This document shows positions 1 to 64,000 of a stretch of 64,000 nt of DNA, piece after piece. A program made the position numbers and the translations under genes. Within the stretch, counting starts at the first letter, position 1. Each line of letters starts with the position of its first letter. This DNA is from Clostridia bacterium. Lineage in GTDB: Bacteria > Bacillota > Clostridia > Christensenellales > Borkfalkiaceae. The notes below the pieces were generated by a model that worked only from the letters and a program-made list of their open reading frames with translations, did no database searches and had not been told where the DNA came from. The DNA is taken from positions 5,088 through 69,087 of the forward strand of contig JAFXHR010000020.1 in the NCBI GenBank assembly GCA_017536305.1, given 5' to 3'.

Positions 1-1040
1 TTTTAATCGGCGCGGTTATCGGCGGGGCTTTGGGCTTTTTTATTACCTTTAATAAAAAAATCTACGGTGCGGAAATACAATTTCAGGTATATCAGGTAAA
101 CGTAGAGCAAACGCCAAATACGAATAATACAACGACAACGACGAAACCCAACGCCTATAAGCGTTTTGATGAAGCAACTATGTCCGATTTGTTGTCCTTT
201 TTGAACGCTCGTTCGTTTGTCGAAAGACTGTATTGCGACGAATATGGTGTGCCTATTGTAAAAGACGCGTATGCGAACGATTTGAAAGTGGCGATTGAAA
301 CGGCAACGGCACAAAAGAAAGCTTTGCGCGAGAAAGAAGTGGCGGTTAAGCTTTTGGAAAAGGAAGTGGAAAAAGAAAAATCCATCACCGAAATGAAAAA
401 AGAGCTGTATACCATAGAAGACGAAACGTTTGAAGCCATGACGGTTGCGTATGAAATCGCGGTAACCGCAGGCACGGTAACGCCTGAGCAGGAAACGGAG
501 TATAAGGCGCAAAAGGAAACGTATCTCAATGCCTATAACGCGTATACCGTACAACAAAAAAAGCAAGCACAGGTACAAGAACAGCTTGCGGTATTGAAAG
601 CGGAAACAAGTACGGCAAGAACGCAAGCCAACGAATCGGTGGCAAAAGCGCTTGCGCTTTGGAGAGCGGAAGAAGATTATAAAACTTTATTTAGTAAAAT
701 CGAAAAAGCGGATATTGAATTTACCCGTCCTATCGGCGACGATTCCTTGGCGTTTATCACGGCAAACGTCGGTGTGAAAAAGGATTTTGATTTTGCCAAA
801 GAGTTGGTAGGGCTGATTGAAGAAAAATTGCCTGCATACGTAAAAGAATGTGTAGGCGACGGCGCGTTCTGTCAAGCTTTGCCCTATGACGAAGTGGGAA
901 GAACGAATAAGGAAGACATTATCTCCAATACCGTTAAATATGCGATTTTAGGCGGTGTTTTAGGTCTTTTGGTTGCTTGTATCGTCCTTGGCGTTAAAGA
1001 CCGCGAACAATTTTTCGTTTGCGCGGAAAATAACGATTAA
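1..1040 (+). CDS. Polysaccharide chain-length determinant-like protein (Wzz/PCP family), 5' end outside window
   Basis: Frame is open from the window edge (codons from nt 3: LIGAVIGGALGFFITF, a TM helix). Long Glu/Lys/Ala-rich helical loop, then a second TM helix AILGGVLGLLVACIVLGV near the C-terminus. TAA at 1038-1040. First gene of a glycan cluster. Confidence 0.6.
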   Translation, partial: LIGAVIGGALGFFITFNKKIYGAEIQFQVYQVNVEQTPNTNNTTTTTKPNAYKRFDEATMSDLLSFLNARSFVERLYCDEYGVPIVKDAYANDLKVAIETATAQKKALREKEVAVKLLEKEVEKEKSITEMKKELYTIEDETFEAMTVAYEIAVTAGTVTPEQETEYKAQKETYLNAYNAYTVQQKKQAQVQEQLAVLKAETSTARTQANESVAKALALWRAEEDYKTLFSKIEKADIEFTRPIGDDSLAFITANVGVKKDFDFAKELVGLIEEKLPAYVKECVGDGAFCQALPYDEVGRTNKEDIISNTVKYAILGGVLGLLVACIVLGVKDREQFFVCAENND

Positions 1041-1060
1041 GGATATTTGGGAGTAAAAGT

Positions 1061-2137
1061 ATGAAAGTGCTCGTTTTGGTAGAAGATTATCCGAATAATC
1101 AGGGCGGTGTTACGCTGATGTATGTGCATACGCGTAATGCATATTACGTGCAACACGGTATTGACGTGGACGTTTTGAATTTTCGCACGACGGAAAATTA
1201 CACCTATGAAGGCGTTCCCGTCATGAGCGAAGATACCTTCTTGAAAAATCCCAAGCAGTACGATTTGCTTATCGTGCACGCGGGCAACGTCAAAAACCAT
1301 TATCGGTTTTTGAAAAAGAACGGCAAGCTGTTTCCCCGTTTCTTATTCTTCTATCACGGTCACGAAGTATTGCGTTTAAGCTCCGTGTATTCGAAACCGT
1401 ATCCGTACGTGTCTAGAAGTAGAGTAAAGGAATTTTTACAGGATTGCTACGATACCTTTAAGCTTAGAGTATGGCGAAAATATTTGCCCAAGGTAGCGTA
1501 TAAATCGCACTTTGTCTTCGTGAGTAAATGGATGTACGACGAGTTCTTAAAGCACACGAAAATCCCCGAAAAGGTGCTAGACGGAAAAACGTCCATTACC
1601 TATAACTGCGTAGGGGAAACGTTTGAAAAGGAAACGTACGACGAAAACGCGGAAAAAGAATACGATTTCGTAACGGTGCGTGGGAACTTAGACGGCTCGA
1701 AATATTCGGTGGATATCGTCAATCGCCTTGCTTTTAATACGCCAAACGCAAAATTTTTGCTCGTGGGGAAAGGGGAATTTTTCAATCACTATGAAAAAGC
1801 GCCGAATATCGAATGGCGCAACCAAACGATGGGTCATAAAGAGATTATTGAAATTTTACAAAAATCCCGCTTTGCATTGATGCCGACGCGCACGGACGCG
1901 CAGGGGCTTATGATGTGTGAAATGTCGGCGTTCGGTATTCCCGTGATTACTTCGGATATTCCCGTTTGTCACGAAGTATACGACGGCTTTGACAATGCGT
2001 ATTTTATCGACAATAACGACGAGAACGGGAATTTGGAGCTGTTTTTGAGCCTACCGAATAAGAGCGAAAAAGACGTACGGTTTTATAAGGAAAAAACGAT
2101 TAGTAAAGAACTGGATATCATTCATCAAATACAGTAA
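1061..2137 (+). CDS. Glycosyltransferase, GT4-like (GT-B fold)
   Basis: 358-aa ORF with GGGAG RBS upstream. C-terminal segment RFALMPTRTDAQGLMMCEMSAFGIPVITSD matches the E-x7-E region of GT4 enzymes. Confidence 0.75.
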   Translation: MKVLVLVEDYPNNQGGVTLMYVHTRNAYYVQHGIDVDVLNFRTTENYTYEGVPVMSEDTFLKNPKQYDLLIVHAGNVKNHYRFLKKNGKLFPRFLFFYHGHEVLRLSSVYSKPYPYVSRSRVKEFLQDCYDTFKLRVWRKYLPKVAYKSHFVFVSKWMYDEFLKHTKIPEKVLDGKTSITYNCVGETFEKETYDENAEKEYDFVTVRGNLDGSKYSVDIVNRLAFNTPNAKFLLVGKGEFFNHYEKAPNIEWRNQTMGHKEIIEILQKSRFALMPTRTDAQGLMMCEMSAFGIPVITSDIPVCHEVYDGFDNAYFIDNNDENGNLELFLSLPNKSEKDVRFYKEKTISKELDIIHQIQ

Positions 2138-2148
2138 GGGGATAGAGA

Positions 2149-3411
2149 ATGGCGTTGGCATTAATAACATTATTGAGCGCTTATTTGCTCGTATTGATAT
2201 TAAAAAAACTCGCAAATTTTTCAATATTTGACGGGTTCTTTTTCGTGATGTCACCCTTTGTGTTTATCATTCTTTTGAACAATCTTTTCTTTTATAAAAT
2301 AGGCTTTTATAAGATAGAAACCGATGTAGTGTATTTACACGCGCTTGCCGTTGCCGTATTTGGGCTGGGGAGCTTGTTGGTAGATATGCGCAGACAAATG
2401 ATTAAAGTACAACCCGTTTTAATGAAATACGAAACGCCCGATTTGCATTTGTCGTGGTTATATACCATTGTTATCGGTTCAATAGCAATCGTGTTTTTAG
2501 ATATTGTCATGCGTGTGCGAGCGCACGGTCTTGCCAACGTGTTAGCGACGGCGCAAGGCACGGAGCAAGGCTCGATTGCGGCGCATTTGACCTTGCTTTT
2601 GAACCCGCTTAGCGTTTTGCTATTTGATTATTATTGCGAAAAGAAAAATAAGGCTTGTTTATTTCTTTGGGCTATCGCGCTCGTTTGTGTGTTTGCGACG
2701 TTTATTAAGTATCATATTATTTCCGCCGTATTGACCTTGGCGATTTATATTATTATCCGTCGGCCGAGCTTGGTAAAAAAGGTCATTATCGTTGCGGGTA
2801 TCGGTATCGTGTTATTTTTCGTATTGAATTACGCGATAGGGTTTAATGTGCGGGATATTGAAGTGGAAACGAGCTTTTATCTCAAACACCTTTGGAAATA
2901 TTTAGCAGGTGGTACGGCAAATATTACGAACTTAGAGCAGTATATAGCAGGCTATAAAATAGAGCTGTCTTTTTGGGACTGGTTACTTGCTATATTGACC
3001 AGCTTTTGGGATATGTTTAGCTTAAAACTCTTCGGCGTAGAAATTTCCGACTATCAATTTAGTACCGTATTACCGTATTTTCCCTTGAATATAGAAGGGG
3101 ATGAAACGTCCAACGTTATCAGCTTTTTAGGCGCGGTATATCTGCACACGGGGATTGTCGGTTTCGTGCTGTTTACCTTTATATGGGGTATTTTGGTGCA
3201 AGCCGTTTATACGACGGCAAAAGAATCCCGTTCGTTGGCGGCGGTGCTCCCTGCAAGCGTATTTTTAGCGTATAATATGTTGTCTTTCTTTTCTTGCTAC
3301 TGGGAATTATCCAATCCGATGGAAACGATTATTTTGGCTTTTGTGTTATTCTTCTTTTTACCCAAAAGGAAAAAGAAAAAAGCTTTACATTGTATAAAGG
3401 AACTTCATTGA
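2149..3411 (+). CDS. Polytopic membrane protein, probable repeat-unit polymerase (Wzy-like)
   Basis: 420 aa, many hydrophobic helices, no soluble domain. Lies between glycosyltransferases in a Wzx-containing locus. Family assignment is by context only. Confidence 0.5.
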   Translation: MALALITLLSAYLLVLILKKLANFSIFDGFFFVMSPFVFIILLNNLFFYKIGFYKIETDVVYLHALAVAVFGLGSLLVDMRRQMIKVQPVLMKYETPDLHLSWLYTIVIGSIAIVFLDIVMRVRAHGLANVLATAQGTEQGSIAAHLTLLLNPLSVLLFDYYCEKKNKACLFLWAIALVCVFATFIKYHIISAVLTLAIYIIIRRPSLVKKVIIVAGIGIVLFFVLNYAIGFNVRDIEVETSFYLKHLWKYLAGGTANITNLEQYIAGYKIELSFWDWLLAILTSFWDMFSLKLFGVEISDYQFSTVLPYFPLNIEGDETSNVISFLGAVYLHTGIVGFVLFTFIWGILVQAVYTTAKESRSLAAVLPASVFLAYNMLSFFSCYWELSNPMETIILAFVLFFFLPKRKKKKALHCIKELH

Positions 3412-3412
3412 T

Positions 3413-4345
3413 ATGTATTTTACCATTTGCGTACCTGCATATAATCGTGCACATACCATTTTGCGCACGCTGGAAAGTATTAAAACACAATCCTTTTCTT
3501 CCTACGAAGTGGTTATCGTAGACGACGGCTCGAAAGACGATACGACGGCTACGGTGCAAAAGTATATTGAAGAGAACGGATTGCAAGAGCAGTTTTTCTA
3601 CTATTATAAAGAAAACGGCGGAAAGCATACCGCGCTCAATTTCGGGATAGAAAAGGCGCAGGGCGAATTTTTCGTCATTCTCGATTCGGACGATTGGCTC
3701 GTAGAAAACGCGCTGGAAAGCCTACATAGCTATTGCGAGCAAATTCGTAGCGACGATAGCTACTGTGGTGTAATGGGTAAGTCGATTAACAGCGCAACGG
3801 GAGAAATTATCGGAGATTTATTCGATTTAGAAAACCCGAAATCGTCCTATTTTGATTACCATTTTATTATCCCGCAAACGAAAAACGTAGTCGATTGTTT
3901 TGAGGCGAATAAAACGAAAATATTAAAGCAATACCGTTTTCCCGAGCCTGAGAACGTAAAATTCGTGCCCGAGGCTTGGATGTTCGACCAAATCGGCGTG
4001 CAGTATCATTTGCTTTTAACCAACGACGCATTCCGTTTGGTGGAATATATGGCGGACGGCATTACGAGCGATAGTGGATTAAAGCAAAGAAACGCGGTAG
4101 GATTTTTGTATCATTACGTTTCCCGTTTGGAAAACGTTTTGCCTAAGAAAAAGCTTTCTTTTTCCTTACGCTTGAAATTATATACGGTCGCTTGGTGGCG
4201 GTACTGGCAATGCGTAAAGCTGGACAAGTCCAAGCAAGGTCCGCGTGTGAAAAGGGTAACCTTTTTCGGATTTTTAATGAAACTTGGAACGCCCTTTTTG
4301 ACGTTTGTAGCCAAGCGTAAATATAAGGATAACAATAGAATTTAA
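3413..4345 (+). CDS. Glycosyltransferase family 2
   Basis: N-terminal CVPAYNR...VVIVDDGSKDDT and LDSDDW (DxD) motifs typical of GT2. Confidence 0.8.
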   Translation: MYFTICVPAYNRAHTILRTLESIKTQSFSSYEVVIVDDGSKDDTTATVQKYIEENGLQEQFFYYYKENGGKHTALNFGIEKAQGEFFVILDSDDWLVENALESLHSYCEQIRSDDSYCGVMGKSINSATGEIIGDLFDLENPKSSYFDYHFIIPQTKNVVDCFEANKTKILKQYRFPEPENVKFVPEAWMFDQIGVQYHLLLTNDAFRLVEYMADGITSDSGLKQRNAVGFLYHYVSRLENVLPKKKLSFSLRLKLYTVAWWRYWQCVKLDKSKQGPRVKRVTFFGFLMKLGTPFLTFVAKRKYKDNNRI

Positions 4346-4355
4346 CGGAGAATTT

Positions 4356-5363
4356 ATGAGAAAATTACAGTATTCAGTGTACAAACAGGAAACGGGTAGC
4401 GCAGGCGGAAAAGCAAAAAACGACGCGTTCGATATTTTGCTTGCCAACGGGTTTGCCCCGTCCTATAAACCGTCGCATAAGAGAAGTATTCGGATAATAC
4501 AGCAATATTTATCCTTGCGCAAAATCAAGAAAGATACGCTACTGTTCGTGCAGTATCCTGCGATTAGCGACGCTTTGATGAAAAAGCTCGTGAAACGCTT
4601 GAAAAAGACGAAAGCTACGAGCGTTGCGCTCGTACACGATTTACCGTCTATTCAAGGTATGGGTGGGGAAACGGATAACGAAATCAAGCAGTTGAACGCC
4701 TTTGATTATTTAATCGTTCATAACGAAAAAATGGACGCATACTTAAAAGAAAAAGGCTATCAAGGCAAAACGGTAATTTTGGGTGTTTTCGACTATTTGC
4801 ACGATATTGAAAAACCCGTATGCGATACGCCGTATGAAAATAGAATTTGTATCGCTGGCAATTTGGATAAAGGCGCGTACATTCGCAAAGTGGACGAGCT
4901 TTCGTCCTATCAATTTAATTTGTACGGCGTCAATAGAGTGTTAGATTTAACGCAGATAAATAACGCTCAGTACAAAGGCTGTTTGCCGTCGGACGAAATC
5001 GTATACCTACTCGACGGCGACTTTGGTTTGGTTTGGGACGGCGAATCGCTGGACGAATGTTCGGGTATTTACGGCAAGTATTTGCTGTATAATAATCCGC
5101 ACAAGCTTTCGTTATATCTTTCGTCGGGCAAACCCGTGATTGTATGGAAACAATCGGCGTTAGCGCCGTTTGTGGAAGAAAACGGCTTGGGGGTTGCGGT
5201 GGATTCCCTTGCGGAGCTCGAACGCTTAGATTTACAGGCAAACTATGAAAACTACAAGCAAAACGTAATGGAAGTGAAGAAAAAGCTGGGTAGCGGTTAC
5301 TATTTAACGCAAGCCCTTGCGCGCGTCATGGAAGATATAGAAAAGGAAACGGAGAAAAAATAA
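4356..5363 (+). CDS. Putative glycosyltransferase (possibly a galactofuranosyltransferase; family uncertain)
   Basis: 335-aa soluble ORF inside the glycan locus, two genes upstream of glf. No motif I can name with certainty. Confidence 0.4.
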   Translation: MRKLQYSVYKQETGSAGGKAKNDAFDILLANGFAPSYKPSHKRSIRIIQQYLSLRKIKKDTLLFVQYPAISDALMKKLVKRLKKTKATSVALVHDLPSIQGMGGETDNEIKQLNAFDYLIVHNEKMDAYLKEKGYQGKTVILGVFDYLHDIEKPVCDTPYENRICIAGNLDKGAYIRKVDELSSYQFNLYGVNRVLDLTQINNAQYKGCLPSDEIVYLLDGDFGLVWDGESLDECSGIYGKYLLYNNPHKLSLYLSSGKPVIVWKQSALAPFVEENGLGVAVDSLAELERLDLQANYENYKQNVMEVKKKLGSGYYLTQALARVMEDIEKETEKK

Positions 5364-6316
5364 TGGAAAAAGTTTTAACAATCTCAATAGCGTCGTATAA
5401 CGTAGAAAAATACATAGCGGAAACGCTGGATTCGCTCGTGCAATCGCCTGCGATTGACGATTTGGAAATTTTAGTGGTCAACGACGGCTCTAAGGATAGA
5501 ACGGTGGAAATCGTCAAGGGCTACGAAGAAAAATATCCGCAATCGGTGCGCTTGATTGACAAGCCAAACGGCGGTTGGGGCTCGACGATTAACGCGTCTT
5601 TACAAGTAGCGACGGGGAAATATTTCAAGCTTTTAGACGGCGACGACTGGTTTGAAACGAAGAATATCGCGCCCTTTATCGAGTTTTTGAAAAAAGCGGA
5701 CGAGGACGTCGTTTTAACGCAATACACGAAGGTATACGAGCCGGCTATGAATAGGGAGCTGGAAGTTTGCAATTTGCCGGAGCTTACCGCTATATCCATT
5801 GCGGATATCGACGCGATTGCTATGCACTCGGTATGCGTGAAAACGTCGGTCATTCAAGGTAAATTGCAAATTACGGAGCATTGTTTTTACACGGACGCGG
5901 AATTTGCGGTAAAGGTATTTTATCATGCGGAAACGGCGATTTACCTGCCTATATCCGTTTACGAATATCGCTTGGGTTTAGGCGGTCAAAGCGTTGCGCC
6001 TGCAAGCATGGGCAGAAACTTTTTACAGCACGAGAAGATTTTCAAAACGGTATGTCCTATCGTTTACGGCTCGGAAAAATTGAGAAAATACCGCGATTCT
6101 ATGCGTAGAATGGCGAATACGCAATATACCTTTTTCCTGTGTGCGCCCGTAAATAGAAATACTTATAAAACCATGAAAGCGTTCTCCAAATACTTAAAAA
6201 AGGATTATAAGGAAGCGTATAAGGCTTTGCGCACGGCGAAAAAAGCCATTAACTGGTGTTATTTACTGTATTATATCGTAGCAAAAAGGGTACATAAACA
6301 AAACAATCTCGACTAA
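5363..6316 (+). CDS. Glycosyltransferase family 2
   Basis: ISIASYNVEKYI...LVVNDGSKDRT...LDGDDW motifs. Start overlaps the previous stop (TAATG). Confidence 0.8.
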   Translation: MEKVLTISIASYNVEKYIAETLDSLVQSPAIDDLEILVVNDGSKDRTVEIVKGYEEKYPQSVRLIDKPNGGWGSTINASLQVATGKYFKLLDGDDWFETKNIAPFIEFLKKADEDVVLTQYTKVYEPAMNRELEVCNLPELTAISIADIDAIAMHSVCVKTSVIQGKLQITEHCFYTDAEFAVKVFYHAETAIYLPISVYEYRLGLGGQSVAPASMGRNFLQHEKIFKTVCPIVYGSEKLRKYRDSMRRMANTQYTFFLCAPVNRNTYKTMKAFSKYLKKDYKEAYKALRTAKKAINWCYLLYYIVAKRVHKQNNLD

Positions 6317-6325
6317 TCGTTCGCT

Positions 6326-8917
6326 ATGGCAAAGAGTGTAAAGAAAAATTATATTTACAATTTAATTTACCAAATTTTGGTGCTGTTAATTCCGCTCGTT
6401 TCCATGCCCTACCTTTCGCGAGTGTTGGAAGCGGACGGGATAGGGACGGTCAGCTACGCCGAGTCGATTGTGTCCTATTTCGTGCTCGTCGCGTCGCTGG
6501 GCACGGCGACCTACGGTCAACGGCAAATTTCCTACGTGCGTGATTCGGTGGAAGAGAGAAGTCGCGTCTTTTGGGAAACCCAGCTACTGCGAACGATAAT
6601 GACGGTAATCGTCAGCGGATTATACCTTATATTTGCGTTTTTCATAGCGGATAAATCGGCGACTTGGATTTACGTATTATTCGGTATACAGCTTTTGTCC
6701 GTATCGGCGGAAATCGTTTGGTTTTTTCAAGGCTTGGAAGAATTCGGCAAGGTCGTTCTTCGGAACATTTTTGTAAAAATCATATCGCTGATACTCTTCT
6801 TTCTTATCGTAAAAACCAAAGACGATTTACTCTATTACGTACTCATTTACGTGGGCGTAAATTTTGTTTGCGGTGTGTCGCTTTGGGGGTATTTACCCAA
6901 ATACGTAAAAAAAATACCGCTCAAAAGCTTGCGCCCGTTTCGGAATATCAAGGTGGTGCTTTCCTTGTTCTTACCGACCGTTGCGGTACAAATTTATACC
7001 GTTTTGGATAAGACGATGATAGGGCTTATCACGGGTAGCTCTTTTGAAAACGGCTATTACGAGCAGGCGTCGATAATCGCCAAGGTAGCGCTTACCGTTA
7101 TCACTGCGCTTGGTATCGTTATGATTTCGCGCGTAGGGTATTACTACGAAAAAGGTGAAACGGAAACGGTGCGTAGCTATTTGTATCGGAGTTACCGCTT
7201 TGCTTGGCTGTTGGCAATTCCTATGTGCTTAGGCTTAATTATGATTGCGCCCAACTTCGTACCGTGGTTTTTCGGTGCGGGGTATGACGGGGTAATACCG
7301 CTACTGCAAATTCAATCGGTGCTCATTATCTCGATAGGCATCAATATGGTTACGGGTAATCAATATTTAATACCGACAAAGCGTGAAAATATATATACCT
7401 TGACCGTGCTTATCGGTGCCGGTACGAATTTTATGCTCAATTTGTTTTTAATTTATCATTTCCAAGCGCTGGGCGCAGGGATTGCGTCGGTGGTAGCGGA
7501 AACGGTGATTGCTATCTTGCAAATTGTAATCGTCCGCAAGGAATTATCCCCTTGGAAGATTGTGAAATCGAGCGCAAAATACTGGATAGCAGGGCTTGTA
7601 ATGCTCGTGCCCTTGTATTTTGAAAATAAATACTTTGCCCCGTCTATGCTAAATACCTTGATAATGATAGCAAGCGGTGCGCTCGTATATGCTATGGTGT
7701 TATTCATTTTACGAGATGATTTTTTCCTGTCGAACATACAATCGGTGCTTGGCAGATTTATAAAAAGAAAAGATAAAAAAGGAGAAAGTATGAAATACGA
7801 TTATTTGGTAGTTGGCGCAGGACTTTACGGCGCGGTAGTAGCTCAGCAGGCAAAGGCACACGGGAAAAGCGTGCTCGTGATTGACAAACGGGAGAATATC
7901 GCAGGGAACGTATATACCGAAGAAATAGAGGGTATACAGGTGCATAAATACGGCGCGCATATTTTCCATACCAACGATAAAACGGTTTGGAATTATATCA
8001 CGCGCTTTGCGGAATTTAACCGTTTTACCAACTCTCCCGTGGCAAACTATAAAGGGGAGCTGTACTCTCTGCCCTTTAATATGTATACCTTTAATAAAAT
8101 GTGGGGCGTGGTAACCCCCGAAGAGGCGCAGGCAAAAATTGAAGAACAAAAACGCTCGGCGAATATTACCGAGCCGAAGAACTTGGAAGAGCAGGCAATT
8201 TCGCTCGTGGGCGTAGACATTTACGAAAAGCTCGTAAAGGGGTACACCGAAAAGCAATGGGGGCGCGATTGCAAGGATTTGCCCGCGTTTATCATTAAAC
8301 GCTTACCCGTTCGTTTTACCTTTGATAACAACTATTTCAACGCCTTGTATCAAGGTATTCCCGTCGGTGGTTATACGAAGATGGTCGCTAATCTTTTGGA
8401 CGGCGTGGAAGTGCGCTTGGGCGTGGACTATTTACAAAACAAAGCGGAGTACGACGCGTTAGCGGATAAGGTAATTTATACGGGCGCGATTGACGCGTAC
8501 TTTGATTATCAGCTCGGGTGCTTGGAATACCGCTCCGTTCGCTTTGAAACGGAAATTTTGGATAAGCCGAATTTCCAAGGCAACGTTGCCGTGAACTATA
8601 CGGATAGAGAAACGCCTTGGACGAGAATTATCGAGCATAAGTGGTTTGAGTTTGGCAAAGACGCCAACGGAAACGACCTGCCTAAGACGGTAATCAGCCG
8701 TGAATACAGCTCCGAGTGGAAACTTGGCGACGAGCCGTATTATCCCGTGAACGACGAGAAAAACGGTGCGCTGTTCAAGCAGTATAAAGAGCTTGCGGAC
8801 AGGGAAGAAAAGGTAGTGTTCGGCGGTAGACTTGGCGAATATAAATATTACGATATGGACCAAGTAATCGCGGTTGCGCTTAAAAAGAGCGAAGAATTAT
8901 TCGGCGATAACAAATAA
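6326..8917 (+). CDS. glf: Wzx-type oligosaccharide flippase fused in frame to UDP-galactopyranose mutase
   Basis: Single 863-codon frame. aa 1-~480 are a multi-TM MOP/Wzx flippase. From the in-frame ATG at 7790, MKYDYLVVGAGLYGAV...HKYGAHIFHT is classic Glf. AGGAGA RBS lies just upstream of 7790, with no stop between the two parts. Confidence 0.85.
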   Translation: MAKSVKKNYIYNLIYQILVLLIPLVSMPYLSRVLEADGIGTVSYAESIVSYFVLVASLGTATYGQRQISYVRDSVEERSRVFWETQLLRTIMTVIVSGLYLIFAFFIADKSATWIYVLFGIQLLSVSAEIVWFFQGLEEFGKVVLRNIFVKIISLILFFLIVKTKDDLLYYVLIYVGVNFVCGVSLWGYLPKYVKKIPLKSLRPFRNIKVVLSLFLPTVAVQIYTVLDKTMIGLITGSSFENGYYEQASIIAKVALTVITALGIVMISRVGYYYEKGETETVRSYLYRSYRFAWLLAIPMCLGLIMIAPNFVPWFFGAGYDGVIPLLQIQSVLIISIGINMVTGNQYLIPTKRENIYTLTVLIGAGTNFMLNLFLIYHFQALGAGIASVVAETVIAILQIVIVRKELSPWKIVKSSAKYWIAGLVMLVPLYFENKYFAPSMLNTLIMIASGALVYAMVLFILRDDFFLSNIQSVLGRFIKRKDKKGESMKYDYLVVGAGLYGAVVAQQAKAHGKSVLVIDKRENIAGNVYTEEIEGIQVHKYGAHIFHTNDKTVWNYITRFAEFNRFTNSPVANYKGELYSLPFNMYTFNKMWGVVTPEEAQAKIEEQKRSANITEPKNLEEQAISLVGVDIYEKLVKGYTEKQWGRDCKDLPAFIIKRLPVRFTFDNNYFNALYQGIPVGGYTKMVANLLDGVEVRLGVDYLQNKAEYDALADKVIYTGAIDAYFDYQLGCLEYRSVRFETEILDKPNFQGNVAVNYTDRETPWTRIIEHKWFEFGKDANGNDLPKTVISREYSSEWKLGDEPYYPVNDEKNGALFKQYKELADREEKVVFGGRLGEYKYYDMDQVIAVALKKSEELFGDNK

Positions 8918-8930
8918 AGAGGCAAAGGCT

Positions 8931-10028
8931 ATGAAAAAGGTAATGCTGGTATTCGGGACAAGACCTGAGGCAATTAAAATGTGTCCGCTTGTAAACGAAC
9001 TGAAAAGTAGAAAAAGCATACAAACGCTCGTATGCGTAACGGGACAGCACAGACAAATGCTCGACCAAGTGCTCGGCGCATTCAAAGTCGTACCCGATTA
9101 CGATTTATCCGTTATGAAGGACAAGCAAACGCTGTTCGACATCACGTCGAATATTTTGCTTTCGATTAAGGCAGTTTTAGAAAAGGAGCGTCCCGACGTC
9201 GTGCTCGTGCACGGGGATACTTCGACGACGTTCGTAACCGCGCTGGCGTGCTTTTATTTACAAATTCCCGTCGGACACGTGGAGGCAGGGCTGAGAACGT
9301 ATAATATTTACAGCCCGTACCCCGAAGAATTTAACCGTCAAGCGGTATCCATTATCAGTAAATACAATTTCACGCCCACGAAACTCAGCGAAGAAAACCT
9401 ACTCAAAGAAGGTCGCGCAAAGGAAAGTATTTTCGTAACGGGAAATACGGCGATTGACGCGTTAAAAACGACGGTACGCGAAGATTATACCCACCCCGAG
9501 CTGGAATGGGCAAAGGGCAGTCGCTTAATTATGATTACCGCGCACAGGCGCGAAAATTTAGGCGAACCTATGCATAATATGTTCCGTGCCATTCGTCGCG
9601 TAATGGACGAAAATCCCGACGTAAAAGCAATTTATCCCATTCACATGAACCCCGTCGTAAGAAAGTCTGCCGACGAAGAACTGAGCGGTTGCGATAGAAT
9701 TCGTATTATTGAGCCGTTAGAAGTGTTGGATTTCCATAATTTCTTGGCGAGAAGTTATATGATACTCACGGATTCCGGCGGTATCCAAGAAGAAGCGCCC
9801 AGCTTAGGCAAGCCCGTGCTGGTTATGCGCGATACGACGGAACGCCCCGAGGGGATTAAAGCGGGAACTTTGAAACTCGTAGGCACGGACGAAGAAGTCA
9901 TTTATAACAATTTCAAATTATTACTTGAAAACAAGGACGAATACGAAAAAATGTCCAAAGCAAGCAACCCGTACGGCGACGGCTTTGCCTGCAAGCGGAT
10001 TGCAGATATTTTGGAGCAAGGGGAATAA
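8931..10028 (+). CDS. wecB: UDP-N-acetylglucosamine 2-epimerase (non-hydrolysing)
   Basis: [20 protein letters not shown]..., HVEAGLRT and [20 protein letters not shown] motifs. ATG at 8931 preferred over the upstream start at 8874, which lies inside glf. Confidence 0.9.
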
Positions 10029-10033
10029 AAACA

Positions 10034-11272
10034 ATGAAAATAGCAGTAGCGGGAACAGGTTACGTAGGTCTTTCTATGGCGGTGCTTTTATCGCAAAACC
10101 ATACGGTTACGGCGGTGGATATTATACCTGAAAAGGTGGATATGATTAACGCGCGTAAATCGCCTATTCAGGATAAGGAAATCGAAGAATATTTGGCGAC
10201 GAAAAAGCTGGATTTGACGGCAACCTTAGACGCTGAAAAGGCGTATAAGGACGCGGAATTTGTGGTAATCGCCGCGCCTACCAACTACGACAGCGAAAAG
10301 AATTTTTTCGATACGTCCGCGGTAGAAAAGGTAATCAGCTTAGTCATGCAATATAATCCCAACGCGATTATGGTCATTAAATCGACCATACCCGTAGGGT
10401 ATACGCAGTCCATTCGGGAAAAGACGGGCAGTAAAAATATTTTGTTCAGCCCCGAATTTTTGCGTGAAAGCAAGGCACTTTACGATAAATTATACCCCTC
10501 GCGAATAGTGGTGGGAACGGATATCAACGACGAACGCCTTTGTAAGTGCGCGCATACCTTTGCAGGTCTTTTACAAGAAGGCGCGATTAAGGAAAACGTG
10601 CCTACCCTGTTTATGGGCTTTACCGAGGCGGAAGCGGTAAAACTGTTTGCCAACACCTATCTTGCGCTTCGCGTTTCCTATTTCAACGAGCTGGATACCT
10701 ACGCGGAAATGAAAGGCTTAGACACAATGCAAATTATCAACGGCGTTTGCTTAGACCCCAGAATCGGCAGTCATTATAACAACCCTTCGTTTGGGTACGG
10801 CGGGTATTGCTTGCCTAAGGATACCAAGCAACTGCTGGCAAACTATAAAGACGTGCCCGAAAACTTAATCGAGGCTATCGTGCAGTCCAACCGCACGAGA
10901 AAGGACTTTATCGCGGACAGAGTACTTAAAAAAGCAGGCTACTACGCGTACGCGCAGGGTAGCGAATATGACGCGCAAAAGGAAAAAGCGGTTACGGTGG
11001 GCGTGTTCCGTTTGACCATGAAATCGAATTCGGACAATTTCCGTCAAAGCTCCATTCAAGGGGTTATGAAACGGGTAAAAGCCAAGGGCGCGAAAGTGAT
11101 TATTTACGAACCGACGCTTGCAGGCGGAGAAACCTTTTTCGGTAGCGAAATCGTGAATGACTTGGAAGAATTTAAGTCGCGCGCAGACGTGATTATCGCT
11201 AATCGCTACGATAGCGTTTTAGAAGACGTTATGCAAAAGGTATACACGAGAGATTTATATTTCAGAGATTAA
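10034..11272 (+). CDS. ugd: UDP-glucose 6-dehydrogenase family protein
   Basis: [14 protein letters not shown] (Rossmann fold) and the catalytic [14 protein letters not shown] motif. Confidence 0.8.
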
Positions 11273-11284
11273 AGGTAGAAAAGT

Positions 11285-12475
11285 ATGATAAACGAAAAAA
11301 TGTACGAGCTTGGCAGTAAGCGTTCCACGATACGGGAAATTTTTGAATACGCGAAAGTCCGCGCGAGCGAAATCGGTGCGGAAAACGTGTTCGATTTTTC
11401 TATCGGTAACCCGTCCGTGCCTGCGCCGAAACAGGTAAACGAAAGTATTTGTCGGATAGTAAACGAAATGCCGTCCGTGCTCTTGCACGGGTACACCTCC
11501 GCGCAAGGGGATAAGCAGGTACGAGATGAAATCGCAAAAAACTATTCCAAACGCTTTGGTGTAGCGCTTTCGGGCGACGATTTATATATGACCTGCGGTG
11601 CCGCGGCGTCCTTGACCATTACCTGTAAAGCGCTTGTAGAGGGTGGCGACGAAATTATCGTGTTTGCTCCCTTCTTCCCCGAATACCGTGTATTCGTTGA
11701 AAATACGGGCGCAAAGCTCGTCGTGTTACCGTCGGACGAAAGGACGATGCTCCCCGACTTTAACGCGCTTAAAAACGCGCTCAATCCGCGCGTGAAAGGG
11801 GTAATTATTAACTCGCCGAACAATCCGTCGGGGGTTGTGTACGACGAAAAGACCATTCAAACGCTTTGCGGGATTTTACAGGAAAGCTCCGATAAGTTCG
11901 GCGCGCCTATTTATCTTATTTCCGACGAGCCGTATCGCGAGCTCGTGTACGACAAAAATACGATAGTACCGTGCGTAATGCGTTACTACGCGCATACAAT
12001 TGTGTGCTATTCCTATTCCAAATCGTTATCTCTCCCTGGGGAGCGCGTGGGCTATATCGCGGTCAATCCAAGTATGCCGGAAAACCGCGCGGTATACGCG
12101 TCGGTATGCGGTGCGGGTCGTGCGCTGGGCTTTGTATGCGCGCCCGCGCTCTTTCAAAGAGTAGTGGCGGAGTGCGACGGCTTAACGGGGGATTTGGAAA
12201 CGTATAAACGCAACCGCGACTTGCTTTATAACGGACTGACGAAAAGCGGATTTACCTGCATTTATCCCGACGGCGCGTTCTATTTATTCGTGAAAGCGCC
12301 CGAAACGGATGCCAAAGCGTTTTGTGAGCGGGCGAAAAAATACGAACTACTGCTCGTCAACGGCGCGGACTTTGGTTATAACGGTTGGGTGCGCGTAGCC
12401 TACTGTGTAAAGACGGAAACGATTGAGCGAGCTCTTCCGTTGTTTGAAAAGCTGGCAAAGGAATACGGACTGTAA
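11285..12475 (+). CDS. PLP-dependent aminotransferase, class I/II (AspC-like)
   Basis: 396 aa. NSPNNPSG and YSYSKSLSLPGERVGY (PLP lysine) motifs. Confidence 0.8.
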   Translation: MINEKMYELGSKRSTIREIFEYAKVRASEIGAENVFDFSIGNPSVPAPKQVNESICRIVNEMPSVLLHGYTSAQGDKQVRDEIAKNYSKRFGVALSGDDLYMTCGAAASLTITCKALVEGGDEIIVFAPFFPEYRVFVENTGAKLVVLPSDERTMLPDFNALKNALNPRVKGVIINSPNNPSGVVYDEKTIQTLCGILQESSDKFGAPIYLISDEPYRELVYDKNTIVPCVMRYYAHTIVCYSYSKSLSLPGERVGYIAVNPSMPENRAVYASVCGAGRALGFVCAPALFQRVVAECDGLTGDLETYKRNRDLLYNGLTKSGFTCIYPDGAFYLFVKAPETDAKAFCERAKKYELLLVNGADFGYNGWVRVAYCVKTETIERALPLFEKLAKEYGL

Positions 12476-12485
12476 TAAATGAAAT

Positions 12486-12525
12486 AAAAATCGCGGAATA
12501 CCAAGCGGTATTCCGCGATTTTTTA
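12486..12525. terminator. Bidirectional rho-independent terminator between aminotransferase and cca
   Basis: ATCGCGGAATACC-AAGC-GGTATTCCGCGAT stem-loop flanked by an A-run and a T-run. Confidence 0.8.
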
Positions 12526-13872
12526 ATGCATTGTAACGGCAAGCCGAAGTAGTTTCTCTTTTTCATTGTCGCGTGGATTGACCACGGCGTGGAGTAATAA
12601 TTGATGCAAAATTTCCCCGATTTTACAGGGCTCGATACCGAGCGTTTGTAATTCTTTTCCGTTTACGGCAAGCTCTTTTACCGTCAACGGTGCGCGCTCG
12701 TTTTTTATTTTTTGCAACAACGCTCTCCATTTTTTTACGGTAGGGGCGATAGACAAATCGTCCGTGCAGGCGAAAAAATCCGCTTGCTTGATGAGAAGTA
12801 AATCGTCTAAAATTACATAGTGCGTGGCAAAAAACCGCCTAAGCTTATTTTCGCTCGTTTGACAGTTGAAATCGTACATGTGCCAAAGCACCAAGCTTTC
12901 TACGCTTTGGATTAGCTTTTTGGGAGCTTTCAAACGCGTTAAAATTTCTCTTGCAATCGGAGCGCCTTCCTTGGGGTGCTCGTGCGAATTTCCGTCGCGA
13001 AGACGGCAAAAGGGCTTGCCGATATCGTGCAAAAGACAGGCAAAGCGTACCCGTTCTTCTGCGTATAATACCGCGCGGAGAGAATGTTCTAAAACGTCGT
13101 ATTTATGAAAATCCGCCCGTTGCATCATATCCCGTCCAAGGGTTAGCTCGGGTAAAATTTCGTCCAAAACACCCGTCGAAGAAAGCAGTCGCAAACCCAA
13201 ATAAGCTCCGTTTTCCACACCGTATTTTTTATCGGCGTAAAGAATGGCTCTCAGCTCGGCGAATACGCGTTCAGGCGTGATGTCGTTAATGAGCTTAGCA
13301 TTTTCACGCGCGCCCAAAAGACAATCGGTATCGGGAGTAAAGCCAAGCTCCGCGCCAAAGCGCGCCAAGCGCATGAGCCGAAGTCCGTCCTCGCCGAACA
13401 CCTTTTTAGCCGGTGCAACGGTGGTCAAGCGTTTTTCTAAAATAGCGGGAATGCCGTTCAAGGGGTCGACGAATTGACGCGCTTGAATATCGTAATACAC
13501 GGCGTTTGCGGTAAAATCGCGCCGTCTTGCGTCCAAGGTAATATCGTCGGTAAAACAAATTTCGACGGGGGTATGTACGCCCCGAACGTATTTATCCGAG
13601 CGAAAACGGGAGTATTCATACTCCACGCCGTCCATATCTTGCAATTTGACCGTTCCCGTGTTTTTATAGACGGATTTGATTAAAAAACCATGCGCCTTTG
13701 CAATCTCCGTAAAATTTTCCACGGGGATAGTGGAACAAATATCCCAGTCGTATTTACCCGTTTTTCGCGTATAACCACCGAGAAAATCGCGCACGCTACC
13801 GCCCACGACGTAAACGGGCGCGGGACAGGCAATAGCCAGCGTATGCAAAAAACGGGGAATAATACGGTCCAT
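12523..13872 (-). CDS. cca: CCA-adding tRNA nucleotidyltransferase with HD domain
   Basis: VGGSVRDFLGG and RRDFT polymerase-beta motifs, plus C-terminal LLHDIGKP (HD). Confidence 0.85.
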   Translation of the reverse strand: MDRIIPRFLHTLAIACPAPVYVVGGSVRDFLGGYTRKTGKYDWDICSTIPVENFTEIAKAHGFLIKSVYKNTGTVKLQDMDGVEYEYSRFRSDKYVRGVHTPVEICFTDDITLDARRRDFTANAVYYDIQARQFVDPLNGIPAILEKRLTTVAPAKKVFGEDGLRLMRLARFGAELGFTPDTDCLLGARENAKLINDITPERVFAELRAILYADKKYGVENGAYLGLRLLSSTGVLDEILPELTLGRDMMQRADFHKYDVLEHSLRAVLYAEERVRFACLLHDIGKPFCRLRDGNSHEHPKEGAPIAREILTRLKAPKKLIQSVESLVLWHMYDFNCQTSENKLRRFFATHYVILDDLLLIKQADFFACTDDLSIAPTVKKWRALLQKIKNERAPLTVKELAVNGKELQTLGIEPCKIGEILHQLLLHAVVNPRDNEKEKLLRLAVTMH

Positions 13873-13971
13873 AAAAAACTCCTAATACGGATATTATAGC
13901 AAATTTAGTCAAAAATAGCAATAGCAAAGCTTGTATTTATAGGAAAATTCCGACGGATAACACCGTTTTTC

Positions 13972-14000
13972 TTGCTTTTGAAAAAAAGGTGTGTTATAAT
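13972..14000 (+). promoter_or_regulatory. Sigma-70-type promoter (TTGCTT-17-TATAAT with TGT extended -10)
   Basis: TTGCTT 13972-13977, 17-nt spacer, TATAAT 13995-14000. About 58 nt upstream of the lipid kinase ATG. Confidence 0.5.
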
Positions 14001-14057
14001 ATACAATAGGATAAAAGGGAAAACGGGTTGAGATTTTCCCAAAAGGAAAAACGGAAG

Positions 14058-14927
14058 ATGAAAAAATACCACATTATTTCCAACCCCGTCGCAGGTAAAA
14101 CCAAATCGCAAAAGAATTTGGAAACGGCACAAGCGGTGCTGTTAGAGCACGGGGCAAGCTTTGAAACGCACTTATCGCAGGGCGTGGGCGACGCAACGAA
14201 AATCGCGCGTAGTTTAACGGAAAACGGCGCGACGGAAATTATTGCGCTGGGTGGCGACGGTACTTTGCACGAAGTTTTGAACGGACTTGCCGACCCCACC
14301 GCTTGTAACTTAGGCTTAATCCCGTCGGGTACGGGGAACGACTTTGCCGAGCATATCGGTCTTGCCTTAGACGCGAAAAAAGCGACACAGCTTATTTTGC
14401 AAAACGAACCGAAGGATACCGACTTTTTGGAAGTGGGCGGACTGCGTTGTATGAACGTCGCGGGCGTTGGGATAGACGTGGACGTTTTAGAGCGTTGTCA
14501 GCGCGGTAAGCTCAAAGGTAAAATCAAATATCTTATGAGCTTAATCCAAAGCCTTTTCAAATTCAAGGGCTGTAAAATTGAAATTCAGTCAGACGAATAT
14601 ACGAAAACGCACAACGCCTTGATTGCCGCGGCGTGTAACGGTTCGCAGTTTGGGGGCGGTATTAAAATTTGTCCGACGGCAAAGGCGGACGATAAAAAGC
14701 TGAATGCGGTTATCGTAGATTTTATCGACGGGAAACTGAAAATTGTCAAAGCGTTTATAAAGCTTATGAAAGGTAAAATCTTGGAATATCCCGCCACCAC
14801 GCATTTTTTATGCGACCGTATGCGTGTCGTGCCCGAAACGCCGTGCACCTTACAACTTGACGGTGAGCTTTATAAAAATATTCCCTTTGACGTGCAAATC
14901 AAAAGCGGTTTGAAATTTTACAGATAA
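14058..14927 (+). CDS. Diacylglycerol/lipid kinase family protein (DagK/YegS-like)
   Basis: MKKYHIISNPVAGK...GGDGTLHEV...GTGNDF motifs. ATG 14058 preferred over TTG 14028, which lies close to the predicted transcription start. Confidence 0.8.
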   Translation: MKKYHIISNPVAGKTKSQKNLETAQAVLLEHGASFETHLSQGVGDATKIARSLTENGATEIIALGGDGTLHEVLNGLADPTACNLGLIPSGTGNDFAEHIGLALDAKKATQLILQNEPKDTDFLEVGGLRCMNVAGVGIDVDVLERCQRGKLKGKIKYLMSLIQSLFKFKGCKIEIQSDEYTKTHNALIAAACNGSQFGGGIKICPTAKADDKKLNAVIVDFIDGKLKIVKAFIKLMKGKILEYPATTHFLCDRMRVVPETPCTLQLDGELYKNIPFDVQIKSGLKFYR

Positions 14928-14980
14928 TAAAAAAGGATAGGGCAGGTACGAAACGAACCTGCTGGAAATGAAAATAGCGT

Positions 14981-16066
14981 ATGACGCTGAACGGTTATAA
15001 AAAGGTACTGAATAAACTGCCCGAGGGGGTATTCGTTTTCGACGATAAACTGCGCGTAAAATTTACGAACGTAGCTTTTCGTCGCGCCTTTTCGGATACC
15101 GCTAAAAAAAGCGGTACGCTTTCTCAAACGCTCGCTTGCGGAGAAACGGGTAAATGCGGTGAGAACGCAAACTGTAATTATTGTGCGTTTTTACGGGTAA
15201 TGCGCTTGGCGATTGCGAAAAAATCAGAGCAAACGGAAACGGTGCATACGAGCGTGAAACGCGCAGGTCATACCGCGCAAATTTCTTTCCGTATCCGTAT
15301 TTTGCCGTTAGATACCACGGGAAAACTGTTTTTAGGCTTGATCGACGGTACGTACCAAGCGGAAATGGAGCGTGAAATGCTTACCGCACAGCGTATGCAA
15401 CAGCGCCTATTGCCTGCGGGAAAAAGCATGGGCGGTATTCCGTACGCGTATATGTATATACCCTGTTTTGGTGTAGGCGGAGATTTGCCCGACGTGTACG
15501 AGCTGGAAAATCAAACGTACGGGGTGCTTGCGGACGTATCGGGAAAAGGTATATCGGCAGGAATGCTTTCGGCGTTCGTAAAGGCGGGGTTTGATAAAAA
15601 GCAACCGGCCTTAGACAAAGCGGTTACCGCGCTCAACGTAAAATTTAACGAATTAAACCAAGACGAGCGTTCGTATATTACGGTCGTGGCGGTGCGGATA
15701 GATAAGGAAGAAAAGCTATTGCGCTACGTTTCGGCGGGGCACAACGCGCCTATTTTATTAAAGAACTCGTTTGGAATTAACGAAATCGAATCGCCTGCGC
15801 CCCCTATCTCCAACTGGCGCGAGGATTTTATCTATCAAGAAAGTATAATGCCCTATGAAAAGGGCGATTTGCTCGTGCTTTTGACGGACGGCGTAACGGA
15901 ATGTAAAAACGCGAAAGGGGAGCTGTTCGGCATAGAGCGCACGGAGAGCGTGCTTTTGCAAAGCCATAGCGCGGAGGACTTTATCGGTAAATTAAAAACG
16001 GCGTTGACGGTATTTAGCGGTGGAAAATTCTCAGACGACATCACCGCGATAGCGTTTGATTTATAA
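14981..16066 (+). CDS. Sensor (PAS-like, 4-Cys) domain fused to PP2C/SpoIIE-type serine phosphatase
   Basis: C-terminal GGDLPDVY...DVSGKGISAGML...LLTDGVTE (SpoIIE/PP2C). N-terminal ~110 aa contain C53-x5-C59-x5-C65-x2-C68. Confidence 0.75.
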   Translation: MTLNGYKKVLNKLPEGVFVFDDKLRVKFTNVAFRRAFSDTAKKSGTLSQTLACGETGKCGENANCNYCAFLRVMRLAIAKKSEQTETVHTSVKRAGHTAQISFRIRILPLDTTGKLFLGLIDGTYQAEMEREMLTAQRMQQRLLPAGKSMGGIPYAYMYIPCFGVGGDLPDVYELENQTYGVLADVSGKGISAGMLSAFVKAGFDKKQPALDKAVTALNVKFNELNQDERSYITVVAVRIDKEEKLLRYVSAGHNAPILLKNSFGINEIESPAPPISNWREDFIYQESIMPYEKGDLLVLLTDGVTECKNAKGELFGIERTESVLLQSHSAEDFIGKLKTALTVFSGGKFSDDITAIAFDL

Positions 16067-16100
16067 AAGATAAAAAACTTAAAAAAGTGTGCAAAAACAG

Positions 16101-16129
16101 TTGACAAAAGCAAAAAAAAATTCTATACT
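16101..16129 (+). promoter_or_regulatory. Consensus sigma-70 promoter for tRNA-Arg
   Basis: TTGACA 16101-16106, 17-nt spacer, TATACT 16124-16129. Confidence 0.6.
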
Positions 16130-16214
16130 ATATAAGCGCTTGACGAAAAGAGCGCAAAAAAGCACTGTTCGTTTCATAGGATAGAGCGACGAGTTGCCCG
16201 TTAATTTGATAGTT

Positions 16215-16291
<77 letters not shown>

Positions 16292-16293
16292 GC

Positions 16294-16323
16294 AAAACAG
16301 CACCCTTTGTGGGTGCTGTTTTG
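16294..16323 (+). terminator. Rho-independent terminator after tRNA-Arg
   Basis: AACAGCACCC-TTTGT-GGGTGCTGTT followed by a T-run. Confidence 0.75.
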
Positions 16324-16426
16324 CTGTGTAAAAAAGGGAAAGACGAAGAACCCCTTGGTTCGCGCGAGCAATCTTTGATTGCGACGCCCTGCGCCTTGTG
16401 CGCAGTAGCTCTTACGGTGCACCAAC

Positions 16427-16457
16427 AAAAGCCCACGGCAATACGCCGTGGGCTTTT
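16427..16457. terminator. Bidirectional terminator (serves the minus-strand permease gene)
   Basis: AAAA-GCCCACGGC-AATAC-GCCGTGGGC-TTTT. Confidence 0.75.
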
Positions 16458-16476
16458 GTTATGTATATTCAAATAA

Positions 16477-17640
16477 TCAAAATAAAATCAAATATTCCGC
16501 CACCGTTAAAACACCCAAAAAGGCAAAGTTGAACGCGGAGAATAAAAGTATGTATTTTCCTGCGCTATGCGGATTTTTGGAAGTGTATTCGCGGAAAGTA
16601 ATCAAGCTCGCAAGCGACGATATGAGCGTACCCACGCCTCCGATATTCACGCCGACGAGAAGTGGTGCAAAGTCGCTTGTAAATTGCGAGAGCAAAATTG
16701 CCGACGGTACGTTGCTAATTACTTGGCAGGAAAGGGTAGCTACAAGTAGCGGGCTTTTTTGCAGGAGCGACGCAAATAACCGTTCTACCGCGGAAATTCT
16801 TGCCATATTGCCGGCGAAGATAAAGAATGCAATGAAGGTCAAAAGTAACCCGTAATCCACCTTTGCAAGCGCTTTTCTGTCCATAATCAGTAGAGCTACG
16901 GGAATGATAACGAGCCCCACTTGATAGGGAATGATGCGGAATACGATAATAATGGAAAGTGCGAATAAAATCCCGTAAACGACCGTTTTGACAACGGGCA
17001 ATTTTATTTCTTCCGTATCAAAGGATAACGGTTCTTTTTTTACGCACAGACAGCACAGGGTAATGAGCGCGATAGAAATGCAAAACGGGGGTAGCATGGT
17101 AGCGACGAACGCGCCCGTAGGGATATGAAATTTGGTGTAAAGATACAAATTTTGCGGATTGCCGAACGGCGTCAACATACCCCCTAAATTCGCCGAAATA
17201 TTTTGCATAATAAAGGTAAACGCCATATATTTTTGCTTGCCCGTAGACGAGAGCACGAAATACCCAAGCGGTAAAAAGGTCAAAAGCGCCATATCGTTGG
17301 CAATGAGCATAGAACCCAAGAAAGTGATATAGACGAGCGCGAGAATACAGGCGCGCGTATTTTTGAAAAGCTGAACGATTTTCCGAGCCAAAACGGTAAA
17401 AAAGCGAATATTTCTGAGCGCGCAAACGACGGCAAGCGTACAAAAAAGACAGGTGAGCGTTTTGAAGTCGAAATAGCTTAGATACGCTTTATCGGGCGGG
17501 ACGATAAAGGCGGTTGTGACCGCCAAACAAACGGCAATACAAAGTACGGCGTTCTTTTTCACAAATCTGCCGATTTTTTCCAAAATAACGCTATGATGAT
17601 GGTGATGAAACGCACCGTGTTTTTTAACCGCCGTAGCCAT
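16477..17640 (-). CDS. Anion permease, ArsB/NhaD (citrate-transporter-like) superfamily
   Basis: 387 aa and about 10 or more hydrophobic helices. N-terminal cytoplasmic tail has a His run (HHHHH). Family call is by overall resemblance only. Confidence 0.55.
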   Translation of the reverse strand: MATAVKKHGAFHHHHHSVILEKIGRFVKKNAVLCIAVCLAVTTAFIVPPDKAYLSYFDFKTLTCLFCTLAVVCALRNIRFFTVLARKIVQLFKNTRACILALVYITFLGSMLIANDMALLTFLPLGYFVLSSTGKQKYMAFTFIMQNISANLGGMLTPFGNPQNLYLYTKFHIPTGAFVATMLPPFCISIALITLCCLCVKKEPLSFDTEEIKLPVVKTVVYGILFALSIIIVFRIIPYQVGLVIIPVALLIMDRKALAKVDYGLLLTFIAFFIFAGNMARISAVERLFASLLQKSPLLVATLSCQVISNVPSAILLSQFTSDFAPLLVGVNIGGVGTLISSLASLITFREYTSKNPHSAGKYILLFSAFNFAFLGVLTVAEYLILF

Positions 17641-17835
17641 AATTTTGCTCCTTTTTCAAATTACCGTATTGCATTATAACACTAAGCGAGAAAAAAAGCT
17701 ATTTATTTTAACGCAAAATAAAAGAAATTTTCCGTTTGCAAAAAAATGTCAAAAAAATCCTGTTTTTTGTTTATTTTAACCATTGTATTTTTATAAACTT
17801 CCCGTTATAATGTAGATATAAACGCAAGGAGAAAA

Positions 17836-19446
17836 GTGCAAGTGGAAAAAGAACGTTTTGGTATTATGATATGCTGTTCAACAAGCGCGGTGATGAAGGT
17901 ATCGCGCGTACAAAAATTGTTGGACGAAATGCAAAAAATGGGGTATAACTATTTAGAATTATGCCTTGACGATATGTATAAAATCGACGACGAGCCGTAC
18001 TTTGGCTATCTTCGCGGTGGATATACGATAGCGGAGCTGAAAGCCATTGACGATTATGCATACGCGCGCGGTATTGAAGTCGTACCCTGTATTCAAACGC
18101 TTGCGCATTTGGATAATTTGGTAAAAAATCCGCCGTACTGGCAAATTGTGGACAACGGCGGTATTTTGCTGATTGACGAGCCGAAGACGTATGACTTTAT
18201 AGAGAAAATGTTCAAGGCACTCAAAGGCTGTTTCCGCAGTAATTTAATCAATATCGGTATGGACGAAGCGCATACCGTAGGTTTGGGGCGATATTTGGAT
18301 AGACACGGGTATACCAACCGCCACGAACTGCTCGTTCGCCACTTAAACAAGGTGGTGGAAATGGCGACGGAATACGGTTTCAAACCACATATGTGGAGCG
18401 ATATGTTTTTCCGCCTTTCCAACCAAGGCGGATATTACGGCGAAGACGTGAAACTGGAGCAATCGGCGATTGATAAAGTACCTAAGGACGTCGCGCTTTG
18501 CTACTGGGATTACGGTGAACACGAAGTCAAGGATGAAATTTACGAAGCTATGTTTTCCGCGCACGAGAAATTTAACCGTGAAATTTGGTTCGCTGGCGGT
18601 GCGTGGTGCTGGAACGGTTTTGCGCCCTTAAACGATTTTTCCTTATATACAATGGAGCCTGCTATGCGCCTTGCTAAAAAACACGGCGTGAAAAATATTA
18701 TGATTACCCTTTGGACGAACGAAGGCAACGAATGTTCGTTTTTCTCGGTATTGCCGTCCCTGTATGCCATTAAACAGTATTACGAAGGCAATCTCGACGA
18801 AGAAAAAATTGCGCAAGGCTTTTATGAAACGTTCGGCGTGAAGTATGAAGATTTTATGCTACTGGATATCCCCAACCGCACGGGTAGGGCGCGCGCGCCG
18901 TTTATCCGCGAAAATCCTTGCAAGAGCTTGCTTTACAACGATTGCTTTTTAGGACTTATGGATTATTCTTTAAGCTTGAACGGGTCTATTCCTTACGGCG
19001 AATATGCCAAAACGCTTGCGAGGACGGCGACGCACCTTGGGGAATACGGTTATTTGGCGGAAAATTTATCCCTGCTTTGCTCCGTCTTGGAAATCAAAGC
19101 GGAGCTGGGTATCAAAACGCGCCAAGCGTATCAATCCAAGGACGAAAATACGCTTGCAAAGCTCGTAGAAGACTACGGAGAATGTGCAAGACGCTTAGAA
19201 GTATTTACCAAGGATTATAAAAAACGCTGGCTATTGGATAATAAACCGTTCGGTTGGGAAATTCAGCAAGCGCGCCTTGGCGGGTTGTATGCACGATTAC
19301 TGGATTGTAAGGAGCGGTTGAACGCTTATTTGCAAGGGGATAAGGACGCAGTGATTGAGTTGGATGAAAAAATCCTGCCCTACGTCGACGAATGGGGCTT
19401 GAATTTCAATTCCTACCGCGCTTTGGTAACGCCGAGTGAATTATAA
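17836..19446 (+). CDS. Glycoside hydrolase family 20-like (beta-N-acetylhexosaminidase-type)
   Basis: TIM-barrel-like N-terminus FGIM..S....V..LLDEM..MGYN.LELCLDD...EP; NIGMDEAH resembles the GH20 D-E catalytic pair. AAGGAG RBS before GTG 17836 (a second in-frame GTG at 17842). Confidence 0.55.
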   Translation: MQVEKERFGIMICCSTSAVMKVSRVQKLLDEMQKMGYNYLELCLDDMYKIDDEPYFGYLRGGYTIAELKAIDDYAYARGIEVVPCIQTLAHLDNLVKNPPYWQIVDNGGILLIDEPKTYDFIEKMFKALKGCFRSNLINIGMDEAHTVGLGRYLDRHGYTNRHELLVRHLNKVVEMATEYGFKPHMWSDMFFRLSNQGGYYGEDVKLEQSAIDKVPKDVALCYWDYGEHEVKDEIYEAMFSAHEKFNREIWFAGGAWCWNGFAPLNDFSLYTMEPAMRLAKKHGVKNIMITLWTNEGNECSFFSVLPSLYAIKQYYEGNLDEEKIAQGFYETFGVKYEDFMLLDIPNRTGRARAPFIRENPCKSLLYNDCFLGLMDYSLSLNGSIPYGEYAKTLARTATHLGEYGYLAENLSLLCSVLEIKAELGIKTRQAYQSKDENTLAKLVEDYGECARRLEVFTKDYKKRWLLDNKPFGWEIQQARLGGLYARLLDCKERLNAYLQGDKDAVIELDEKILPYVDEWGLNFNSYRALVTPSEL

Positions 19447-19455
19447 ATAAAAAAA

Positions 19456-19491
19456 CGACCGAGCCGTTGAGAGGAAACGGCTCGGTTTTTA
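19456..19491. terminator. Bidirectional rho-independent terminator
   Basis: AAAAAA-CGACCGAGCCGTT...AACGGCTCGGT-TTTT between convergent genes. Confidence 0.8.
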
Positions 19492-19516
19492 TATGCCGAA
19501 GATTCGGCGCACGCAA

Positions 19517-19696
19517 TTATCGGTCATCCGTTTGATTACCGTTGCGAGAGGGTAACACTCGGTCGAGGTAATTCGTCGCTACGGTTTGTAGCGACGTGAG
19601 TTTCTTAATCAACCCGAGCGCAAGTTTTTCGACGAGCCCTAAGATAAGCACGTCAAGACCGAGCAGACGCAATACTTTTTTGAACATAGCTTTCAT
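19517..19696 (-). CDS. Small hydrophobic protein (59 aa)
   Basis: AAGGAGA RBS 9 nt upstream of ATG 19696 (MKAMFKKVLRLLGLDVLILGLVEKLALGLIKKL...). One amphipathic/TM helix. The longer 92-aa version lacks an RBS. Confidence 0.4.
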   Translation of the reverse strand: MKAMFKKVLRLLGLDVLILGLVEKLALGLIKKLTSLQTVATNYLDRVLPSRNGNQTDDR

Positions 19697-19929
19697 TTTT
19701 TCGTATTCTCCTTTTCCGAATTTGATTAGGTCGCTTTGCCTATCGTTCGTTCGGCTATGCAGTCCGTAAGACGCCGAACGGTCAACGAATGGCAATCAAG
19801 GAGTGCTTTTCGTCCGTCGCGGGGGTATTATACCATAAAAAAAGCGTTTGTCAATAGGGTAGTGTCATCTTTTTTTCAAAAAAGCTGAAAATGAAGACAC
19901 AAAAGGCGAAAAAATTTTTATAGAAAATA

Positions 19930-19958
19930 TTGACAAAACAAAAAAGGTGTGATATAAT
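19930..19958 (+). promoter_or_regulatory. Consensus sigma-70 promoter with extended -10
   Basis: TTGACA 19930-19935, 17-nt spacer ending in TGA, TATAAT 19953-19958. Upstream of the phosphoglycosyl transferase. Confidence 0.6.
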
Positions 19959-20008
19959 ATAACAGTTGTGTATAAAGTATAAAAATTCCAAACGGGAACA
20001 AAGGGAAA

Positions 20009-20701
20009 ATGTATAGACACTTTTTCAAAAGGTTATTCGATATTATTTTTAGCTTAGTTGCATTGATAATTCTTGCTTTTCCTATGCTGATTATCGCGAT
20101 TGTGGTCAAATGCACGAGCAAGGGCCCTGCTATCTTCGTACAAGAACGAATGGGTAGAAAAGGAAAACCTTTCAAATTTTATAAATTCCGTAGTATGCGT
20201 ATAGAAGCTCCGCACGATTTGGCGACGAGAGAAATTCATAGCGAAGATTACATAACCAAAGTAGGTGCTTTTTTACGCAAAACGAGTATGGACGAGCTCC
20301 CCCAGCTTTGGTGTATCTTAAAAGGGGATATGTCGTTAATCGGTCCACGCCCCGTCGTTTGTTGTGAAACGGATTTAATTGAAAAGCGTGTGCAAACGGG
20401 AGCGGATTTAGTGCGTCCAGGGCTTACCGGTTTAGCACAGGTGCGATTGCGTGATAGATTAACGGATATGTCGTTGAAAGCGGAAATTGACGGTGAATAT
20501 GCCAAGAAAATTACCTTTTGGGGGGATTTGAAGATATTCTGCCAAACGATATTCGTCGTATTCCGTAATGATAATTTCGTCGAAGGTACGGCGGTTATGG
20601 AAGACGAAGAGATGGCAAAGTCCGAAAACACGCAAGCGGTAGAAACCTTGGAAGAAGTTGCCGTGGCAAATGCAAAGGACGAGCAGGAACAAGTTTCTTA
20701 A
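20009..20701 (+). CDS. Phosphoglycosyl transferase (PglC/WbaP-C-terminal-type bacterial sugar transferase)
   Basis: Single N-terminal re-entrant helix, KFRSM, DELPQL and GPRP motifs. Acidic C-terminal tail. Confidence 0.85.
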   Translation: MYRHFFKRLFDIIFSLVALIILAFPMLIIAIVVKCTSKGPAIFVQERMGRKGKPFKFYKFRSMRIEAPHDLATREIHSEDYITKVGAFLRKTSMDELPQLWCILKGDMSLIGPRPVVCCETDLIEKRVQTGADLVRPGLTGLAQVRLRDRLTDMSLKAEIDGEYAKKITFWGDLKIFCQTIFVVFRNDNFVEGTAVMEDEEMAKSENTQAVETLEEVAVANAKDEQEQVS

Positions 20702-20726
20702 AAGTAAAAATAATATAAGAGCATAC

Positions 20727-20770
20727 GAGTGCTCCCGAAACGGCGAAATTCGGGAGTGCTTTATTTTTTT
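20727..20770 (+). terminator. Rho-independent terminator
   Basis: GAGTGCTCCCGAA...TTCGGGAGTGCT followed by TTATTTTTTT. Confidence 0.75.
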
Positions 20771-20806
20771 CTCGCCGAATTAGGCGTAGAAAAGCGTATG
20801 AAATCC

Positions 20807-20836
20807 TTGACAAACGCACAGTATTCGTAGTATAAT
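20807..20836 (+). promoter_or_regulatory. Sigma-70 promoter (TTGACA-18-TATAAT)
   Basis: TTGACA 20807-20812 and TATAAT 20831-20836, upstream of the CapD-like gene. Confidence 0.55.
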
Positions 20837-20907
20837 GTTTCTAAGCGAGCGTACGCGTGCGCGCGTATGAAGTAAAAGCTTGCTTTGGACGGTGTACTAA
20901 GGACGAT

Positions 20908-22839
20908 ATGGGAAAGAAAAACAGGACAAGAAAAAATTTAAGACCGATTACCGACTGGAACCGATTTTTTTTGGTTTTAGCGGATATTTTCGCGGTGGCG
21001 GGCGCATTGCTGTTTGCGTATCTTGCCACGCAAAGTACCCGAAAGCTCACCTTGCAGGCTTGGCTTTGGATGGGTGGAAATTTGGTGTTTGCAATCGGCG
21101 TATTCGCGGCGCTTGGATTATATTCTATCGTGCTCAAAAACGTAGGCGTAGCGGAGATTGTTAAAATTATGATGTCGTCCGTGGTTATTTGTGCGGGCAA
21201 TATCGTATTTCCGCTCGTGGCAGGCAGAGAGTACGTAGGACTTGGCACGGGGCTGGTATATTCGCTTGCGTTAACGGCGTTCGTGGTGTTTATCCGTTAT
21301 TTCCAACGCCTTTCGGTGGCGTTTAAGTATCATTTTGAAACGGCAAATTCGGAAAAAACGCGCGTTATGATAGTGGGCGGTGGCGACGCAGGGAGCGCGC
21401 TTATCAAAGAAATGCAAACGTCGAATAGAATTTCTTATAAACCCGTTTGTATCGCCGACGATAATCCTGAAAAATTGCGTAAATATATCAGCGACGTGAA
21501 GGTGGCAGGCACGACGTTTGAAGTGAAAAAGCTTGCCCAAGATTACAAGGTAGAAGAGATTTTTATCGCTATGCCGTCGGTGGATAAAAAACACCTGAGC
21601 GAAGTGGTAAAACGCTGTCAAGATTGCGGTTGTCCCGTCAAGGTGCTCCCTGGAATGTATCAGCTTGCGAGCGGTCAAGTAACGGTAGCGACGCTCCGCC
21701 CCGTAGAAGTGCAAGACCTTTTGGGTAGAGAGCAGGTGAGCGTCAATTTAGACGAAATTATGAGCTATATCGAAAAGAAGGTCGTACTCGTTACGGGTGG
21801 CGGTGGTTCGATAGGTAGCGAGCTTTGCCGTCAAATAGCCACGCATAATCCCGAAACGCTGATTATCTTAGACGTGTATGAAAATAATGCGTACGATATT
21901 GAACAGGAGTTAAAAAGACGTCATCCGAATTTACATTTGTTAACGCTTATAGCGAGCGTTCGAGAAATGACGAAAATGCGGGACGTATTCCAAAAATACC
22001 GTCCGCAAATCGTATTCCACGCGGCGGCGCATAAGCACGTACCGCTCATGGAAACGAGCCCGAACGAAGCGGTGAAAAATAACGTATTCGGCACGCTCAA
22101 CGTAGCGAAATGCGCGGACGAATTTGAAGTGGAAACCTTCGTGCAAATTTCGACGGATAAGGCGGTCAACCCCACGAATATTATGGGCGCGACCAAGCGT
22201 ATTTGTGAAATGATTATCCAAACGATAGGTAAGCACAGCAAAAAGACGAAATTCGTGGCGGTGCGCTTTGGCAACGTGTTAGGCTCGAACGGCTCGGTTA
22301 TACCGCTTTTCCGTCGCCAAATTGCGGAAGGCGGACCGGTAACGGTTACGCACGAAGACATCATTCGGTACTTTATGACGATACCAGAGGCGGTATCGCT
22401 CGTATTGCAGGCAGGCGCTTACGCCAAGGGTGGACAAATTTTCGTTTTGGATATGGGCGAGCCCGTACGTATTTACGATTTGGCGTATAACTTAATTCGA
22501 CTTTCGGGGTACGAACCGAACGTAGATATCGATATCGTATGCACGGGACTTCGACCTGGGGAAAAGCTGTTTGAAGAACGGCTTATGGAAGAAGAAGGCT
22601 TGCAAAAGACGGCGAACGGACTTATCAATATCGCCAAGCCGATTAAGCTGGACGAAAAGAAACTTTGGTCTACCTTGGATAAGCTTTACGAACAAGCGTA
22701 CGGCGAAGCGGACGATATGAAAAAGTCGGTAAAAGAGCTTGTACCGACGTATACGATAGACAAGAGAGACAGTATCGCCGAAGCGTTATGCTTAACGACG
22801 GATACCAAACCGAAAAAGAAATCAGCGAAACGCGCATAA
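20908..22839 (+). CDS. Membrane-anchored NDP-sugar 4,6-dehydratase (CapD/PglF/WbpM family)
   Basis: N-terminal TM helices, then two Rossmann regions (VGGGDAGS; VTGGGGSIGSEL) and the YxxxK-type region AAAHKHVP. ATG 20908 with AAGGA RBS preferred over GTG 20857. Confidence 0.85.
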   Translation: MGKKNRTRKNLRPITDWNRFFLVLADIFAVAGALLFAYLATQSTRKLTLQAWLWMGGNLVFAIGVFAALGLYSIVLKNVGVAEIVKIMMSSVVICAGNIVFPLVAGREYVGLGTGLVYSLALTAFVVFIRYFQRLSVAFKYHFETANSEKTRVMIVGGGDAGSALIKEMQTSNRISYKPVCIADDNPEKLRKYISDVKVAGTTFEVKKLAQDYKVEEIFIAMPSVDKKHLSEVVKRCQDCGCPVKVLPGMYQLASGQVTVATLRPVEVQDLLGREQVSVNLDEIMSYIEKKVVLVTGGGGSIGSELCRQIATHNPETLIILDVYENNAYDIEQELKRRHPNLHLLTLIASVREMTKMRDVFQKYRPQIVFHAAAHKHVPLMETSPNEAVKNNVFGTLNVAKCADEFEVETFVQISTDKAVNPTNIMGATKRICEMIIQTIGKHSKKTKFVAVRFGNVLGSNGSVIPLFRRQIAEGGPVTVTHEDIIRYFMTIPEAVSLVLQAGAYAKGGQIFVLDMGEPVRIYDLAYNLIRLSGYEPNVDIDIVCTGLRPGEKLFEERLMEEEGLQKTANGLINIAKPIKLDEKKLWSTLDKLYEQAYGEADDMKKSVKELVPTYTIDKRDSIAEALCLTTDTKPKKKSAKRA

Positions 22840-22872
22840 GAAATTACGGGCAGTGAAAGGACGGTTTTCATA

Positions 22873-24285
22873 GTGGAAAAGACGCAACATCAATTTAAGG
22901 AAACGGTAAAGACGCAAGCGTATCAATATTTACGCTTGCTCCGTGAATTTTTTAACAGTTACATATTTTATGTGTTAGAAACGCTACTTGCCTGTGCGTT
23001 TGTGCTTTTTAGGCAGGAAGTATTCGGGGTAATCGTCTTTATAGGGCTTTTAGCCGTTCTGCTCGTCGTATGCGAAGACGTGCTCCCGACGACGCTACCG
23101 TTCTTGCTCGTGTGTACCTTTTCCACCAACTGTTACGATTCCTTTGATACGTTTATCGGTTACGCTATATACGCACCCGTCGTGGTCGTTGCCTTGATTG
23201 CGCATTTCGTAATGTACCATAAGCCCTATTATTTCGGGGAGAGTATGTACGGAATTTGCGCCGTCAGTATTGCAATCTTGCTTGGCGGAATCGGGAATTT
23301 CGGGTTTTTAGACTACGTATACGGCGGATACTATATGCTTGGTTTGGGTATAGGCATGGTAGTCGCGTATTATTTTATGAAATCGCAGTTTTCGGCACGG
23401 CGGGAATACGATATTCGTAAGCGCTTTGCGGTGATTATGACCTTGATGGGTATGCTTTGCGTGGCAATGATAGCTATCGGCCGTATGAGAGAATGGTTTG
23501 GATTTGAATATATCATTCAAGGCGGTCGCGGGTTTTCCCCGAATAACCTTGCGACAATGCTGATGTTCGCTATGCCGTTCCCGTTATACTTAACGAAAAA
23601 GAGCGACTGGTGGGCGATTTTAACGGCAACGATATACGCAGGGATATGTTTTACCAGCTCGCGTGGCGGTTTAATTTTCGGTAGTATAGAGTTTGTCGTT
23701 TGTTGTGCGTACTGGATATACATTACGGAAAAGAAAACGCAACGGATTTTATATTGCGTATTTATTGCGGTTGCGCTATTGTTAAGTATCGGCGGTACGA
23801 TTATCGACGTTATATTCGATAGATTTGTGGACGAAAGCATGGTGGGCAGTAGCCGTTGGGTAATGATTTTAGAGTCTATTGACCGTTTCAAAGGGAATCC
23901 TATTTTTGGCTCGGGGATTTTAGACGATACTCTTAATTATTCAAGCTTTAAGAAAAAAGGAACCATGTCTTGGTATCATATGATGATACCGCAAATTATC
24001 GGCAGTATGGGGCTCGTGGGCGTTGTGGCTTATGCGTACCAAGGCTTTGCCCGCTTCAAAATGATTTTTACAAAAATGAGTAGCTGGTCGCTCGTTTTGG
24101 GTATTTCATACCTTGGTATTTTGATGATGAGCCAAGTCAACCCTGGGGAATTTTGCCCCCTGCCCTTCGAGCTTTTGACGGTGCTTTTGTTTATCCTGCA
24201 AGAGCTTAGATTAGAGCAGGATAGCTTACCGCTTGGACGACAGGCGTATCAAAAACAAAAATCGGGCTATGCGCCCCTTATATAA
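22873..24285 (+). CDS. O-antigen-ligase/Wzy_C-domain polytopic membrane protein
   Basis: 470 aa with about 10 or more TM helices. Loop with SSRGGLIFG and later SWYHMM... resembles the Wzy_C (WaaL/PglL) region. GTG start. Confidence 0.55.
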   Translation: MEKTQHQFKETVKTQAYQYLRLLREFFNSYIFYVLETLLACAFVLFRQEVFGVIVFIGLLAVLLVVCEDVLPTTLPFLLVCTFSTNCYDSFDTFIGYAIYAPVVVVALIAHFVMYHKPYYFGESMYGICAVSIAILLGGIGNFGFLDYVYGGYYMLGLGIGMVVAYYFMKSQFSARREYDIRKRFAVIMTLMGMLCVAMIAIGRMREWFGFEYIIQGGRGFSPNNLATMLMFAMPFPLYLTKKSDWWAILTATIYAGICFTSSRGGLIFGSIEFVVCCAYWIYITEKKTQRILYCVFIAVALLLSIGGTIIDVIFDRFVDESMVGSSRWVMILESIDRFKGNPIFGSGILDDTLNYSSFKKKGTMSWYHMMIPQIIGSMGLVGVVAYAYQGFARFKMIFTKMSSWSLVLGISYLGILMMSQVNPGEFCPLPFELLTVLLFILQELRLEQDSLPLGRQAYQKQKSGYAPLI

Positions 24286-24308
24286 TAAAACAAAAGGAGA
24301 ACACAACA

Positions 24309-25016
24309 ATGCAACCCGTGTATAAACGCATACTCTTAAAACTTTCGGGCGAGGCGCTTGCAGGGGATAACCGTTTCGGTTTGAACCACGAAGTCATTGC
24401 TCCCGTAGTAGAACAAATCGTACAGCTCCATAATATGGGCGTACAGGTAGGTTTGGTAATCGGCGGTGGAAACTTCTGGCGCGGTCGTCAGGGTACGAAT
24501 ATGGACAGAACGACGGCGGACCATATGGGTATGCTTGCTACGGTTATGAACTCGCTGGCTATGATGGACGCTATTGAACAACGCGGTGTACCCGTGCGCG
24601 TGCAAACGGCGCTGGATATGGTATCGCTTGCCGAGCCGTTCATTTTGAGAAAAGCACTTCGCCACTTCGAGATGGGTAGAATCGTCATTTTCGCTTGCGG
24701 AACGGGTAACCCGTATTGCTCGACTGACACGGCGGCGGCGCTTAGAGCGTGCGAAATCGACGCGGACATTTTACTTATGGCGAAGAACGTAGACGGTATT
24801 TACGATTCCGACCCCAAAACCAACCCGTTCGCTAAAAAATACGAAGAACTGCGCTACGCGGATATTATCAATCGCGGGCTGAAAGTCATAGACTTTACGG
24901 CGGCGACAATGTGTATGGAAAACAACGTGCCCACGCTCGCGTTCGGCTTAAACGAAGAAAATTCTATCGTTCGCGCGGTATGCGGTGAAAAATTAGGTAC
25001 GATTATCAAAGTATAA
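24309..25016 (+). CDS. pyrH: UMP kinase
   Basis: KRILLKLSGEAL..., GGGNFWRG and GTGNPYCSTDTAAALRA motifs. Confidence 0.95.
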   Translation: MQPVYKRILLKLSGEALAGDNRFGLNHEVIAPVVEQIVQLHNMGVQVGLVIGGGNFWRGRQGTNMDRTTADHMGMLATVMNSLAMMDAIEQRGVPVRVQTALDMVSLAEPFILRKALRHFEMGRIVIFACGTGNPYCSTDTAAALRACEIDADILLMAKNVDGIYDSDPKTNPFAKKYEELRYADIINRGLKVIDFTAATMCMENNVPTLAFGLNEENSIVRAVCGEKLGTIIKV

Positions 25017-25042
25017 ATAACCAAAAAAAGGAGAAAATCAAT

Positions 25043-25615
25043 ATGGTAGAAAACGAAAAAGTAGACGAAATGAGCTTGGAATTAGAAGAAAAATCGGAAA
25101 ACACGATTAAAGCGCTCGAAGGGGACTACGGTGCGCTTAGAACGGGTAGAGCTAACCCCAACATTTTAAGTAAAATCGAAGTAGAGGCGTACGGCGGTAT
25201 GAGCAAACTCATTGAGCTTGGCAACGTTTCCACCTTAGACGCGCGTACCTTGCAGGTCAATCTTTGGGATAAATCGCTCTTAAAAGCGACGGAAAAAGCC
25301 ATTTTGCAATCGAATATCGGCATTACGCCCGTCAATAACGGTAACGTGATTTTGCTCACTTTTCCCGTAATGACGGAAGAACGCAGAAAAGAGCTTGTAA
25401 AGCAAGCGAAAAAGATGGGTGAAGACGCTAAGGTCGCGATTAGAAACCACCGTCGCGAGGCAATGGACGTGCTCAAAAAATTAAAAACGTCCAAGGAGCT
25501 TTCGGAAGACGAAGTAGCAGGTTGCGAGGCGGAAGTAGAAAAGACGGTGTCGAGCTATATGTCGACGCTCGAATCGATTATTTCGGCAAAAGAAAAAGAA
25601 TTGATGTCTATTTAA
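25043..25615 (+). CDS. frr: Ribosome recycling factor
   Basis: 190 aa. LRTGRANPNIL...VEAYG...LTFPVMTEERRKELVK is typical Frr. Follows pyrH. Confidence 0.95.
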   Translation: MVENEKVDEMSLELEEKSENTIKALEGDYGALRTGRANPNILSKIEVEAYGGMSKLIELGNVSTLDARTLQVNLWDKSLLKATEKAILQSNIGITPVNNGNVILLTFPVMTEERRKELVKQAKKMGEDAKVAIRNHRREAMDVLKKLKTSKELSEDEVAGCEAEVEKTVSSYMSTLESIISAKEKELMSI

Positions 25616-25618
25616 GCT

Positions 25619-26338
25619 ATGGCGCGCAATAAAATAATACAGGGAACGAAAATTCCCCAGCATATCGCAATTATTATGGACGGCAACGGGCGTTGGGCGA
25701 AAAAGCGCCTGATGCCCCGTTCTTTCGGTCATAAGCAGGGCATGGAGCGTATGATAGGGTTGATGGAACACGCCTTTGATTTGGGCGTTAAATATATCAC
25801 CGTTTACGCGCTGTCCACGGAAAATTTGCAAAGACCCAAAGAAGAGCTAGAAGGCTTATACAATCTCATTCGCAACCATTTTACTTCGTATATGGAGCGC
25901 GTATGCTCCAAGGGCGTCCGCTTAAAAGCTATCGGCGATACGACGCTACTTCCGCCCGACGTGCAGGAAATTTTAAGAAATTCCGAGAAAAAGACGGAAG
26001 GGAACGAAGGGAAAGGTATCAATATCGCGCTTTGCTACGGCGCTCGTGCCGAGCTTGTTCGCGCGACGAATATTGCGGTGGAGCGTGGTGAAAAGGTAAC
26101 GGAAGAAAGCCTTGCGGGGCTTTTATATACGGGCGGTCAGCCCGACCCTGAGCTCATTATCCGCACGGGCAAGGAAGTGCGCCTTTCCAACTTCTTACTG
26201 TATCAATCGGCGTATAGCGAATTATACTTTTCGGATAAAATGTTCCCTGCGTTTACGGATAAAGACTTGGAAAAAGCGATTGTTTGGTTTTCCAGCCGAA
26301 CGCGTCGGTTTGGTAAAACGGACGAACAGTTAAAGTAA
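25619..26338 (+). CDS. uppS: Undecaprenyl-diphosphate synthase (cis-isoprenyl transferase)
   Basis: HIAIIMDGNGRWA, ITVYALSTENLQRP and IRTGKEVRLSNFLLYQ motifs. Confidence 0.95.
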   Translation: MARNKIIQGTKIPQHIAIIMDGNGRWAKKRLMPRSFGHKQGMERMIGLMEHAFDLGVKYITVYALSTENLQRPKEELEGLYNLIRNHFTSYMERVCSKGVRLKAIGDTTLLPPDVQEILRNSEKKTEGNEGKGINIALCYGARAELVRATNIAVERGEKVTEESLAGLLYTGGQPDPELIIRTGKEVRLSNFLLYQSAYSELYFSDKMFPAFTDKDLEKAIVWFSSRTRRFGKTDEQLK

Positions 26339-26358
26339 AGAAAAATAGGTAAAAACGT

Positions 26359-27267
26359 ATGAAAAATCGGGTTATATCGGGCATAGGCTACGTAGCCGTC
26401 TTGCTCGGCTTTTATCTTTTGAAAATATTCGTGCACGATTTCTTTTTCGACGCACTCATATACTTTTTTGCGCTCGTGGGCACGTTTGAAATGCTCCGTG
26501 CTATGAAAGAACAAACGACGAAAGCAGAACGCGGTATCGTCGCGGTTTTTGCGATTGTTACCGTACCTGCCTGTGCTATTACCGAATATTACGTACAGTT
26601 CGGTTTGCACGTAACCTGCATTTGCTTTTTCGCGTTAGCGGTGGCGCTACTGTCCTTACTCGTTCTCCGCCACGACGAAACAACGCTGGAAAACTTAGGT
26701 ATTTCCTTGCTTTCAGCGGTGTATCCGAGCCTTTTATTATGCTTGCTCGTTCTTACCAACCATATCGACCCTGCGCTCATGCGCGTATCTTCGGAGCGAC
26801 TTGCGGAAATTTGCTTTAACTCCGACCTGCTTATTCTAATGATATTCGTCGTGTCGCCCATTTCGGATACCATGGCGTTCCTATTCGGCAAATTCTTGGG
26901 TAAATTTTTCCCCGCGAAAATGGCGCCTACCATTAGCCCGAATAAAACGGTAGTTGGGGCAATCGGTGGACTTATCGGCGGTGCGGTCGGCGCAGGTATC
27001 TTGTATTTCGTTTATCAATGGCTGTTCGTCGGCGCGTGGATAGATATGCAGGTTTGGTTGCCCGTATACCTTGCCATCGGCTTTTTCTCGTCGCTTGCCA
27101 ACGAGTTCGGCGACTTGGTGGAAAGCTGTATCAAGCGTAAGGTCGGCTTAAAGGATATGGGCAAAATTATGCCTGGGCACGGCGGTATCTTGGATAGAAT
27201 AGACGGCACGCTGTTTGCCTGCGGAGCGGTATATTTAATGTATTCGCTTATCGTGCTTTTGGCGTAA
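26359..27267 (+). CDS. cdsA: Phosphatidate cytidylyltransferase
   Basis: Polytopic protein. C-terminal SCIKRKVGLKDMGKIMPGHGGILDRIDG signature. Confidence 0.9.
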   Translation: MKNRVISGIGYVAVLLGFYLLKIFVHDFFFDALIYFFALVGTFEMLRAMKEQTTKAERGIVAVFAIVTVPACAITEYYVQFGLHVTCICFFALAVALLSLLVLRHDETTLENLGISLLSAVYPSLLLCLLVLTNHIDPALMRVSSERLAEICFNSDLLILMIFVVSPISDTMAFLFGKFLGKFFPAKMAPTISPNKTVVGAIGGLIGGAVGAGILYFVYQWLFVGAWIDMQVWLPVYLAIGFFSSLANEFGDLVESCIKRKVGLKDMGKIMPGHGGILDRIDGTLFACGAVYLMYSLIVLLA

Positions 27268-27278
27268 AGGTGGCGCGT

Positions 27279-28436
27279 ATGAAAACGATTTCCCTTATCG
27301 GCTCGACGGGCTCTATCGGTACGCAGGTTTGTAACGTCGTCCGTCGCCACCCCGATAAATTCAAAATTGAGAGTATCGTAGCACATTCGTCTGCGGACAC
27401 CTTTTTAGCACAGGTGCAAGAATTTAAGCCGAAGTTTTGCGCGCTCGTGGACGAAGACGCAGGTAAAAAAATAGCCTCCCAAATCCCCGACGGCGTTCGC
27501 TTTGCTTACGGTGCGGAAAACGCCAAGGACGCGATAGCCTACGGCGAGATTGCGTTCATTTCCGCAACCGGCTTTGCAGGCTTACAATATAGCTTACAAG
27601 CCATTGCGTTAAAAAAGAATATCGCCTTAGCCAACAAGGAAACGCTCGTTTGCGGTGGTGAGCTGGTTATGCGTCAAATCAAGGGGGCAGGTATTGAACT
27701 AATGCCCGTGGATAGCGAACATTCCGCGCTTTGGCAGGCGCTTTCTTTCCGTAAAAACGCACCTTATCGGCGCTTGATTATCACGGCGAGCGGTGGCCCG
27801 TTCTACGGCTATACGAAAGAGCAATTAAAAGAAGTAACCCCGTCGTCCGCGCTCAAACACCCCACTTGGAATATGGGCGCAAAAATCACCATTGATTCGG
27901 CTACTTTGCTCAATAAAGGCTTTGAAGTAATCGAGGCAAAATGGCTGTACGATTGTCCGATTGAAAAAATCGACACGGTGGTACAAAGAGAAAGTATCGT
28001 CCATTCCCTCGTCGAGTTTGAAGATTGCAGTATTTTAGCGCAAATGAGCTACCCGACGATGGAAATACCCATTCAGCTTGCGCTCACCTATCCCGACCGT
28101 TTGGATACGGCGTTAAAACCGCTTGATTTCAACACGCTCGGTGCGCTCCATTTCCTGCCGTTAAATAGGAAGGACTTTCCCTGCTACGATTTAGCATTGA
28201 CGGCGCTCGAAAAGGGCGACAATTACGCTTGCGCGCTCAACGGTGTGGGTGAAATCGCAGTACACGCGTTTTTACAAGGTAAAATCCCGTTCCTTGGTAT
28301 CGCGGAAACGATAGAAAACGCGCTTGAAAAAACGGAGAGAATGAAAGCGGATAGCTTTGGCGCGTTACGGGAAACGGACGCGCGCGCACGCGCACTTGCC
28401 AAAGAATACATTAGCCTGACAAGAATGGAACCGTAA
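27279..28436 (+). CDS. dxr: 1-deoxy-D-xylulose-5-phosphate reductoisomerase
   Basis: ISLIGSTGSIGTQ, LANKETLV, PVDSEHSA and HPTWNMG motifs. AAGGTGG RBS before ATG 27279. Confidence 0.95.
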   Translation: MKTISLIGSTGSIGTQVCNVVRRHPDKFKIESIVAHSSADTFLAQVQEFKPKFCALVDEDAGKKIASQIPDGVRFAYGAENAKDAIAYGEIAFISATGFAGLQYSLQAIALKKNIALANKETLVCGGELVMRQIKGAGIELMPVDSEHSALWQALSFRKNAPYRRLIITASGGPFYGYTKEQLKEVTPSSALKHPTWNMGAKITIDSATLLNKGFEVIEAKWLYDCPIEKIDTVVQRESIVHSLVEFEDCSILAQMSYPTMEIPIQLALTYPDRLDTALKPLDFNTLGALHFLPLNRKDFPCYDLALTALEKGDNYACALNGVGEIAVHAFLQGKIPFLGIAETIENALEKTERMKADSFGALRETDARARALAKEYISLTRMEP

Positions 28437-28494
28437 AAGGTTTTAGAGATAAAAAATACGAAAGCAAAGAAATAATCAATAAGGGGATAAAGGA

Positions 28495-29721
28495 TTGCAC
28501 TTTTTAACGAACTTATTAAGCTTTGCGAACGTTATGAAATCTATCGGCGGAATACTTTTGGCGATAGTTATTTTACTCGTTATGGTAACCATTCACGAGT
28601 TCGGTCATTACGTCGCAGGTAAAATACTCGGTTTCAAAATCAACGAATTTGCCGTTGGTTTCGGACCTGCCATATTCAAGAAACGCAGTAAAAAAACGGG
28701 CGAGCTGTTCGCGCTCCGTATCGTACCTTTGGGCGGATATTGCGCCTTCGACGGGGAAGACGAATACGAAGACGATGAACAAAAACCGACCGAAAAGGAA
28801 GAGCCCTTTTCCGACTATTTAGGCGAAAACGAGCAGGGCAGGGTAGAGACGAGCGCGGAAAAAGAAGACAAAGAGGAAAAAGAAGAATATCCCGAGCCGA
28901 CGGGTGCGCGCTTTAACGACCAACCCCCTTGGAAACGGATTATCGTGCTCGTTGCCGGCGCGACTATGAATTATATTCTGGCGGTATTTTTAATTATCTT
29001 GATGTTTGCGACGGTGGGCAGACCGCTGTACCAAACGACGGTGGAATATCCGGACGGAAAAACGCCGAGCGAAACGCTCGTGGAAACGCCCTTGCAAACG
29101 GGGGATATACTTCTCAAAATCGACGGTCAAAATTTATATATGATAACCGATTATATCGACGCGCTCGATAATAAAAAGGCAGGGGAAGAAGTCCCCTTGC
29201 TCGTTGTGCGGAATGGCGAAAAGACGGAGCTTACGCTTACGATAGCGGAAGACGTTGATTTTGCGAATATGTCGGATACGGATACGCTACTGCAAACCTT
29301 GGGCGTATATTCCCTGCACACGACGACGCAAAAGGCAGGCTTTTTCCAAACGATAGGCAATTCCTTTGCCTATTCCGTCAAAATCGGCGGTACGGTGCTC
29401 CGCTCGCTTGGGGAGCTGTTGACGGGTAAGCTCGGCTTAAACGCTATGGGTGGACCGATAACGACGATTAAGGTAACCTCGGAAGTAGCGTCGAGCGGTT
29501 GGCTGTCCTTTTTGAATATCGCGTCCTTTATCGGGGTGAACCTTGCCGTATTCAATCTTTTGCCTATCCCAGCTTTGGACGGCTGTAAGGTAATTTTTTG
29601 TATTATCGAATGGATACGGAAAAAACCCGTCAATCGCAAAGTGAAAACAATGATACACTTTATCGGTATCATTTTCCTGTTCGCTTTTGCCATCTTCGTC
29701 GATTTATTACAATTATTTTGA
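28495..29721 (+). CDS. rseP: Site-2 (RIP) zinc metalloprotease RseP family
   Basis: HEFGHY in the first TM, a PDZ-like middle region, and LNLLPIPALDG near the C-terminus. An acidic low-complexity insert follows GGYCAFDGEDE. TTG start; start is uncertain. Confidence 0.85.
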   Translation: MHFLTNLLSFANVMKSIGGILLAIVILLVMVTIHEFGHYVAGKILGFKINEFAVGFGPAIFKKRSKKTGELFALRIVPLGGYCAFDGEDEYEDDEQKPTEKEEPFSDYLGENEQGRVETSAEKEDKEEKEEYPEPTGARFNDQPPWKRIIVLVAGATMNYILAVFLIILMFATVGRPLYQTTVEYPDGKTPSETLVETPLQTGDILLKIDGQNLYMITDYIDALDNKKAGEEVPLLVVRNGEKTELTLTIAEDVDFANMSDTDTLLQTLGVYSLHTTTQKAGFFQTIGNSFAYSVKIGGTVLRSLGELLTGKLGLNAMGGPITTIKVTSEVASSGWLSFLNIASFIGVNLAVFNLLPIPALDGCKVIFCIIEWIRKKPVNRKVKTMIHFIGIIFLFAFAIFVDLLQLF

Positions 29722-29731
29722 AAAAATTTAC

Positions 29732-29770
29732 GGCTGTCAAGTAAAAATGCTTGACAGCTATGTTTTTATA
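29732..29770 (+). terminator. Hairpin after rseP, overlapping the next promoter
   Basis: GCTGTCAAG-TAAAAATG-CTTGACAGC followed by TATGTTTTT. The right arm contains the -35 of the ylxM promoter. Confidence 0.45.
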
Positions 29771-29779
29771 GGGTATAAT
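29751..29779 (+). promoter_or_regulatory. Consensus sigma-70 promoter of the ylxM-ffh operon
   Basis: TTGACA 29751-29756, 17-nt spacer, TATAAT 29774-29779. Confidence 0.6.
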
Positions 29780-29801
29780 AAGTAGGCTAAGGGGGTAGAG
29801 T

Positions 29802-30080
29802 ATGAAAGACGATTTAGAATTTCTTCGGCTTTGGGATACCTACTCGCCCTTACTGACTGCAAAGCAACGGGAAATGACGGATTTATATTTTAACTACGAC
29901 TTATCGCTCGGCGAAATTGCGGAGCAAAGGGGCGTATCCCGTCAAAGCGTATCCGATTGTTTGCAAAAATGCAGGAAACAGCTGGAAGATTATGAAAAAA
30001 AGCTCGGTTTTTTGCAAACGCTGGACGAGCTTACGCGCCGTATCAGCGAGCTGGAAACGGCAAAAGGCAATAAGGAGTAA
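29802..30080 (+). CDS. ylxM: YlxM/UPF0122 helix-turn-helix protein
   Basis: 92 aa. LSLGEIAEQRGVSRQSVSD (HTH). Conserved position directly upstream of ffh. Confidence 0.85.
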   Translation: MKDDLEFLRLWDTYSPLLTAKQREMTDLYFNYDLSLGEIAEQRGVSRQSVSDCLQKCRKQLEDYEKKLGFLQTLDELTRRISELETAKGNKE

Positions 30081-30082
30081 CA

Positions 30083-31402
30083 ATGGCTTTATTCGGTTCA
30101 CTTTCGGAAAGATTAAACCATATATTTTCAAAGCTTACTAAGCGCGGAAAGCTGACGGAGCTTGAAATCCGCACGGCTATGCGTGAAGTGCGCGTGGCGC
30201 TTTTGGAGGCGGACGTCAATCTTCGCGTTGCCAAGCAATTTATCGCGGAAGTATCGGAAAAGGCGGTCGGGCAGGAAATCTTATCCTCGCTCAATCCTGC
30301 GCAACAGGTAATAAAAATCGTCAATGACGAGCTGATTGCGTTGATGGGCGCAAAGAACGCAAAATTAGAAGTATCGCCCAAGCTCCCGACGGTTATTATG
30401 ATGTGCGGTTTGCAGGGTGCTGGTAAAACCACCCTTTGCGGAAAGCTTGCGGTGCAACTGAAAAAGCAGGGCAAAAATCCTTTGCTCGTCGCAGGGGATA
30501 TTTACCGTCCCGCGGCGATTACACAATTACAAGTCGTAGGTAAAAACGCGCAAACGGAAGTATTTGAAAAGGGCACGCAAAGCCCCGTAAAGACGGCGAA
30601 ACAAGCGATTGAATACGCGCGCTCGAAAGGGTACGACACGGTCGTTTTGGACACGGCAGGGCGTTTACAAATCGACGAAACGCTGATGCAGGAGCTTGAA
30701 AATATTAAAAAAGAAGTGGAAGTAACGGAAACGCTACTCGTCGTAGACGCTATGACGGGGCAAGAGGCGGTCAACGTTGCGGAAACGTTCAATGCGCGTT
30801 TGGAAATCACGGGCGTGATTTTGACCAAATTAGACGGCGATACGCGTGGCGGTGCTTGTCTTTCGATTAAGGCAGTAACGGGCAAGCCCATTAAATTTAT
30901 CGGTGTAGGCGAAAAGCTTACCGATTTAGAGCCTTTCTATCCCGATAGAATGGCGTCGAGAATTTTGGGTATGGGCGACGTACTTTCGCTCATTGAAAAA
31001 GCGCAACAGGCAATCACGGAAGAAGACGCGAAAAAGATGCAACAAAAAATGCTTGCAAATTCGTTTACCCTTTCCGATTACTTGGAACAATTTTCTATGA
31101 TGAAGAAAATGGGCGGTGCGCAAGCCATGCTTTCTATGCTCCCTGGGGCGGGCAAATTAAAGGTGAACGAAGGGGATATCGACGAAAAGAAGATAGAACG
31201 CACGAAAGCGATTATCCTTTCTATGACCAAGGCAGAGCGCGACAATCCCTCGATAATCGACAGCAAGAGAAAACGCCGTATTTCGGCGGGCTCGGGCACG
31301 ACGGTACAGGAAGTCAACCAGCTCTTAAAGCAGTTTGACCAAACCAAACAACTGATGAAACAGTTGAAGGGGGGGCGTGGCAAATTCCGCTTACCCTTCT
31401 AA
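30083..31402 (+). CDS. ffh: Signal recognition particle protein
   Basis: GLQGAGKTT, DTAGRL and TKLDGDTRGG GTPase motifs. Met-rich M domain. Confidence 0.97.
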   Translation: MALFGSLSERLNHIFSKLTKRGKLTELEIRTAMREVRVALLEADVNLRVAKQFIAEVSEKAVGQEILSSLNPAQQVIKIVNDELIALMGAKNAKLEVSPKLPTVIMMCGLQGAGKTTLCGKLAVQLKKQGKNPLLVAGDIYRPAAITQLQVVGKNAQTEVFEKGTQSPVKTAKQAIEYARSKGYDTVVLDTAGRLQIDETLMQELENIKKEVEVTETLLVVDAMTGQEAVNVAETFNARLEITGVILTKLDGDTRGGACLSIKAVTGKPIKFIGVGEKLTDLEPFYPDRMASRILGMGDVLSLIEKAQQAITEEDAKKMQQKMLANSFTLSDYLEQFSMMKKMGGAQAMLSMLPGAGKLKVNEGDIDEKKIERTKAIILSMTKAERDNPSIIDSKRKRRISAGSGTTVQEVNQLLKQFDQTKQLMKQLKGGRGKFRLPF

Positions 31403-31406
31403 AAGC

Positions 31407-31597
31407 AAAACGACGTATCTACGTCGCATTTCGGCGTTGCCTTTCAGTTACGTGCTATTGCACGCGCCTTCAAGGCTCCTTGAACTGCTCGTATCTCCGT
31501 CGTTTTACCAGCATTAGTGTAATGTCATTGCGAACGAGTGTAACGAGTGTGGCAATCTCGTATAAATAATTCCGCAACGAATTGCAAAGCAATTCAC
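31407..31597 (+). repeat. Mosaic palindromic intergenic element, copy 1 (modules H-B1-C-mini D)
   Basis: H is CGACGTA-TC-TACGTCG at 31411-31426. B1 has hairpins CGTGC-TATT-GCACG and TTCAAGG-CT-CCTTGAA and ends CTCGTATCTCCGTCG+TTTTACCAG. C is GTCATTGCGA..(AACGAGTGT x2)..GTGGCAATC. It closes with GAATTGC-AAA-GCAATTC. Confidence 0.85.
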
Positions 31598-31648
31598 TTA
31601 CAACAAAAACAAAAAAATTTTTTATATATACTTTGGAGGTATAAAATT

Positions 31649-31942
31649 ATGGTAAAAATGAGACTTTTCAGAATGGGCGACAAGAAGAACCCTATCTATC
31701 GTGTTGTCGTAGTAGACAGCAGAAAGGCGGCGACGGGCGAATATATCGACTGCGTTGGGCACTACAATCCGACGGCAAACCCCGTTGCGCTTGACATTGA
31801 CGTAGAGAAAGCAAAAGACTGGCTTTCCAAGGGCGTTCAACCCACGGAAACGGTTAAAAATCTTCTTGTAAAAACGGGTGCAATGGAAAAATCCGCAAAG
31901 CTTAGCCCGTCCAAGACGAAAGGTAAGAAAAAAGCCGACTAA
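31649..31942 (+). CDS. rpsP: 30S ribosomal protein S16
   Basis: GGAGG RBS, then MVKMRLFRMGDKKNPIYRVVVVDSR.... The upstream in-frame extension from 31547 lies in the repeat and is rejected. Confidence 0.95.
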   Translation: MVKMRLFRMGDKKNPIYRVVVVDSRKAATGEYIDCVGHYNPTANPVALDIDVEKAKDWLSKGVQPTETVKNLLVKTGAMEKSAKLSPSKTKGKKKAD

Positions 31943-31950
31943 TCGATAGA

Positions 31951-32093
31951 AAACGACGTATATACGTCGCAATACAGCGTTGTCGCTCGCTTACGTACTA
32001 TCGGTACGCGCGCTCGCGACGCCTTGTCTTGCTCGTATCTACGCCGTTTTACCAAGATTGTCATTGCGAACGAGCAACGCGAGTGTGGCAATC
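31951..32093 (+). repeat. Mosaic palindromic intergenic element, copy 2 (modules H-B2-C)
   Basis: H is CGACGTA-TA-TACGTCG from 31954. B2 is ATACAGCGTTGTCGCTCGCTTACGTACTATCGGTACGCGCGCTCGCGACGCCTTGTCTTG plus CTCGTATCTACGCCGTTTTACCA. C ends GTGGCAATC at 32093. Confidence 0.85.
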
Positions 32094-32125
32094 TTATTTC
32101 AAACATTCCTTAGGGAGAACAAGCC

Positions 32126-32395
32126 ATGTTAGATTTAATCAAATATATCGTCGGTCAATTTGCCGAAGATAAAGAAAACGTCGAATACGCGGTCAAAGAA
32201 AAGGAACGCGTAATCGAAGTAACGATTACCCTGTCTTCGTCCGACATGGGCAAGGTAATCGGCAAGCAGGGTAAAATCGCGAAAGCGTTGCGTACGCTCG
32301 TACACGGCGCAACCCCTGCGCACGAAAAACGCTACGTAATTGAAATCCGTGAACGGGGTGGCGACGCCGTGGATACGGATTTAGACGCAGAATAA
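32126..32395 (+). CDS. KH-domain RNA-binding protein (YlqC/UPF0109-like)
   Basis: 89 aa. MGKVIGKQGKIAKALRTL contains the GxxG KH motif. Conserved position between rpsP and rimM. Confidence 0.85.
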   Translation: MLDLIKYIVGQFAEDKENVEYAVKEKERVIEVTITLSSSDMGKVIGKQGKIAKALRTLVHGATPAHEKRYVIEIRERGGDAVDTDLDAE

Positions 32396-32414
32396 GCTAA
32401 AAAAGTAGCAATAA

Positions 32415-32446
32415 AAAAGGGCTTTCAAACGGGAAGCCTTTTTTTG
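32415..32446 (+). terminator. Weak intra-operon hairpin plus T-run (attenuator/terminator)
   Basis: AAGGGCTTTC-AAAC-GGGAAGCCTT followed by TTTTT, between the KH gene and rimM. Confidence 0.4.
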
Positions 32447-32468
32447 CCTTAGAAAAAGGAGCAAGCGT

Positions 32469-32969
32469 ATGCAACGATTGACAATAGCCGAAGTTTTGAA
32501 ACCGCAAGGTATTCGCGGTGAACTTAAAATCAAAACATTTACCGACTTTCCCGAAGACGTGAAAGCGTTCAAAACGGTATATATCGACGACAAGCCGTAT
32601 AAAATTTTATCCTACCGCGTGGGCACGGACGGCTTTGCGTATATCGGTCTTCGCGGAATACCCGATAGAAACACGGCGGAGCTGTTCCGCGGTAAACTGC
32701 TCCAAGGCGAGCGCGACGACGCACCGCCCTTGGAAGAAGGTCAATATTATATCGTGGACATTCTCGGTCTTTCGTGTGAAACGGAAGATGGGGAAGTGCT
32801 CGGCACGGTCGTAGACGTGAGCTTGCTTTCGTCCGATATTTACACCATAGAAAAAGCAGGAAAGAAAATACTCTTTCCTGCCGTAAAAGGCGTCGTCAAA
32901 ACCGTCGATTTTGACAACAAAAAACTAATCGTCGATAAAAAGATTTTCGACGAAATCGCCGTTTATTGA
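32469..32969 (+). CDS. rimM: 16S rRNA processing protein RimM
   Basis: IAEVLKPQGIRGELKIK... N-terminal barrel and PRC-like C-terminus. Operon position. Confidence 0.9.
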   Translation: MQRLTIAEVLKPQGIRGELKIKTFTDFPEDVKAFKTVYIDDKPYKILSYRVGTDGFAYIGLRGIPDRNTAELFRGKLLQGERDDAPPLEEGQYYIVDILGLSCETEDGEVLGTVVDVSLLSSDIYTIEKAGKKILFPAVKGVVKTVDFDNKKLIVDKKIFDEIAVY

Positions 32970-33673
32970 GCGTCTTTTTTCGGACGCATTATAGCGGTCA
33001 ATTTATCCAAAACGCCCGTTTTGCAAAGCGCGATTAAAACGGCAATGGCAATGAGCGCGTCGAGCGGTACGTAGATGCATTGATAGATAAACGAATAAAC
33101 GAACGCGTTGCTCATAGCCCAGCTAGGCAAACTCACCCAAACGGAATCCTGCATAAAGAAAATCATACCCGAGAGTAGGTGTGAAATAAACCGCGCGGAA
33201 AATACGGTAACCGCGCCTAATACGATAGGCAAACAACCCTTTTCCTTGCGCGATATTTTTCCGAAAAAGCCCATAAGCCCAACGCTCATAAAGGCAAGCA
33301 GGTAATCGAAAAGGAAGGTAGCAGGTGTGAGAATATACGGGTCTTCGATAAAATTCAAGAGCCCGTGAATAAGCCCCACCAAGAGCCCGTCCGCTACGCC
33401 GTATACGTACGCAAAAATCAGGATAGGCACGAACGACGCGACGGTTACCGAACCGCCGTATTGCACGGGGCTGAACTTAATGACGGCAAGGGTAAAGGAC
33501 ATAGACACGCAAATACCTGCAAACGCAATCTTTTTCGCGTCCCATTTCTTACCGTTTTTCAAAAAGCCGATAAGCGCAATGACGGCTAAAACGAGTACGA
33601 CGCCGATAATGGAAATCCATTTCACGACGTTGGTGGTTTGCTCGGAAACTTCGAGCAGGGAATAAAGAAACAT
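32963..33673 (-). CDS. thiT: ECF-transporter S component, thiamine-specific (ThiT-like)
   Basis: 236-aa six-helix membrane protein with AGGAGG RBS. Preceded on the same strand by a TPP riboswitch. Confidence 0.7.
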   Translation of the reverse strand: MFLYSLLEVSEQTTNVVKWISIIGVVLVLAVIALIGFLKNGKKWDAKKIAFAGICVSMSFTLAVIKFSPVQYGGSVTVASFVPILIFAYVYGVADGLLVGLIHGLLNFIEDPYILTPATFLFDYLLAFMSVGLMGFFGKISRKEKGCLPIVLGAVTVFSARFISHLLSGMIFFMQDSVWVSLPSWAMSNAFVYSFIYQCIYVPLDALIAIAVLIALCKTGVLDKLTAIMRPKKDAQ

Positions 33674-33711
33674 AAAAAAGCCTCCTTTCCGTCGTACGCG
33701 CTTTTACAAAA

Positions 33712-33746
33712 AGAAAAAACGCCGACACGCAAACAGCGTGGGCGCA
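33712..33746 (-). terminator. Riboswitch expression-platform terminator
   Basis: Minus strand reads CGCC-CACGC-TGTTT-GCGTG-TC-GGCG followed by TTTTTTCTTTTT. Confidence 0.6.
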
Positions 33747-33793
33747 AAATCCTTTTCGCCTATCCCGACAAACGGTATAGAGAAAAACGGTGA

Positions 33794-33871
33794 ACATCTC
33801 TCGCTCAGGTATTACCCTGCCGATTCAAATGGTATAATCTCAGCCTTAACAAAGGCACCCACGACGGATAT
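33794..33871 (-). promoter_or_regulatory. TPP (THI-box) riboswitch aptamer
   Basis: Minus strand reads AUAUC CGUCGU GGGUGCC UUUGUUAAGG CUGAGA UUAUACC AUUUGAAUC GGCAGG GUAAUA CCUGAGCGAGA GAUGU. It has the conserved CUGAGA, ACC, UGA and GGUAAUACC...AGCG elements and a P1 of AUAUC/GAUGU. Confidence 0.75.
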
Positions 33872-33957
33872 CAAATTTTAGTATTTATATTATAAATAAA
33901 AACGCAACGACTTGTCAAGCGTTTCAAACGAAAAATCATAAAAAGGAACAAACACTT

Positions 33958-34542
33958 ATGCGCTACGATTTTTACGCCTATATGGACCGAATGAAATATA
34001 TCAAGCGTTGGCAACTGATGCGCTCGACGCGCGAAGAAAATATTATGGAGCACTCGCAAAGCGTAAGCCTGCTTTCGCATGCGCTCGTTACCATTCACAA
34101 CGAAGTATACGGCGGAAAAGCAGACGTTTTGAAAACGGTATTATACGCTTTATATCACGAAACGAGCGAAGTGATGACGGGGGATTTGCCCACGCCCATT
34201 AAATACTACAATAGAAGTATCCAAGGCGCGTATAAAGAGCTGGAAAAAAGCGCGTGCGAAAAGGTGGTAAACACTCTGCCTTGCGAAATGAAAAAAAGCA
34301 TTGCACCGTTCGTGCTCGCCGACGAAGAGAGCATAGAATATAAGCTCGTCAAATGCGCGGACAGACTTTCGGCGTATATCAAATGCTTAGAAGAGCTCCG
34401 TAGCGGAAACACCGAATTTTCCAAAGCGAAAAAGAGTATTGAAAAGGATTTACACAGTCGCAATATGCCCGAAGTGGAATACTTTTTCGAGCATTTCATT
34501 CCGTCGTTTGCATTGACCTTGGACGACTTGGAAGGTATGTAA
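33958..34542 (+). CDS. HD-domain 5'-deoxynucleotidase (YfbR-like)
   Basis: MKYIKRWQLMR...ENIMEHSQSV...HETSEVMTGDLPTP is typical of YfbR-type HD phosphohydrolases. Confidence 0.8.
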   Translation: MRYDFYAYMDRMKYIKRWQLMRSTREENIMEHSQSVSLLSHALVTIHNEVYGGKADVLKTVLYALYHETSEVMTGDLPTPIKYYNRSIQGAYKELEKSACEKVVNTLPCEMKKSIAPFVLADEESIEYKLVKCADRLSAYIKCLEELRSGNTEFSKAKKSIEKDLHSRNMPEVEYFFEHFIPSFALTLDDLEGM

Positions 34543-34641
34543 AAATCACACAGTTTTCAAACTTTCTTTAATTATTTAACAAACAAATAGCCTATAATAA
34601 ATAAAGAATAAAAAATCGTTTTATCATAAGGAACGGAAAAC

Positions 34642-36102
34642 ATGAAAAAAATTTGGAAAACAATCCTTTGCGGTGCATTGACTTTAACAACTTTATTATC
34701 CTTGACCGCTTGTCAAAAAGAAACGGTCATAAACGCCTACGATATCGCCGTCAAAAACGGCTTTGTAGGTACGGAACAGGAATGGTTGCAAAGCCTGCAC
34801 GGTGCGGACGGCGACGACGGCAAGGATTTGAAAATTGAAGACGTCTACGCTTGGGCTAAGGAGCAAGGCTTTGACGGCACGTACCAAGACTTTTTACAAT
34901 CGCTCGGTTTGGAAGTCAACGAAGACAATAACACCGAAACGATTGCAAAAAACATCACGTCCACGGTAGAAATTTGCTGTGGTTTTACGCGCACGGTTAC
35001 TAAAACGGTAGGCTGGGGACAGACCAAATCTACCACCTACGCGTCCGCGTCGGCAGGTAGTGGGGTTATTTACAATATTAACCGTCAAGCAGGCACGGCG
35101 ACTATCATTACCAACTATCACGTAATATACAGCAACTCTATGACCGTACTTGACGGCGGTCAATATCAAAAGGTGTCGGGGGTGGACCAAACGAACGGCA
35201 TATCCGATTGCATATACGTATATCCCTACGGTGAGCTCAACGCCTTCTCGTCGGGCGATACGAACGGCGATACGGTATTAGACGGCGAACGCGGTGATAA
35301 AAGCCACGGTATCCCCGCGCGCGTTATCGGCGGAGCTATGGATTACGATATCGCGATTTTGGAAACGAGTGTGAACACCGAGTATTTCGGCGAGAGCGGT
35401 ATGGCAAATCAAGCGGAGCTTGGCGATTCCAACACGGCGACGGTTGGGGAAAAGGTCTTTGCCGTGGGTAACGCAAACGGTATGGGTATTTCCGTAACGA
35501 GCGGTGCGCTTTCCGTTGAGAGCGAATATATCCAAATGGGCAAAACGGACGGCTCGAACACGGCGGTACGCTACCGCGTAATGCGTACGGACGCGCCTAT
35601 TAACCACGGTAACTCGGGCGGTGGCTTATACAACGCCCAAGGCAAGCTTATCGGGATTACCAACGCGAAAAACGTGGAAGACGAAACGGATAATATGGGC
35701 TACGCCCTGCCGATTACGCAGGTAAAGTATCTTGTGGAAAATATGCTGGATAATCGCACGCTGGGCGGATACGTATCAAAAGCCACGCTGGGTATTACGA
35801 CGGTTATCAATTCGTCGAGCGCGAAAATGGTAAACGGCAAACTGACGATTGTGGAAGAATGTGTGGTAGGCTCTACGCCCGAGGCAGGCAATGCAAGCTA
35901 CAATAAGCTGTACTACGGCGATATTTTGAAATCGGCAACGATTAAAGGGGTAAACTATCCGCTTACCCGTAATTTCTACCTGCCCGAGCTTTTATTGACC
36001 GTCCGTAACGGCGAAACGATAACCATAGAAGTTATTCGTGGTGGACAGACGGAGAGTGTGGAGATAACGTTTAGCTCTAATCACTTTGTGAAATACTCCT
36101 AA
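34642..36102 (+). CDS. Secreted lipoprotein, trypsin-like (S1) serine protease
   Basis: Lipobox LSLTAC. Catalytic triad contexts are TNYHVI, DYDIAILE and NHGNSGGGLY. No obvious PDZ domain. Confidence 0.8.
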   Translation: MKKIWKTILCGALTLTTLLSLTACQKETVINAYDIAVKNGFVGTEQEWLQSLHGADGDDGKDLKIEDVYAWAKEQGFDGTYQDFLQSLGLEVNEDNNTETIAKNITSTVEICCGFTRTVTKTVGWGQTKSTTYASASAGSGVIYNINRQAGTATIITNYHVIYSNSMTVLDGGQYQKVSGVDQTNGISDCIYVYPYGELNAFSSGDTNGDTVLDGERGDKSHGIPARVIGGAMDYDIAILETSVNTEYFGESGMANQAELGDSNTATVGEKVFAVGNANGMGISVTSGALSVESEYIQMGKTDGSNTAVRYRVMRTDAPINHGNSGGGLYNAQGKLIGITNAKNVEDETDNMGYALPITQVKYLVENMLDNRTLGGYVSKATLGITTVINSSSAKMVNGKLTIVEECVVGSTPEAGNASYNKLYYGDILKSATIKGVNYPLTRNFYLPELLLTVRNGETITIEVIRGGQTESVEITFSSNHFVKYS

Positions 36103-36110
36103 AAAACGCG

Positions 36111-36364
36111 AAACGACGTATTTACGTCGCATTTCTTCGTCGCCTTTCAGTTACGTACTATCGGTACGCGCCTTCAAGGCTCCTTGAACTGCTTGTATCT
36201 ACGCCGTTTTACCAGCGTTAGCGTAATGTCATTGCGAGGAGCGTAGCGACGTGGCAATCGCATATAAATTTTACCGCAACGAATTGCGTAGAAATTCATT
36301 TCACGCGCGTAGCGCAATTCACGACGACAGTCAATTCACGGCACAAGCCCAACGGGCATTTCAC
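36111..36364 (+). repeat. Mosaic palindromic intergenic element, copy 3 (modules H-B1-C-D)
   Basis: H is CGACGTA-TT-TACGTCG from 36114, and B1 and C match copy 1. D is GAATT-GCGTAGA-AATTC, ATTTCAC, gcgcgtagcgc, AATTCAC (36316), gacgacagtc, AATTCAC (36333), ggcacaagcccaacgggc, ATTTCAC (36358). Confidence 0.85.
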
Positions 36365-36387
36365 CAAACCAAAAAAGGGGGCAAACA

Positions 36388-37134
36388 ATGAGAACGGAAG
36401 AATGGCTTACAAAGCTTTCGGAAAAATCTTCTAATGCAGAAACGCTGGAACAATTTCGCGCAAAGTTACCGCTTGGTATGGACGAGAGCGGAAATATAAT
36501 TCTTTCGCGGATACGGGAATACCCGTACGGGATACGCCATACCTGCGTTACGGGTGCGCATGCGACCGCTTTTATCAAGCGCTTTATTCTTTCCTTGTCC
36601 TGCCTTTACGACAAGGACGAGCTCAATTTTTTAGTGCTTTCGCCGAAAACGGAATACGGGGAGCTGTTGCGCTTAAATTCCTTGGAAATTACCGTGCCGT
36701 TTTTGCGTACGAAAGGGGATTTAGAGAGCGCAAAGGCTTGTATCACCGAGCTTATCACGCTTGCCGACACGCAAAAATGTCCCAAGCTTTTCGTCGTTTT
36801 GGACGGCTTGGAAGAATTGACGGGCTGTAATCAAAACGGCGACTTGGAAGAATACCGCGACTTTTTTACCATGCTCACGCGCAAAAACGTGGCAATCGTT
36901 AGCGGTGTATCACTGATGAAGAGTATATTCAGCGGTTACCCTGGGGCGTTCGTCGGCGTGGGGAACGCGCTCGTTACGACGGACGGCGAAGGGAAAGCGG
37001 ACGTAACCTACGTTGGCGACGATTTTGCACTGTCCCTGCCTACGGCAATCATTTTACCCGACGCACCTACGGTCAGCGAAACGGTGTTACTTCTCAATTC
37101 CATTCCCCAAAAAACGGAAAAGGACGAGAACTGA
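36388..37134 (+). CDS. Hypothetical protein; possible degenerate FtsK/SpoIIIE-like P-loop fold
   Basis: 248 aa with GGGGG RBS. HTCVTGAHATAFIK sits where FtsK-family proteins have HxLxAGxTGSGKS, and LFVVLDGLEEL resembles Walker B. Resemblance is judged from memory only. Confidence 0.5.
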   Translation: MRTEEWLTKLSEKSSNAETLEQFRAKLPLGMDESGNIILSRIREYPYGIRHTCVTGAHATAFIKRFILSLSCLYDKDELNFLVLSPKTEYGELLRLNSLEITVPFLRTKGDLESAKACITELITLADTQKCPKLFVVLDGLEELTGCNQNGDLEEYRDFFTMLTRKNVAIVSGVSLMKSIFSGYPGAFVGVGNALVTTDGEGKADVTYVGDDFALSLPTAIILPDAPTVSETVLLLNSIPQKTEKDEN

Positions 37135-37137
37135 TTT

Positions 37138-38187
37138 ATGAAAGAAAGGGAAAAGGAAATCATTCGGCAAATACCTGCCCCCTTGCTTTTATGGTATCGC
37201 GCCAACAAACGCAAATTGCCTTGGCGCGACGACCCGACGCCCTATCATATATGGCTGTCGGAAATTATGCTCCAACAAACGCGCGTCGAGGCGGTCAAGG
37301 AATATTATACCCGATTTATCAACGCGCTCCCTACGATAGAAGACTTGGCAAATTGTAAGGAAGAAGAGCTGTTAAAGCTTTGGGAAGGCTTGGGCTATTA
37401 TTCTCGCGTGCGCAATTTACAGCGCACGGCAAAAACGCTCGTGCTGGAATTTAACGGCGAACTGCCGAGCGATATCACGCTTTTGAAAAAGCTTTCGGGT
37501 ATCGGCGAGTATACGGCGGGCGCTATCGCGTCCATAGCCTTTGGAAAACGGACTTCGGCGGTGGACGGTAACGTGCTTAGAGTTATCACCCGTCTAACGG
37601 AAAATCCCACGCCCATTTCGGATACGGCGTATAAAAAGGAACTACAAGAAACGCTCAGTAGCGTATATCCAAACGAAGGCAAGGATTGCGCCGATTTCAC
37701 GCAAAGTATTTTCGAGCTTGGCGCGCTCGTTTGTAAACCGCAAACGCCCGATTGCGGGAATTGTCCGCTCAAAGATATTTGTCAAAGCTATCAAAAGGGT
37801 ACGCAAAAAAAATATCCCGTCATTCCCCCCAAAAAGGAAAAACGGATAGAGCAGGTATTCGTCTTTTTATTGCAAACGCCAAACGGCTTTGCCATTCGTA
37901 GGCGCGAGCAGGGCGTACTCAAAGGTATGAACGAATTTCCGTCTAAGGTGGTGTTTGACGAAACGCCCAAAAGCGTATTAAACGAGTGGGGCGTGTACGA
38001 ATTTACCGAGCTCAAACGCAAAAACTACGTGCATATTTTCACGCATATCCGTTGGAATATCACTTGCTTTTGGGTGTATACGGACGAAGTGCCGTTCGAT
38101 ACCTACGATTTAGACGAAATCAAAGAAAGTATTTCTATTCCGACCGCTTTTAGACAATGTATGGAACTTATCAATGAAAAAGTATAA
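37138..38187 (+). CDS. mutY: A/G-specific adenine DNA glycosylase
   Basis: WYRANKRKLPWR, IMLQQTRV, HhH-GPD region, 4Fe-4S loop CKPQTPDCGNCPLKDIC, and a NUDIX-like C-terminal domain. Confidence 0.92.
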   Translation: MKEREKEIIRQIPAPLLLWYRANKRKLPWRDDPTPYHIWLSEIMLQQTRVEAVKEYYTRFINALPTIEDLANCKEEELLKLWEGLGYYSRVRNLQRTAKTLVLEFNGELPSDITLLKKLSGIGEYTAGAIASIAFGKRTSAVDGNVLRVITRLTENPTPISDTAYKKELQETLSSVYPNEGKDCADFTQSIFELGALVCKPQTPDCGNCPLKDICQSYQKGTQKKYPVIPPKKEKRIEQVFVFLLQTPNGFAIRRREQGVLKGMNEFPSKVVFDETPKSVLNEWGVYEFTELKRKNYVHIFTHIRWNITCFWVYTDEVPFDTYDLDEIKESISIPTAFRQCMELINEKV

Positions 38188-38617
38188 ATTGACCTTTGAG
38201 CTCGTGCCCGAAGAATGTTGGCACGCTAATTTAAGAAGTATGCTTTCTCAGGAACAATGGGACTTAATACGCAAGGACGCGTACCGTCGCGCTGGGTATA
38301 AATGCCGTATTTGCGGTAGGGGCAATACGCGCTTAGAGGCGCACGAAAAGTGGAGCTATGACGAGCGCAAAGGCTTGCAAAAATTAGAAGACGTGTTAGC
38401 GCTTTGCAAGGACTGCCACCAAGTGAAACATATTTCGCGTACTCAGCTTATCGGTCGCGGTAACGACGCTATGGAGCATTTTATGCGCGTCAACGAGTGT
38501 ACGCAGTCGGACTTTCACGCGGAGCTTAGACGGGCGAACGAAGAATATATACGGCGCAATAAAATAGAAAACTGGGTTACGGATATTTCGTGGCTGAAAG
38601 ATAAATTTAATTTTTAG
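38174..38617 (+). CDS. HNH-type (beta-beta-alpha-Me) zinc-finger nuclease-like protein
   Basis: CRICG...LEAHEKWSYD...LCKDCHQVKH (CxxC...H...CxxCHxxxH). The ATG overlaps the last 14 nt of mutY. Confidence 0.65.
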   Translation: MKKYKLTFELVPEECWHANLRSMLSQEQWDLIRKDAYRRAGYKCRICGRGNTRLEAHEKWSYDERKGLQKLEDVLALCKDCHQVKHISRTQLIGRGNDAMEHFMRVNECTQSDFHAELRRANEEYIRRNKIENWVTDISWLKDKFNF

Positions 38618-38627
38618 GAGTAAAACA

Positions 38628-39251
38628 ATGAAAGTATTACTTGTCAACGGCAGTCCGCACGAAAAGGGCTGTATCTACACCGCGCTTTTGGAAGTGTCGA
38701 AAACCTTAAACGAGCAGGGTATCGAAACGGAAATTTACCAGCTCGGCAAAGAACCGATTGCAGGCTGTTTGGGCTGTGGCGCGTGTGCAAAGCTTGGTAA
38801 ATGCGTGACGGAAGATAAGGTATCGGAATTTATCGAAAAAGCGAAAACGGCGGACGGTTTTATTTTCGGCTCGCCCGTATATTACGCGTCGCCGGCAGGC
38901 TCGCTTATCTGTTTTATGAACCGCGTATTTTACAGCGGTGGCAAATACCTTGCCTATAAACCGGCGTCGGCGGTGGTAAGTAGCCGTCGTGCAGGTTCGA
39001 CGACCACCTTTGACGCGCTCAATAAATATTTCACCATTAATAATATGCCGATAGTACCGTCCAACTACTGGAACGAAGTACACGGCGCGAACGGTAAAGG
39101 CGACGACGTTTTACGCGACGAAGAAGGTTTACAAACCATGCGCCTTATCGGGAACAATATGGCGTGGCTTTTACAATGCCTTGCCCTTGGCAAAGAAAAG
39201 GGTATTGCGCCTAAGACTGAGCTTAAAATCCGCACCAACTTCATTTCATAA
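38628..39251 (+). CDS. Flavodoxin-fold NAD(P)H-dependent FMN reductase / iron-sulfur flavoprotein-like
   Basis: MKVLLVNGSPHEKGC... (FMN_red-type N-terminus) and a Cys cluster CLGCGACAKLGKC. Confidence 0.7.
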   Translation: MKVLLVNGSPHEKGCIYTALLEVSKTLNEQGIETEIYQLGKEPIAGCLGCGACAKLGKCVTEDKVSEFIEKAKTADGFIFGSPVYYASPAGSLICFMNRVFYSGGKYLAYKPASAVVSSRRAGSTTTFDALNKYFTINNMPIVPSNYWNEVHGANGKGDDVLRDEEGLQTMRLIGNNMAWLLQCLALGKEKGIAPKTELKIRTNFIS

Positions 39252-39510
39252 AAACGACGTATCTACGTCGCAATACAGCTAAAAAAGTGAATTGCAAGCG
39301 TTGCTTGCGTGAATTTTCGCTATGCTCAATGAATTGCGTGGCAAAGCCACGCGTGAATTGCAACGCAAAGCGTTGCGTTATTGTATTATTTCCACAACGC
39401 CACCAAAGGTGGCAATTCATGAAAAACACAGTTTTTCAATTCACGCGTACAAAGTACGCAATTCACGACGGCAAAGCCGTCATTCACGGCATAAGCCCTA
39501 TCGTGGCAAC
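39252..39510 (+). repeat. Mosaic palindromic intergenic element, copy 4 (modules H-D, full dyad array)
   Basis: H is CGACGTA-TC-TACGTCG at 39255-39270. GTGAATT at 39287, 39309 and 39353 (GAATT at 39331). AATTCAT at 39414, AATTCAC at 39438 and 39460, ATTCAC at 39482. Each interval holds a different perfect 6-7-bp hairpin, mostly with AAA loops. Confidence 0.9.
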
Positions 39511-39518
39511 AACATAAC

Positions 39519-39555
39519 AAACCGCCCTTTGCCGTTATGGCAAAGGGCGGTTTTA
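39519..39555. terminator. Bidirectional rho-independent terminator
   Basis: AAACCGCCCTTTGCC-GTTA-TGGCAAAGGGCGGTTTT between the flavoprotein/repeat and the convergent ytxH-like gene. Confidence 0.85.
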
Positions 39556-39569
39556 TCAACGAAAGACTA

Positions 39570-39797
39570 TTATTTCGCTGATTTTTTGGACTTCTTATCG
39601 GAAACGCTATCTTCGTCCTTTTCTTCCTGCGCCTGTTTTTCTTCCATAGCGAGAATTTTTTCGTCCATCATAGTGTTGAGCTTATTTTGCACTTCTTCCT
39701 GCCCTTTTTTTACAAGCGTACGCATTTTATAATTATTCGCAACGAGTAGCGCACCGCCCACACCGCCGAGCAAAAGACCAATCGCAAATTTTTCCAT
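39570..39797 (-). CDS. YtxH-like small membrane-anchored protein
   Basis: 75 aa. MEKFAIGLLLGGVGGALLV (Gly-rich helix), then a charged coiled region. GGAGG RBS. Confidence 0.6.
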   Translation of the reverse strand: MEKFAIGLLLGGVGGALLVANNYKMRTLVKKGQEEVQNKLNTMMDEKILAMEEKQAQEEKDEDSVSDKKSKKSAK

Positions 39798-39935
39798 AAC
39801 AACCTCCTTGCCGTCAAGCTTTTATACGGAAAGTATGCGTGAAAATACGCGCGAATATGCGCGCGCACGAAAAAAACCTAAAAAATAGCGTTTGAAACGC
39901 TCGACGGCGCGCGGAATTTGTGCTATAATATACCT

Positions 39936-40691
39936 ATGATTCAAAAACGAGCGATAGCCTTGGATATAGGCGACAAACGAATCGGCGTAGCGGTCAGCGA
40001 CCCGTTCAACGAATACGCAATGCCCTGCGAAACCTTTTTCCGCACCAAGAATTTACAAGCGGATATTAAAGCCTTGGTCAAAATAATCGAGAGCAAGGGC
40101 GTAGGGGTAATCGTATGCGGAATGCCCTTTAACTTCGACGGCACGGAGAGTGTGCAAACGGAAAAAACGAGAGCGTTTATTTTAGAGCTTTCCAAGGCGA
40201 CGGATATTCGCATTGAAACGGAAGACGAACGCTTTACGACCATGCAAGCGCGCGAAACGCAAATTATGGGCGGAATTAAATGCGAAGAGCGGAAAAAGAC
40301 GATTGACTCCATTTCCGCGTCGTATATTTTAGAGAGCTATTTATCGCGAGAAAATAACAAGAAAAAGGAGAAGGAAAAAATGAACGACGAAAAGGAACTT
40401 TACGAAGACGAAGAAGAAAGAATTATAGAGCTTGAAGACGAGGACGGCAACGCGGAGCGGTTCTTGCATATCGGTACGATAGAATACCGCGGGGCATGGT
40501 ACTGTTTCTTTCAAAAGGCAGAGCCTGAAACGGAAGAGGAAGAAGACGAAGTGGTTATGTTCCGTTTGGACGAGGACAACGAAACGCTTTTACCCTTGGA
40601 AGACGAACAGCTTATGGACGAAGTTTTCGCGGAATTTTGCCATCAATACGAAGAGTTTGAAAACAGCGAAGACGCAATGCGTTTAGAATAA
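39936..40691 (+). CDS. ruvX: YqgF/RuvX-like nuclease fused in frame to a DUF1292 (YrzB-like) acidic domain
   Basis: MIQKRAIALDIGDKRIGVAVSD...ERFTT...SASYILESYL (RuvX, about 148 aa). In-frame ATG at 40380 is preceded by AAGGAGAAGGA and opens MNDEKELYEDEEERIIELEDEDGNAERF.... Confidence 0.8.
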   Translation: MIQKRAIALDIGDKRIGVAVSDPFNEYAMPCETFFRTKNLQADIKALVKIIESKGVGVIVCGMPFNFDGTESVQTEKTRAFILELSKATDIRIETEDERFTTMQARETQIMGGIKCEERKKTIDSISASYILESYLSRENNKKKEKEKMNDEKELYEDEEERIIELEDEDGNAERFLHIGTIEYRGAWYCFFQKAEPETEEEEDEVVMFRLDEDNETLLPLEDEQLMDEVFAEFCHQYEEFENSEDAMRLE

Positions 40692-40745
40692 GCGAAAAAA
40701 TCACTTAAAAAGCGCAAAAAAATACGCAATCTTCGTCGTTATAAC

Positions 40746-40775
40746 TTGACGAACGGCGTGCAAATGCGTTATAAT
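40746..40775 (+). promoter_or_regulatory. Sigma-70 promoter upstream of secD (TTGACG-18-TATAAT)
   Basis: TTGACG 40746-40751 and TATAAT 40770-40775. Confidence 0.5.
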
Positions 40776-40831
40776 AAAGAAGTAATTGCAAAAATCGGGT
40801 AAAACCCGAAAACACAATCAGGAGGCAAACA

Positions 40832-42328
40832 ATGGGCAAAAAGAAATCGGTGGTACTTATGGTTTTACTTACCATCGTAATCGTCGTATTGTGTGCAATC
40901 ACGGTATTCCCCACCTTCGCCGTCCCCGGGACGGTCAAAAAGTGGATGCCGGCGGTTATGCAGTACGACCTTGGCTCGGAGCTGGGTGGCGGTAGCTACG
41001 CTTACTATTATCCCACGGGCGTTATTTCCGAAACCGAGTATAAGAACAATCTTGAAGCCAAAACGGGCGAAGAAAAGACGGAGTATGAAGAAAGCTACGT
41101 CGCGCACAAAGGTTTATATCTTTTAACGGACGTATCGGGCGATAAGAATTACGTTTACGCAAACGACGCCGTTTTAGAAGATTTCAAGAGCGAATTTGCA
41201 AAAGCAAAGGACGAAATTACCGCGCGCTTTAAGGCAAAGGGCTTATCCGACTACCGCGTATCCGTCGTAGACGACTATGCGTTGAAGATAGAGCTCCCCG
41301 CGTCGGAAACGAGCGCACCCCTTGCGTACAATTATTTTGCAAACACGGGCGACTTGACGATTGAAAAGGGCGGTGAAAAAATCGAACAGCTCAAAGACGC
41401 GGACGCGAAAGTATCCGATTTAATCAAGAGCGTATCGGTAAGCTCCAAGTACAAAATGTACTACTTGACCATTAAATTCACGGACGCGGGTAAGGAAATG
41501 ATTGCTAGCGTAAAGAGCGAGCTTTCCGAATCGACTGCGTCGAGCGATAGTCAATCTCAACCTACGACCTTGGATATCAAGCTTGGCGACGAAACGCTGG
41601 TACAAATTTATAAAGACAGCGTTATGGACAATAACAAGGAAGTTCGTACCTACTTCGTAGAAAAGGAAAACCTTGCGCAGGTAGAAACGCTCCAAGTATT
41701 GATGGAATCCGCGCTGGAAAACGGCGGTTTCGATATTGACTTCACCGTCAGCGAAATTCGTTCGTTTGAGCCTGTATACGGCGAAAACACGCTTACGCTT
41801 ATGTATATCGCCTTGGCGGTAGTGCTTTTGGCGTCGCTCGTTTTGCCTATCGTGATGATGAACAAATACGGCGTGGTGAGCTTGTATGCAAACCTTTCCT
41901 ATTTAATCGTTACGGGACTTTGCTTTGCATTCATTTCGGGCGGTGTATTTGAAATCACGCTCGGTTCTATGCTCGTATTCGTGCTCGGTCTTGCGCTCAT
42001 CAACGTCATTCAATACCATATCTTCGGCGCAATCCGTGCAGAGCTTGCACAGCATAAGACGGCGGAATCGTCGGTCAAGGGCGGTTACAAAAAGACGCTT
42101 TGGGGTATCGTAGATATTTACGCAGTACTCTTGCTGGGTGCGCTTGCGTTCCTTATCGGCGCGTCGGGCTTACACACGCTGGCTATCCAAACGATTATTT
42201 GCGTAGTTACGGGTGCGTTTATCAACCTGTTTTGGGCGCGTGCCATCAACTTTATGCTCCTTTCGGCGAGCAAGGACAAATATAAATATTTCCGCTACGT
42301 AAGGGAGGATGACGACGATGATGAATAA
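40832..42328 (+). CDS. secD: Protein translocase subunit SecD
   Basis: N-terminal TM, large extracytoplasmic domain (YDLGSELGGG resembles the LGLDLxGG motif), and a five-helix C-terminal bundle. Followed by an overlapping secF. Confidence 0.85.
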   Translation: MGKKKSVVLMVLLTIVIVVLCAITVFPTFAVPGTVKKWMPAVMQYDLGSELGGGSYAYYYPTGVISETEYKNNLEAKTGEEKTEYEESYVAHKGLYLLTDVSGDKNYVYANDAVLEDFKSEFAKAKDEITARFKAKGLSDYRVSVVDDYALKIELPASETSAPLAYNYFANTGDLTIEKGGEKIEQLKDADAKVSDLIKSVSVSSKYKMYYLTIKFTDAGKEMIASVKSELSESTASSDSQSQPTTLDIKLGDETLVQIYKDSVMDNNKEVRTYFVEKENLAQVETLQVLMESALENGGFDIDFTVSEIRSFEPVYGENTLTLMYIALAVVLLASLVLPIVMMNKYGVVSLYANLSYLIVTGLCFAFISGGVFEITLGSMLVFVLGLALINVIQYHIFGAIRAELAQHKTAESSVKGGYKKTLWGIVDIYAVLLLGALAFLIGASGLHTLAIQTIICVVTGAFINLFWARAINFMLLSASKDKYKYFRYVREDDDDDE

Positions 42329-43349
42329 ACTCCTTGGCAAAACGGTTAAAAAAGTAACCTTAATATCGGCGGTGCTCGCGATTATTTTCGCGCTGGCTAT
42401 CGTGCTCACGGCAATCCTTGGTATCAACTACGGCAAAAGCTTGGAAAATGCGAATACCTTAACGGTCAAAGTAAATAATTTCTATTTCAACGACGAAACG
42501 AAACTTTCCGCGGTGGAAAGCGTATGTGAAATGGAGCTGGATAAGCTTGGTATCAACTACGAGCAAAAAGGTGAAATGTCGGGCGACGAAAGCGAAATCG
42601 TTTACTACTTCGACGAAGAAGTGAACCTGACCGACGCAAAAACCGCGCTCCAAACGGCTTTTGCGGATAAGACCAAAGACGGCGGTGAGTTTGACGGTGC
42701 GTTCATTAGCGTAACGGCAAACAGCGAAGTTTTACAACTGTATATCCCCACTTCCTACTTTGTAAGAGCGGGCGTAGCGGTGCTCGTCTTTGCAGTGCTT
42801 GCCTTTGGCTATGCTTGGATACGCTACGGCATCAACGGCGGTGCGGTTACGGGTGTGAGCGCGCTCCTTGGCGGTGTCATGTCCGCGTCCGTGCTTTTGG
42901 CGACGCGCGTGCCGTTCACGGCGTCCACCTTATATATTATTGCGTTTTCGTCCCTTATCTCGACGGTAGTGGCAATGTTCACGCTGAATAAGCTCCGCAT
43001 GGTAAAGAAAGCGGAGGGCAACGAGGCGTATACGGCGGAAACGATAGCGAGCGGTGTGGCGGTAAAAGAAACGCTGGCGCTTTTGGTAAGCGTAGGCGTT
43101 GCGCTCGTGCTTGTTTTAGCGCTTGGTACGACGGCGGTGCGTTGGTTTGCGGTAAGCGCGTTGATTGCGCTCGTCGTTTCGACTGCAATCGGCTTGCTGT
43201 TCGCGCCCAGTATGTACCTGCCCTTACAAACGGCAAAACAAAAGCGTTTGGACGGTCAAACGAAGTACGGCTACAAAGGCGCTAAGAAAGCGGAAAAAGT
43301 AGAACAAAAACAAGAAAAAGAACAAGCTGAAGAAGTTGTAGGCGAATAA
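42309..43349 (+). CDS. secF: Protein translocase subunit SecF
   Basis: N-terminal TM, periplasmic domain and C-terminal helices. Overlaps the secD end. ATGs at 42318/42321 are better spaced from the GGGAGG RBS and may be the true start. Confidence 0.85.
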   Translation: MTTMMNKLLGKTVKKVTLISAVLAIIFALAIVLTAILGINYGKSLENANTLTVKVNNFYFNDETKLSAVESVCEMELDKLGINYEQKGEMSGDESEIVYYFDEEVNLTDAKTALQTAFADKTKDGGEFDGAFISVTANSEVLQLYIPTSYFVRAGVAVLVFAVLAFGYAWIRYGINGGAVTGVSALLGGVMSASVLLATRVPFTASTLYIIAFSSLISTVVAMFTLNKLRMVKKAEGNEAYTAETIASGVAVKETLALLVSVGVALVLVLALGTTAVRWFAVSALIALVVSTAIGLLFAPSMYLPLQTAKQKRLDGQTKYGYKGAKKAEKVEQKQEKEQAEEVVGE

Positions 43350-43364
43350 TCACCATAAAAGTAT

Positions 43365-43404
43365 AGGGCGAGTGGAGGGAGAGATACTTCCACTCGCCTT
43401 TCCT
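43365..43404 (+). terminator. Rho-independent terminator after secF
   Basis: GGCGAGTGGA...TCCACTCGCC followed by TTTCCTT. Confidence 0.7.
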
Positions 43405-43420
43405 TAAAAACAAAGAATAT

Positions 43421-43544
43421 GCTACGCAATACGGCGTCAAACTTGCGTTTTCTCTCGCTCGTTTACCTATGTAAATCTCCCGTCGAGAAATCCGCGTTTT
43501 CCTTGTCTTGCTTGCATCTTGCTTTGTTTTTGCAAAACGACGTA
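43421..43544 (+). repeat. Degenerate relative of the mosaic element (B2-like body, split head palindrome)
   Basis: GCTACGCAATACGGCGT (compare TACGTCGCAATACAGCGT), internal GTAAATCTCCCGTCG, CCTTGTCTTGCT, and ATCTTGCTTTGTTTTT (identical to 48216-48231). Ends AAAACGACGTA at 43534-43544. Confidence 0.55.
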
Positions 43545-43558
43545 AAAAAGGAATTACA

Positions 43559-45883
43559 ATGAAAAAAATCGTACCCGAATATTCGTTTTCGGCGGAACAA
43601 TTAAATACCATCACCGCCTTAGCGAAACAAACGGGTATGACGGAGCAAATCACGCGCATATTATACGCGCGCGGTATTGACACGCGCGAAAAGATTACGC
43701 AATTTATGTACCCGTCGCGCGAGCATTTTCTTTCCCCCTTTTTAATGCGCGGTATGCGCGAGGCGGTGGATATGATAACGCGAGCGCGCGAGCTTGGTCA
43801 AACGGTTGCGGTGTTCGGCGACTATGACGCGGACGGCGTGTGCGCGTCGGCGATTATGTACCATGCCTTAAAGGAATTTGGTATCGACGCGCATATTTAT
43901 ATTCCCGAACGCGCGGACGGCTACGGACTTTCCGTAGAGAGTATCGATAAAATTTTTGAAGAATGTAATCCCGAGCTGTTTATCACGGTGGACTGCGGTA
44001 TTTCTAATGCACAGGAAACGCAATATATTTACGAATTAGGCTCGGACGTTATCGTAACCGACCATCACGAGCTCCCCGAAACTTTACCCGATTGCGTTAT
44101 CGTCAATCCCAAGCTCAAAGACGATTATCCTTACGATAACCTTTGCGGAGCGGGGGTAGCGTTCAAGCTTGCCTGTGCGTTAATCGGCGAAAAAGCCTAT
44201 CAATATTTAGATTTTACCGCGCTTGCGACGGTCGCGGACAGCGTACCCTTATTAGGGGAAAACCGCGCGCTCGTTACCGAAGGCTTAAAGCTTTTCAATG
44301 AAAATTTACGCCCTTGCTTTACTTCGCTTATCGGCAAGGTATACGACAAAATCACGGCGCAAACGCTGGCGTTTAACCTTGCGCCCCGCGTCAACGCCGC
44401 GGGCAGAATGGGGGACGCGCAGTCCGCATTCCGATTATTCACCACGGACAAGGAAAGCGAAATTTACGATTTATCCGTCAAGCTTTGCTTATATAATACC
44501 GAAAGGCAAAAATATTGCGACGAGCTGTACGCGTCCGCAAAACAAAAACTCCTTAAAAAGGGGGTATACGGCAACGTCATTATGCTTTCGGACGAGAGCT
44601 GGAATACGGGCTTTATCGGTATCGTTGCGGCGCGTTTGGCGGAAGAATACGCAAGACCTACTTTGCTGTTCGTCCACCACGGCGATATGCTCAAAGGTAG
44701 TGCAAGAAGTATCGAAAGCGTGAATATATTTAACGCCTTAAAAAATTGTAGCGAATATATCGAAGAATTCGGTGGACACGCACAAGCGGCAGGGGTAAAT
44801 TTACGCATAGAAAATTTTGAGAAATTAGAAAACGCGTTAAATCAGGAAATCGGTAACAACTACCAACGCGAGGACTTCGAACCGAAAATTTACGTCAGCG
44901 AAGAAATCAACGCCCGTTTTCCCGAAAAGCTGGCGCGCGAAATCGTCCGTATGGAGCCGTTCGGCGTAGGGCATCGCAGACCGCTGTTTATGCTCTCGGC
45001 AAACGCTTGCGTGGCAAAGCCCATCAAAAACGGCTCGCCCCACTTATCCATCAAGAGCGATTATATTGATTTGACCTATTTTTCAGGGTTAAAAAACTTA
45101 AAAATTATCGAGAGCGACGTGGATAAGAAAATCGTATTTGAAGTGAGCGTTTCTCATTTCAAAGGCAGAGAATATATCAAAGGCTTGGTATGCGATTTAT
45201 CCTACGACGGAAGGACGGGTAAAAAGACTGCGGAGAGCATTTTTGCCAACGCGCTGTCGCGTTCGCAGGCGAATACGCCCACCTTTGAAAAGACGGTGCT
45301 TTCCACCGCGGAAATCAAAGCGCTCATTGAAACCAAGCGCAAGGAATGTGCGTACGGGCTTTGCTTAATCGCCTCGGATAGACGAACGCTGAAAAACTAT
45401 CCCGAGTTAGAAGATATGGAATGTGCACTTTTCGAGCCGACCGCGCGCAACGTAGCCAACGCCTTAATCGTGTCGCCGACGGCGGATGCTCCCTTACACG
45501 GGTATAGGGAATTCGTATTTTTGGATACTCCGTCCGACTTTAATATCCAAGCTTTAGACGGCAAAAAAGTATACGTCAACGGGGAGCTTTGCGGATATAC
45601 CATGCTGGAACGGCTGTCCGTATCGAGAGAGAGCCTGCTTGAAATTTTCTCCGCACTTAGACGAGAAGTGAACCTGCTTTGCGGAACGACGGCGGAAGAG
45701 ATTGCCGTTTTTTGCGACGGCTTAGGCTTTGACAAACGGGATTTTATATTCGCCTTAAACGTTTTTGAAGAGCTGGGGCTCGTCGCCTTTCAAGACGGTA
45801 GACTTACCGTCTATCGCGGTATCAAAGCGGAGCTGAGCGATTCGCCTATTTATAGAAAAGTATGTTTATTACAGCAAGGATAA
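43559..45883 (+). CDS. recJ: Single-stranded-DNA-specific exonuclease RecJ
   Basis: DHH motifs VFGDYDADGV, TVDCG and VTDHHE, plus a DHHA1 GGHAQAAG region. ATG 43559 with AAGGA RBS. Confidence 0.92.
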   Translation: MKKIVPEYSFSAEQLNTITALAKQTGMTEQITRILYARGIDTREKITQFMYPSREHFLSPFLMRGMREAVDMITRARELGQTVAVFGDYDADGVCASAIMYHALKEFGIDAHIYIPERADGYGLSVESIDKIFEECNPELFITVDCGISNAQETQYIYELGSDVIVTDHHELPETLPDCVIVNPKLKDDYPYDNLCGAGVAFKLACALIGEKAYQYLDFTALATVADSVPLLGENRALVTEGLKLFNENLRPCFTSLIGKVYDKITAQTLAFNLAPRVNAAGRMGDAQSAFRLFTTDKESEIYDLSVKLCLYNTERQKYCDELYASAKQKLLKKGVYGNVIMLSDESWNTGFIGIVAARLAEEYARPTLLFVHHGDMLKGSARSIESVNIFNALKNCSEYIEEFGGHAQAAGVNLRIENFEKLENALNQEIGNNYQREDFEPKIYVSEEINARFPEKLAREIVRMEPFGVGHRRPLFMLSANACVAKPIKNGSPHLSIKSDYIDLTYFSGLKNLKIIESDVDKKIVFEVSVSHFKGREYIKGLVCDLSYDGRTGKKTAESIFANALSRSQANTPTFEKTVLSTAEIKALIETKRKECAYGLCLIASDRRTLKNYPELEDMECALFEPTARNVANALIVSPTADAPLHGYREFVFLDTPSDFNIQALDGKKVYVNGELCGYTMLERLSVSRESLLEIFSALRREVNLLCGTTAEEIAVFCDGLGFDKRDFIFALNVFEELGLVAFQDGRLTVYRGIKAELSDSPIYRKVCLLQQG

Positions 45884-45886
45884 AAG

Positions 45887-48031
45887 ATGGAAACAACGTT
45901 AGATAAAATTAAACAACTGTATACGGCGGAAGATAGAGAGAAACTTATCAAAGCCTACGACTATGCCAAAGAGGCGCACGCAAACCAAAAGCGCGCGTCG
46001 GGCGAGCCGTACTTTATTCACCCCTGCGAAGTAGCGAATATTTTAATGGACTTGGGGCTGGATTGTGCCTGCGTGGTGTCCGCGCTTTTGCACGACGTCA
46101 TTGAAGATACCGCCTCTACGGAAGAAGATATACGCCGAGAATTTGGGGAAGAAGTATTACAGCTTGTGAGCGGTGTTACCAAGCTTGAAAAAATCGTATT
46201 CAAATCGCAGGAAGACGCGGACGCGGAAAATTTCCGTAAAATTTTCGTCGCGATGGCAAAGGACGTGCGCGTCATTATTATTAAATTAGCGGACAGATTG
46301 CACAATATGCGTTCGCTCAATTTCCTTTCGCACGAGCGCCAACAAAGAATGGCAAGCGAAACGCTGGAAATTTACGCACCCTTAGCCGGTCGGCTCGGTA
46401 TTTCGCAAATCAAGTGCGAGCTGGAAGATTTATGCTTAAAATATCTCGACCCCGAGTCGTACGAATATTTATTATACAATATCCGCGAACGCCTTTCCGA
46501 GCGCAAGGATTTCGTCGCGCAAATCGTGGAAGAAATCAAAGCGCTTATGGACAAGGACGGCGTAAAAGGGGAAGTGTTCGGACGACCCAAGCATTTTTAT
46601 TCCATCTATAAAAAGATGAAAAACAAGGGTAAAACGCTCGACCAAATCTACGACTTAACGGCGGTGCGCGTCATTGTCAAGGACGTGCGCGAGTGCTATA
46701 CCGTGCTTGGTGAAATCCACGAAAAATGGAAACCTATCCCTGGTCGCATTAAAGACTATATCGCAACCCCCAAGCCCAACAAATATCAATCCTTGCATAC
46801 GACGGTTATGACCAAATACGGTCAGCCGTTTGAAATCCAAATCCGCACCGAAGAAATGCATAAAATCGCGGAATTCGGTATCGCGGCGCACTGGAAATAT
46901 AAGGAAGGCAGAACGGATACCGAGCAGGGCGAAATTGAAAATAAGCTTGCTTGGCTTAGAGAAGTGATGGAATGGCAGGGCGACTTAAAGGACTCCAAGG
47001 AGTTCATCAGCGCGCTCAAAACGGAGCTTTACAGCCACGAATTGCTCGTCTTTACGCCCCGCGGAAAGGTCATATCCCTGCCCCCCGAGGCAACCCCCGT
47101 AGACTTTGCTTACGCCATTCACTCGGAAGTAGGCAACCGTTGCACGGGCGCGCGCGTCAATTCAAAAATCGTACCGCTTACGACGACATTAGAAGTGGGG
47201 GACGTCGTGGAAATTATCACGTCGCCCAACTCCAAAGGCCCGTCGCGCGACTGGTTAAAATTCATTAAATCGTCCAGCGCAAAAGCGAAGATTAAACAAT
47301 TCTATAAAAACGAATTAAAGGACGAAAATATCCGTATCGGTCAAATCAAGCTGGACGAAGAGGCGAAAAAACGCGGATTTTCCTTATCTACTTTATTGAC
47401 CGCGGATAGCTTTAAGCGCATTTCCGAGCGGTTCTCGTTCGGCGCGGAAGAAGAAATGTTCGCGGCGGTGGGTTACGGCTCTATCTCCGTTAATCAAATT
47501 TTATTCAAGCTGATTGATTATTACCGCAAGGAAACACCGCTTGCCTTAGATATCAAAGCGGGCGATACCAACCGCTCGCTCGGCGGTGTGCTCGTGAACG
47601 GCCAAGCGGGTATGCTCGTCAAATTTGCCGGCTGTTGTTCGCCCGTCCCTGGGGACGAAATCGTGGGTTATACTTCGCGTGGTCGCGGAGTGGTGATTCA
47701 CCGCCACGATTGTCCGAATATCAAGGGTATAGATGGAGCGCGCTTGCTCCCTGCGTCGTGGAGAGTGGAGGCAGGTACGAAACAACGCTACAACGCGAAC
47801 GTTGCCATTCGCGCCACCGAGCAAGGCTCGGCACTTTCCGTTTTATCACAGGTAGTTGCCGACTTAAAACTCTCTATCACGTCGGTCAACGGTCGTATTG
47901 ATAAGAACGGCGACGCAATTTTAGAGGCGTCCATCTCCCTAACGGACATAGCGGAAGTGGATATGCTTATCAAAAAGATGCAAGCGGATAAGAGGATATA
48001 CGAAGTCCACCGCATCACGTCTTTAAGCTAA
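45887..48031 (+). CDS. relA: Bifunctional (p)ppGpp synthetase/hydrolase (RSH)
   Basis: HD hydrolase LLHDVIEDT, synthetase GRPKHFYSIYKKM...YQSLHT, and TGS and ACT-like C-terminal domains. Confidence 0.95.
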   Translation: METTLDKIKQLYTAEDREKLIKAYDYAKEAHANQKRASGEPYFIHPCEVANILMDLGLDCACVVSALLHDVIEDTASTEEDIRREFGEEVLQLVSGVTKLEKIVFKSQEDADAENFRKIFVAMAKDVRVIIIKLADRLHNMRSLNFLSHERQQRMASETLEIYAPLAGRLGISQIKCELEDLCLKYLDPESYEYLLYNIRERLSERKDFVAQIVEEIKALMDKDGVKGEVFGRPKHFYSIYKKMKNKGKTLDQIYDLTAVRVIVKDVRECYTVLGEIHEKWKPIPGRIKDYIATPKPNKYQSLHTTVMTKYGQPFEIQIRTEEMHKIAEFGIAAHWKYKEGRTDTEQGEIENKLAWLREVMEWQGDLKDSKEFISALKTELYSHELLVFTPRGKVISLPPEATPVDFAYAIHSEVGNRCTGARVNSKIVPLTTTLEVGDVVEIITSPNSKGPSRDWLKFIKSSSAKAKIKQFYKNELKDENIRIGQIKLDEEAKKRGFSLSTLLTADSFKRISERFSFGAEEEMFAAVGYGSISVNQILFKLIDYYRKETPLALDIKAGDTNRSLGGVLVNGQAGMLVKFAGCCSPVPGDEIVGYTSRGRGVVIHRHDCPNIKGIDGARLLPASWRVEAGTKQRYNANVAIRATEQGSALSVLSQVVADLKLSITSVNGRIDKNGDAILEASISLTDIAEVDMLIKKMQADKRIYEVHRITSLS

Positions 48032-48260
48032 ACGACGTATCTACGTCGCAATACAGCGTTGTCGCTCGCTTACGTACTAACGGTACGCGCGCTCGCGACG
48101 CCTTGTCTTGCTCGTATCTCCGCCGTTTTACCAGCTATATCGGTACGCACGCGCCTTCAAGGCTCCTTGAACTGCTCGTATCTCCGCCGTTTTGCCAGTA
48201 TTTCGGTAAAATTGTATCTTGCTTTGTTTTTATCGCTCGGCTCCAAGTTTATAAATAACC
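48031..48260 (+). repeat. Mosaic palindromic intergenic element, copy 5 (modules H-B2-partial B1-tail)
   Basis: H is CGACGTA-TC-TACGTCG from 48033, 1 nt after the relA stop. B2 matches copy 2, followed by a partial B1. The 15-mer CTCGTATCTCCGCCG occurs at 48111-48125 and 48175-48189. Confidence 0.85.
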
Positions 48261-48273
48261 TTACAGGATTTTT

Positions 48274-48894
48274 ATGCAAATACACGTCATCTATCCCCGC
48301 GGATTTGGCGCAAATACCTATGCGCTCACCACGGACAATCAAACGGCGGTGGTTATCGACCCGTCCCAACCCCGCGTATTCGACGAATTGAAAAACAAGG
48401 GTTTACAGGCGAAATACGTCCTTTTAACCCATTGTCATTTTGACCATATCGGCGGTGTGGAATTATTGCAAGAACAGGGCGCGAAAGTGCTTTGTTTGGA
48501 CGCGGAAAAACCGCTCTTTGGCACGACTGCCGACCTTTGCGGGCTGTTCGGCGCACCGCCCGTTACCTTTACCATAGACAAAACCCTGCGCGATAAGGAA
48601 GAAATCGAACTTTGCGGTATGCAAATCCAAGCCCTGCACACGGCGGGGCATACCAAAGGTAGCGCGTGCTTTTTAGTAACGGACGAGCAAGGCCGAAAAC
48701 ACCTGTTCACGGGCGACACGCTGTTTGCAGGCAGTATCGGCAGAACGGATTTTCCGACGGGCAATCTTGGCGAATTGCAAGCGAGCCTGCGCCGTTTATG
48801 CGCCTTGGACGATATGCCTATTTACGCAGGGCATAACGAACAAACTACGCTAAATACAGAAAAGCAAACGAACCCTTTTATTTTAGATTTATAA
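48274..48894 (+). CDS. MBL-fold metallo-hydrolase (glyoxalase II-like)
   Basis: THCHFDHIGG metal-binding motif. 206 aa. Confidence 0.85.
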   Translation: MQIHVIYPRGFGANTYALTTDNQTAVVIDPSQPRVFDELKNKGLQAKYVLLTHCHFDHIGGVELLQEQGAKVLCLDAEKPLFGTTADLCGLFGAPPVTFTIDKTLRDKEEIELCGMQIQALHTAGHTKGSACFLVTDEQGRKHLFTGDTLFAGSIGRTDFPTGNLGELQASLRRLCALDDMPIYAGHNEQTTLNTEKQTNPFILDL

Positions 48895-48904
48895 CGGACG
48901 AAAA

Positions 48905-50278
48905 ATGCAACTGACGACGAATTGTACCTTTTTGGAAAACGAGCTCTTAGACGCGGTGCGCCTGTTCAAAACGCGCCCGCAAACGATTACGCACGCCTTT
49001 ACGTATAAAGACGGCGTATTTTTTAATGATTTTACTATCGACGACGAAACTTTTTCCTTCCAAGATAGGGGGCAGGTATTAAACGAACTCGTTTACAAAC
49101 GCTTGGAACGCCGATTTGCCAAGCTCCGTTTATACGAAATTTTAAGCGAAAAGTATGGCGTAAAAATGCCGTGGGGCGCGCTCACGGGTATTCGCCCGAC
49201 CAAGCTTGCGTATACCGAGATAGAAAACGGTGGGGATTATAAAACGCTCTTTCGCACTATGCACGTCAGCGAAGAAAATATACGCCTTGTCGAGCAAAAT
49301 ATCAACACCCAAAAAGGTATTTATGAAAAAAAGGACGGCAATACCGAGCTGTTCGTATCCCTGCCTTTTTGTCCGAGCAAATGCGCGTATTGCTCGTTCA
49401 TTACCGCGCCGATAGACAAAACGAGGCACTATATTCCCGCCTATCTCGACGCTTTGGAAAAGGAACTTTCAGGCGCAAGCGCGCTCGTAAATAATTTGCG
49501 TGGCGTGTATATCGGCGGTGGCACGCCCTTTGCCTTGGAAACGGTCGATTTGGAACGGGTGCTGAAAGCAACCGCGCCCATTTTTGCACAAAACGAACGG
49601 GCGGAATATACCGTCGAGGCAGGCAGACCGGACGTTTTTACGGACGATAAATTAAAGCTGTTAAAGGACTACGGCGTGAACCGTATTTGTATCAACCCCC
49701 AAACTTTTTCGGACGAAACGCTACGAAAAATCGGCAGAAAGCACACGGTCGCGGACTTTTATAACGCGTACGCGCTGTCGCAAAAATACGGCTTTATCGT
49801 CAATATCGACCTAATCGCCGGTCTTACGGACGAGAGCGTGGATAGCTTTTTAGACGGCGTAGAAAAAGCCACGGCTTTGCAAGCGGATAATATCACGGTG
49901 CATTGTTTGTCCTTAAAATCGGGTGCAAAGCTCAAAGAAGAGTGCTCGTATATCGAAAATGTGGAAATATCCGATATGCTCGCGCGCTCGCGTAGCATTT
50001 TAAAAAAAGGCGGATACGCGCCGTATTATATGTACCGTCAAAAATACCAAGCGGGCAACAACGAGAACACGGGCTGGACGAAACCGGATAAAGCCTGCGT
50101 ATACAATATCGACGTGATGGAAGAAACGACGGATAACTTAGCGGTGGGCGCGAACGCCATATCCAAGCGCGTTTACACGGCGCTTGGAAAAATCGAACGG
50201 CTGGGTTCGCCTAAGGACTTAAAGACGTATATTGAAAACGTAGACGAAACGATACGGAAAAAACGCGACTTTTTTTGA
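48905..50278 (+). CDS. Radical SAM protein, HemN/HemZ-like (oxygen-independent coproporphyrinogen oxidase family)
   Basis: CPSKCAYCSF (CxxxCxxC), then the GGGTP motif (YIGGGTPF). Confidence 0.7.
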   Translation: MQLTTNCTFLENELLDAVRLFKTRPQTITHAFTYKDGVFFNDFTIDDETFSFQDRGQVLNELVYKRLERRFAKLRLYEILSEKYGVKMPWGALTGIRPTKLAYTEIENGGDYKTLFRTMHVSEENIRLVEQNINTQKGIYEKKDGNTELFVSLPFCPSKCAYCSFITAPIDKTRHYIPAYLDALEKELSGASALVNNLRGVYIGGGTPFALETVDLERVLKATAPIFAQNERAEYTVEAGRPDVFTDDKLKLLKDYGVNRICINPQTFSDETLRKIGRKHTVADFYNAYALSQKYGFIVNIDLIAGLTDESVDSFLDGVEKATALQADNITVHCLSLKSGAKLKEECSYIENVEISDMLARSRSILKKGGYAPYYMYRQKYQAGNNENTGWTKPDKACVYNIDVMEETTDNLAVGANAISKRVYTALGKIERLGSPKDLKTYIENVDETIRKKRDFF

Positions 50279-50317
50279 AAAATGAGCCAAAAAAAGTAAA
50301 ATAGCGGTGCATTTTGG

Positions 50318-50346
50318 TTTACATTCTAAAAAGTTTGTGGTAAAAT
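50318..50346 (+). promoter_or_regulatory. Promoter of rpsO (TTTACA-17-TAAAAT), followed by an ~85-nt leader
   Basis: TTTACA 50318-50323 and TAAAAT 50341-50346. The leader may be the S15 autoregulatory region (not verified). Confidence 0.45.
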
Positions 50347-50430
50347 AGTAGCATACGGTCGCAAGGATTGACGATTCTCCACGTTTTTCTTTGAGAACCG
50401 AGAAACCATTCCATAGGAGGATAAAAGCAA

Positions 50431-50685
50431 ATGGAAAAGAAAGAAATTATTGCAAAGCACGCAACCCACGAAGGCGACACCGGTTCGCCCGAAGTTCAAA
50501 TCGCTCTTTTGACGGAGAGAATCAATCATCTTAACGAGCATTTGAAACAACACAAGCAAGACAATCACTCCCGTCGCGGTCTTTTGAAGATGGTAGGTAA
50601 ACGCCGTGGTCTTTTGGATTACCTGAAAGAAAAAGATATCGCAAGATACAGAGCAATTATCGAAGCGTTGGGATTGAGAAAGTAA
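50431..50685 (+). CDS. rpsO: 30S ribosomal protein S15
   Basis: [44 protein letters not shown]. Confidence 0.95.
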
Positions 50686-50696
50686 GCAAAGCACGA

Positions 50697-50727
50697 AAGG
50701 GTGGGTATTTTAACTCGCCCTTTTTTG
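50697..50727 (+). terminator. Terminator/attenuator between rpsO and pnp
   Basis: AAGGGTGGGT-ATTTTA-ACTCGCCCTT (two G-U pairs) followed by TTTTT. Confidence 0.6.
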
Positions 50728-50858
50728 TCGATATATAGGGCTTAGGACAAGCTACGGCATAGCTTGTTTTCTATCCCGTATATCAAAACCCCCGTTTGTC
50801 GTTGGGCGACAAGCGGACAAGAACAAAAAAGAATAAACGAAAAGGAGAAAAATTAACA

Positions 50859-52958
50859 ATGCCGAACTTAGAAAATGCAAGAGTATTCAAAACAGACTAC
50901 GCAGGGAGAGAACTGATTGTAGAAATCGGTAAATACGCGGAACAAGCGAACGGCGCTTGTTTGGTACGTTGCGGAGATACGGCGGTACACGTATCCGTAT
51001 GTATGTCCGAAACGGCGAGAGAGGGTATGGACTTCTTCCCCCTGGCCGTTGACTATGAAGAAAGAATGTTCGCCGTAGGTAAAATCCCCGGCGGTTTCAA
51101 AAAACGCGAGGGTAGAGCGTCCGACAAGGCGATTTTAATTAGCCGTTTGATTGACAGACCTATCCGTCCCTTATTCCCGAAAGGAATTTTTAACGACGTA
51201 GTCGTCGTTGCTACCGCACTTTCGGTTGACCCCGATATCGCACCCGAACCGATTGCTATGCTCGATTCGTCCATTGCCCTTTCCATTTCGGACATTCCTT
51301 GGGCAGGACCTACGGGCTCGGTTATCGTTGGCTTGATTGACGGTCAATATATCATCAACCCCACGGTAGAAGAAAAGGAAAAGAGCACCATTCACTTGTC
51401 CTTAGCAGGTACAAAAGACGCTATCCTTATGATTGAGGCAGGCGCGAAAGAAGTTACCGACGCGGAAATGGTAGGCGCGATTACCTACGGCCACGAAGAA
51501 ATTAAAAAGGTATGCGCGTTCGTAGAAGAAATCGCGAAGGAAGTAGGTAAACCCAAGAAAGAAATGGAGCTTTACCATATCCCCGAAGAATTAGACGCAC
51601 AGGTAAAAGCATACGGCTACGACAAGCTCGTAAACGCGCTCGACACGTTCGACAGACAAGAAAGACAAGCTCGCCAAGCGCAAGCGGAAGCGGAAATTAT
51701 CGAGCATTTCAAGGAAATCTATCCCGACCAAATGCGCGAAGTAAAGGACTCCATCTACTATATCGTAAAGAATATCGTTCGTTCCAAGATTTTTGAAACG
51801 GGTGTTCGTCCCGACGGCAGAACGCTCAAAGAAATCCGTCCTATCTGGTGTGAACACGGTATCCTGCCCAGAGTACACGGCTCGGCGGTATTCACGCGTG
51901 GTCAAACGCAAGCACTCACGACCTGTACGCTCGGTATGCTCGGCGAAGCACAAAGAATGGAAGGTCTTGACGAAGAAGAAGAAAAGAGATATATGCATCA
52001 ATACAACTTCCCTGGATATTCCACAGGCGAAGCGAAAGCACTCAGAAGCCCCGGCCGTCGTGAAATCGGACACGGTGCTTTGGCGGAACGCGCACTTGTA
52101 CCCGTTATTCCCGACGAGAGCGAATTCCCTTACGCAATCCGCGTAGTGTCCGACATCTACTCGTCCAACGGTTCGTCGTCCATGGCGTCCGTTTGCGGTT
52201 CGACGATGGCGCTTATGGATGCAGGCGTACCCATTAAAGCACCCGTTGCAGGCTGTGCTATGGGTCTTGTTAAAGACCCCGAAACGGGCAAATACGTTAT
52301 CTTGACGGATATCCAAGGCTTGGAAGACTTCCTTGGCGATATGGACTTCAAGGTAGCAGGTACGGACAAAGGTATCACGGCTATCCAAATGGATATCAAG
52401 ATTAAGGGTATCTCCGAACAAATTATGCTTGACGCGATTGCACAAGCGCAGGACGCAAGAAAGGTTATTTTGGGCAAGATGCTCGAATGTATCCCTACGG
52501 TAAACGAACAGCTTTCCGTATACGCACCCAAGATTATCACCTTTAAGATTAACCCTGAAAAAATCGGCGACGTGGTTGGTAAGCAAGGTAAAGTTATCAA
52601 CAAGATTATCGAGCAAACGGGTACGAAGATTGATATCGAAGAAGACGGAACGGTATGCATTGCTTGCTACGGCGACGTGGCGAACGCGAACCGCGCGAAA
52701 GCAATCGTCGAATCCATTGCGCACGACCCCGAAGTGGGCGATATGTTCGTCGGCGTGGTAGTGAGAATTCTTTCCAAGGTTGGCGCGTTCGTAGAATTTG
52801 CTCCTGGTAAAGACGGTATGATTCATATCTCCAAGCTTTCCGAGCAAAGAGTAAACCAAGTAGAAGACGTACTCAATATCGGCGACAAGGTAAAAGTAGA
52901 AATTATCAAAATCGGCGAAAAGGGTATCGACTTGCGCTTGCTTGAAAAAATGGACTAA
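50859..52958 (+). CDS. pnp: Polyribonucleotide nucleotidyltransferase (PNPase)
   Basis: Two RNase PH domains, a KH domain (GKQGKVINKIIE) and an S1 domain. ATG 50859 with AAGGAG RBS. Confidence 0.95.
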   Translation: MPNLENARVFKTDYAGRELIVEIGKYAEQANGACLVRCGDTAVHVSVCMSETAREGMDFFPLAVDYEERMFAVGKIPGGFKKREGRASDKAILISRLIDRPIRPLFPKGIFNDVVVVATALSVDPDIAPEPIAMLDSSIALSISDIPWAGPTGSVIVGLIDGQYIINPTVEEKEKSTIHLSLAGTKDAILMIEAGAKEVTDAEMVGAITYGHEEIKKVCAFVEEIAKEVGKPKKEMELYHIPEELDAQVKAYGYDKLVNALDTFDRQERQARQAQAEAEIIEHFKEIYPDQMREVKDSIYYIVKNIVRSKIFETGVRPDGRTLKEIRPIWCEHGILPRVHGSAVFTRGQTQALTTCTLGMLGEAQRMEGLDEEEEKRYMHQYNFPGYSTGEAKALRSPGRREIGHGALAERALVPVIPDESEFPYAIRVVSDIYSSNGSSSMASVCGSTMALMDAGVPIKAPVAGCAMGLVKDPETGKYVILTDIQGLEDFLGDMDFKVAGTDKGITAIQMDIKIKGISEQIMLDAIAQAQDARKVILGKMLECIPTVNEQLSVYAPKIITFKINPEKIGDVVGKQGKVINKIIEQTGTKIDIEEDGTVCIACYGDVANANRAKAIVESIAHDPEVGDMFVGVVVRILSKVGAFVEFAPGKDGMIHISKLSEQRVNQVEDVLNIGDKVKVEIIKIGEKGIDLRLLEKMD

Positions 52959-52971
52959 TCCAAAGCATACA

Positions 52972-53005
52972 AACACCGACGGAGTACAGTCCGTCGGTGT
53001 TTTTG
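52972..53005 (+). terminator. Rho-independent terminator after pnp
   Basis: ACACCGACGG-AGTACAGT-CCGTCGGTGT followed by TTTT. Confidence 0.8.
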
Positions 53006-53019
53006 ATAAGGAAACCAAA

Positions 53020-54735
53020 ATGTTAAAACGATTTTTATCCTATTACAAACCGCATAAACGCACGTTTACCTTAGATATGTTAGCGTCGCTTATCGTTGCC
53101 ATGGTGGGGATTGTATACCCCATTATTACGCGCGCTATGCTCAACGACTACATACCCCAAAAAGAATATACGAAAATTATCGTTTTCGGCGTCGTGCTTT
53201 TGGGTTTATACGGTGTACGCCTTGCGCTCAATTATTTTATTCAGTACGAAGGGCATTTAATCGGCGTGAAAATGCAAGCGCAAATGCGTAGCGATATGTT
53301 CAAGCATTTGCAAACGCTCCCGTATACCTTTTACGATAACCACGAAACGGGTAAAATTATGTCCCGTATGACTAACGATTTGAACGACATCAGCGAGCTG
53401 GCGCACCACGGACCGGAAAATATCATCATCTCGTCCATATCCATTTTAGCGTCCTTTATCTACCTGATGACCATCAGCGTGCCGTTGACCTTGATTATCT
53501 TCGTTTGCGTGCCGTTCCTGCTCATTATATCCTTTACCGTTCGTAAAAAAATGCGCGACGCGTTTATGGAAAGCAGGAAAGCGGTAGCGGAAATCAACGC
53601 GTCCTTGGAAAGTAGCGTATCGGGTATTCGTGTAACCAAGGCGTTCACGAACACGCAAACGGAAGTGGAAAAGTTTGAAAAGGGGAACACGTCGTTCGTG
53701 GGCGCGCGTAAAAAAGCGTACCACGCTATGGGCGTTTTTCATTCCACGACCACCTTCGTTACCGAAGTATTCAACGTTGTGGTGTTAATCGCAGGCGGAC
53801 TGTTTTTATACGCAGGCAAGATTGCGCTCGGCGATTATACGGCGTTTATCGTATCCATCAATATTTTCCTTGCGCCCGTCCGTACCTTGATTATGTTTAT
53901 GGAACAGTACCAAAACGGCGTAACGGGCTTTAAGCGGTTTTTGGAAATTATGGACGCGGAGAGCGAAAAGGATATAGAAAACGCCCAGCCTTTGGAAAAG
54001 GTGGACGGGGAAATTCGCTTTGAAAAGGTATCCTTTTCCTACGAAGGCAGTCAAGAAGTCTTACACGAAGTCGATTTAACGATACCGAAAGGTTCGGTAT
54101 TCGCGCTCGTTGGACAGAGCGGTGGCGGTAAAACGACGATATGTCATTTAGTGCCCCGTTTTTACCAAGCGACGGCAGGGCGAATTTTGATTGACGGCAA
54201 GGATATAAGCGAAGTTACGGCGCAGTCTTTACGGTCGCAAATCGGTATCGTGCAACAGGACGTCTATCTGTTCAACGCCAGCATTTACGAAAACATTCTC
54301 TACGGCAAGCCGACGGCGACGAAAGAAGAAGTGATTGAATCCGCCAAGCGCGCGAATATCCACGACTTCGTTTGTAGCTTAGAACACGGCTACGATACGG
54401 TTATCGGCGAGCGTGGCGTGAAATTATCGGGTGGGCAAAAGCAACGCCTTTCCATTGCACGCGTATTCTTAAAAAATCCGCCTATTCTCATTTTAGACGA
54501 GGCGACGAGCGCGCTGGATAACACGACGGAAATCCTTATCCAAAAATCGCTTGACGAGCTGTGTAAGGGTAGAACGACGATAGTGGTCGCGCATAGACTT
54601 TCCACCGTCAAAAACGCGAACGAAATCGCCGTCGTATCTAACGGAAAAATTATCGAACAGGGCACGCACGAAACCCTGCTCTCTCAAAAGGGCGAATACG
54701 CCAAGCTGTACGAGCTACAATTCAAAAACGCATAA
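53020..54735 (+). CDS. ABC exporter, fused permease/ATPase (MsbA/LmrA-like)
   Basis: Six-helix TMD, Walker A GQSGGGKTT, signature LSGGQKQR and Walker B ILILDEATS. ATG 53020 lies downstream of the pnp terminator. Confidence 0.9.
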   Translation: MLKRFLSYYKPHKRTFTLDMLASLIVAMVGIVYPIITRAMLNDYIPQKEYTKIIVFGVVLLGLYGVRLALNYFIQYEGHLIGVKMQAQMRSDMFKHLQTLPYTFYDNHETGKIMSRMTNDLNDISELAHHGPENIIISSISILASFIYLMTISVPLTLIIFVCVPFLLIISFTVRKKMRDAFMESRKAVAEINASLESSVSGIRVTKAFTNTQTEVEKFEKGNTSFVGARKKAYHAMGVFHSTTTFVTEVFNVVVLIAGGLFLYAGKIALGDYTAFIVSINIFLAPVRTLIMFMEQYQNGVTGFKRFLEIMDAESEKDIENAQPLEKVDGEIRFEKVSFSYEGSQEVLHEVDLTIPKGSVFALVGQSGGGKTTICHLVPRFYQATAGRILIDGKDISEVTAQSLRSQIGIVQQDVYLFNASIYENILYGKPTATKEEVIESAKRANIHDFVCSLEHGYDTVIGERGVKLSGGQKQRLSIARVFLKNPPILILDEATSALDNTTEILIQKSLDELCKGRTTIVVAHRLSTVKNANEIAVVSNGKIIEQGTHETLLSQKGEYAKLYELQFKNA

Positions 54736-54770
54736 AAAACGGCGAGCCGAACGGCTCGCCAAATTTTTTA
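54736..54770. terminator. Bidirectional terminator between ABC exporter and mnmG
   Basis: AAAAAC-GGCGAGCCG-AA-CGGCTCGCC-AAATTTTTT. Confidence 0.8.
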
Positions 54771-56645
54771 TTTTCTCGTAGACAGCCAAACCATCAGCAC
54801 GGAAATATCAGCTGGATTGACCCCCGAAATTCTCCCTGCTTGACCTAAATTCAAAGGTCGTACACGGTTTAACTTTTCTCTTGCCTCCAAGCGAAGACCC
54901 AAAATGGTATCGTAATCAATATCCTCGGGCAACGCCTTATCTTCCAAGCGTTTCGCCCGTTCAATGAGTTCGTTACCCTGCTTTAAGTACCCTTCGTATT
55001 TCACGGTAATTTCCGCCGTTTCCAAAACGTTTTTCGGGTATTCTTTGAGCGTATCGAACGCTTGTATAATATCCTTTAAGGGCACGGAGCGTTTAATCAT
55101 ATCCGCGTAGGATACGCTCCCCGACGGCTCGTCGTAGCCGTAATTTTTCAAAAACTCGCCCGCCTGTTTTTGGGACACGCGCGTCGTTCTAAGCTCGGAA
55201 AGCAACCGTTCGCAATCGGCTTTTCTTTGTAAAAACCGCTCGTAGCGTGCAGGCGTTACCAGCCCGATTTCCCTGCCCTTTTCCGTCAATCTAAAATCGG
55301 CGTTATCCTGTCGCAAGCAAATACGGTGCTCGGCGCGCGAAGTCATCATTCGATACGGCTCGTCCGTACCTTTCGTTACCAAATCGTCGATTAACACGCC
55401 GATATACGCCTCGTCCCGACGCAAAATAAAGGGGGGCAGACCTTTCATTTTCAAGCCTGCGTTAATCCCTGCCATTAAGCCCTGCGCCGCCGCCTCTTCA
55501 TAGCCTGACGTACCGTTAATTTGTCCTGCGGTATACACGCCTTCCACCTTTTTGAACTCCAAGGTCGGGAGCACGTCCAAGGTATCAATACAATCGTATT
55601 CAATCGCGTAGCCGTACCGCATAATATCGGCATGCTCCAAGCCCGCCACCGACGCATACATAGCGCGCTGGGTGTCGTGGGGCATAGAAGTAGACATACC
55701 CTGTACGTATACTTCCAAGGTATCCGCGCCCTCGGGCTCTAAGAAAATTTGATGCCGTTCCTTATCCTTAAACCGTACCACCTTCGTTTCAATGGACGGA
55801 CAATACCGAGGACCCGTGGATACAATCGTACCGTTATATAAAGGGGAACGCTTAAGATTATCCAAAATAATTTCGTGCGTTTGTAAATTCGTATAAGTCA
55901 AATAGCAGGGCATTTTATTTTCAGGCGGTGTATCGTGCATAAAGGAAAAAGGATAAATATCCGTGTCCCCGTTTTGCACTTCGCACTTAGAATAATCCAC
56001 CGTCCGCCCGTCTACACGCGCAGGCGTGCCCGTCTTAAACCTACGAATAGTAAACCCGATTTTTGCCAAGCTCTCCGTCAAGTGATTTGCGGGCGCAAAC
56101 CCGTTCGGACCAGACTTTTGCACCAGCTCGCCCGTAATCGTTTCGCTGTTTAAGTACACGCCCGTACAAAGAATAACGCACTTGCAGGCAATCACGCCGT
56201 TATACGCCGTTTTCACGCCCACGCATTTCCCGTTCTCCACCAAAATTTCCGTCGCTTCCGCTTGTAAAATACGCAAATTTTGGGTATTTTCGAGCACCCG
56301 TTTCATTTCACGGTGATAGGCGTTCTTATCCGATTGCGCGCGCAAGCTTTGCACCGCCGCACCCTTGCCTACGTTGAGCATACGGATTTGCAAAGCGGTA
56401 TCGTCGGCAACGATACCCATTTGACCGCCGAGCGCGTCGATTTCCCGTACCAAATGTCCCTTAGCCGTACCGCCAATGGACGGATTGCAAGGCAAAAAAG
56501 CAATGGCGTCGAGATTGAGCGTCAAAAGCACCGTTTGAAAACCTAACCGCGCCAAAGCAAGGGCGGATTCGCACCCTGCGTGCCCTGCGCCCACGACCAC
56601 CGCGTCCGCGGTATATTCTAAAAATTCCGTACTATTGTTCGTCAT
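54768..56645 (-). CDS. mnmG: tRNA uridine-5-carboxymethylaminomethyl synthesis enzyme MnmG (GidA)
   Basis: VVVGAGHAGCE FAD motif. 625 aa, with typical GidA conservation throughout. Confidence 0.95.
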   Translation of the reverse strand: MTNNSTEFLEYTADAVVVGAGHAGCESALALARLGFQTVLLTLNLDAIAFLPCNPSIGGTAKGHLVREIDALGGQMGIVADDTALQIRMLNVGKGAAVQSLRAQSDKNAYHREMKRVLENTQNLRILQAEATEILVENGKCVGVKTAYNGVIACKCVILCTGVYLNSETITGELVQKSGPNGFAPANHLTESLAKIGFTIRRFKTGTPARVDGRTVDYSKCEVQNGDTDIYPFSFMHDTPPENKMPCYLTYTNLQTHEIILDNLKRSPLYNGTIVSTGPRYCPSIETKVVRFKDKERHQIFLEPEGADTLEVYVQGMSTSMPHDTQRAMYASVAGLEHADIMRYGYAIEYDCIDTLDVLPTLEFKKVEGVYTAGQINGTSGYEEAAAQGLMAGINAGLKMKGLPPFILRRDEAYIGVLIDDLVTKGTDEPYRMMTSRAEHRICLRQDNADFRLTEKGREIGLVTPARYERFLQRKADCERLLSELRTTRVSQKQAGEFLKNYGYDEPSGSVSYADMIKRSVPLKDIIQAFDTLKEYPKNVLETAEITVKYEGYLKQGNELIERAKRLEDKALPEDIDYDTILGLRLEAREKLNRVRPLNLGQAGRISGVNPADISVLMVWLSTRK

Positions 56646-56654
56646 AAATCCAAC

Positions 56655-57992
56655 TTACTTTTTCAAAACGATACTCTTAATATCGTCGATTTCTTTCGCT
56701 ACTTTATCGCTCAATTTCACGAGCTTTTCCATCTTATCGCGCGCATACATAATCGTCGTATGGTCGCGTCCGCCTAACCTTTCGCCGACGGCAACAAGGG
56801 GGAGCGAGAGCATTTCGCACATCAAATACGCGCAAATTTGCCGAGCTTTCGCCAAATCCGCCTGTCTGCTTTTTCCGAGTAAATCTTCGCGTTTTTGCTT
56901 AAAATAAGAACAAACGGCGTTGATAATGGTATCGGGGGTCAATTCTTCTTGCGACTCCGATTCCTTTACCGATTCACTAAGAGCACGGCGGGCAAGCTCC
57001 AACGTAATCGGTTCTTCGTGCAATTTACTTGCAAAAATGACCTTCGTCAGTCTACCTTCCAGCGTTCTGACGTCGTGTCCCGAATCCTGCGCTAAGAACG
57101 CCAAAACGTCGTCGGGTACGGCGCATTTTCTATCCAGCGCCTTACGGCGTAAAATGGCAATTTTCGTTTCCGTTGTCGGCGGTTGAATATCCGCAATCAT
57201 ACCCCCTTCAAAACGCGTTCTCAAACGCTCTTCGAGCGTAGGAATTTCCTTCGGCGGTCTGTCCGACGTCAAAACGATTTGTTTGTTTTGCGCTTTCAGC
57301 TCGTTAAAGGTATGGAAAAATTCTTCCTGTACCTGCGTTTTATTCTTCAAAAATTGCACGTCGTCAATCATTAAAACGTCTACGTTGCGATAGTGCAACC
57401 GAAACTGCGCACCGCTCCTTTGCGCAATAGAATCGATAAACTCGTTCAAGAAGTTTTCGCAGGTGGTATAAAGCACGCGCTTTTCAGGCGATTTTACCGC
57501 TAAATCGTTGGCAATCGCTTGCATAAGGTGCGTTTTACCAAGCCCCGACTCCCCGTAAATAAACAGGGGGTTAAAGGTATCGTCCCCAGGGTTTTCCGCA
57601 ACCGCTTTCGCCGCCGCGTATACGAACTTATTCCCAGGTCCCGTTACGAACGAATCAAAGGTAAAATTCTTGTTCAAAGGGGAGGGCTGGAACGCTTCGA
57701 TAGCGTCGTTTTCAATATTCATTGAAAATTCCTTGCTCTCGTCCACGACCAAGCGGAAATCGTTGACACCCAAATCGCACTTTTGGATAGCCTCTCTGAG
57801 CTTGTCCGCGTGCTTATTCATCACGACGTTCGCCGCCATATCGGTAGACGCTTTCAACACGATTTTTCTACCCGTAATATCAATCGGCTCTAACGGTTTG
57901 ATAAAGGAATCGTAAGACACGGGCGAAATCAAATTTTCCACCCGTTCGCTGATTTGTTTCCAAACGTATTGAAGTTGCGTATTCTCTGCCAT
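56655..57992 (-). CDS. dnaA: Chromosomal replication initiator protein DnaA
   Basis: FTFDSFV, GESGLGKTHL, IMIDDVQF, and domain IV GGRDHTTIMYA. Confidence 0.97.
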   Translation of the reverse strand: MAENTQLQYVWKQISERVENLISPVSYDSFIKPLEPIDITGRKIVLKASTDMAANVVMNKHADKLREAIQKCDLGVNDFRLVVDESKEFSMNIENDAIEAFQPSPLNKNFTFDSFVTGPGNKFVYAAAKAVAENPGDDTFNPLFIYGESGLGKTHLMQAIANDLAVKSPEKRVLYTTCENFLNEFIDSIAQRSGAQFRLHYRNVDVLMIDDVQFLKNKTQVQEEFFHTFNELKAQNKQIVLTSDRPPKEIPTLEERLRTRFEGGMIADIQPPTTETKIAILRRKALDRKCAVPDDVLAFLAQDSGHDVRTLEGRLTKVIFASKLHEEPITLELARRALSESVKESESQEELTPDTIINAVCSYFKQKREDLLGKSRQADLAKARQICAYLMCEMLSLPLVAVGERLGGRDHTTIMYARDKMEKLVKLSDKVAKEIDDIKSIVLKK

Positions 57993-58127
57993 AACTTTTA
58001 ACCCCTAAAAAACGAAATTTTTCTTTTTTCGACTACGTATAACCTTGAAATTTTGAAAATTATTTGATATAATTATAATACAAAACGCAAGAAAAATAAA
58101 GCGGTTTTGGGGCGATTTTTAAGGATT

Positions 58128-59213
58128 ATGCAAATAAAAAAATTATTCCTGCAAAATTTTAGAAATTACGAAACGGAAACGTTCGAGTTTACGGACGGCT
58201 TAAACGTCCTTTTCGGTAAAAACGCACAGGGCAAAACGAATTGCGCCGAGGCGGTCTTTTACCTTTGCACGGGCACGTCGCTTAGAATCCGCCACGACAA
58301 ACAGCTCATCAAGGTAGGCGCGGAAACGGCAACGCTCACCGCGGACGCCAAAAACCGCTACGGCAACGTTAGCGTTTCGGCAAGCATTACCGAAACCAAG
58401 CGCGAAATTCGCATAAACGGCAGTAAAATTGCCAAAAATGCCGACCTGATGGGGCATATCAACAGCGTATTTTTCTCCCCAGGGGAGCTCAGGCTCATTC
58501 AAGACGGACCGGACGAGCGCCGTCGGTTTATGAACGTTTCCATCTCGCAAACGTCGCCGACCTACTATACCGCGCTACTTCGGTACAATAAAATTTTAGA
58601 CCAGCGCAACGCGCTACTCAAAAATCCCGATATTTCCTTAGTGCTGGATACCTTGCCCGTTTGGGACGAACAGCTTTGCAAATACGCGTCCGTAATCGTG
58701 AAAAAGCGGACGGAATTTTTACAAAAGCTCGCCCCGTACGCGGAAGAGCTCCACGCGTATTTATCCGACAACGCCGAAACCCTGCGCCTTGCGCCCGATA
58801 AGCGCTACGAGGGAACGGAAGAAGAAATCGCGGAGCTTTTACAAAAACGGCTGGCGAATCACTACGAAAAGGACTTGCGCCTTGGCTTTACGACGGTAGG
58901 ACCGCACCGCGACGATATTTCGGTCGCGATAGGTGGTATGGACGCAAAAGCGTATGCCTCGCAAGGTCAACAGCGCACCGTCGCGCTTTCCTTAAAATTA
59001 GCGGAAGTGCAAATTTTCAAGGAAATTTCCGGCGAATATCCCGTGCTCATTTTAGACGACGTGATGAGCGAGCTGGATTTACGCAGAAGAAAAAAGCTTT
59101 TGGAGAAAATCCAAGGGGTACAAACCCTGCTCACCTGTACTCACGCCGAACGGGTACTCTACGGCGCGGACTGTAACAAAATCCGTATAGAAAACGGACG
59201 GATAAAAGAATAA
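58128..59213 (+). CDS. recF: DNA replication and repair protein RecF
   Basis: MQIKKLFLQNFRNYE...FGKNAQGKTN (Walker A), signature SQGQQRT and Walker B LILDDV. Confidence 0.92.
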   Translation: MQIKKLFLQNFRNYETETFEFTDGLNVLFGKNAQGKTNCAEAVFYLCTGTSLRIRHDKQLIKVGAETATLTADAKNRYGNVSVSASITETKREIRINGSKIAKNADLMGHINSVFFSPGELRLIQDGPDERRRFMNVSISQTSPTYYTALLRYNKILDQRNALLKNPDISLVLDTLPVWDEQLCKYASVIVKKRTEFLQKLAPYAEELHAYLSDNAETLRLAPDKRYEGTEEEIAELLQKRLANHYEKDLRLGFTTVGPHRDDISVAIGGMDAKAYASQGQQRTVALSLKLAEVQIFKEISGEYPVLILDDVMSELDLRRRKKLLEKIQGVQTLLTCTHAERVLYGADCNKIRIENGRIKE

Positions 59214-59216
59214 ATA

Positions 59217-59256
59217 AAAGCGCATACTAACGGATAGTAAAGTGTGCGCTTTTATT
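59217..59256 (+). terminator. Rho-independent terminator after recF
   Basis: AAAGCGCATACT...AGTGTGCGCTTT 12-bp stem followed by a T-run. It covers the GTG at 59244. Confidence 0.6.
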
Positions 59257-59285
59257 ATGTAAATACGGGGCAGGTATGCGTTGAA

Positions 59286-60065
59286 TTGATAAAAAATGCT
59301 TTCAAACGAATAACGCTCACGCTACTGATTGTACTTTGTAGCGTGTTTTTTTCATACGCGCCTACGCGCGTGCAAGCGGAAAGTGAAACGCTCGCGTCGT
59401 ATACCACCTATTTCAATGCACAAGACAAGGGCAGAACGCAAAATATTGTCATAGCCACGTCGCTTATCGACGGTGTAACCTTGCAGGCGTACGGGGAGTT
59501 TTCCTTTAACCAAACGGTGGGCGAGCGCACCAAAGAGGCGGGTTTTCAGCAGGCGAAAATCATCTTAAACGGCGAATACGTCTTAGGCACGGGCGGTGGG
59601 GTGTGTCAGGTAAGTACCACCTTGTATAATTCCGCCTTAAAATCGGGTTTGGAGGTAACGGAATTTCACCCCCATACCTTGCAGGTATCCTACGTTCCGC
59701 CGTCAAGGGACGCTATGGTATCGACGACGAGCGATTTGAAACTGTTCAATCCCTATCCCTTTGCGGTCAAACTGTCGGCAAAGGTATTAGACGGCGCGGT
59801 GCGCGTGAGCTTTTTGGGTAAACGGGAAGGCTACCGCTACGAAATCGTGAGCGAAACGCTGGAAGAAATTTCGCCCCCACCGCCCATTGTGAAACTCGGG
59901 GATAAGGAAGAAATTTTGCGCTCGCCAAGGAACGGCTTGAAAAGTCAGGCATATTTGGAAAAGTATAAAGGGGATAGCTTACTCTCGCGCACGCGCCTGC
60001 GCACGGATAATTATTTACCTATACAGGGTATAATCGTCAAAAAAATCGAGAATACGACCAATTAA
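59286..60065 (+). CDS. VanW-family protein (secreted)
   Basis: GGGVCQVSTTLYNSAL VanW motif. TTG 59286 gives a clean signal peptide (MIKNAFKRITLTLLIVLCSVFFSYAPTRVQA). The alternative GTG 59244 lies inside the recF terminator. Confidence 0.75.
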   Translation: MIKNAFKRITLTLLIVLCSVFFSYAPTRVQAESETLASYTTYFNAQDKGRTQNIVIATSLIDGVTLQAYGEFSFNQTVGERTKEAGFQQAKIILNGEYVLGTGGGVCQVSTTLYNSALKSGLEVTEFHPHTLQVSYVPPSRDAMVSTTSDLKLFNPYPFAVKLSAKVLDGAVRVSFLGKREGYRYEIVSETLEEISPPPPIVKLGDKEEILRSPRNGLKSQAYLEKYKGDSLLSRTRLRTDNYLPIQGIIVKKIENTTN

Positions 60066-60079
60066 ATACGTTCAAACGA

Positions 60080-60108
60080 TTGTCTTTTTGTGGAAAAAAT
60101 GTTATAAT
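60080..60108 (+). promoter_or_regulatory. Promoter of asnS (TTGTCT-17-TATAAT with TGT extended -10)
   Basis: TTGTCT 60080-60085 and TATAAT 60103-60108. Confidence 0.5.
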
Positions 60109-60182
60109 GAAAGAGTATAAATCGGGGACGGACGCCTTTTTGAAAAAAGACGGAAGTCCTTAAAGCAAAAGGACGAAGAAAG

Positions 60183-61565
60183 ATGGAAAGACTTACCCTG
60201 AAAGAACTCAACAAAAAGGTAGAAAGCTACGCGGATAAAACGGTAACGGTGGCAGGCTGGGCGAGAACGATTCGCGACTCCAAAGCCTTCGGCTTTATTG
60301 AGCTGAACGACGGTAGCTGTTTTAAGAGCACGCAAATCGTATTCGAGCGTGCAAATTTAGCGAATTACGACGAAATTGCGCACGGCAACGTAGGTATGTC
60401 GCTCGTTATAAAGGGCGTAGTGGTATTGACGCCTGAAAATAAACAACCGTATGAAATCAAAGCGACGGAAATCGCGGTTGAAGGGGAATCGACGCCCGAT
60501 TATCCCCTGCAAAAGAAACGCCATTCCGTCGAATTTTTGCGTGAAATCGCATATTTGCGCCCCCGTACCAACCTGTTTGGCGCAACGTTTAGAATTCGTA
60601 GCGAATCGGCAATCGCCATTCATAAATTCTTCAACGACAGGGGCTTTGTTTACGTGCATACTCCCATTATTACGGGTAGCGACTGCGAAGGCGCAGGCGC
60701 AATGTTCCAAGTAACCACGCTGAACTTAGAAGAAAAGGGTAAAGTGGATTATAAGGACGACTTTTTCGGTAAAAAATCCGCGCTGACCGTATCGGGGCAA
60801 TTAAACGCCGAGGCGTACGCAATGGCTTTTGGGAACGTTTACACGTTCGGACCTACTTTCCGTGCGGAACATTCCAACACGGCGCGCCACGCGGCGGAGT
60901 TTTGGATGATAGAGCCGGAAATGGCGTTTTGCGATTTGCAAGGGGATATGGACGTAGCCGAGGCAATGGTAAAATACGTAATCGACTACGTAAGCGAAAC
61001 TTGCGCGGACGAAATCAATTTCTTAAATCAATTCGTGGATAACGGCTTAAAGGAACGCTTAAAGAACGTATCCGAAAACGCGTTCGTCCGTTTAACGTAT
61101 ACCGAGGCGATTGAAATTTTGAAACAAAACGCGGATAAATTCGACGATAAGAATATTTTCTGGGGTAAGGATTTGCAAAGCGAACACGAACGCTTTATCA
61201 CCGAAGTCGTTTATAAAAAACCCGTATTCTTGACGGATTATCCCAAGGAAATCAAAGCGTTTTATATGAAACAAAACCCCGATGGAAAGACGGTTGCGGC
61301 GGCGGACTTGCTCGTCCCTGGTATCGGTGAGCTCGTCGGTGGTTCGCAAAGAGAAGACGACTACGATAAGCTGGTCGCGCGTATTCAAGAGATGGGTATG
61401 AACCCCGAAGATTATTCGTGGTACTTGAACCTGCGCAAATACGGCGGTACGACGCACAGTGGTTTCGGACTTGGCTTTGAGCGTATGATAATGTATTTGA
61501 CGGGGGTAGCGAATATACGCGACGTGTTGCCGTTCCCCCGCACCGTAGGTAACTTAGACTACTAA
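60183..61565 (+). CDS. asnS: Asparagine--tRNA ligase
   Basis: N-terminal OB fold ([25 protein letters not shown]). Class II motifs [21 protein letters not shown] and GFGLGFERM. Confidence 0.92.
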
Positions 61566-61567
61566 GC

Positions 61568-61780
61568 GAAACGCGTATATACGTCGCAAAAAAATGAATT
61601 GCAAGCAAAGCTTGCGTGAATTTTCGTGCATACTCAATGAATTGCGTGGCAAAGCCACGCGTGAAATGCAACGCAAAGCGTTGCGTTGTGGAATATTACA
61701 ACAACGCCACCGTAGGTGGCAATTCATGCCCAGCGGGCAATTCACGCGCGTAGCGCAATTCACGACGACAGTCAATTCAC
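61568..61780 (+). repeat. Mosaic palindromic intergenic element, copy 6 (degenerate H plus full dyad D array)
   Basis: ACGCGTATATACGTCGC head. ATGAATT at 61594, GTGAATT at 61616, GAATT at 61639, GTGAAAT at 61661. AATTCAT at 61721 and AATTCAC at 61739, 61757 and 61774. Cassettes are gcccagcgggc, gcgcgtagcgc and gacgacagtc. Confidence 0.9.
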
Positions 61781-61804
61781 TATTTTATCTAAAGGAGCAA
61801 TATT

Positions 61805-62851
61805 ATGACCAAAATCGTAATAGACGCAATGGGCGGTGATTACGCGCCCAAACAGCAGGTACTCGGTGCGGTAACTGCCTTAAATAAAGACAAAGATTTA
61901 TACTTAATTCTCGTTGGGGATAAAGAACAAATCGAAAACGAGCTCAAAACGCTTTCGTACGATAAATCGCGCTTGGAAATTGTGCACACGACGGAAGTGA
62001 TTACCATGGAAGAAGTCCCCACGAAAGCGGTGAAAACGAAAAAGGACTCGTCGCTCGTCGTCGCGTTCCGTCTTTTGAAAGAAGGCAAAGCGGATGGGCT
62101 GGTATCGTCCGGCTCGACGGGTGCGGTGCTTACCGCAGGCGTACTTATTTTAGGTCGGATAAAAGGGGTATCCCGCCCTGCGCTTTGTCCTGCCATTCCC
62201 AACTACAAAGGGGGCGCAACCCTGCTTTGCGATTGTGGCGCAAATTTAGAATGTAAGCCGATTAACCTTATCCACTTTGCCATTATGGCGTCGGCGTATG
62301 CAAGCACGGTATACGGTATCGAAAGCCCCAAGGTAGGACTTTTGAACAACGGCACGGAAGACCATAAGGGCTTGCTTTTACATCAAGAGAGCAACGCGCT
62401 TTTGAAACAAGTGGACTGCATTTCGTATAGCGGGAACGTAGAAGGTCGCGAGATTATGTACGGCGACGTAGACGTAGTGGTATCCGACGGCTTTTCGGGC
62501 AACTTAGCAATGAAAGCGGTAGAAGGTTGCGGAAAAGCGGTCAGCAGTATTATGAAACGGGAATTTAAGCGCAATTTATGGACGAAACTGCGCGCGCTCC
62601 TTTGCGGAGATATTATCAAAAACATTAAAAAGGGCTTGGACTACGAGGCACAAGGCGGTGCAACCTTCTTAGGGCTTACCAAAGCGGTGGTCAAAGGGCA
62701 CGGAAACTCCAAAGCGCGCGGATTTTCCGTATGTATCGAACAGGTGGCAAGCGCGGTACGCGGTAATATGACGGAAAAGATTAAAGGGATGGTAGACGCG
62801 GTAAATTTAGACGCACTCGCGCAAGCGTCGCAAACGGGAGCAAACGAATAA
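61805..62851 (+). CDS. plsX: Phosphate acyltransferase PlsX
   Basis: IVIDAMGGDYAP, SSGSTGA and KGHGNS motifs. Confidence 0.93.
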   Translation: MTKIVIDAMGGDYAPKQQVLGAVTALNKDKDLYLILVGDKEQIENELKTLSYDKSRLEIVHTTEVITMEEVPTKAVKTKKDSSLVVAFRLLKEGKADGLVSSGSTGAVLTAGVLILGRIKGVSRPALCPAIPNYKGGATLLCDCGANLECKPINLIHFAIMASAYASTVYGIESPKVGLLNNGTEDHKGLLLHQESNALLKQVDCISYSGNVEGREIMYGDVDVVVSDGFSGNLAMKAVEGCGKAVSSIMKREFKRNLWTKLRALLCGDIIKNIKKGLDYEAQGGATFLGLTKAVVKGHGNSKARGFSVCIEQVASAVRGNMTEKIKGMVDAVNLDALAQASQTGANE

Positions 62852-63516
62852 TGCAATTACCCATAGCGGAAATTGAAGAAAAGCTCGGGTATACCTTTCG
62901 CAATAAAAATCTCTTAATCGAGGCGTTCACCCATTCTTCGTATACCAGCCGATACGGCGGAAAAAGCAACGAGCGGTTGGAGTATTTAGGCGACTCGGTA
63001 TTACAGCTCGTCGTAACCGAATGGCAGTATCGGAAATCTCCCAAGGCAAGCGAAGGAGAATTGACGGCAAAACGCCAAAAAATCGTATGCAAGGACGCGC
63101 TGGACTCAGCAACGGACGGACTGGATATTTGGCAGTACCTGTTAAAGAGCGGAAAGACGGAATACAACGTCAAGGGCAAAGCAAAATCCAGCTTATTCGA
63201 GGCGGTAACGGGCGCGATTTACTTGGACGGCGGGTACAAGAGCGCGAAAAAATTCATCTTGGACCACGGCAACGTTCGGCTGGACATCAAGGTAGACAAC
63301 CCCAAGGGCGAGCTGAAAGAATTTTTAGAAAAGCGTAGCGTGGAAGAACCGCGGTACGAAGTGGTCAAATCGGGCAAGGACAACGCGCCCATATTCCATT
63401 GCACGGTGTACGCGCTTGGTGAAAGCGCAACGGGCGAAGGTAAGACGAAACGCGAGGCAGAAGCGACGTCGGCAGGACGGCTTTTGTGGGAATTAAAGCG
63501 TAAATACAACGTATAA
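62851..63516 (+). CDS. rnc: Ribonuclease III
   Basis: ERLEYLGDSVL signature and a C-terminal dsRBD (PKGELKEFLEK...GEGKTKREAE). The start overlaps the plsX stop (TAATG). Confidence 0.93.
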   Translation: MQLPIAEIEEKLGYTFRNKNLLIEAFTHSSYTSRYGGKSNERLEYLGDSVLQLVVTEWQYRKSPKASEGELTAKRQKIVCKDALDSATDGLDIWQYLLKSGKTEYNVKGKAKSSLFEAVTGAIYLDGGYKSAKKFILDHGNVRLDIKVDNPKGELKEFLEKRSVEEPRYEVVKSGKDNAPIFHCTVYALGESATGEGKTKREAEATSAGRLLWELKRKYNV

Positions 63517-63548
63517 ACAACGAGAAAAAAGAGAAAAGGAGTAGGACT

Positions 63549-64000
63549 TTGAACTTAAAGGAAATACAACTTGTCGGTTTCAAATCGTTTGCCGACAAAA
63601 CGACGATTCGGTTTGAAGAAGGGGTAACCTGTATCGTAGGCCCGAACGGGTGCGGAAAGAGCAACGTCGCGGACGCGGTGCGTTGGGTACTTGGCGAGCA
63701 ATCGGCAAAATCCCTGCGCGGTTCTAACATGCAGGACGTTATTTTCGGCGGTACGGTAGAGCGTAAACCGCAGTCTTTTTGCGAAGTAACGCTGGTATTC
63801 GACAACGAAAACCACATTTTCCCCATGGACGGCGCGGAAGTAGCTATGACGCGTCGCTTATACCGCACGGGCGAAAGCAAATACCTGATTAACAACCAAC
63901 CCAGCCGATTAAAGGACTTGGTAACCTTATTCCACGGTATCGGGCTTGGTAAGGAAGGGTATTCGATTATCGGTCAAGGCAAGGTAGAGCAAATTATGAA
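63549..64000 (+). CDS. smc: Chromosome segregation protein SMC, 3' end outside window
   Basis: My own translation from TTG 63549: LNLKEIQLVGFKSFADKTTIRFEEGVTCIVGPNGCGKSNVADAVRWVLGEQSAKSLRG.... AAGGAG RBS upstream. Open to the window end. Confidence 0.9.
   Translation, partial: MNLKEIQLVGFKSFADKTTIRFEEGVTCIVGPNGCGKSNVADAVRWVLGEQSAKSLRGSNMQDVIFGGTVERKPQSFCEVTLVFDNENHIFPMDGAEVAMTRRLYRTGESKYLINNQPSRLKDLVTLFHGIGLGKEGYSIIGQGKVEQIM

Follow-up and report, generated by a model that had tools for sequence, protein, structure and literature searches.

We found that the spacer between ffh and rpsP on this clostridial contig is probably occupied by one copy of a lineage-specific, non-autonomous palindromic repeat that proliferates in its hosts, and whose organisation is like that of REP dimers (REPINs), BIMEs and MITEs. 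The repeat unit is one long hairpin, which we call a rod. Its copies have their left end on the TAA stop codon of the upstream gene, run in the direction of that gene and keep their complementarity through compensatory change. Rods have multiplied or been homogenised within genomes, and conspecific strains have gained, lost and exchanged them. Together with repeats of two further hairpin families, C and D, they build up mosaics. The copy in the ffh-rpsP spacer (copy 1) and the other copies in the window, the 64,000-nt stretch of DNA that was analysed, are listed in the table.

Table. Coordinates of the element copies and associated features in the window
Feature	Position	Strand	Remarks
ffh stop codon TAA	31400-31402	+	4 nt 5' of the copy 1 A-run; ffh product of 439 aa
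H palindrome of copy 1, CGACGTA-TC-TACGTCG	31411-31426	+	perfect; 8 nt 3' of the ffh stop
Rod copy 1, 100-nt class, 'TTTC' subtype	31407-31507	+	right arm CTGCTCGTATCTCCGTCG; T-run 31503-31506; A 31507
C module, GTCATTGCGA..GGCAATC	31524-31557	+	AACGAGTGT twice inside; repeat family D12
Single D-type unit, hairpin GAATTGC-AAA-GCAATTC (31579-31595) with AATTCAC tag	31579-31597	+	repeat family D5
Rod copy 2, 100-nt class, 'ATAC' subtype	31950-32051	+	rpsP-KH spacer; H 31954-31969
C module, second copy	32060-32093	+	repeat family D12
Rod copy 3, TTTC subtype	36111-36211	+	3' of the HtrA-like protease gene
Anchor only	39249-39279	+	TAA fused to A-run, H 39255-39270, then CAATACAGC
Long 'H-less' rod, AAAAACAAAGAATATGCTACG ... 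GCATCTTGCTTTGTTTTT	43406-43531	+	profile match, terminal pairing
Rod 3' of relA/spoT	48029-48130	+	stop T48029-A48031 = T and first two A of the A-run
Anchor variant AAACGCGTATATACGTCGCA	61569-61588	+	3' of the class II aminoacyl-tRNA synthetase gene

Structure of the repeat unit

A preliminary description had divided the ffh-rpsP spacer into a palindrome (H), a module of inner hairpins (B1) closing on a degenerate H, a C module and a terminal hairpin, and we found every one of these features in the sequence. The A-run of copy 1 (31407-31410, AAAA) is separated from the ffh stop codon by AAGC. The inner hairpins, CGTGC-TATT-GCACG and TTCAAGG-CT-CCTTGAA, are followed by CTCGTATCTCCGTCG, which includes the T-run, and the degenerate H with TTTTACCAG ends at 31506. 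However, H, B1 and the degenerate H do not stand as modules of their own. Most copies folded as a single imperfect hairpin reaching from the A-run to the T-run, and thus H, B1 and the degenerate H with its T-run are the left arm, the interior and the right arm of one rod. For copy 1 this single hairpin has a folding energy of -36.1 kcal/mol (z -5.5); the rods in the window range from -30 to -41 kcal/mol, with z of -2.1 to -5.5 against shuffles, and over all folds z spans -2.1 to -7.0. An alignment of the sequence 3' of H revealed two size classes, one of 100 nt and one of about 120 nt (range 100-124), both with a conserved CTTGCTCGTATCTCCGCCGTTTT end. The rod ends are inverted repeats of about 17-19 nt that read T-A(3-7)-CGNCG-TATA-TACG ... 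CGTA-TCTC-CGNCG-T(3-5)-A. The C module is an independent hairpin repeat family, found free of rods and in both orientations at three loci (L050, L030 and L032).

The one-hairpin reading is borne out by inner stems that change in a compensatory way and by termini that co-vary. Among 25 long copies, 88% of the cells were paired and 17 of the 43 pairs (93 cells) had changed on both sides; 0 of 500 shuffles matched this pairing, and controls with slid partners were 34-55% paired. One marker pair co-varies by subtype, GCAATAC/GTCTTGC in the one and GCATTTC/GAACTGC in the other. In this set of 25 the terminal helix does not vary, its left side having been fixed by the search pattern. In other copies the termini do co-vary, with CGACG/CGCCG changed to CGAAG/CTTCG, CGGAG/CTCCG, TGACG/CGCCA, CGTTG/CAACA or CGCG/CGCG, and TACG/CGTA changed to TGCG/CGCA. 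Furthermore, cognate ends pair better than non-cognate ones (-12.4 versus -10.5 kcal/mol; 0 of 10000 permutations).

The two arms of the rod are unequal, a perfect 7+2+7 palindrome on the left facing a degenerate, non-palindromic arm on the right. A sister subfamily, which we call H-less (AAAAACAAAG...CTTTGTTTTT), has lost the palindrome and retains a near-perfect basal helix, the position at the stop codon and the orientation. Its members are the long rod at 43406-43531 in the window and those at L012, L013, L032 and L127-L131. H as a local palindrome is therefore dispensable and a speciality of the main subfamily, and the long-range pairing, which the H-less rods keep without it, is the conserved feature of the element.

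The stem adjoining the U-run is weak, with 2+2 bp around an A.C mismatch, followed by an internal loop. The sense strand is 60% pyrimidine and its mismatches are U.C, A.C and C.C. G.U pairs numbered 162 in the sense folds and 130 in the antisense folds, neither strand being clearly favoured. The reverse complement folded better in 54 of 56 copies, by about 9 kcal/mol, and for the variable interior alone it did so in 46 of 54.

The recurrence of H and its modules elsewhere in the window, always on the + strand, had been noted at the outset and lies far above chance. Allowing up to three mismatches, H gave 11 matches (palindromes being counted on both strands) against an expectation of 0.65 +/- 0.88, and none of 100 shuffles gave as many. 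The H sites start at 31411, 31954, 36114, 39255 and 48033, with a one-base-shorter variant at 61572, and a repeat finder recovered the common modules as families D1, D2, D3, D5, D7, D12 and D18. A degenerate copy noted at 43421 proved to be a member, with an nhmmer profile match at 43408-43519, and in the window H begins, as had been described, 1-11 nt past a + strand stop (TAA) and after 3-5 A.

The surroundings of these copies differ. The interiors of copy 2 (31951) and of the copy at 48030 are 98% identical. Beyond copy 3 lie a C module (36228-36259) and then D units (36270-36345). A D array (~39280-39480) directly adjoins the 39249 anchor and stands where the rod body would be, and another D array (61589-61785) directly adjoins the anchor variant at 61569. 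A truncated H, AAAACGACGTA, lies at 43534-43544, 3' of the H-less rod, and a partial second rod that has no H is located at about 48141-48193. The genes 5' of the window copies have no common theme: they encode Ffh, RpsP, an HtrA-like protease, an FMN reductase, RelA/SpoT and a class II aminoacyl-tRNA synthetase.

Distribution, stop codons and orientation

The family had first been put at six or seven members. It is in fact lineage-wide: a cross-species scan with the pattern AAACGACGTATNTACGTCGCA, using one genome per species, yielded 46 additional loci from about 23 MAG species, comprising Candidatus Scatosoma spp. and MAGs labelled 'Clostridia bacterium' from human, roe deer, sheep and other guts. 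One MAG had 11 loci on 10 contigs and another had 10 loci on 10 contigs; JAZOPT and JAZKXM are among the carriers. When orthologous rpsP loci from metagenomes were compared (RpsP 67-98% identical), about 12 of the 80 had an element in either flanking spacer; the closest relative at rpsP (L047) had none, only TAA-AAACGACGTATAGAACGTTTTT being present there. The nearest neighbour of a copy was usually a paralogue at another site of the same genome, with 0.92-0.99 identity in the variable interior, and the paralogue was closest even where another species had a copy at the orthologous site.

The window and the 46 loci together (392 kb) contain 81 non-overlapping matches, which lie on one strand per locus. 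Measured from where a same-strand ORF ends, nearly all first copies begin at -2 to +8 nt; the gene 3' of the element is co-directional in about two-thirds of cases and convergent in about one-third. The stop codon of the upstream same-strand gene was TAA in all 48 scorable copies, compared with a background TAA use of 76%. The gap between stop and H stem was 1-5 nt in 40 of the 48, and in these the stop consists of a T and the first two A of the A-run. The positional rule suggested by the window, with the left end at a same-strand stop and the element in gene sense, holds in the 46 independent loci from other genomes. The single discordant copy (L007) is truncated and lies antisense between two co-directional genes.

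Of 68 copies, 56 have a T just 5' of the A-run and 44 have an A just 3' of the T-run, and both runs vary in length. Together with the TAA overlap, these flanks give the element the form T-A(n)...T(n)-A and place the stop codon within the basal helix. The T and A flanks, the upstream stop that is always TAA, the terminal inverted repeats, the size of 100-124 bp and the presence/absence polymorphism between related genomes would all fit a classical MITE, that is, an internally deleted IS which a DDE transposase, recognising terminal inverted repeats of 17-19 nt, moves into TA. Its insertions would persist only at the TA of a TAA stop, where the leading A restores the stop. We consider such an origin quite unlikely. 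No parent IS or IS-like unit bounded by the element ends (TAAAACGNCG termini) was present in the ~770 kb sampled, the flanking TA is inconstant along with the run lengths, and the ends co-vary for pairing rather than holding to a fixed protein-binding sequence. In addition, the interior is under a pairing constraint that a transposase-bound MITE would not need, and a symmetric TA-targeting element would insert both ways, whereas only one orientation was seen.

The orientation can also be viewed against replication. In 37 of 41 loci, including the discordant L007, the element lies on the strand with positive GC skew. Because the skew tracks the element strand, a replication-linked single-strand mechanism could still underlie the fixed orientation, the two causes being inseparable in 8-kb loci. 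A true REPIN, moved by a RAYT on the single-stranded top strand, would take its orientation from replication and not from transcription, and the gene-antisense copy does follow the skew. The long hairpin of two inverted arms with compensatory evolution and the genome-specific populations agree with this, as does the extragenic position beside stop codons, which resembles that of REPs (PMC3733652). Nevertheless, we judge it very unlikely that the element is a true REPIN. It has no GTAG or CGTC tag, its right arm lacks the palindrome that the second REP of a REPIN would have, and a Y1 transposase was absent from the sampled DNA: phmmer searches with YafM and IS608 TnpA sequences found no Y1/HUH homologue among 4311 ORFs in ~770 kb around the elements, which is a weak negative since DNA drawn from many genomes would mostly miss a single-copy gene. 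Moreover, the RAYT groups associated with REPINs have reportedly been described in Proteobacteria.

The preliminary description had also read H on the minus strand as a hairpin with a T-run, and a terminator scan did flag it at 31427, 31970 and 39271. None of the 3' ends of the rods on the + strand was flagged in the terminator consensus scan. In the antisense direction H is followed by U(3-7); in the sense direction only the long-range rod closes beside T(3-5). H is thus predicted to be a canonical intrinsic terminator in antisense, with only a weak one on the sense strand. Sense termination would be weak in that the hairpin next to the T-run needs 100 nt of pairing and would have to compete with the local H, which is made earlier. 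In antisense, H would be made last and be followed at once by U(3-7). With a weak sense and a strong antisense terminator, the main subfamily should let the transcript of its own gene pass and stop antisense ones. An element inserted the other way round would be polar within gene strings, and selection against such insertions may help to fix the orientation. H-less rods are nearly symmetric and have the same orientation, which indicates that selection against an antisense H terminator is not the whole explanation.

Turnover between strains and possible mechanisms

Ten further contigs encode an identical RpsP, and at the nucleotide level their ffh, rpsP and KH-rimM show 97-100% identity, so that these contigs and the window, 11 sequences in all, represent one species. 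The MAG GCA_045587905.1 is conspecific as well, and metagenomes that carry the species include the SAMN188180xx and SAMN158300xx samples. Among these 11, the ffh-rpsP spacer measured 186, 187, 227, 246/247 or 330 nt and the rpsP-KH spacer 154, 183, 233, 253, 257/258 or 306 nt. At least five or six module architectures were present across both spacers, differing by insertion, deletion or swap of whole modules. In one such swap an ATAC-type rod stands in place of a TTTC-type rod behind the same H. One sequence (L127) has an extra long H-less rod at the stop codon. In L128 and L129, CGTTTTACC comes directly after H+CA and the 79-nt rod body is absent, which represents either an empty site or a deletion. 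In L132-L136 a D array is fused directly after GCAATAG and the right arm is gone. The rpsP-KH spacer was occupied throughout (183-306 nt) in a look-up via the KH protein, and look-ups via the MBL-fold and FMN-reductase neighbours revealed that short-read contigs from other strains stop at elements. Strain comparison, flank counts and neighbour look-ups defined no clean target-site duplication and no truly empty site; a solo H with a T-run, as an empty target would have, was found at 0 of the 53 H sites in the loci.

Module exchange falls directly after H+CA, and H therefore acts as a stable anchor or a recombination boundary, in line with its initial description as an insertion or recombination site. 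The family had also been called non-coding, and the whole-module indels and swaps between conspecific strains in the same spacer agree with this. A protein-coding function was ruled out by the indels. Judged from the sequences, paralogue similarity and strain turnover are those of a proliferating, recombining repeat and not of a fixed regulatory site.

These data bear on the possibility that the element is a dedicated cis-acting RNA, namely a long-stem terminator or attenuator between cistrons, perhaps coupled to translation, whose repetition reflects a selected function. The rod does end in T(3-5) with the stop codon in its basal helix (the same 40 of 48 copies), and the local H and the long-range basal helix are mutually exclusive, like an anti-terminator and a terminator. 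The pairing is kept by compensatory change. Identical gene junctions are occupied in several species, the common sites 3' of secA, prfB and relA being ones that would also fit a conserved function. Yet this explanation is unlikely in view of the turnover. Most orthologous rpsP loci, including that of the closest relative, are without the element, and conspecific strains swap the rod for another subtype or for a D array and keep the left arm alone. Near-identical paralogues point to copying and not to independent selection, the preceding genes share no theme, and the stem beside the U-run is weak. The corresponding attenuator logic, in which the TAA and A-run supply the 5' strand of the basal helix, a ribosome at the stop blocks rod closure and causes read-through, and an untranslated message terminates, is improbable to the same degree.

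For a proliferating repeat, the conserved ends (~25 nt) could serve as the homology for gene conversion and module exchange, which would account for the genome-specific populations and for the subtype swaps behind a constant anchor. New sites would need an enzyme acting in trans, with a single-strand-specific transposase of the HUH/Y1 type or a DDE transposase as candidates. By analogy with REPs, the sense RNA hairpin, lying 1-5 nt after the stop, would be expected to form a barrier to 3'-5' exonucleases and possibly to brake terminating ribosomes. REPs reportedly protect upstream mRNA from 3' exonucleases, and those within ~15 nt of a stop codon are said to slow terminating ribosomes.

There is also an outside chance that a hitherto unrecognised strand-specific mobilisation or recombination system of gut Clostridia sets hairpin cassettes at TAA one way and swaps their interiors behind the A-run, the 16-mer and CA, the host using the cassettes as one-way insulators. 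If this were true, the insulators would be permeable to the transcript of the gene itself and would end antisense or convergent transcription precisely at the stop codon. Finding the mobiliser or one-way termination would make stop-codon targeting in a single orientation testable.

The turnover also has practical consequences. The element breaks short-read assemblies at housekeeping loci and creates spurious ORFs. As the spacers differ in architecture even where the flanking genes are 97-100% identical, the element can serve as a strain-level marker.

Comparison with known systems

Nothing in Rfam matches the family: at the gathering score the window gave a tRNA only, and at the E-value threshold the spacer region gave a chance U2 match alone (E = 2.2). 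There was no exact match to the H pattern in viral contigs, blastn found nothing in plasmid and phage collections, and a full-text literature search with the sequence strings of the element found no paper. Two other identities were rejected. An integron attC site would have RYYYAAC/GTTRRRY ends and lie 3' of a mobile cassette, whereas the element has TAAAACG and CGTTTTAC, and the flanking housekeeping genes are in conserved order. A DNA uptake sequence was dismissed since H was seen only in intergenic DNA beside stops and in a single orientation.

REPs lie less than 20 bp from the end of the upstream ORF, their termini often supply its stop codon, and a conserved unpaired GTAG (or CGTC) tag stands at one end of the stem-loop (PMC3733652). 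The preliminary description had found no match to REP or BIME elements. This is correct for the sequence and for the GTAG/CGTC tags, by which the REP superfamilies are defined, but not for the organisation, which is like that of a REP dimer or a BIME. As in REPs, REPINs and BIMEs, the element is multi-copy and extragenic, lies a few nucleotides from the end of the upstream ORF and supplies a stop codon by its terminus. It also resembles them in occurring between co-directional as well as convergent genes and in having two inverted arms that form one long hairpin with compensatory changes. Again like them, it forms mosaics with short motifs that vary between strains and has genome-specific sequence populations. 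Unlike in REPs, the hairpin is flanked by an A-run and CA, and GTAG occurs only on the minus strand of TC-loop variants, in the loop region. The element also differs from REPINs and BIMEs in its unequal arms, its strict gene orientation, the lack of a RAYT in our sample and its hosts, which are Clostridia and not Proteobacteria.

ERIC, Correia/NEMIS, RUP and BOX are like the element in their length of 100-130 bp, terminal inverted repeats, A/T-rich ends and insertion polymorphism between strains, and in an expected co-transcription with their neighbours as a long RNA hairpin. They occur in both orientations and, where this is known, come with a defined TA duplication or with a parent IS. From bacterial MITEs the element is set apart by its fixed orientation, its left end fused to TAA, the pairing constraint on its interior and the lack of a parent IS in our sample. 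A bidirectional intrinsic terminator is similar at the ends only, where the stop is followed at once by A-run, hairpin and T-run. In contrast to such a terminator, the element has a branched, mismatched stem of 100-120 nt, is homologous at many loci, varies between strains and sits within the conserved gene string ffh-rpsP-KH-rimM.

With no tag, no match to a named family and features like those of REPs and MITEs, we file the element under the small palindromic intergenic repeats, outside the named families. The family is previously undescribed, its hosts are uncultured gut Clostridia, and it is unusual in its TAA fusion, single orientation and unequal arms. The properties that stand out are the left end fused to TAA, the fixed gene orientation and the end pairing kept by compensatory change. 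To our knowledge, research on small palindromic repeats such as REP, BIME and MITE has been almost confined to Proteobacteria and a handful of pathogens. Our findings mean that a counterpart to them, abundant and evolving fast, exists in uncultured gut Clostridia.

Strand asymmetry of rods and structure of D arrays

The rod, a repeat unit of 100 or ~120 nt that forms an imperfect hairpin and has its left end at the TAA stop codon of the upstream gene, differs between its two strands in predicted folding: in 54 of the 56 copies, the reverse complement is the more stable of the two, by ~9 kcal/mol. Pyrimidines make up 60% of the sense strand, and the mismatches in its fold include U.C and A.C.

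We found that the rod body can be replaced by a D array, which is then joined directly behind the anchor (an A-run, the 16-nt palindrome H and CA). Each array consists of short hairpins in series. Their stems, 5-7 bp long, vary between units, with complementarity always kept; the loops are of the AAA type, and the tag GTGAATT or AATTCAC is present in every unit. Besides the copies in the window (see table), D arrays occur at L056 and at the conspecific loci L132-L136. The array beginning at 39280 shares a long spacer with a perfect 15-bp hairpin between A and T runs (39519-39553), a putative classical bidirectional terminator.

Hairpin repeats and tRNA gene in the window
Feature	Position	Remark
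C module	31524-31557	GTCATTGCGA..(about 18-20 nt)..GGCAATC
C module	32060-32093	GTCATTGCGA..(about 18-20 nt)..GGCAATC
C module	36228-36259	GTCATTGCGA..(about 18-20 nt)..GGCAATC
D array	36270-36345	
D array	39280-39480	
D array	61589-61785	
tRNA gene	16215-16288	Sole Rfam match within the window

Truncation, rearrangement and assembly breaks

In one conspecific strain (L131, 2890-3045), the gene next to the rod behind rpsP is not the KH-domain gene but a different one of 343 aa, which indicates a rearrangement at the element. Two contigs of a single MAG (JAFUJR; L016 and L017) are identical over at least 300 nt comprising the gene end plus the element, and represent either a duplicated region or assembly redundancy.

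Incomplete copies were also seen. At L048 (~230-430), the ffh-rpsP spacer holds a partial element between direct duplicates of the final 25 nt of ffh (aaacttcgcttacctttctaaaaaa). Within the window, a truncated H (AAAACGACGTA, 43534-43544) lies directly 3' of a long rod of the H-less subfamily and just 5' of the next gene's ribosome-binding site; it has the appearance of a remnant left when a second rod was deleted (cf. the conspecific locus L127). Short-read assemblies are broken up by the repeat, as in other samples of the same species (L137-L140), where the contig ends 40-180 nt from the element-flanking genes.

The C module

The C module is a separate hairpin repeat family in its own right. 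Its copies are found without rods and in both orientations, and beyond the window they occur at L050 (upstream of rpsP), L030 and L032. No match to it was detected in Rfam or the literature. It resembles a widespread repeat that gives rise to spurious small ORFs in many anaerobes.

Follow-up and report, generated by a model that had tools for sequence, protein, structure and literature searches.

Among the modular repeats that lie between the genes of Firmicutes is the pneumococcal BOX element (boxA-boxB(n)-boxC), which varies in the number of its internal units and has strong predicted secondary structure. REP-type repeats, in contrast, have been studied almost wholly in Proteobacteria, and an abundant repeat on another plan is now found in common uncultured Clostridia of the gut and rumen. 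In a REP, the defining tetranucleotide (GT[AG]G or CGTC) lies 0-2 nt from the foot of a hairpin, and REP/BIME elements are mobilised by RAYT (TnpA-REP) tyrosine HUH transposases (PMC6006769, PMC3733652). Very small hairpins can be extraordinarily stable as DNA: the melting temperature of d(GCGNAGC) and d(GCGNNAGC) mini-hairpins is ~71-76 C, compared with 39 C for r(GCGAAAGC), and the motif is known from initiation sites on single-stranded DNA, namely the origin of phage G4, ssiA of RSF1010 and promoters of phage N4 (PMC13037366).

Here we analysed array A, a series of mini-hairpins behind a flavoprotein gene in a 64 kb stretch of Clostridia DNA (the window, meaning the whole stretch of 64,000 nt). 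We favour, with a probability of roughly 0.6, the reading that array A represents a REP/BIME- or MITE-like repeat, one that is intergenic, dispersed, non-coding and of mobile type and that acts as single-stranded DNA.

Anatomy of array A and its copies in the window

An earlier note on this DNA had described an array of perfect mini-hairpins directly after the flavoprotein gene. We verified the coordinates and found the array to be real: the 202 nt from 39287 to 39488 contain seven perfect hairpins (stem of at least 6, loop of 3-5), compared with a mean of 0.34 and a maximum of 3 in 2000 dinucleotide shuffles. The background density of perfect hairpins in the whole window is 0.32 per 202 nt. 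Fold z-scores were -8.8 for RNA of the + strand, -9.7 for RNA of the - strand and -5.7 for DNA. The array lies between the flavoprotein stop codon and a terminator, which separates the flavoprotein gene from a convergent 75-aa gene. It is one of three family copies in the window, and the features are as follows.

36298 to 36364, + strand: copy B (partial), between htrA and the next gene
39255 to 39270, + strand: head palindrome cgacgta-tc-tacgtcg, which forms its own repeat module in the window species
39287 to 39376, + strand: left half of array A, four tag-then-cassette units, their stems shared with copy C and with L111, a sheep-colon MAG array
39287: left unit 1, GTGAATT then gcaagc-gtt-gcttgc
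39309: left unit 2, GTGAATT then ttcgctatgctca, a non-hairpin cassette
39329: left unit 3, ATGAATT then gcgtggc-aaa-gccacgc
39353: left unit 4, GTGAATT then gcaacgc-aaa-gcgttgc
39377 to 39398, no strand: AT-rich centre gttattgtattatttccacaac, a decayed form of the family central palindrome GTTGTGGAAAT-ATTTCCACAAC
39399 to 39487, + strand: right half, four hairpin-then-tag units, the outer two unlike those of copy C and L111
39414 (tag): right unit 1, gccacc-aaa-ggtggc then AATTCAT
39438 (tag): right unit 2, gaaaaac-aca-gtttttc then AATTCAC
39460 (tag): right unit 3, gcgtac-aaa-gtacgc then AATTCAC
39482 (tag): right unit 4, gacggc-aaa-gccgtc then ATTCAC, preceded by c
39488 to 39512, + strand: candidate decayed terminal unit ggcataagccctatcgtggcaacaa, from by-eye comparison
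39519 to 39553, no strand: strong intrinsic-terminator hairpin, the only one in the window and outside the repeat
61594 to 61780, + strand: copy C, between asnS and plsX, with head and left-half stems as in array A

The head palindrome begins 3 nt past the flavoprotein stop codon and is also present at ~31411, 31954, 36114, 48033 and 61571, always on the + strand and 0-16 nt past a stop codon. The seven hairpin cassettes of array A are perfect 6-7-bp stems with 3-nt loops, and these loops are AAA, ACA or GTT, none of them G..A. Some details of the earlier description changed. The stretch between the second and third tags, given as 15 nt, is the 13-nt non-palindromic ttcgctatgctca followed by ATGAATT, and this cassette is kept in related elements as TTCGCTnnCGCTCA. 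A right-half period of 22 nt holds for two of the tag spacings (24, 22 and 22), not as a strict rule. The AT-rich centre is present as described, and is in fact a decayed copy of a palindrome found throughout the family; no promoter was predicted in it. At the far end, the by-eye counterparts of ggcataagccctatcgtggcaacaa are ggcacaagcccaacgggc ATTTCAC, which ends copy B, and ggcattgccc..., which ends L111 and L034, and they point weakly to a decayed terminal unit of array A, which this segment probably is. The arrays also yield spurious small ORFs, for example 39287-39517 and 'QFT...IH' peptides.

Copy B consists of hairpin-AATTCAC units only, joined to other repeat modules. The right-half units of copy C differ from those of array A (gccc-agc-gggc, gcgc-gta-gcgc and gac-gaca-gtc), and the block gcgcgtagcgc AATTCAC gacgacagtc AATTCAC is common to copies B and C. 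The cassettes are all different inside array A, as had been claimed, but stems recur in copy C and in L111. The genes beside the window arrays are housekeeping genes. A Pfam scan of the 10 genes around A, B and C identified an HtrA-like protease, MutY, FMN reductase, RuvX, AsnS and PlsX, left four without a family, and detected no Nop/Tas, cas or integrase gene. No gene was found to recur beside arrays in the fetched loci and the window.

A family of tagged mini-hairpins with polar loops

Genome and metagenome scans gave at least 105 non-redundant runs in at least 73 loci, mostly in MAGs of Clostridia, with at least 76 further arrays contributed by the metagenome scan. Both collection scans drew on at most 120 loci and demanded perfect tags, so that the locus counts are lower bounds and well-kept arrays are over-represented in the sample. 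Homologous arrays were present in MAGs of Ca. Scatosoma, Clostridiales SIG403/406, Clostridia RGIG4006/4180/5244 and Christensenella sp. UBA3217, and the repeat is found in a clade of uncultured gut and rumen Clostridia. A scan of viral contigs returned six matches, all unrelated tandem repeats and none a true member, and BLAST of array A against plasmids and phages gave no match. All collected arrays are intergenic.

The unit is 16-27 nt long and consists of a perfect mini-palindrome, G-N(1-6)-C, loop, G-N'-C, with the tag AATTCAC (AWTTCAY) flush after it. The tag heptamer GTGAAWT/AWTTCAY thus abuts the stem, with its GTGA 3 nt from the hairpin foot. Units are joined head to tail in runs of up to 12 hairpin units, and opposed pairs of runs often flank a short AT-rich palindrome, giving a dyad as in array A. 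In each unit 7 nt are constant, and the variable remainder is a palindrome of 9-20 nt from a recurring repertoire. One tag variant, ATTTCAT, accompanies C...G stems, and AATTCAC accompanies G...C stems. We collected at least 350 units, 86% with perfect stems, comprising 101 distinct stems; stem length in 199 unique cassettes was 3 bp in 31, 4 bp in 31, 5 bp in 56, 6 bp in 58, 7 bp in 20 and 8 bp in 3. The central idea of the earlier note, a constant short tag with variable cassettes held to hairpin form, is borne out.

Its proposal that left and right tags pair to form a structural dyad did not hold. ATGAATT does not face AATTCAT in array A, L031 opposes GTGAATT to ATTTCAC, and the unit counts of the two halves are often unequal across arrays. 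Because tags fail to covary and halves often differ in unit number, a tag-pairing dyad is not conserved, and a ladder of four-way junctions formed by tag-tag pairing is ruled out on the same grounds. A 10-nt spacing class was traced to pure heptamer microsatellites and is an artefact. Partial matches of the tag or centre to parS, a DnaA-box, a Rex-box and an EcoRI site lacked supporting context and were set aside. Relative to genes, the conserved TTCGCT cassette showed no orientation pattern in the few cases available.

We next considered the loops, reading each unit as hairpin-then-AATTCAC. G..A loops outnumber T..C loops by 171 to 5 (p = 3e-44; 171 of 301 hairpins are G..A), and each of the two independent scans shows the bias (20 vs 1 in one, 147 vs 4 in the other). 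The loop-closing pair is C-G in 296 of 346 units, and triloops (197) outnumber tetraloops (109) among the collected units. On this strand, the DNA mini-hairpin motif is seen family-wide, in loops of the form C(GNA)G or C(GNNA)G. Of the G..A tetraloops, about half are GNYA, not GNRA. Approximately 90% of stems are perfect Watson-Crick, and G·T wobble is not enriched (231 perfect stems; among 24 one-mismatch stems, G·T 9 and A·C 7). In single runs, the polar strand is sense 14 times and antisense 12 times; it coincides with the C-rich strand in 30 cases vs 15, a replication-strand bias that is weak at most.

The earlier note had taken the A-rich, one-strand loops of array A as a sign of selection on the + strand transcript. 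That bias is limited to the window lineage: relatives do not have it, and A-rich loops fail as a subfamily rule outside the window species. The left halves of copies A and C are of common descent, which bears on the A-rich bias that they share. Across the family, loop polarity tracks the tag, not transcription. The family signature points to DNA. The mini-hairpin argument applies to the family only, because the array A loops are AAA, ACA and GTT, and array A may be a variant or decaying family copy.

Probable mobility, unit turnover and rival explanations

Several comparisons are consistent with movement of whole elements. Array A and L111 are 84% identical across 223 nt, with unrelated flanks, and four loci have in common just a ~210-230-bp element of 78-89% identity. 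In one MAG, three sharp-bordered copies lie on three contigs. The element is missing from the orthologous site in six related contigs, and the orthologous flavoprotein loci of relatives (76-81% aa identity) have a plain terminator or other sequence only. Similarly, the spacer between htrA and the next gene is 286 nt in the window and 10 nt in relatives. We saw no target-site duplication or classical terminal inverted repeat at the element borders; the two halves are inverted in their tags and units, and long hairpins close off some subfamilies. No transposase or other cognate gene was detected, and a tblastn search for Y1/HUH proteins near arrays, with IS608 TnpA and E. coli RAYT sequences as queries and 1.48 Mb of fetched loci as the target, gave no hit. 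No gene among the fetched loci is bracketed by opposed runs. Arrays also cause assembly breaks, as at contigs L254 and L255, which stop just past the flavoprotein gene.

Copies diverge unevenly. Between array A and L111, changes affect 1/66 stem, 2/56 tag, 8/15 loop and 5/22 centre positions, and between copies A and C they affect 0/52 stem and 5/12 loop positions. Between-copy divergence is thus 0-2% in stems, 4% in tags and 42-53% in loops.

Gain, loss and shuffling of cassettes had been predicted, and we found unit-exact indels and the same units in differing orders. L033 is short by exactly 21 nt, a 14-nt hairpin plus a 7-nt tag, L144 has the additional unit gcgcgaagcgc AATTCAC, and an identical set of 6-7 units occurs in many differing orders. 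Under the favoured reading, changes in unit number and order would come from slippage or recombination at the 7-nt tags, or else from excision and insertion of units. The hairpins would matter as folded single-stranded DNA or extruded cruciforms, and a trans-acting enzyme that reads structure plus tag, similar to the HUH/RAYT or IS200 type, would spread the elements. Transcription of array A within a 3' UTR would be a by-product of its location, not its purpose. An unlikely alternative is that each hairpin-AATTCAC unit is an independently mobile single-stranded DNA cassette, in which case the 16-27-nt mini-hairpins would be excised, inserted and reordered through cuts that a structure-specific recombinase or HUH-type nuclease makes at the tags. 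Unit-exact indels and free permutation at different loci are equally compatible with mobile cassettes and with slippage or recombination at tags. Were cassettes mobile, they would form a cargo-less integron- or IS200-like system with the smallest mobile units known in bacteria.

We weighed the DNA repeat against action at the RNA level, where the arrays would form mRNA structure that blocks RNases or stabilises the upstream message, or would titrate a protein that binds GUGAAUU/AAUUCAC. Transcribed REPs are known to act on mRNA in such ways (PMC3733652). Array A lies between stop codon and terminator, within a predicted transcription unit, its RNA fold is strong (z = -8.8), copies B and C and many relatives occupy gaps between co-directional genes, and GTAA and GCAA loops also fit RNA GNRA tetraloops. 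However, the polar strand is sense about as often as antisense (14 and 12 single runs), dyads place both polarities on a single transcript, triloops dominate, half of the G..A tetraloops are non-GNRA, and stems are 90% perfect Watson-Crick with G·T hardly above A·C (9 vs 7). Rfam gave no family at gathering thresholds in the window, nor at E up to 10 in the region. The related suggestion of a 3'-UTR scaffold is not supported: arrays are found in either orientation and in all intergenic contexts, with stems that show no G·U enrichment. An RNA-level function is therefore possible but doubtful as the main explanation; an effect of arrays on mRNA may arise as a by-product.

If the heptamers were instead iteron-like sites on double-stranded DNA for a regulator, partition or nucleoid protein, the palindromes would be mere spacers. 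The heptamer is indeed the best-conserved part, the mean period is about two helical turns, and Bacteroidota MAGs contain tandem arrays of pure (GTGAATT)n, some arranged as dyads. Tag-to-tag spacing, however, ranges from 16 to 27 bp and therefore places sites out of helical phase, the arrays sit at many unrelated loci with no neighbouring gene in common, and perfect-palindrome spacers with G...C ends and polar loops would go unexplained, which makes such binding arrays very unlikely. Guide-RNA arrays of the TIGR (stem-loop) or CRISPR kind, with palindromes as processing signals, are hardly credible here: TIGR arrays too have variable yet consistently palindromic inter-unit sequence that repeat finders miss (PMC12045711), but only a constant 7 nt separates our palindromes, without 8-12-nt spacers or a box C/D pair that could encode guides, the window arrays adjoin no Nop/Tas or cas gene, and the arrays are spread over many intergenic sites with no true member in viral contigs. 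We consider equally far-fetched the earlier suggestion of P-nucleotide-like footprints, left where hairpin-mediated breakage and repair recur at a recombination hot spot. Short perfect palindromes do adjoin constant sequence, but P nucleotides mirror the adjoining flank, whereas these stems are unrelated to the tag and enclose non-palindromic loops of 3-5 nt; identical stems are also inherited between copies at other loci and in other species, and whole elements are multi-copy and sharp-bordered.

The preferred reading, a dispersed repeat that works as single-stranded DNA, also has consequences. The plan of this Clostridia repeat combines a 7-nt tag and loops tuned to the DNA mini-hairpin motif with tiny stems of free sequence. 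If single-stranded DNA folds in vivo as the loop signature suggests, the arrays would be a natural, genome-wide substrate for a possible new hairpin-plus-tag enzyme. Unit turnover would serve as a fast strain-typing marker for array-bearing Clostridia MAGs.

Comparison with known systems

We found no account of such arrays in the literature on heptamers, mini-hairpins and tagged palindromes, and this family of small intergenic DNA repeats in uncultured gut Clostridia is apparently undescribed so far. The earlier note had set as a refutation of its reading that the pattern prove to be the end of a known mobile element; the array does belong to a dispersed mobile-type repeat, of which we found no description. 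Its judgement that the array is neither CRISPR nor canonical REP stands.

A CRISPR array has a repeat of ~25-36+ nt, unique non-palindromic spacers and usually cas genes, whereas the repeat here is 7 nt and the cassettes are palindromic. TIGR stem-loop arrays (Tas/Nop-domain) share tandem palindromes of variable sequence and conserved structure (PMC12045711), but they have two 8-12-nt spacers flanked by box C/D, adjoin a tas gene and are often found on phages, and nothing of this applies here: 7 constant nt lie between palindromes, and the 10 window neighbours include no Nop gene. Integron attC sites and IS200/IS605 ends resemble the arrays in mechanism only, as folded single-stranded DNA hairpins recognised by structure plus a short core with strand polarity. 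Integron cassettes are likewise excised, inserted and reordered, although recombination here is inferred only from unit indels and permutations. In attC, the 7-bp R''/R' cores pair with each other, cassettes carry ORFs and intI is nearby; here the heptamers lie outside the stems and are direct within a run, units have no cargo or ORFs between hairpins, and neither an integrase (beside the window copies) nor TnpA was found.

Natural DNA mini-hairpins d(GCGNAGC)/d(GCGNNAGC) are single hairpins at origins and promoters, not dispersed arrays; the motif is present family-wide and absent from array A (AAA, ACA, GTT). BoxB of the BOX element is a conserved 45-nt unit, and BOX has no short tag, variable mini-palindromes or DNA mini-hairpin loops. 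Closer is BrickBuilt, a MITE of Porphyromonas gingivalis that is also small, non-coding, strictly intergenic and multi-copy, with a tandem body of ~22-23-nt period, variable unit number, and leader and tail parts alongside (PMC4596501). Its units, however, are one conserved 23-nt sequence with no palindrome-plus-tag, no opposed-run dyad and no polar loops. As in MITEs generally, our element is small and non-coding, with several copies in unrelated flanks and empty orthologous sites in relatives.

REP/BIME (REPIN) elements differ in their tag (GT[AG]G or CGTC, against the 7-nt GTGAAWT/AWTTCAC), their stems (7-20 bp, against 3-8 bp), their single consensus per family (against 101 distinct stems) and their alternating pairs (against head-to-tail runs, all in direct orientation, of up to 12 hairpin units), and no RAYT gene was detected near arrays in the 1.48 Mb of loci searched. 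The likeness is nevertheless broad: both are short extragenic palindromes with an unpaired conserved tag at the hairpin foot, reach high copy number, form mosaic composites with inverted halves and are supposed to act as folded single-stranded DNA (PMC3733652, PMC6006769). Both also lie mainly between co-directional or convergent genes, downstream of ORFs; the arrays are in co-directional contexts in 36 cases, convergent in 20 and divergent in 6. By analogy, the element resembles a MITE with a minisatellite inside, or a REP/BIME.

Array A and its repeat family

The earlier note described an array of tagged mini-hairpins directly after a flavoprotein stop codon, and we verified this layout and its coordinates in the sequence (array A, 39287-39488). 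Heptamer clusters occur at two other sites in the window, termed copies B and C, which have a two-unit block in common.

Features of array A and its copies in the window
38628-39251, + strand: FMN-reductase-type flavoprotein gene, 207 aa, stop TAA
39255-39270, + strand: head palindrome cgacgta-tc-tacgtcg, directly downstream of that gene
GTGAATT at 39287, 39309 and 39353, ATGAATT at 39329: left half, four tag-then-cassette units
39377-39398: AT-rich centre
AATTCAT at 39414, AATTCAC at 39438 and 39460, ATTCAC at 39482: right half, four cassette-then-tag units
39519-39553: strong terminator hairpin common to the flavoprotein gene and a convergent 75-aa gene
61594-61780: copy C, between asnS and plsX, with array A's head palindrome and left-half stems but different right-half units
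36298-36364: copy B, between an HtrA-like protease gene and the next gene, with hairpin-AATTCAC units only, joined to other repeat modules

A perfect stem had been noted in every cassette; we found perfect 6-7-bp stems with 3-nt loops in seven of eight, and the one remaining cassette, ttcgctatgctca, is a non-hairpin. The palindrome content held up against 2000 dinucleotide shuffles, with seven perfect hairpins in 202 nt compared with a shuffle mean of 0.34 and a maximum of 3. Array A is identical in two metagenome contigs from its own species. The ORFs lying wholly inside it, 39287-39517 (+, 76 aa) and 39241-39429 (-, 62 aa), are almost certainly spurious, and 'QFT..IH'-rich peptides at called-ORF starts are arrays of other loci read as protein. 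The sole Rfam match in the 64-kb window is a tRNA gene (16215-16288).

Array A is one member of a repeat family, in its own genome and in others, as tag-pattern searches showed. Two scans drew on up to 120 loci each. The first covered species-representative genomes and required three spaced, perfect tags. The matches listed were mostly chance and pure heptamer microsatellites of Bacteroidota, together with clear homologues from MAGs of Clostridia: Ca. Scatosoma (at least 7 loci), Clostridiales SIG403/SIG406, Clostridia RGIG4006/4180/5244, an uncultured Clostridia bin (at least 3 loci) and Christensenella sp. UBA3217. The second scan, of metagenome contigs mostly without an assigned taxon, used a stricter pattern with perfect tags and added at least 76 arrays. 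After de-duplication there were at least 105 runs in at least 73 loci, comprising at least 350 units. Among the matches listed, 301/350 units (86%) had a perfect stem of at least 3 bp, and 101 stems were distinct. The same matches included 20 half-runs of the outward dyad seen in array A, eight of an inward dyad (hairpin-AATTCAC runs, an AT-rich centre of ~42 nt, then GTGAATT-hairpin runs), and one-sided runs of up to 13 tags and 12 hairpin units. Scanning 2.9 million viral contigs yielded zero true members, as did BLAST of plasmid and phage collections. No prior description of a tagged mini-hairpin family was found in the literature.

Neighbouring and related repeat modules

Six copies of the head palindrome, AAACGACGTATnTACGTCGCA, lie in the window, each on the + strand, 0-16 nt downstream of a + strand gene's stop codon. 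The modules downstream of it differ from site to site, and it was absent from the related genomes fetched. An E. coli study reports that REPs at most 15 nt from a stop codon affect translation termination (PMC12306157).

Head palindrome sites (all + strand) and other structured intergenic modules, mosaic with head and hairpin units
31410-31427: head palindrome; other module at 31428-31600
31953-31970: head palindrome; other module at 31971-32100
36113-36130: head palindrome; other module at 36131-36297
39254-39271: head palindrome
48032-48049: head palindrome; other module at 48050-48200
61573-61587: head palindrome

Module types in these mosaics include caatacagcgttgtcgctcgcttacgtact..ccgttttaccag, atttc..gcctttcagttacgt..ccttcaaggctccttgaactgct.. 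and gtcattgcga..N..tggcaatc; a related gtcattctgaacgaagtgaagaatctc motif lies inside the array of L069 (L-numbers denote fetched loci outside the window). Pure (GTGAATT)n/(ATGAATT)n microsatellites were seen in L015, L030, L037, L051, L052, L064, L084, L100, L101, L105, L110 and L112, mostly in Bacteroidota (L037 is labelled Bacillota), and several are dyadic, (GTGAATTg)n ... (cAATTCAC)n; they surfaced only because the scan asked for that heptamer, so their number need not reflect enrichment over other heptamers or a link to the Clostridia arrays. In an uncultured Clostridia MAG, elements end in two long terminator-like hairpins (L004 600-655 and 850-895; likewise L057 and L033), gaagagggtgttc..gaacaccctc plus a T run and aggggatgttaagaaa..tttcttaacatcccc, whose pairing is maintained by compensatory changes between copies. 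A second family carries ATGAAAT/ATTTCAT tags and hairpins with C as the first and G as the last base, such as ATGAAAT cgcttcgcg ATGAAAT.

Sites of the ATGAAAT/ATTTCAT family
L144 6687-6813: AATTCAC array on the same contig
L196 5974-6175: AATTCAC array on the same contig
L203 5033-5100
L210 4712-4779: AATTCAC array on the same contig

This suggests that several tag-and-hairpin systems coexist.

Mobile-type behaviour and unit turnover

All arrays are intergenic, often filling the entire gap between two genes. By simple longest-ORF calls, their context among the matches listed was co-directional in 36 cases, convergent in 20 and divergent in 6, the skew also reported for REPs (PMC3733652). Array A shares 84% identity over 223 nt with an element of a sheep-colon MAG (L111), whose adjoining gene and flanks are unrelated to those of array A and which is inverted relative to its upstream gene. 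An inward-dyad element of ~210-230 bp is the sole similarity among four metagenome loci (78-89% identity), and a ~290-bp element has three copies with sharp common borders on three contigs of one MAG. Orthologous flavoprotein loci lack the array in L250-L253, L255 and L256 (76-81% protein identity); the gap there is a ~70-nt spacer containing just a plain terminator, or consists of other sequence. The spacer from htrA to the next gene is 286 nt in the window and 10 nt in two relatives. In L254 (flavoprotein gene 97% identical) the contig ends 26 nt after the stop, breaking shortly into a variant head sequence, aaacgcgtatagcacgcc, which fits an assembly interrupted by repeats; the L255 contig (79%) ends 27 nt after the stop in terminator-like sequence only, a break not clearly repeat-related. 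Neither target-site duplications nor classical terminal inverted repeats were seen at borders of the compared copies, and transposase queries found no linked transposase or RAYT gene around arrays in the fetched loci.

Differences between array A and two related elements, read from parsed units
A vs L111: stems 1/66, tags 2/56, loops 8/15, centre 5/22
A vs C: stems 0/52, tags 3/56, loops 5/12

The low divergence of stems and tags relative to loops shows that tags and paired positions are retained and that loops can change almost freely. Among the matches listed, 231 stems were perfect and 24 had one mismatch; G·T (9) and A·C (7) mismatches were similarly frequent, so wobble pairs are not favoured.

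Whole units turn over, and the gain, loss and shuffling of cassettes that the earlier note proposed looking for were all observed. L033 lacks exactly 21 nt relative to two sister copies, equal to one 14-nt hairpin with its 7-nt tag, and L144 has an extra unit, gcgcgaagcgc AATTCAC, relative to L124. One locus group combines six or seven shared units in numerous arrangements (among them a-b-e-f-a, f-b-e-a, a-b-c-d-a, a-a-f-b and c-e-a-c-a-b-e). Copies of either dyad type keep one half and differ in the other, which is replaced unit by unit. An origin as P-nucleotide-like footprints, which the earlier note had raised, appears highly improbable.

Loop polarity, interpretation and known systems

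We oriented each unit as hairpin then AWTTCAY and tallied loops, on which the search patterns placed no constraint. Among the matches listed, triloops (GAA 54, GCA 32, GTA 18, AAA 18, GGA 6) predominated over tetraloops (GTAA 25, GCAA 15, GTCA 15, GTTA 11), with a C-G closing pair in 296/346 units; G start and C end in 326/346 cassettes is inflated, because the metagenome pattern required them. De-duplicated loops in these matches were G..A in 171 cases and the complementary T..C in 5 (p = 3e-44), and the two independent scans agreed (20 vs 1 and 147 vs 4). Tag-linked loop polarity is the family rule. The A-rich + strand loops noted earlier in both halves are real in array A but were not seen in related elements of other species; left-half loops outside the window were A in 7 and T in 11, and A and C are not independent observations, as their left half is shared by descent. 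Array A has zero G..A loops and is a variant or relaxed copy. The + strand AT skew (+0.1 to +0.2) is too weak alone to explain this species' c-AAA-g preference. GC skew and AT skew stay positive over nearly the whole window, and almost every called gene near the three arrays (34.6-42.3 kb, 60.2-62.9 kb) lies on the + strand, as would fit a single replichore arm.

The 'mini-hairpin DNA' motif takes the form C(GNA)G or C(GNNA)G; its Tm is ~71-76 C as DNA, compared with 39 C for r(GCGAAAGC), and its natural occurrences known so far are at single-stranded DNA initiation sites (PMC13037366). Array A folds much more strongly than its shuffles (z = -8.8 and -9.7 for RNA, -5.7 for DNA). Folding at the DNA rather than the RNA level is favoured by triloop dominance, by the half of G..A tetraloops outside GNRA among the matches listed, by the lack of G·U enrichment, and by a polarity unrelated to the sense strand (14 sense, 12 antisense in one-sided runs listed). 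For the polar strand, the counts on and off the C-rich strand (30 vs 15 among the matches listed) suggest at most a weak bias. A role in RNA, through mRNA stability or protein titration, is unlikely as the main explanation and possibly a real side-effect; an array bound by protein as duplex is less probable still.

Most likely, the arrays are selfish repeats of a REP/BIME-like or MITE-like kind. An enzyme encoded at another genomic site would recognise each unit by its hairpin, folded from single-stranded DNA, together with the tag, and arrays may grow, shrink and reshuffle via slippage or recombination at tags, or via unit-level excision and insertion. The data establish repetition, structural constraint, turnover of units and loop polarity; the enzyme and the folding as DNA are inferred from these.

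TIGR stem-loop arrays also have variable palindromes, but the two spacers, the box C/D motifs and the Tas gene that such arrays require (PMC12045711) are all missing here, and a TIGR/CRISPR-like guide array is very improbable. BrickBuilt of P. gingivalis, a MITE with an internal ~23-nt minisatellite, is nearest in architecture, although its units are one conserved sequence (PMC4596501), unlike the variable units of the tagged arrays. REP/BIME is nearest in logic, but it is defined by a GT[AG]G or CGTC tag and by stems of 7-20 nt, both of which differ from those found here (PMC3733652, PMC6006769).

Follow-up and report, generated by a model that had tools for sequence, protein, structure and literature searches.

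Locus and anatomy of the array

What fills the intergenic gap between asnS and plsX, and does it serve the gene that follows it? In the window (the whole stretch of DNA analysed, 64,000 nt), this spacer carries an array of short palindromes separated by AATTCAC-type heptamers, called copy 6 here, and 12 of the 15 exact AATTCAC sites of the 64-kb window are located within four spacers. The answer that we favour, with somewhat better than even confidence, is that copy 6 belongs to a mosaic family of mobile, non-coding repeats specific to this clade, which is REP/BIME- or MITE-like and has an architecture of its own, and that it is not a regulator of plsX. The locus is organized as follows:

60183-61565: asnS, encoding the asparaginyl-tRNA synthetase AsnS (460 aa)
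61566-61804 (+): asnS-plsX spacer with copy 6, 239 nt, the entire intergenic gap
61805-62851: plsX, encoding PlsX

Seven other independent metagenome assemblies carry the same array, so copy 6 is not an assembly artefact. The genes around it (about 50) are housekeeping genes only, with the RNase III gene and smc downstream of plsX. Among these window genes we found no transposase, Cas or Tas/Nop-domain gene, and near copy 6 no IS110 gene. The window lies near dnaA.

The array proper extends from 61594 to 61780, and the spacer can be divided into the following parts:

61566-61593 (+): head region, with the head palindrome variant AACGCGTATATACGTCGCA at 61570-61588, then an A-run
61594-61684 (+): left arm, four heptamers and four cassettes, collinear with copy 4 (39287-39376) and with L119 (reverse complement)
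61594-61600: H1, ATGAATT
61601-61615: X1, GCAAGC-AAA-GCTTGC
61616-61622: H2, GTGAATT
61623-61636: X2, TTCGTGCATACTCA, non-palindromic, a type that recurs in L045, L063, L083 and L119
61637-61643: H3, ATGAATT
61644-61660: X3, GCGTGGC-AAA-GCCACGC
61661-61667: H4, GTGAAAT
61668-61684: X4, GCAACGC-AAA-GCGTTGC
61685-61705 (+): core GTTGTGGAATATTACAACAAC, 21 nt, asymmetric, an imperfect inverted repeat of GTTGTGG / GTTGTTG halves with an AT-rich centre
61706-61780 (+): right arm, four cassettes, each with an AATTCAC-type heptamer on its 3' side
61706-61720: Y4, GCCACC-GTA-GGTGGC, common to copy 4 and L119
61721-61727: heptamer AATTCAT
61728-61738: Y3, GCCC-AGC-GGGC (GCCCAGCGGGC)
61739-61745: heptamer AATTCAC
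61746-61756: Y2, GCGC-GTA-GCGC (GCGCGTAGCGC)
61757-61763: heptamer AATTCAC
61764-61773: Y1, GAC-GACA-GTC (GACGACAGTC)
61774-61780: heptamer AATTCAC, ending 24 nt before the plsX ATG
61781-61804 (+): plsX leader, with the SD AAAGGAG at 61791-61797; homology to sister alleles resumes at 61792

Thus copy 6 consists of 4+4 units flanking a conserved core, and the (G/A)TGAATT punctuation of the left arm is the reverse complement of the AATTCA(C/T) of the right arm. Neither the layout nor this relationship had been remarked in an earlier reading of the same DNA (hereafter the sequence-only reading). That reading had placed AATTCAC at 61739, 61757 and 61774, described shorter palindromes in the right arm and put the array end 24 nt before the plsX ATG, just upstream of AAAGGAG, and all of this agrees with the anatomy above, the right-arm period being 18/18/17 nt. 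Three of the four left cassettes are perfect palindromes, the fourth being the recurrent non-palindromic X2 type. The ends of type-1 arrays, GTGAATTG and CAATTCAC, are inverted over 8 nt with no clear longer terminal inverted repeat. No consistent target-site duplication was seen in the array flanks.

Besides, six copies of the head were found, all on the + strand, which is the strand with positive GC skew, and each directly 3' of a stop codon. No convincing promoter was found within copy 6, and the search for an intrinsic terminator gave weak pattern hits only (X1 then GTGAATTTTCG), with no hairpin next to a T-run. We also considered a divergent promoter (-35 TTGNNN from GTGAATTG, -10 TAATAT in the core), which in copy 6 would fire antisense into asnS; of 8 elements, only 3-4 have the two boxes 18 nt apart, the rest having 20-21 nt between them, and the promoter was rejected as a general feature.

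Paralogues in the window

Two further copies in the window are most relevant to copy 6:

39245-39500 (+): copy 4, head and complete 4+4 element, the closest paralogue of copy 6 in the window
36271-36364 (+): copy 3, half-core and right arm, part of a larger composite that begins at 36104

Copy 4 belongs to the 3' UTR of a gene for an FMN reductase and is followed by an intrinsic terminator (39519-39553). The sequence-only reading had called the left halves of copies 4 and 6 nearly identical, and they share 90-92% identity (61588-61626 with 39281-39319, and 61630-61694 with 39322-39386). It had also stated that the hairpins of the two copies differ in loops only, and this turned out to be right: GCAAGC-AAA-GCTTGC corresponds to a -GTT- loop in copy 4, and GCCACC-GTA-GGTGGC to an -AAA- loop. 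The final cassettes of copy 6 are shared with copy 3, as had been proposed, since 61738-61780 is 98% identical to 36297-36339 (42 of 43 nt), and copy 3 is the source-like partner for the final two cassettes.

The core of copy 6 is inverted relative to that of copy 4 (39377-39398), matching it at 19 of 22 positions as reverse complement and at 16 of 22 directly, while the flanking arm stays collinear between the two copies despite this inversion. An orientation of the core depending on the replichore was rejected, as the GC skew has no switch between copies 4 and 6.

Distribution of the family across species

In a pattern scan with one genome per species, the same design was found at no fewer than 15 loci from species-level MAGs, while the other hits were ordinary tandem repeats. 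The MAGs are labeled Clostridia bacterium, Clostridiales bacterium or Candidatus Scatosoma and come from ruminant and chicken guts. The repeat family is multi-copy and occurs at unrelated loci in many species. All sequences compared come from metagenomes, where repeats may give rise to chimeric assemblies, but each allele is present in at least two independent assemblies.

In this design, palindromes of the form G...C and of 9-18 nt alternate with AATTCAC heptamers, which are spaced by 16-25 nt across the family, and there are usually two mirrored arms with a GTTGTGG...CAATAAC/CCATAAC core between them. This core was found in every complete element, in at least 10 species, in a short (21-23 nt) or a long (31-50 nt) form and in both orientations. 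Copy 4, copy 6 and L119 (from a sheep-colon MAG) are collinear cassette by cassette over about 200 nt although their loci are not orthologous. From this three-way alignment it follows that the right-arm cassettes of copy 6, which the sequence-only reading had taken as swapped in, sit in positionally homologous slots of one 8-hairpin element; the slot of the GCGC-loop-GCGC hairpin, for example, is common to L119, copy 3, L130 and L154.

The elements also vary in number of units and in setting. Cassette-heptamer units are duplicated in tandem in L012 and L033, and within an arm of L044, and likewise in element E2 of L154, one heptamer variant has been homogenised. In this species about 12 of 12 composites running from head to right arm are co-oriented with the flanking genes, and arrays often stop 10-25 nt ahead of an SD. 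Single arms can run with the genes or against them (L033 compared with the window), and some elements lie past terminators or between convergent terminators (L019, L058, L080). Between the two inverted copies of L019 no mobility gene was found, the genes there being those of a D12 methyltransferase, QueT and others.

Turnover between strains

We compared the asnS-plsX spacer among relatives, ordered here by locus with the similarity to the window:

L151, L152, L134 (PlsX 72-83% aa): spacer of 23-44 nt, no element (a lone ATTTCAC in L134)
L153 (PlsX 80% aa): one type-A module
L149 (PlsX 89% aa): type-A modules and a GTCATTGCG module
L130, L156 (PlsX 89% aa for L130): two type-A modules and a degenerate right arm
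L154 (PlsX 99.4% aa, 98.3% nt; flanks 98.2%): 223 nt of type-A and GTCATTGCG modules replacing 203 nt with the array
L007, L009 (PlsX 100% aa): same non-array state as L154
L158-L162 (95-96% nt): two further non-array variants

The spacer of L154 is identical to the window up to 61588, where the head ends, and homologous again from 61792 in the SD, its position 9988 onward aligning with 61792 onward at 98.5%. The right end of the non-array spacer matches the outgroup L149, and since this outgroup shares the non-array state, the array of copy 6 is a derived allele, which is present in some strains only and has replaced older modules between head and SD. Copy 6 is a recent insertion. Its head, considered degenerate in the sequence-only reading, is not a product of array decay. 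The AAACGCG variant belongs to this locus and matches the CGCGTTT that sister alleles keep, in L154 within a type-A module, and the head region of copy 6 is a remnant of an ancestral type-A module, outside the array proper.

Such turnover is not confined to asnS-plsX, as strains of 98% identity differ in four of their roughly five spacers with modules. The smc-ftsY spacer has a type-1 array in L154 and type-A modules in the window strain. Moreover, a composite of about 290 nt has been inserted in L154 exactly into the ancestral ATGA overlap of ftsY and trmD; the window strain, L149 and L156 retain this overlap unbroken. The insertion is clean, possibly with a TAT duplication. It brings its own TAA stop and a new SD, and suggests that the elements may reshape operon junctions by splitting an overlapping stop and start. 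About 200 extra nt are also found 3' of trmD in L154, and the two elements flanking trmD there (E1 and E2) share an identical block of 131 nt, after which every loop and heptamer variant differs. As these repeats turn over faster than point mutations accumulate, metagenome assemblies break at them, and they could be useful for telling strains apart.

The sequence-only reading regarded the copies as mosaics of single cassettes, exchanged at the heptamer. The mosaicism stands: copy 6 joins a left arm shared with copy 4 to 42 of 43 nt shared with copy 3, and it recurs in the 131-nt block of L154 and in the whole spacer interiors swapped between strains. The exchange of single cassettes at heptamers is supported only in part, and a heptamer-specific or templated mechanism does not follow from it. 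Few junctions could be placed, and one of them is at a heptamer (copy 3/copy 6), the others being at a core edge (L154 E1/E2) and at the head and the SD (allele replacement). Common descent with one or two recombination events explains most of the cassette sharing.

Sequence constraint on the cassettes

To describe the cassettes, we collected 86 distinct heptamer-flanked sequences from 90 instances. It turned out that 66 of the 86 have perfect terminal stems, where shuffles yield 2.0; of all 86, 74 begin with G and 78 end in C. Loops are mostly short (3 nt in 42 cassettes, 4 nt in 16), and in 57 of the 66 perfect cassettes the loop is closed by C-G. On the AATTCAC strand, G..A loops outnumber T..C loops by 19 to 1, and this bias towards GNA loops follows the AATTCAC strand irrespective of genomic orientation. 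GNA triloops closed by C-G are a hyperstable DNA mini-hairpin motif (PMC13037366). Compared with shuffles, the region of copy 6 has fold z-scores of -3.8 as RNA and -4.5 and -5.1 for the two DNA strands.

Position by position, we compared copy 6 with copy 4 and with copy 3, and the two L019 copies with each other, which makes three paralogue pairs. No stem position differs out of 150 (about 3 more differ if the other copy is taken as reference), while loops differ at 11 of 45 positions (Fisher p = 3e-8 for stems against loops), heptamers at 3 of 98 and other unpaired positions at 18 of 87. The earlier proposal that stems are spared while loops vary is therefore upheld. Hypermutation of loops as the sole cause was rejected, since other unpaired segments also diverge (about 12-20%); relaxed constraint together with exchange among paralogues is sufficient for the loop-only changes.

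Between species, stems do change, and the changes are almost always compensated. In a MAFFT alignment of 11 elements, taken from different species and left unfitted, 90.7% of the paired cells are complementary, compared with 67% after shuffling and 25-42% when the partners are slid. Of 48 pairs, 31 have changed on both sides, and double changes account for 86 cells, one-sided changes (G-U type) for only 3. The palindromes are strictly Watson-Crick and co-varying, while the loops and other unpaired parts drift. Structured RNAs usually tolerate wobble pairs. The near-absence of G-U means that both strands are equally complementary, which points to a constraint or a generating process at the DNA level, and makes the family a clean case for studying how palindromes are maintained in DNA.

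The heptamers behave differently from the stems. Minimum-free-energy folding predicts a ladder of four-way junctions in which left and right heptamers pair, but heptamer variants in the two arms do not compensate each other (L044, L101), so a long-range heptamer helix is not selected and the ladder was rejected.

Searches and comparison with known systems

Against the covariance models of Rfam 15, the arrays gave chance-level hits only (E of 0.58 or more) at gathering and permissive thresholds. BLAST against plasmids and phages returned no match with the array, and a pattern scan of viral contigs found unrelated tandem repeats or iterons only. With IS200 TnpA and RayT queries, tblastn found nothing in the family loci, a sample (about 0.3 Mb) too small to carry much weight, and no HUH/Y1 gene was found in the sampled family loci or in the window. 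Likenesses of core or heptamer to a geminivirus-type nonanucleotide (AATATTAC), a DnaA box, dif/Xer, parS, an ARG box and a Rex box were judged coincidental, being partial matches to consensus sequences that are not kept in the long-core variants. A CRISPR array, in which direct repeats of 23-47 nt alternate with unique spacers of 26-72 nt next to cas genes, was rejected too, for here only 7 nt are repeated, palindromes of 9-18 nt take the place of spacers and there are no cas genes. We found no prior description of the family, which is apparently undescribed.

The closest likeness in setting is to the REP/BIME elements of Enterobacteria and Pseudomonas, where REP is an imperfect palindrome of 20-40 bp, conserved between the copies of a genome, with an unpaired GTAG or CGTC tag at one end (PMC3733652). 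Both are abundant, short, GC-rich palindromes that are intergenic, mostly transcribed and downstream of genes, with an unpaired conserved tag beside the hairpin, mosaic composites with other short motifs, and units of opposite orientation around a linker; the present family is likewise intergenic, downstream of ORFs and clustered in mosaics. In contrast to the constant REP palindrome, the palindromes here vary (86 distinct in 90 instances) over 9-18 nt and it is the 7-nt tag that is constant. This tag is AATTCAC, 3' of the hairpin, with GTAG found only inside loops, and each arm has tandem units of the same orientation, where REP units alternate, around a conserved asymmetric core.

REPIN/RAYT doublets and IS200/IS605-derived PATEs resemble the family in being two-armed, dyad-symmetric, non-autonomous hairpin units without long terminal inverted repeats, with a possible action on ssDNA, and the heads are on one strand. 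The differences are that only the heptamers are complementary between the arms here, that each arm has four hairpins, and that the sampled loci yielded no Y1 transposase. MITEs, pneumococcal BOX (boxA-boxB(n)-boxC) and Neisseria NIME/dRS3 are also non-coding, multi-copy and about 200 bp, with presence/absence variation between strains, a variable number of internal modules and mosaic structure; NIME further has short conserved punctuation between variable segments. A MITE is a non-coding unit of 100-400 bp with terminal inverted repeats and a target-site duplication on its flanks. The family is polymorphic for presence at orthologous sites, as MITEs are, whereas it has no clear target-site duplication, terminal inverted repeats of 8 nt, and modules that are mini-palindromes kept perfect by covariation.

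Two more distant systems share single features. TIGR units have two spacers of 8-12 nt, box C/D motifs and an adjacent Tas (Nop-domain) gene (PMC12045711); they are tandem units with variable but palindromic stems like those here, but their spacers lie in large loops, while the present arrays have loops of 3-4 nt, no adjacent effector and dispersed copies. The phage G4 origin and RSF1010 ssiA have one-strand C-GNA-G triloop mini-hairpins that work only in ssDNA. They are single-copy origins with defined primase partners, whereas here dozens of arrays are dispersed without a replication context.

Few kinds of bacterial intergenic palindromic repeat have been catalogued, and the family contributes one of distinct architecture, in which a constant tag, single-stranded, accompanies perfect mini-palindromes of free sequence, arranged as a 4+4 dyad around a core in both orientations. 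Its hosts form a large, uncultured clade of gut and rumen Clostridia in which no such elements have been described before.

Possible origin and role

If copy 6 belongs to a mobile repeat, as we favour, the constraint would act on DNA, with short hairpins forming whenever either strand is single-stranded and C-GNA-G loops being favoured on the AATTCAC strand. The palindromes may be kept because foldable copies propagate or because the arms correct each other. The family could spread by two routes: ectopic recombination or gene conversion, in which spacers with common modules (head, core, heptamers, SD) exchange sequence, and occasional true insertion at empty sites. Copy 6 would then have no dedicated role in plsX regulation and would add, at most, stable hairpins to the asnS-plsX transcript. 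At this locus it is probably selfish or neutral.

On the mobile-repeat reading itself, the conservation of stems across species could equally mean a function at the host level, and the co-orientation with genes and the array ends before an SD would fit a role at the RNA level or one related to translation.

A specific mechanistic version of the mobile-repeat explanation, which we regard as possible though on balance unlikely, assumes a dedicated ssDNA enzyme (a RAYT/IS200-like HUH transposase, an integron-like recombinase or a primase-type enzyme) that reads units of hairpin and 3' AATTCAC and would add, delete and exchange them. Such an enzyme, if it exists, would recognise structure together with a 7-nt tag. 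It would fit the intrinsic strand asymmetry, GNA loops being on the AATTCAC strand in any orientation, and the conserved single-stranded tag beside a structure-only hairpin, which is similar to the GTAG/CGTC tags of REP (PMC3733652). The 16-25 nt spacing of the heptamers would matter little if hairpins fold from single strands, and the tandem unit duplications (L012, L033), the heptamer homogenisation along an arm (L044, L154 E2) and the location of all heads on the strand of positive GC skew point the same way. However, no HUH/Y1 gene was found in the sampled loci or the window, RAYTs recognise conserved REPs while the hairpin sequences here vary, and the allele replacements look anchored by homology at head and SD.

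A host-beneficial RNA structure is a somewhat weaker candidate, which we think improbable: the hairpin block in the asnS-plsX mRNA would protect a 3' end, uncouple the two cistrons or keep the SD accessible. For REP elements in operons, such mRNA roles have been proposed. The elements do sit in transcribed spacers and 3' UTRs (copy 4 lies between a stop codon and a terminator), copy 6 has neither a terminator nor a convincing promoter, and folded as RNA it reaches a z-score of -3.8. Composites run in the direction of the genes, the distance from array end to SD is often 10-25 nt, and the L154 insertion brings both a TAA stop and an SD with it. Yet the array is missing from near-identical strains and relatives, other elements lie past terminators or between convergent ones (L019, L058, L080), and single arms point either way relative to genes. 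The 3 G-U cells against 86 double changes are atypical for helices selected as RNA, and triloops predominate instead of the tetraloops favoured by RNA.

More speculative, and in our opinion quite doubtful, is the idea that heptamer-tagged mini-hairpins are substrates of a putative ssDNA recombination or transposition system of uncultured gut Clostridia, one that would copy, exchange and insert entire spacer cassettes between operon junctions. If so, a spacer cassette would comprise a stop-proximal head, hairpin arrays and an SD-bearing tail, and the machinery would be a new one of REP/RAYT- or integron-like kind, with a sequence-free hairpin read by its structure plus a 7-nt tag.

It is very improbable that copy 6 is an array of dsDNA binding sites (iteron-, ParB- or nucleoid-protein-like), in which a protein would recognise GTGAATT and bind as a dimer at the core. 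The heptamer and the half-sites of the core are conserved, the element has dyad symmetry and the window is near dnaA, but a heptamer spacing of 16-25 bp is not helix-phased, perfect palindromes have no rationale as spacers, the copies are scattered and each is present in some strains only, and the GC skew indicates no origin at copy 6.

A guide-RNA array of CRISPR-like or TIGR stem-loop type, suggested by a short constant motif alternating with variable units and by TIGR stems that are "variable but consistently palindromic" (PMC12045711), is effectively refuted by the anatomy, as loops of 3-4 nt are too small for spacers of 8-12 nt, box C/D motifs are absent, no Tas (Nop), Cas or IS110 gene is nearby, the short arrays are dispersed by the dozen in housekeeping spacers, and identical stems recur across species.

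Type-A repeats as a second kind of module

Besides the hairpin arrays, which consist of heptamers (GTGAATT on the left, AATTCAC on the right) and mini-palindrome cassettes around an AT-rich core, the window contains type-A repeat modules, which start with the head palindrome and are about 110-130 nt long, and a short GGCAATC hairpin module.

31401-31523: type-A repeat module
31944-32059: type-A repeat module
36104-36227: type-A repeat module
48023-48220: type-A repeat module
31524-31557: hairpin module, GTCATTGCGA...GGCAATC
32060-32093: hairpin module, GTCATTGCGA...GGCAATC
36228-36259: hairpin module, GTCATTGCGA...GGCAATC

The type-A modules have no Rfam match. Their 5' AAAACGACG is able to pair with a 3' CGTCGTTTT, and the two segments covary in relatives, with AAAACGCA/TGCGTTTT in locus L083, AAAACGAAG/CTTCGTTTT in L149 (the outgroup at the asnS-plsX spacer) and AAACGCG/CGCGTTT in L154 (a sister strain). 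Type-A is a second kind of module within the same mosaic repeat system as the arrays. The GGCAATC hairpin module resembles the REP-like "GTCATTGCGAGCGAAGCG..AATC" sequences known from several phyla, and its inner part is similar to the non-palindromic array cassette TGAGCG(A)AGCGAA.

Insertion and possible rearrangement at the repeats

In the sister strain L154, a composite repeat of about 290 nt (16545-16842) lies exactly within the overlap of the ftsY stop and the trmD start (ATGA; L002 11846-11849), an overlap that is intact in three other lineages. The insert provides the ftsY/trmD junction with a TAA stop codon and a new SD, and a TAT duplication is possible.

Locus L019 contains two complete elements (1860-2090 and 6990-7208) that are almost identical and inverted relative to each other. 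They are 5 kb apart and enclose genes for a D12-class adenine methyltransferase, QueT, DUF1256 and others; this segment may be invertible or acquired. The contigs L149 and L150 encode an identical PlsX protein and differ in the upstream gene (asnS vs a DUF711 gene), with the junction falling inside type-A repeat modules. Either the repeat has been the site of a rearrangement, or the assembly is chimeric.

Within the window, the 21-22 nt core of copy 6, the array in the asnS-plsX spacer (core 61685-61705), is inverted relative to that of its closest paralogue, copy 4 (core 39377-39398), while the flanking arm is nonetheless collinear. Both orientations of the core relative to the GCAACGC cassette are found in other species (L045 and L101 vs L119). 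The flip between the two copies appears to reflect either a small inversion bounded by hairpins or an arm exchange.

Distribution in the window

All head copies (6 of 6) are in housekeeping operons of the 31-62 kb stretch, and positions 1-30000 contain neither head nor array copies. This first part is mostly a polysaccharide-biosynthesis cluster (glycosyltransferases, a Wzy-like protein, a flippase-UGM fusion and epimerases), after which come housekeeping genes. The roughly 63 kb outside the four arrays contain only 3 exact AATTCAC/GTGAATT sites, where about 10 would be expected for the whole window; this may indicate mild avoidance.

mnmG and dnaA (54768-57992) are minus-strand genes in a plus-strand neighbourhood; the GC skew is positive to either side of them, and there is therefore no replichore switch at dnaA in the window.

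A riboswitch-like match lies upstream of the minus-strand gene (32963-33673) for a thiamine transporter of the ThiT/YuaJ type.

33782-33872 (-): TPP riboswitch-like match

It scores 47.4 bits (E = 4.6e-7), below the gathering score of 54.3, and is probably a genuine, low-scoring THI element.
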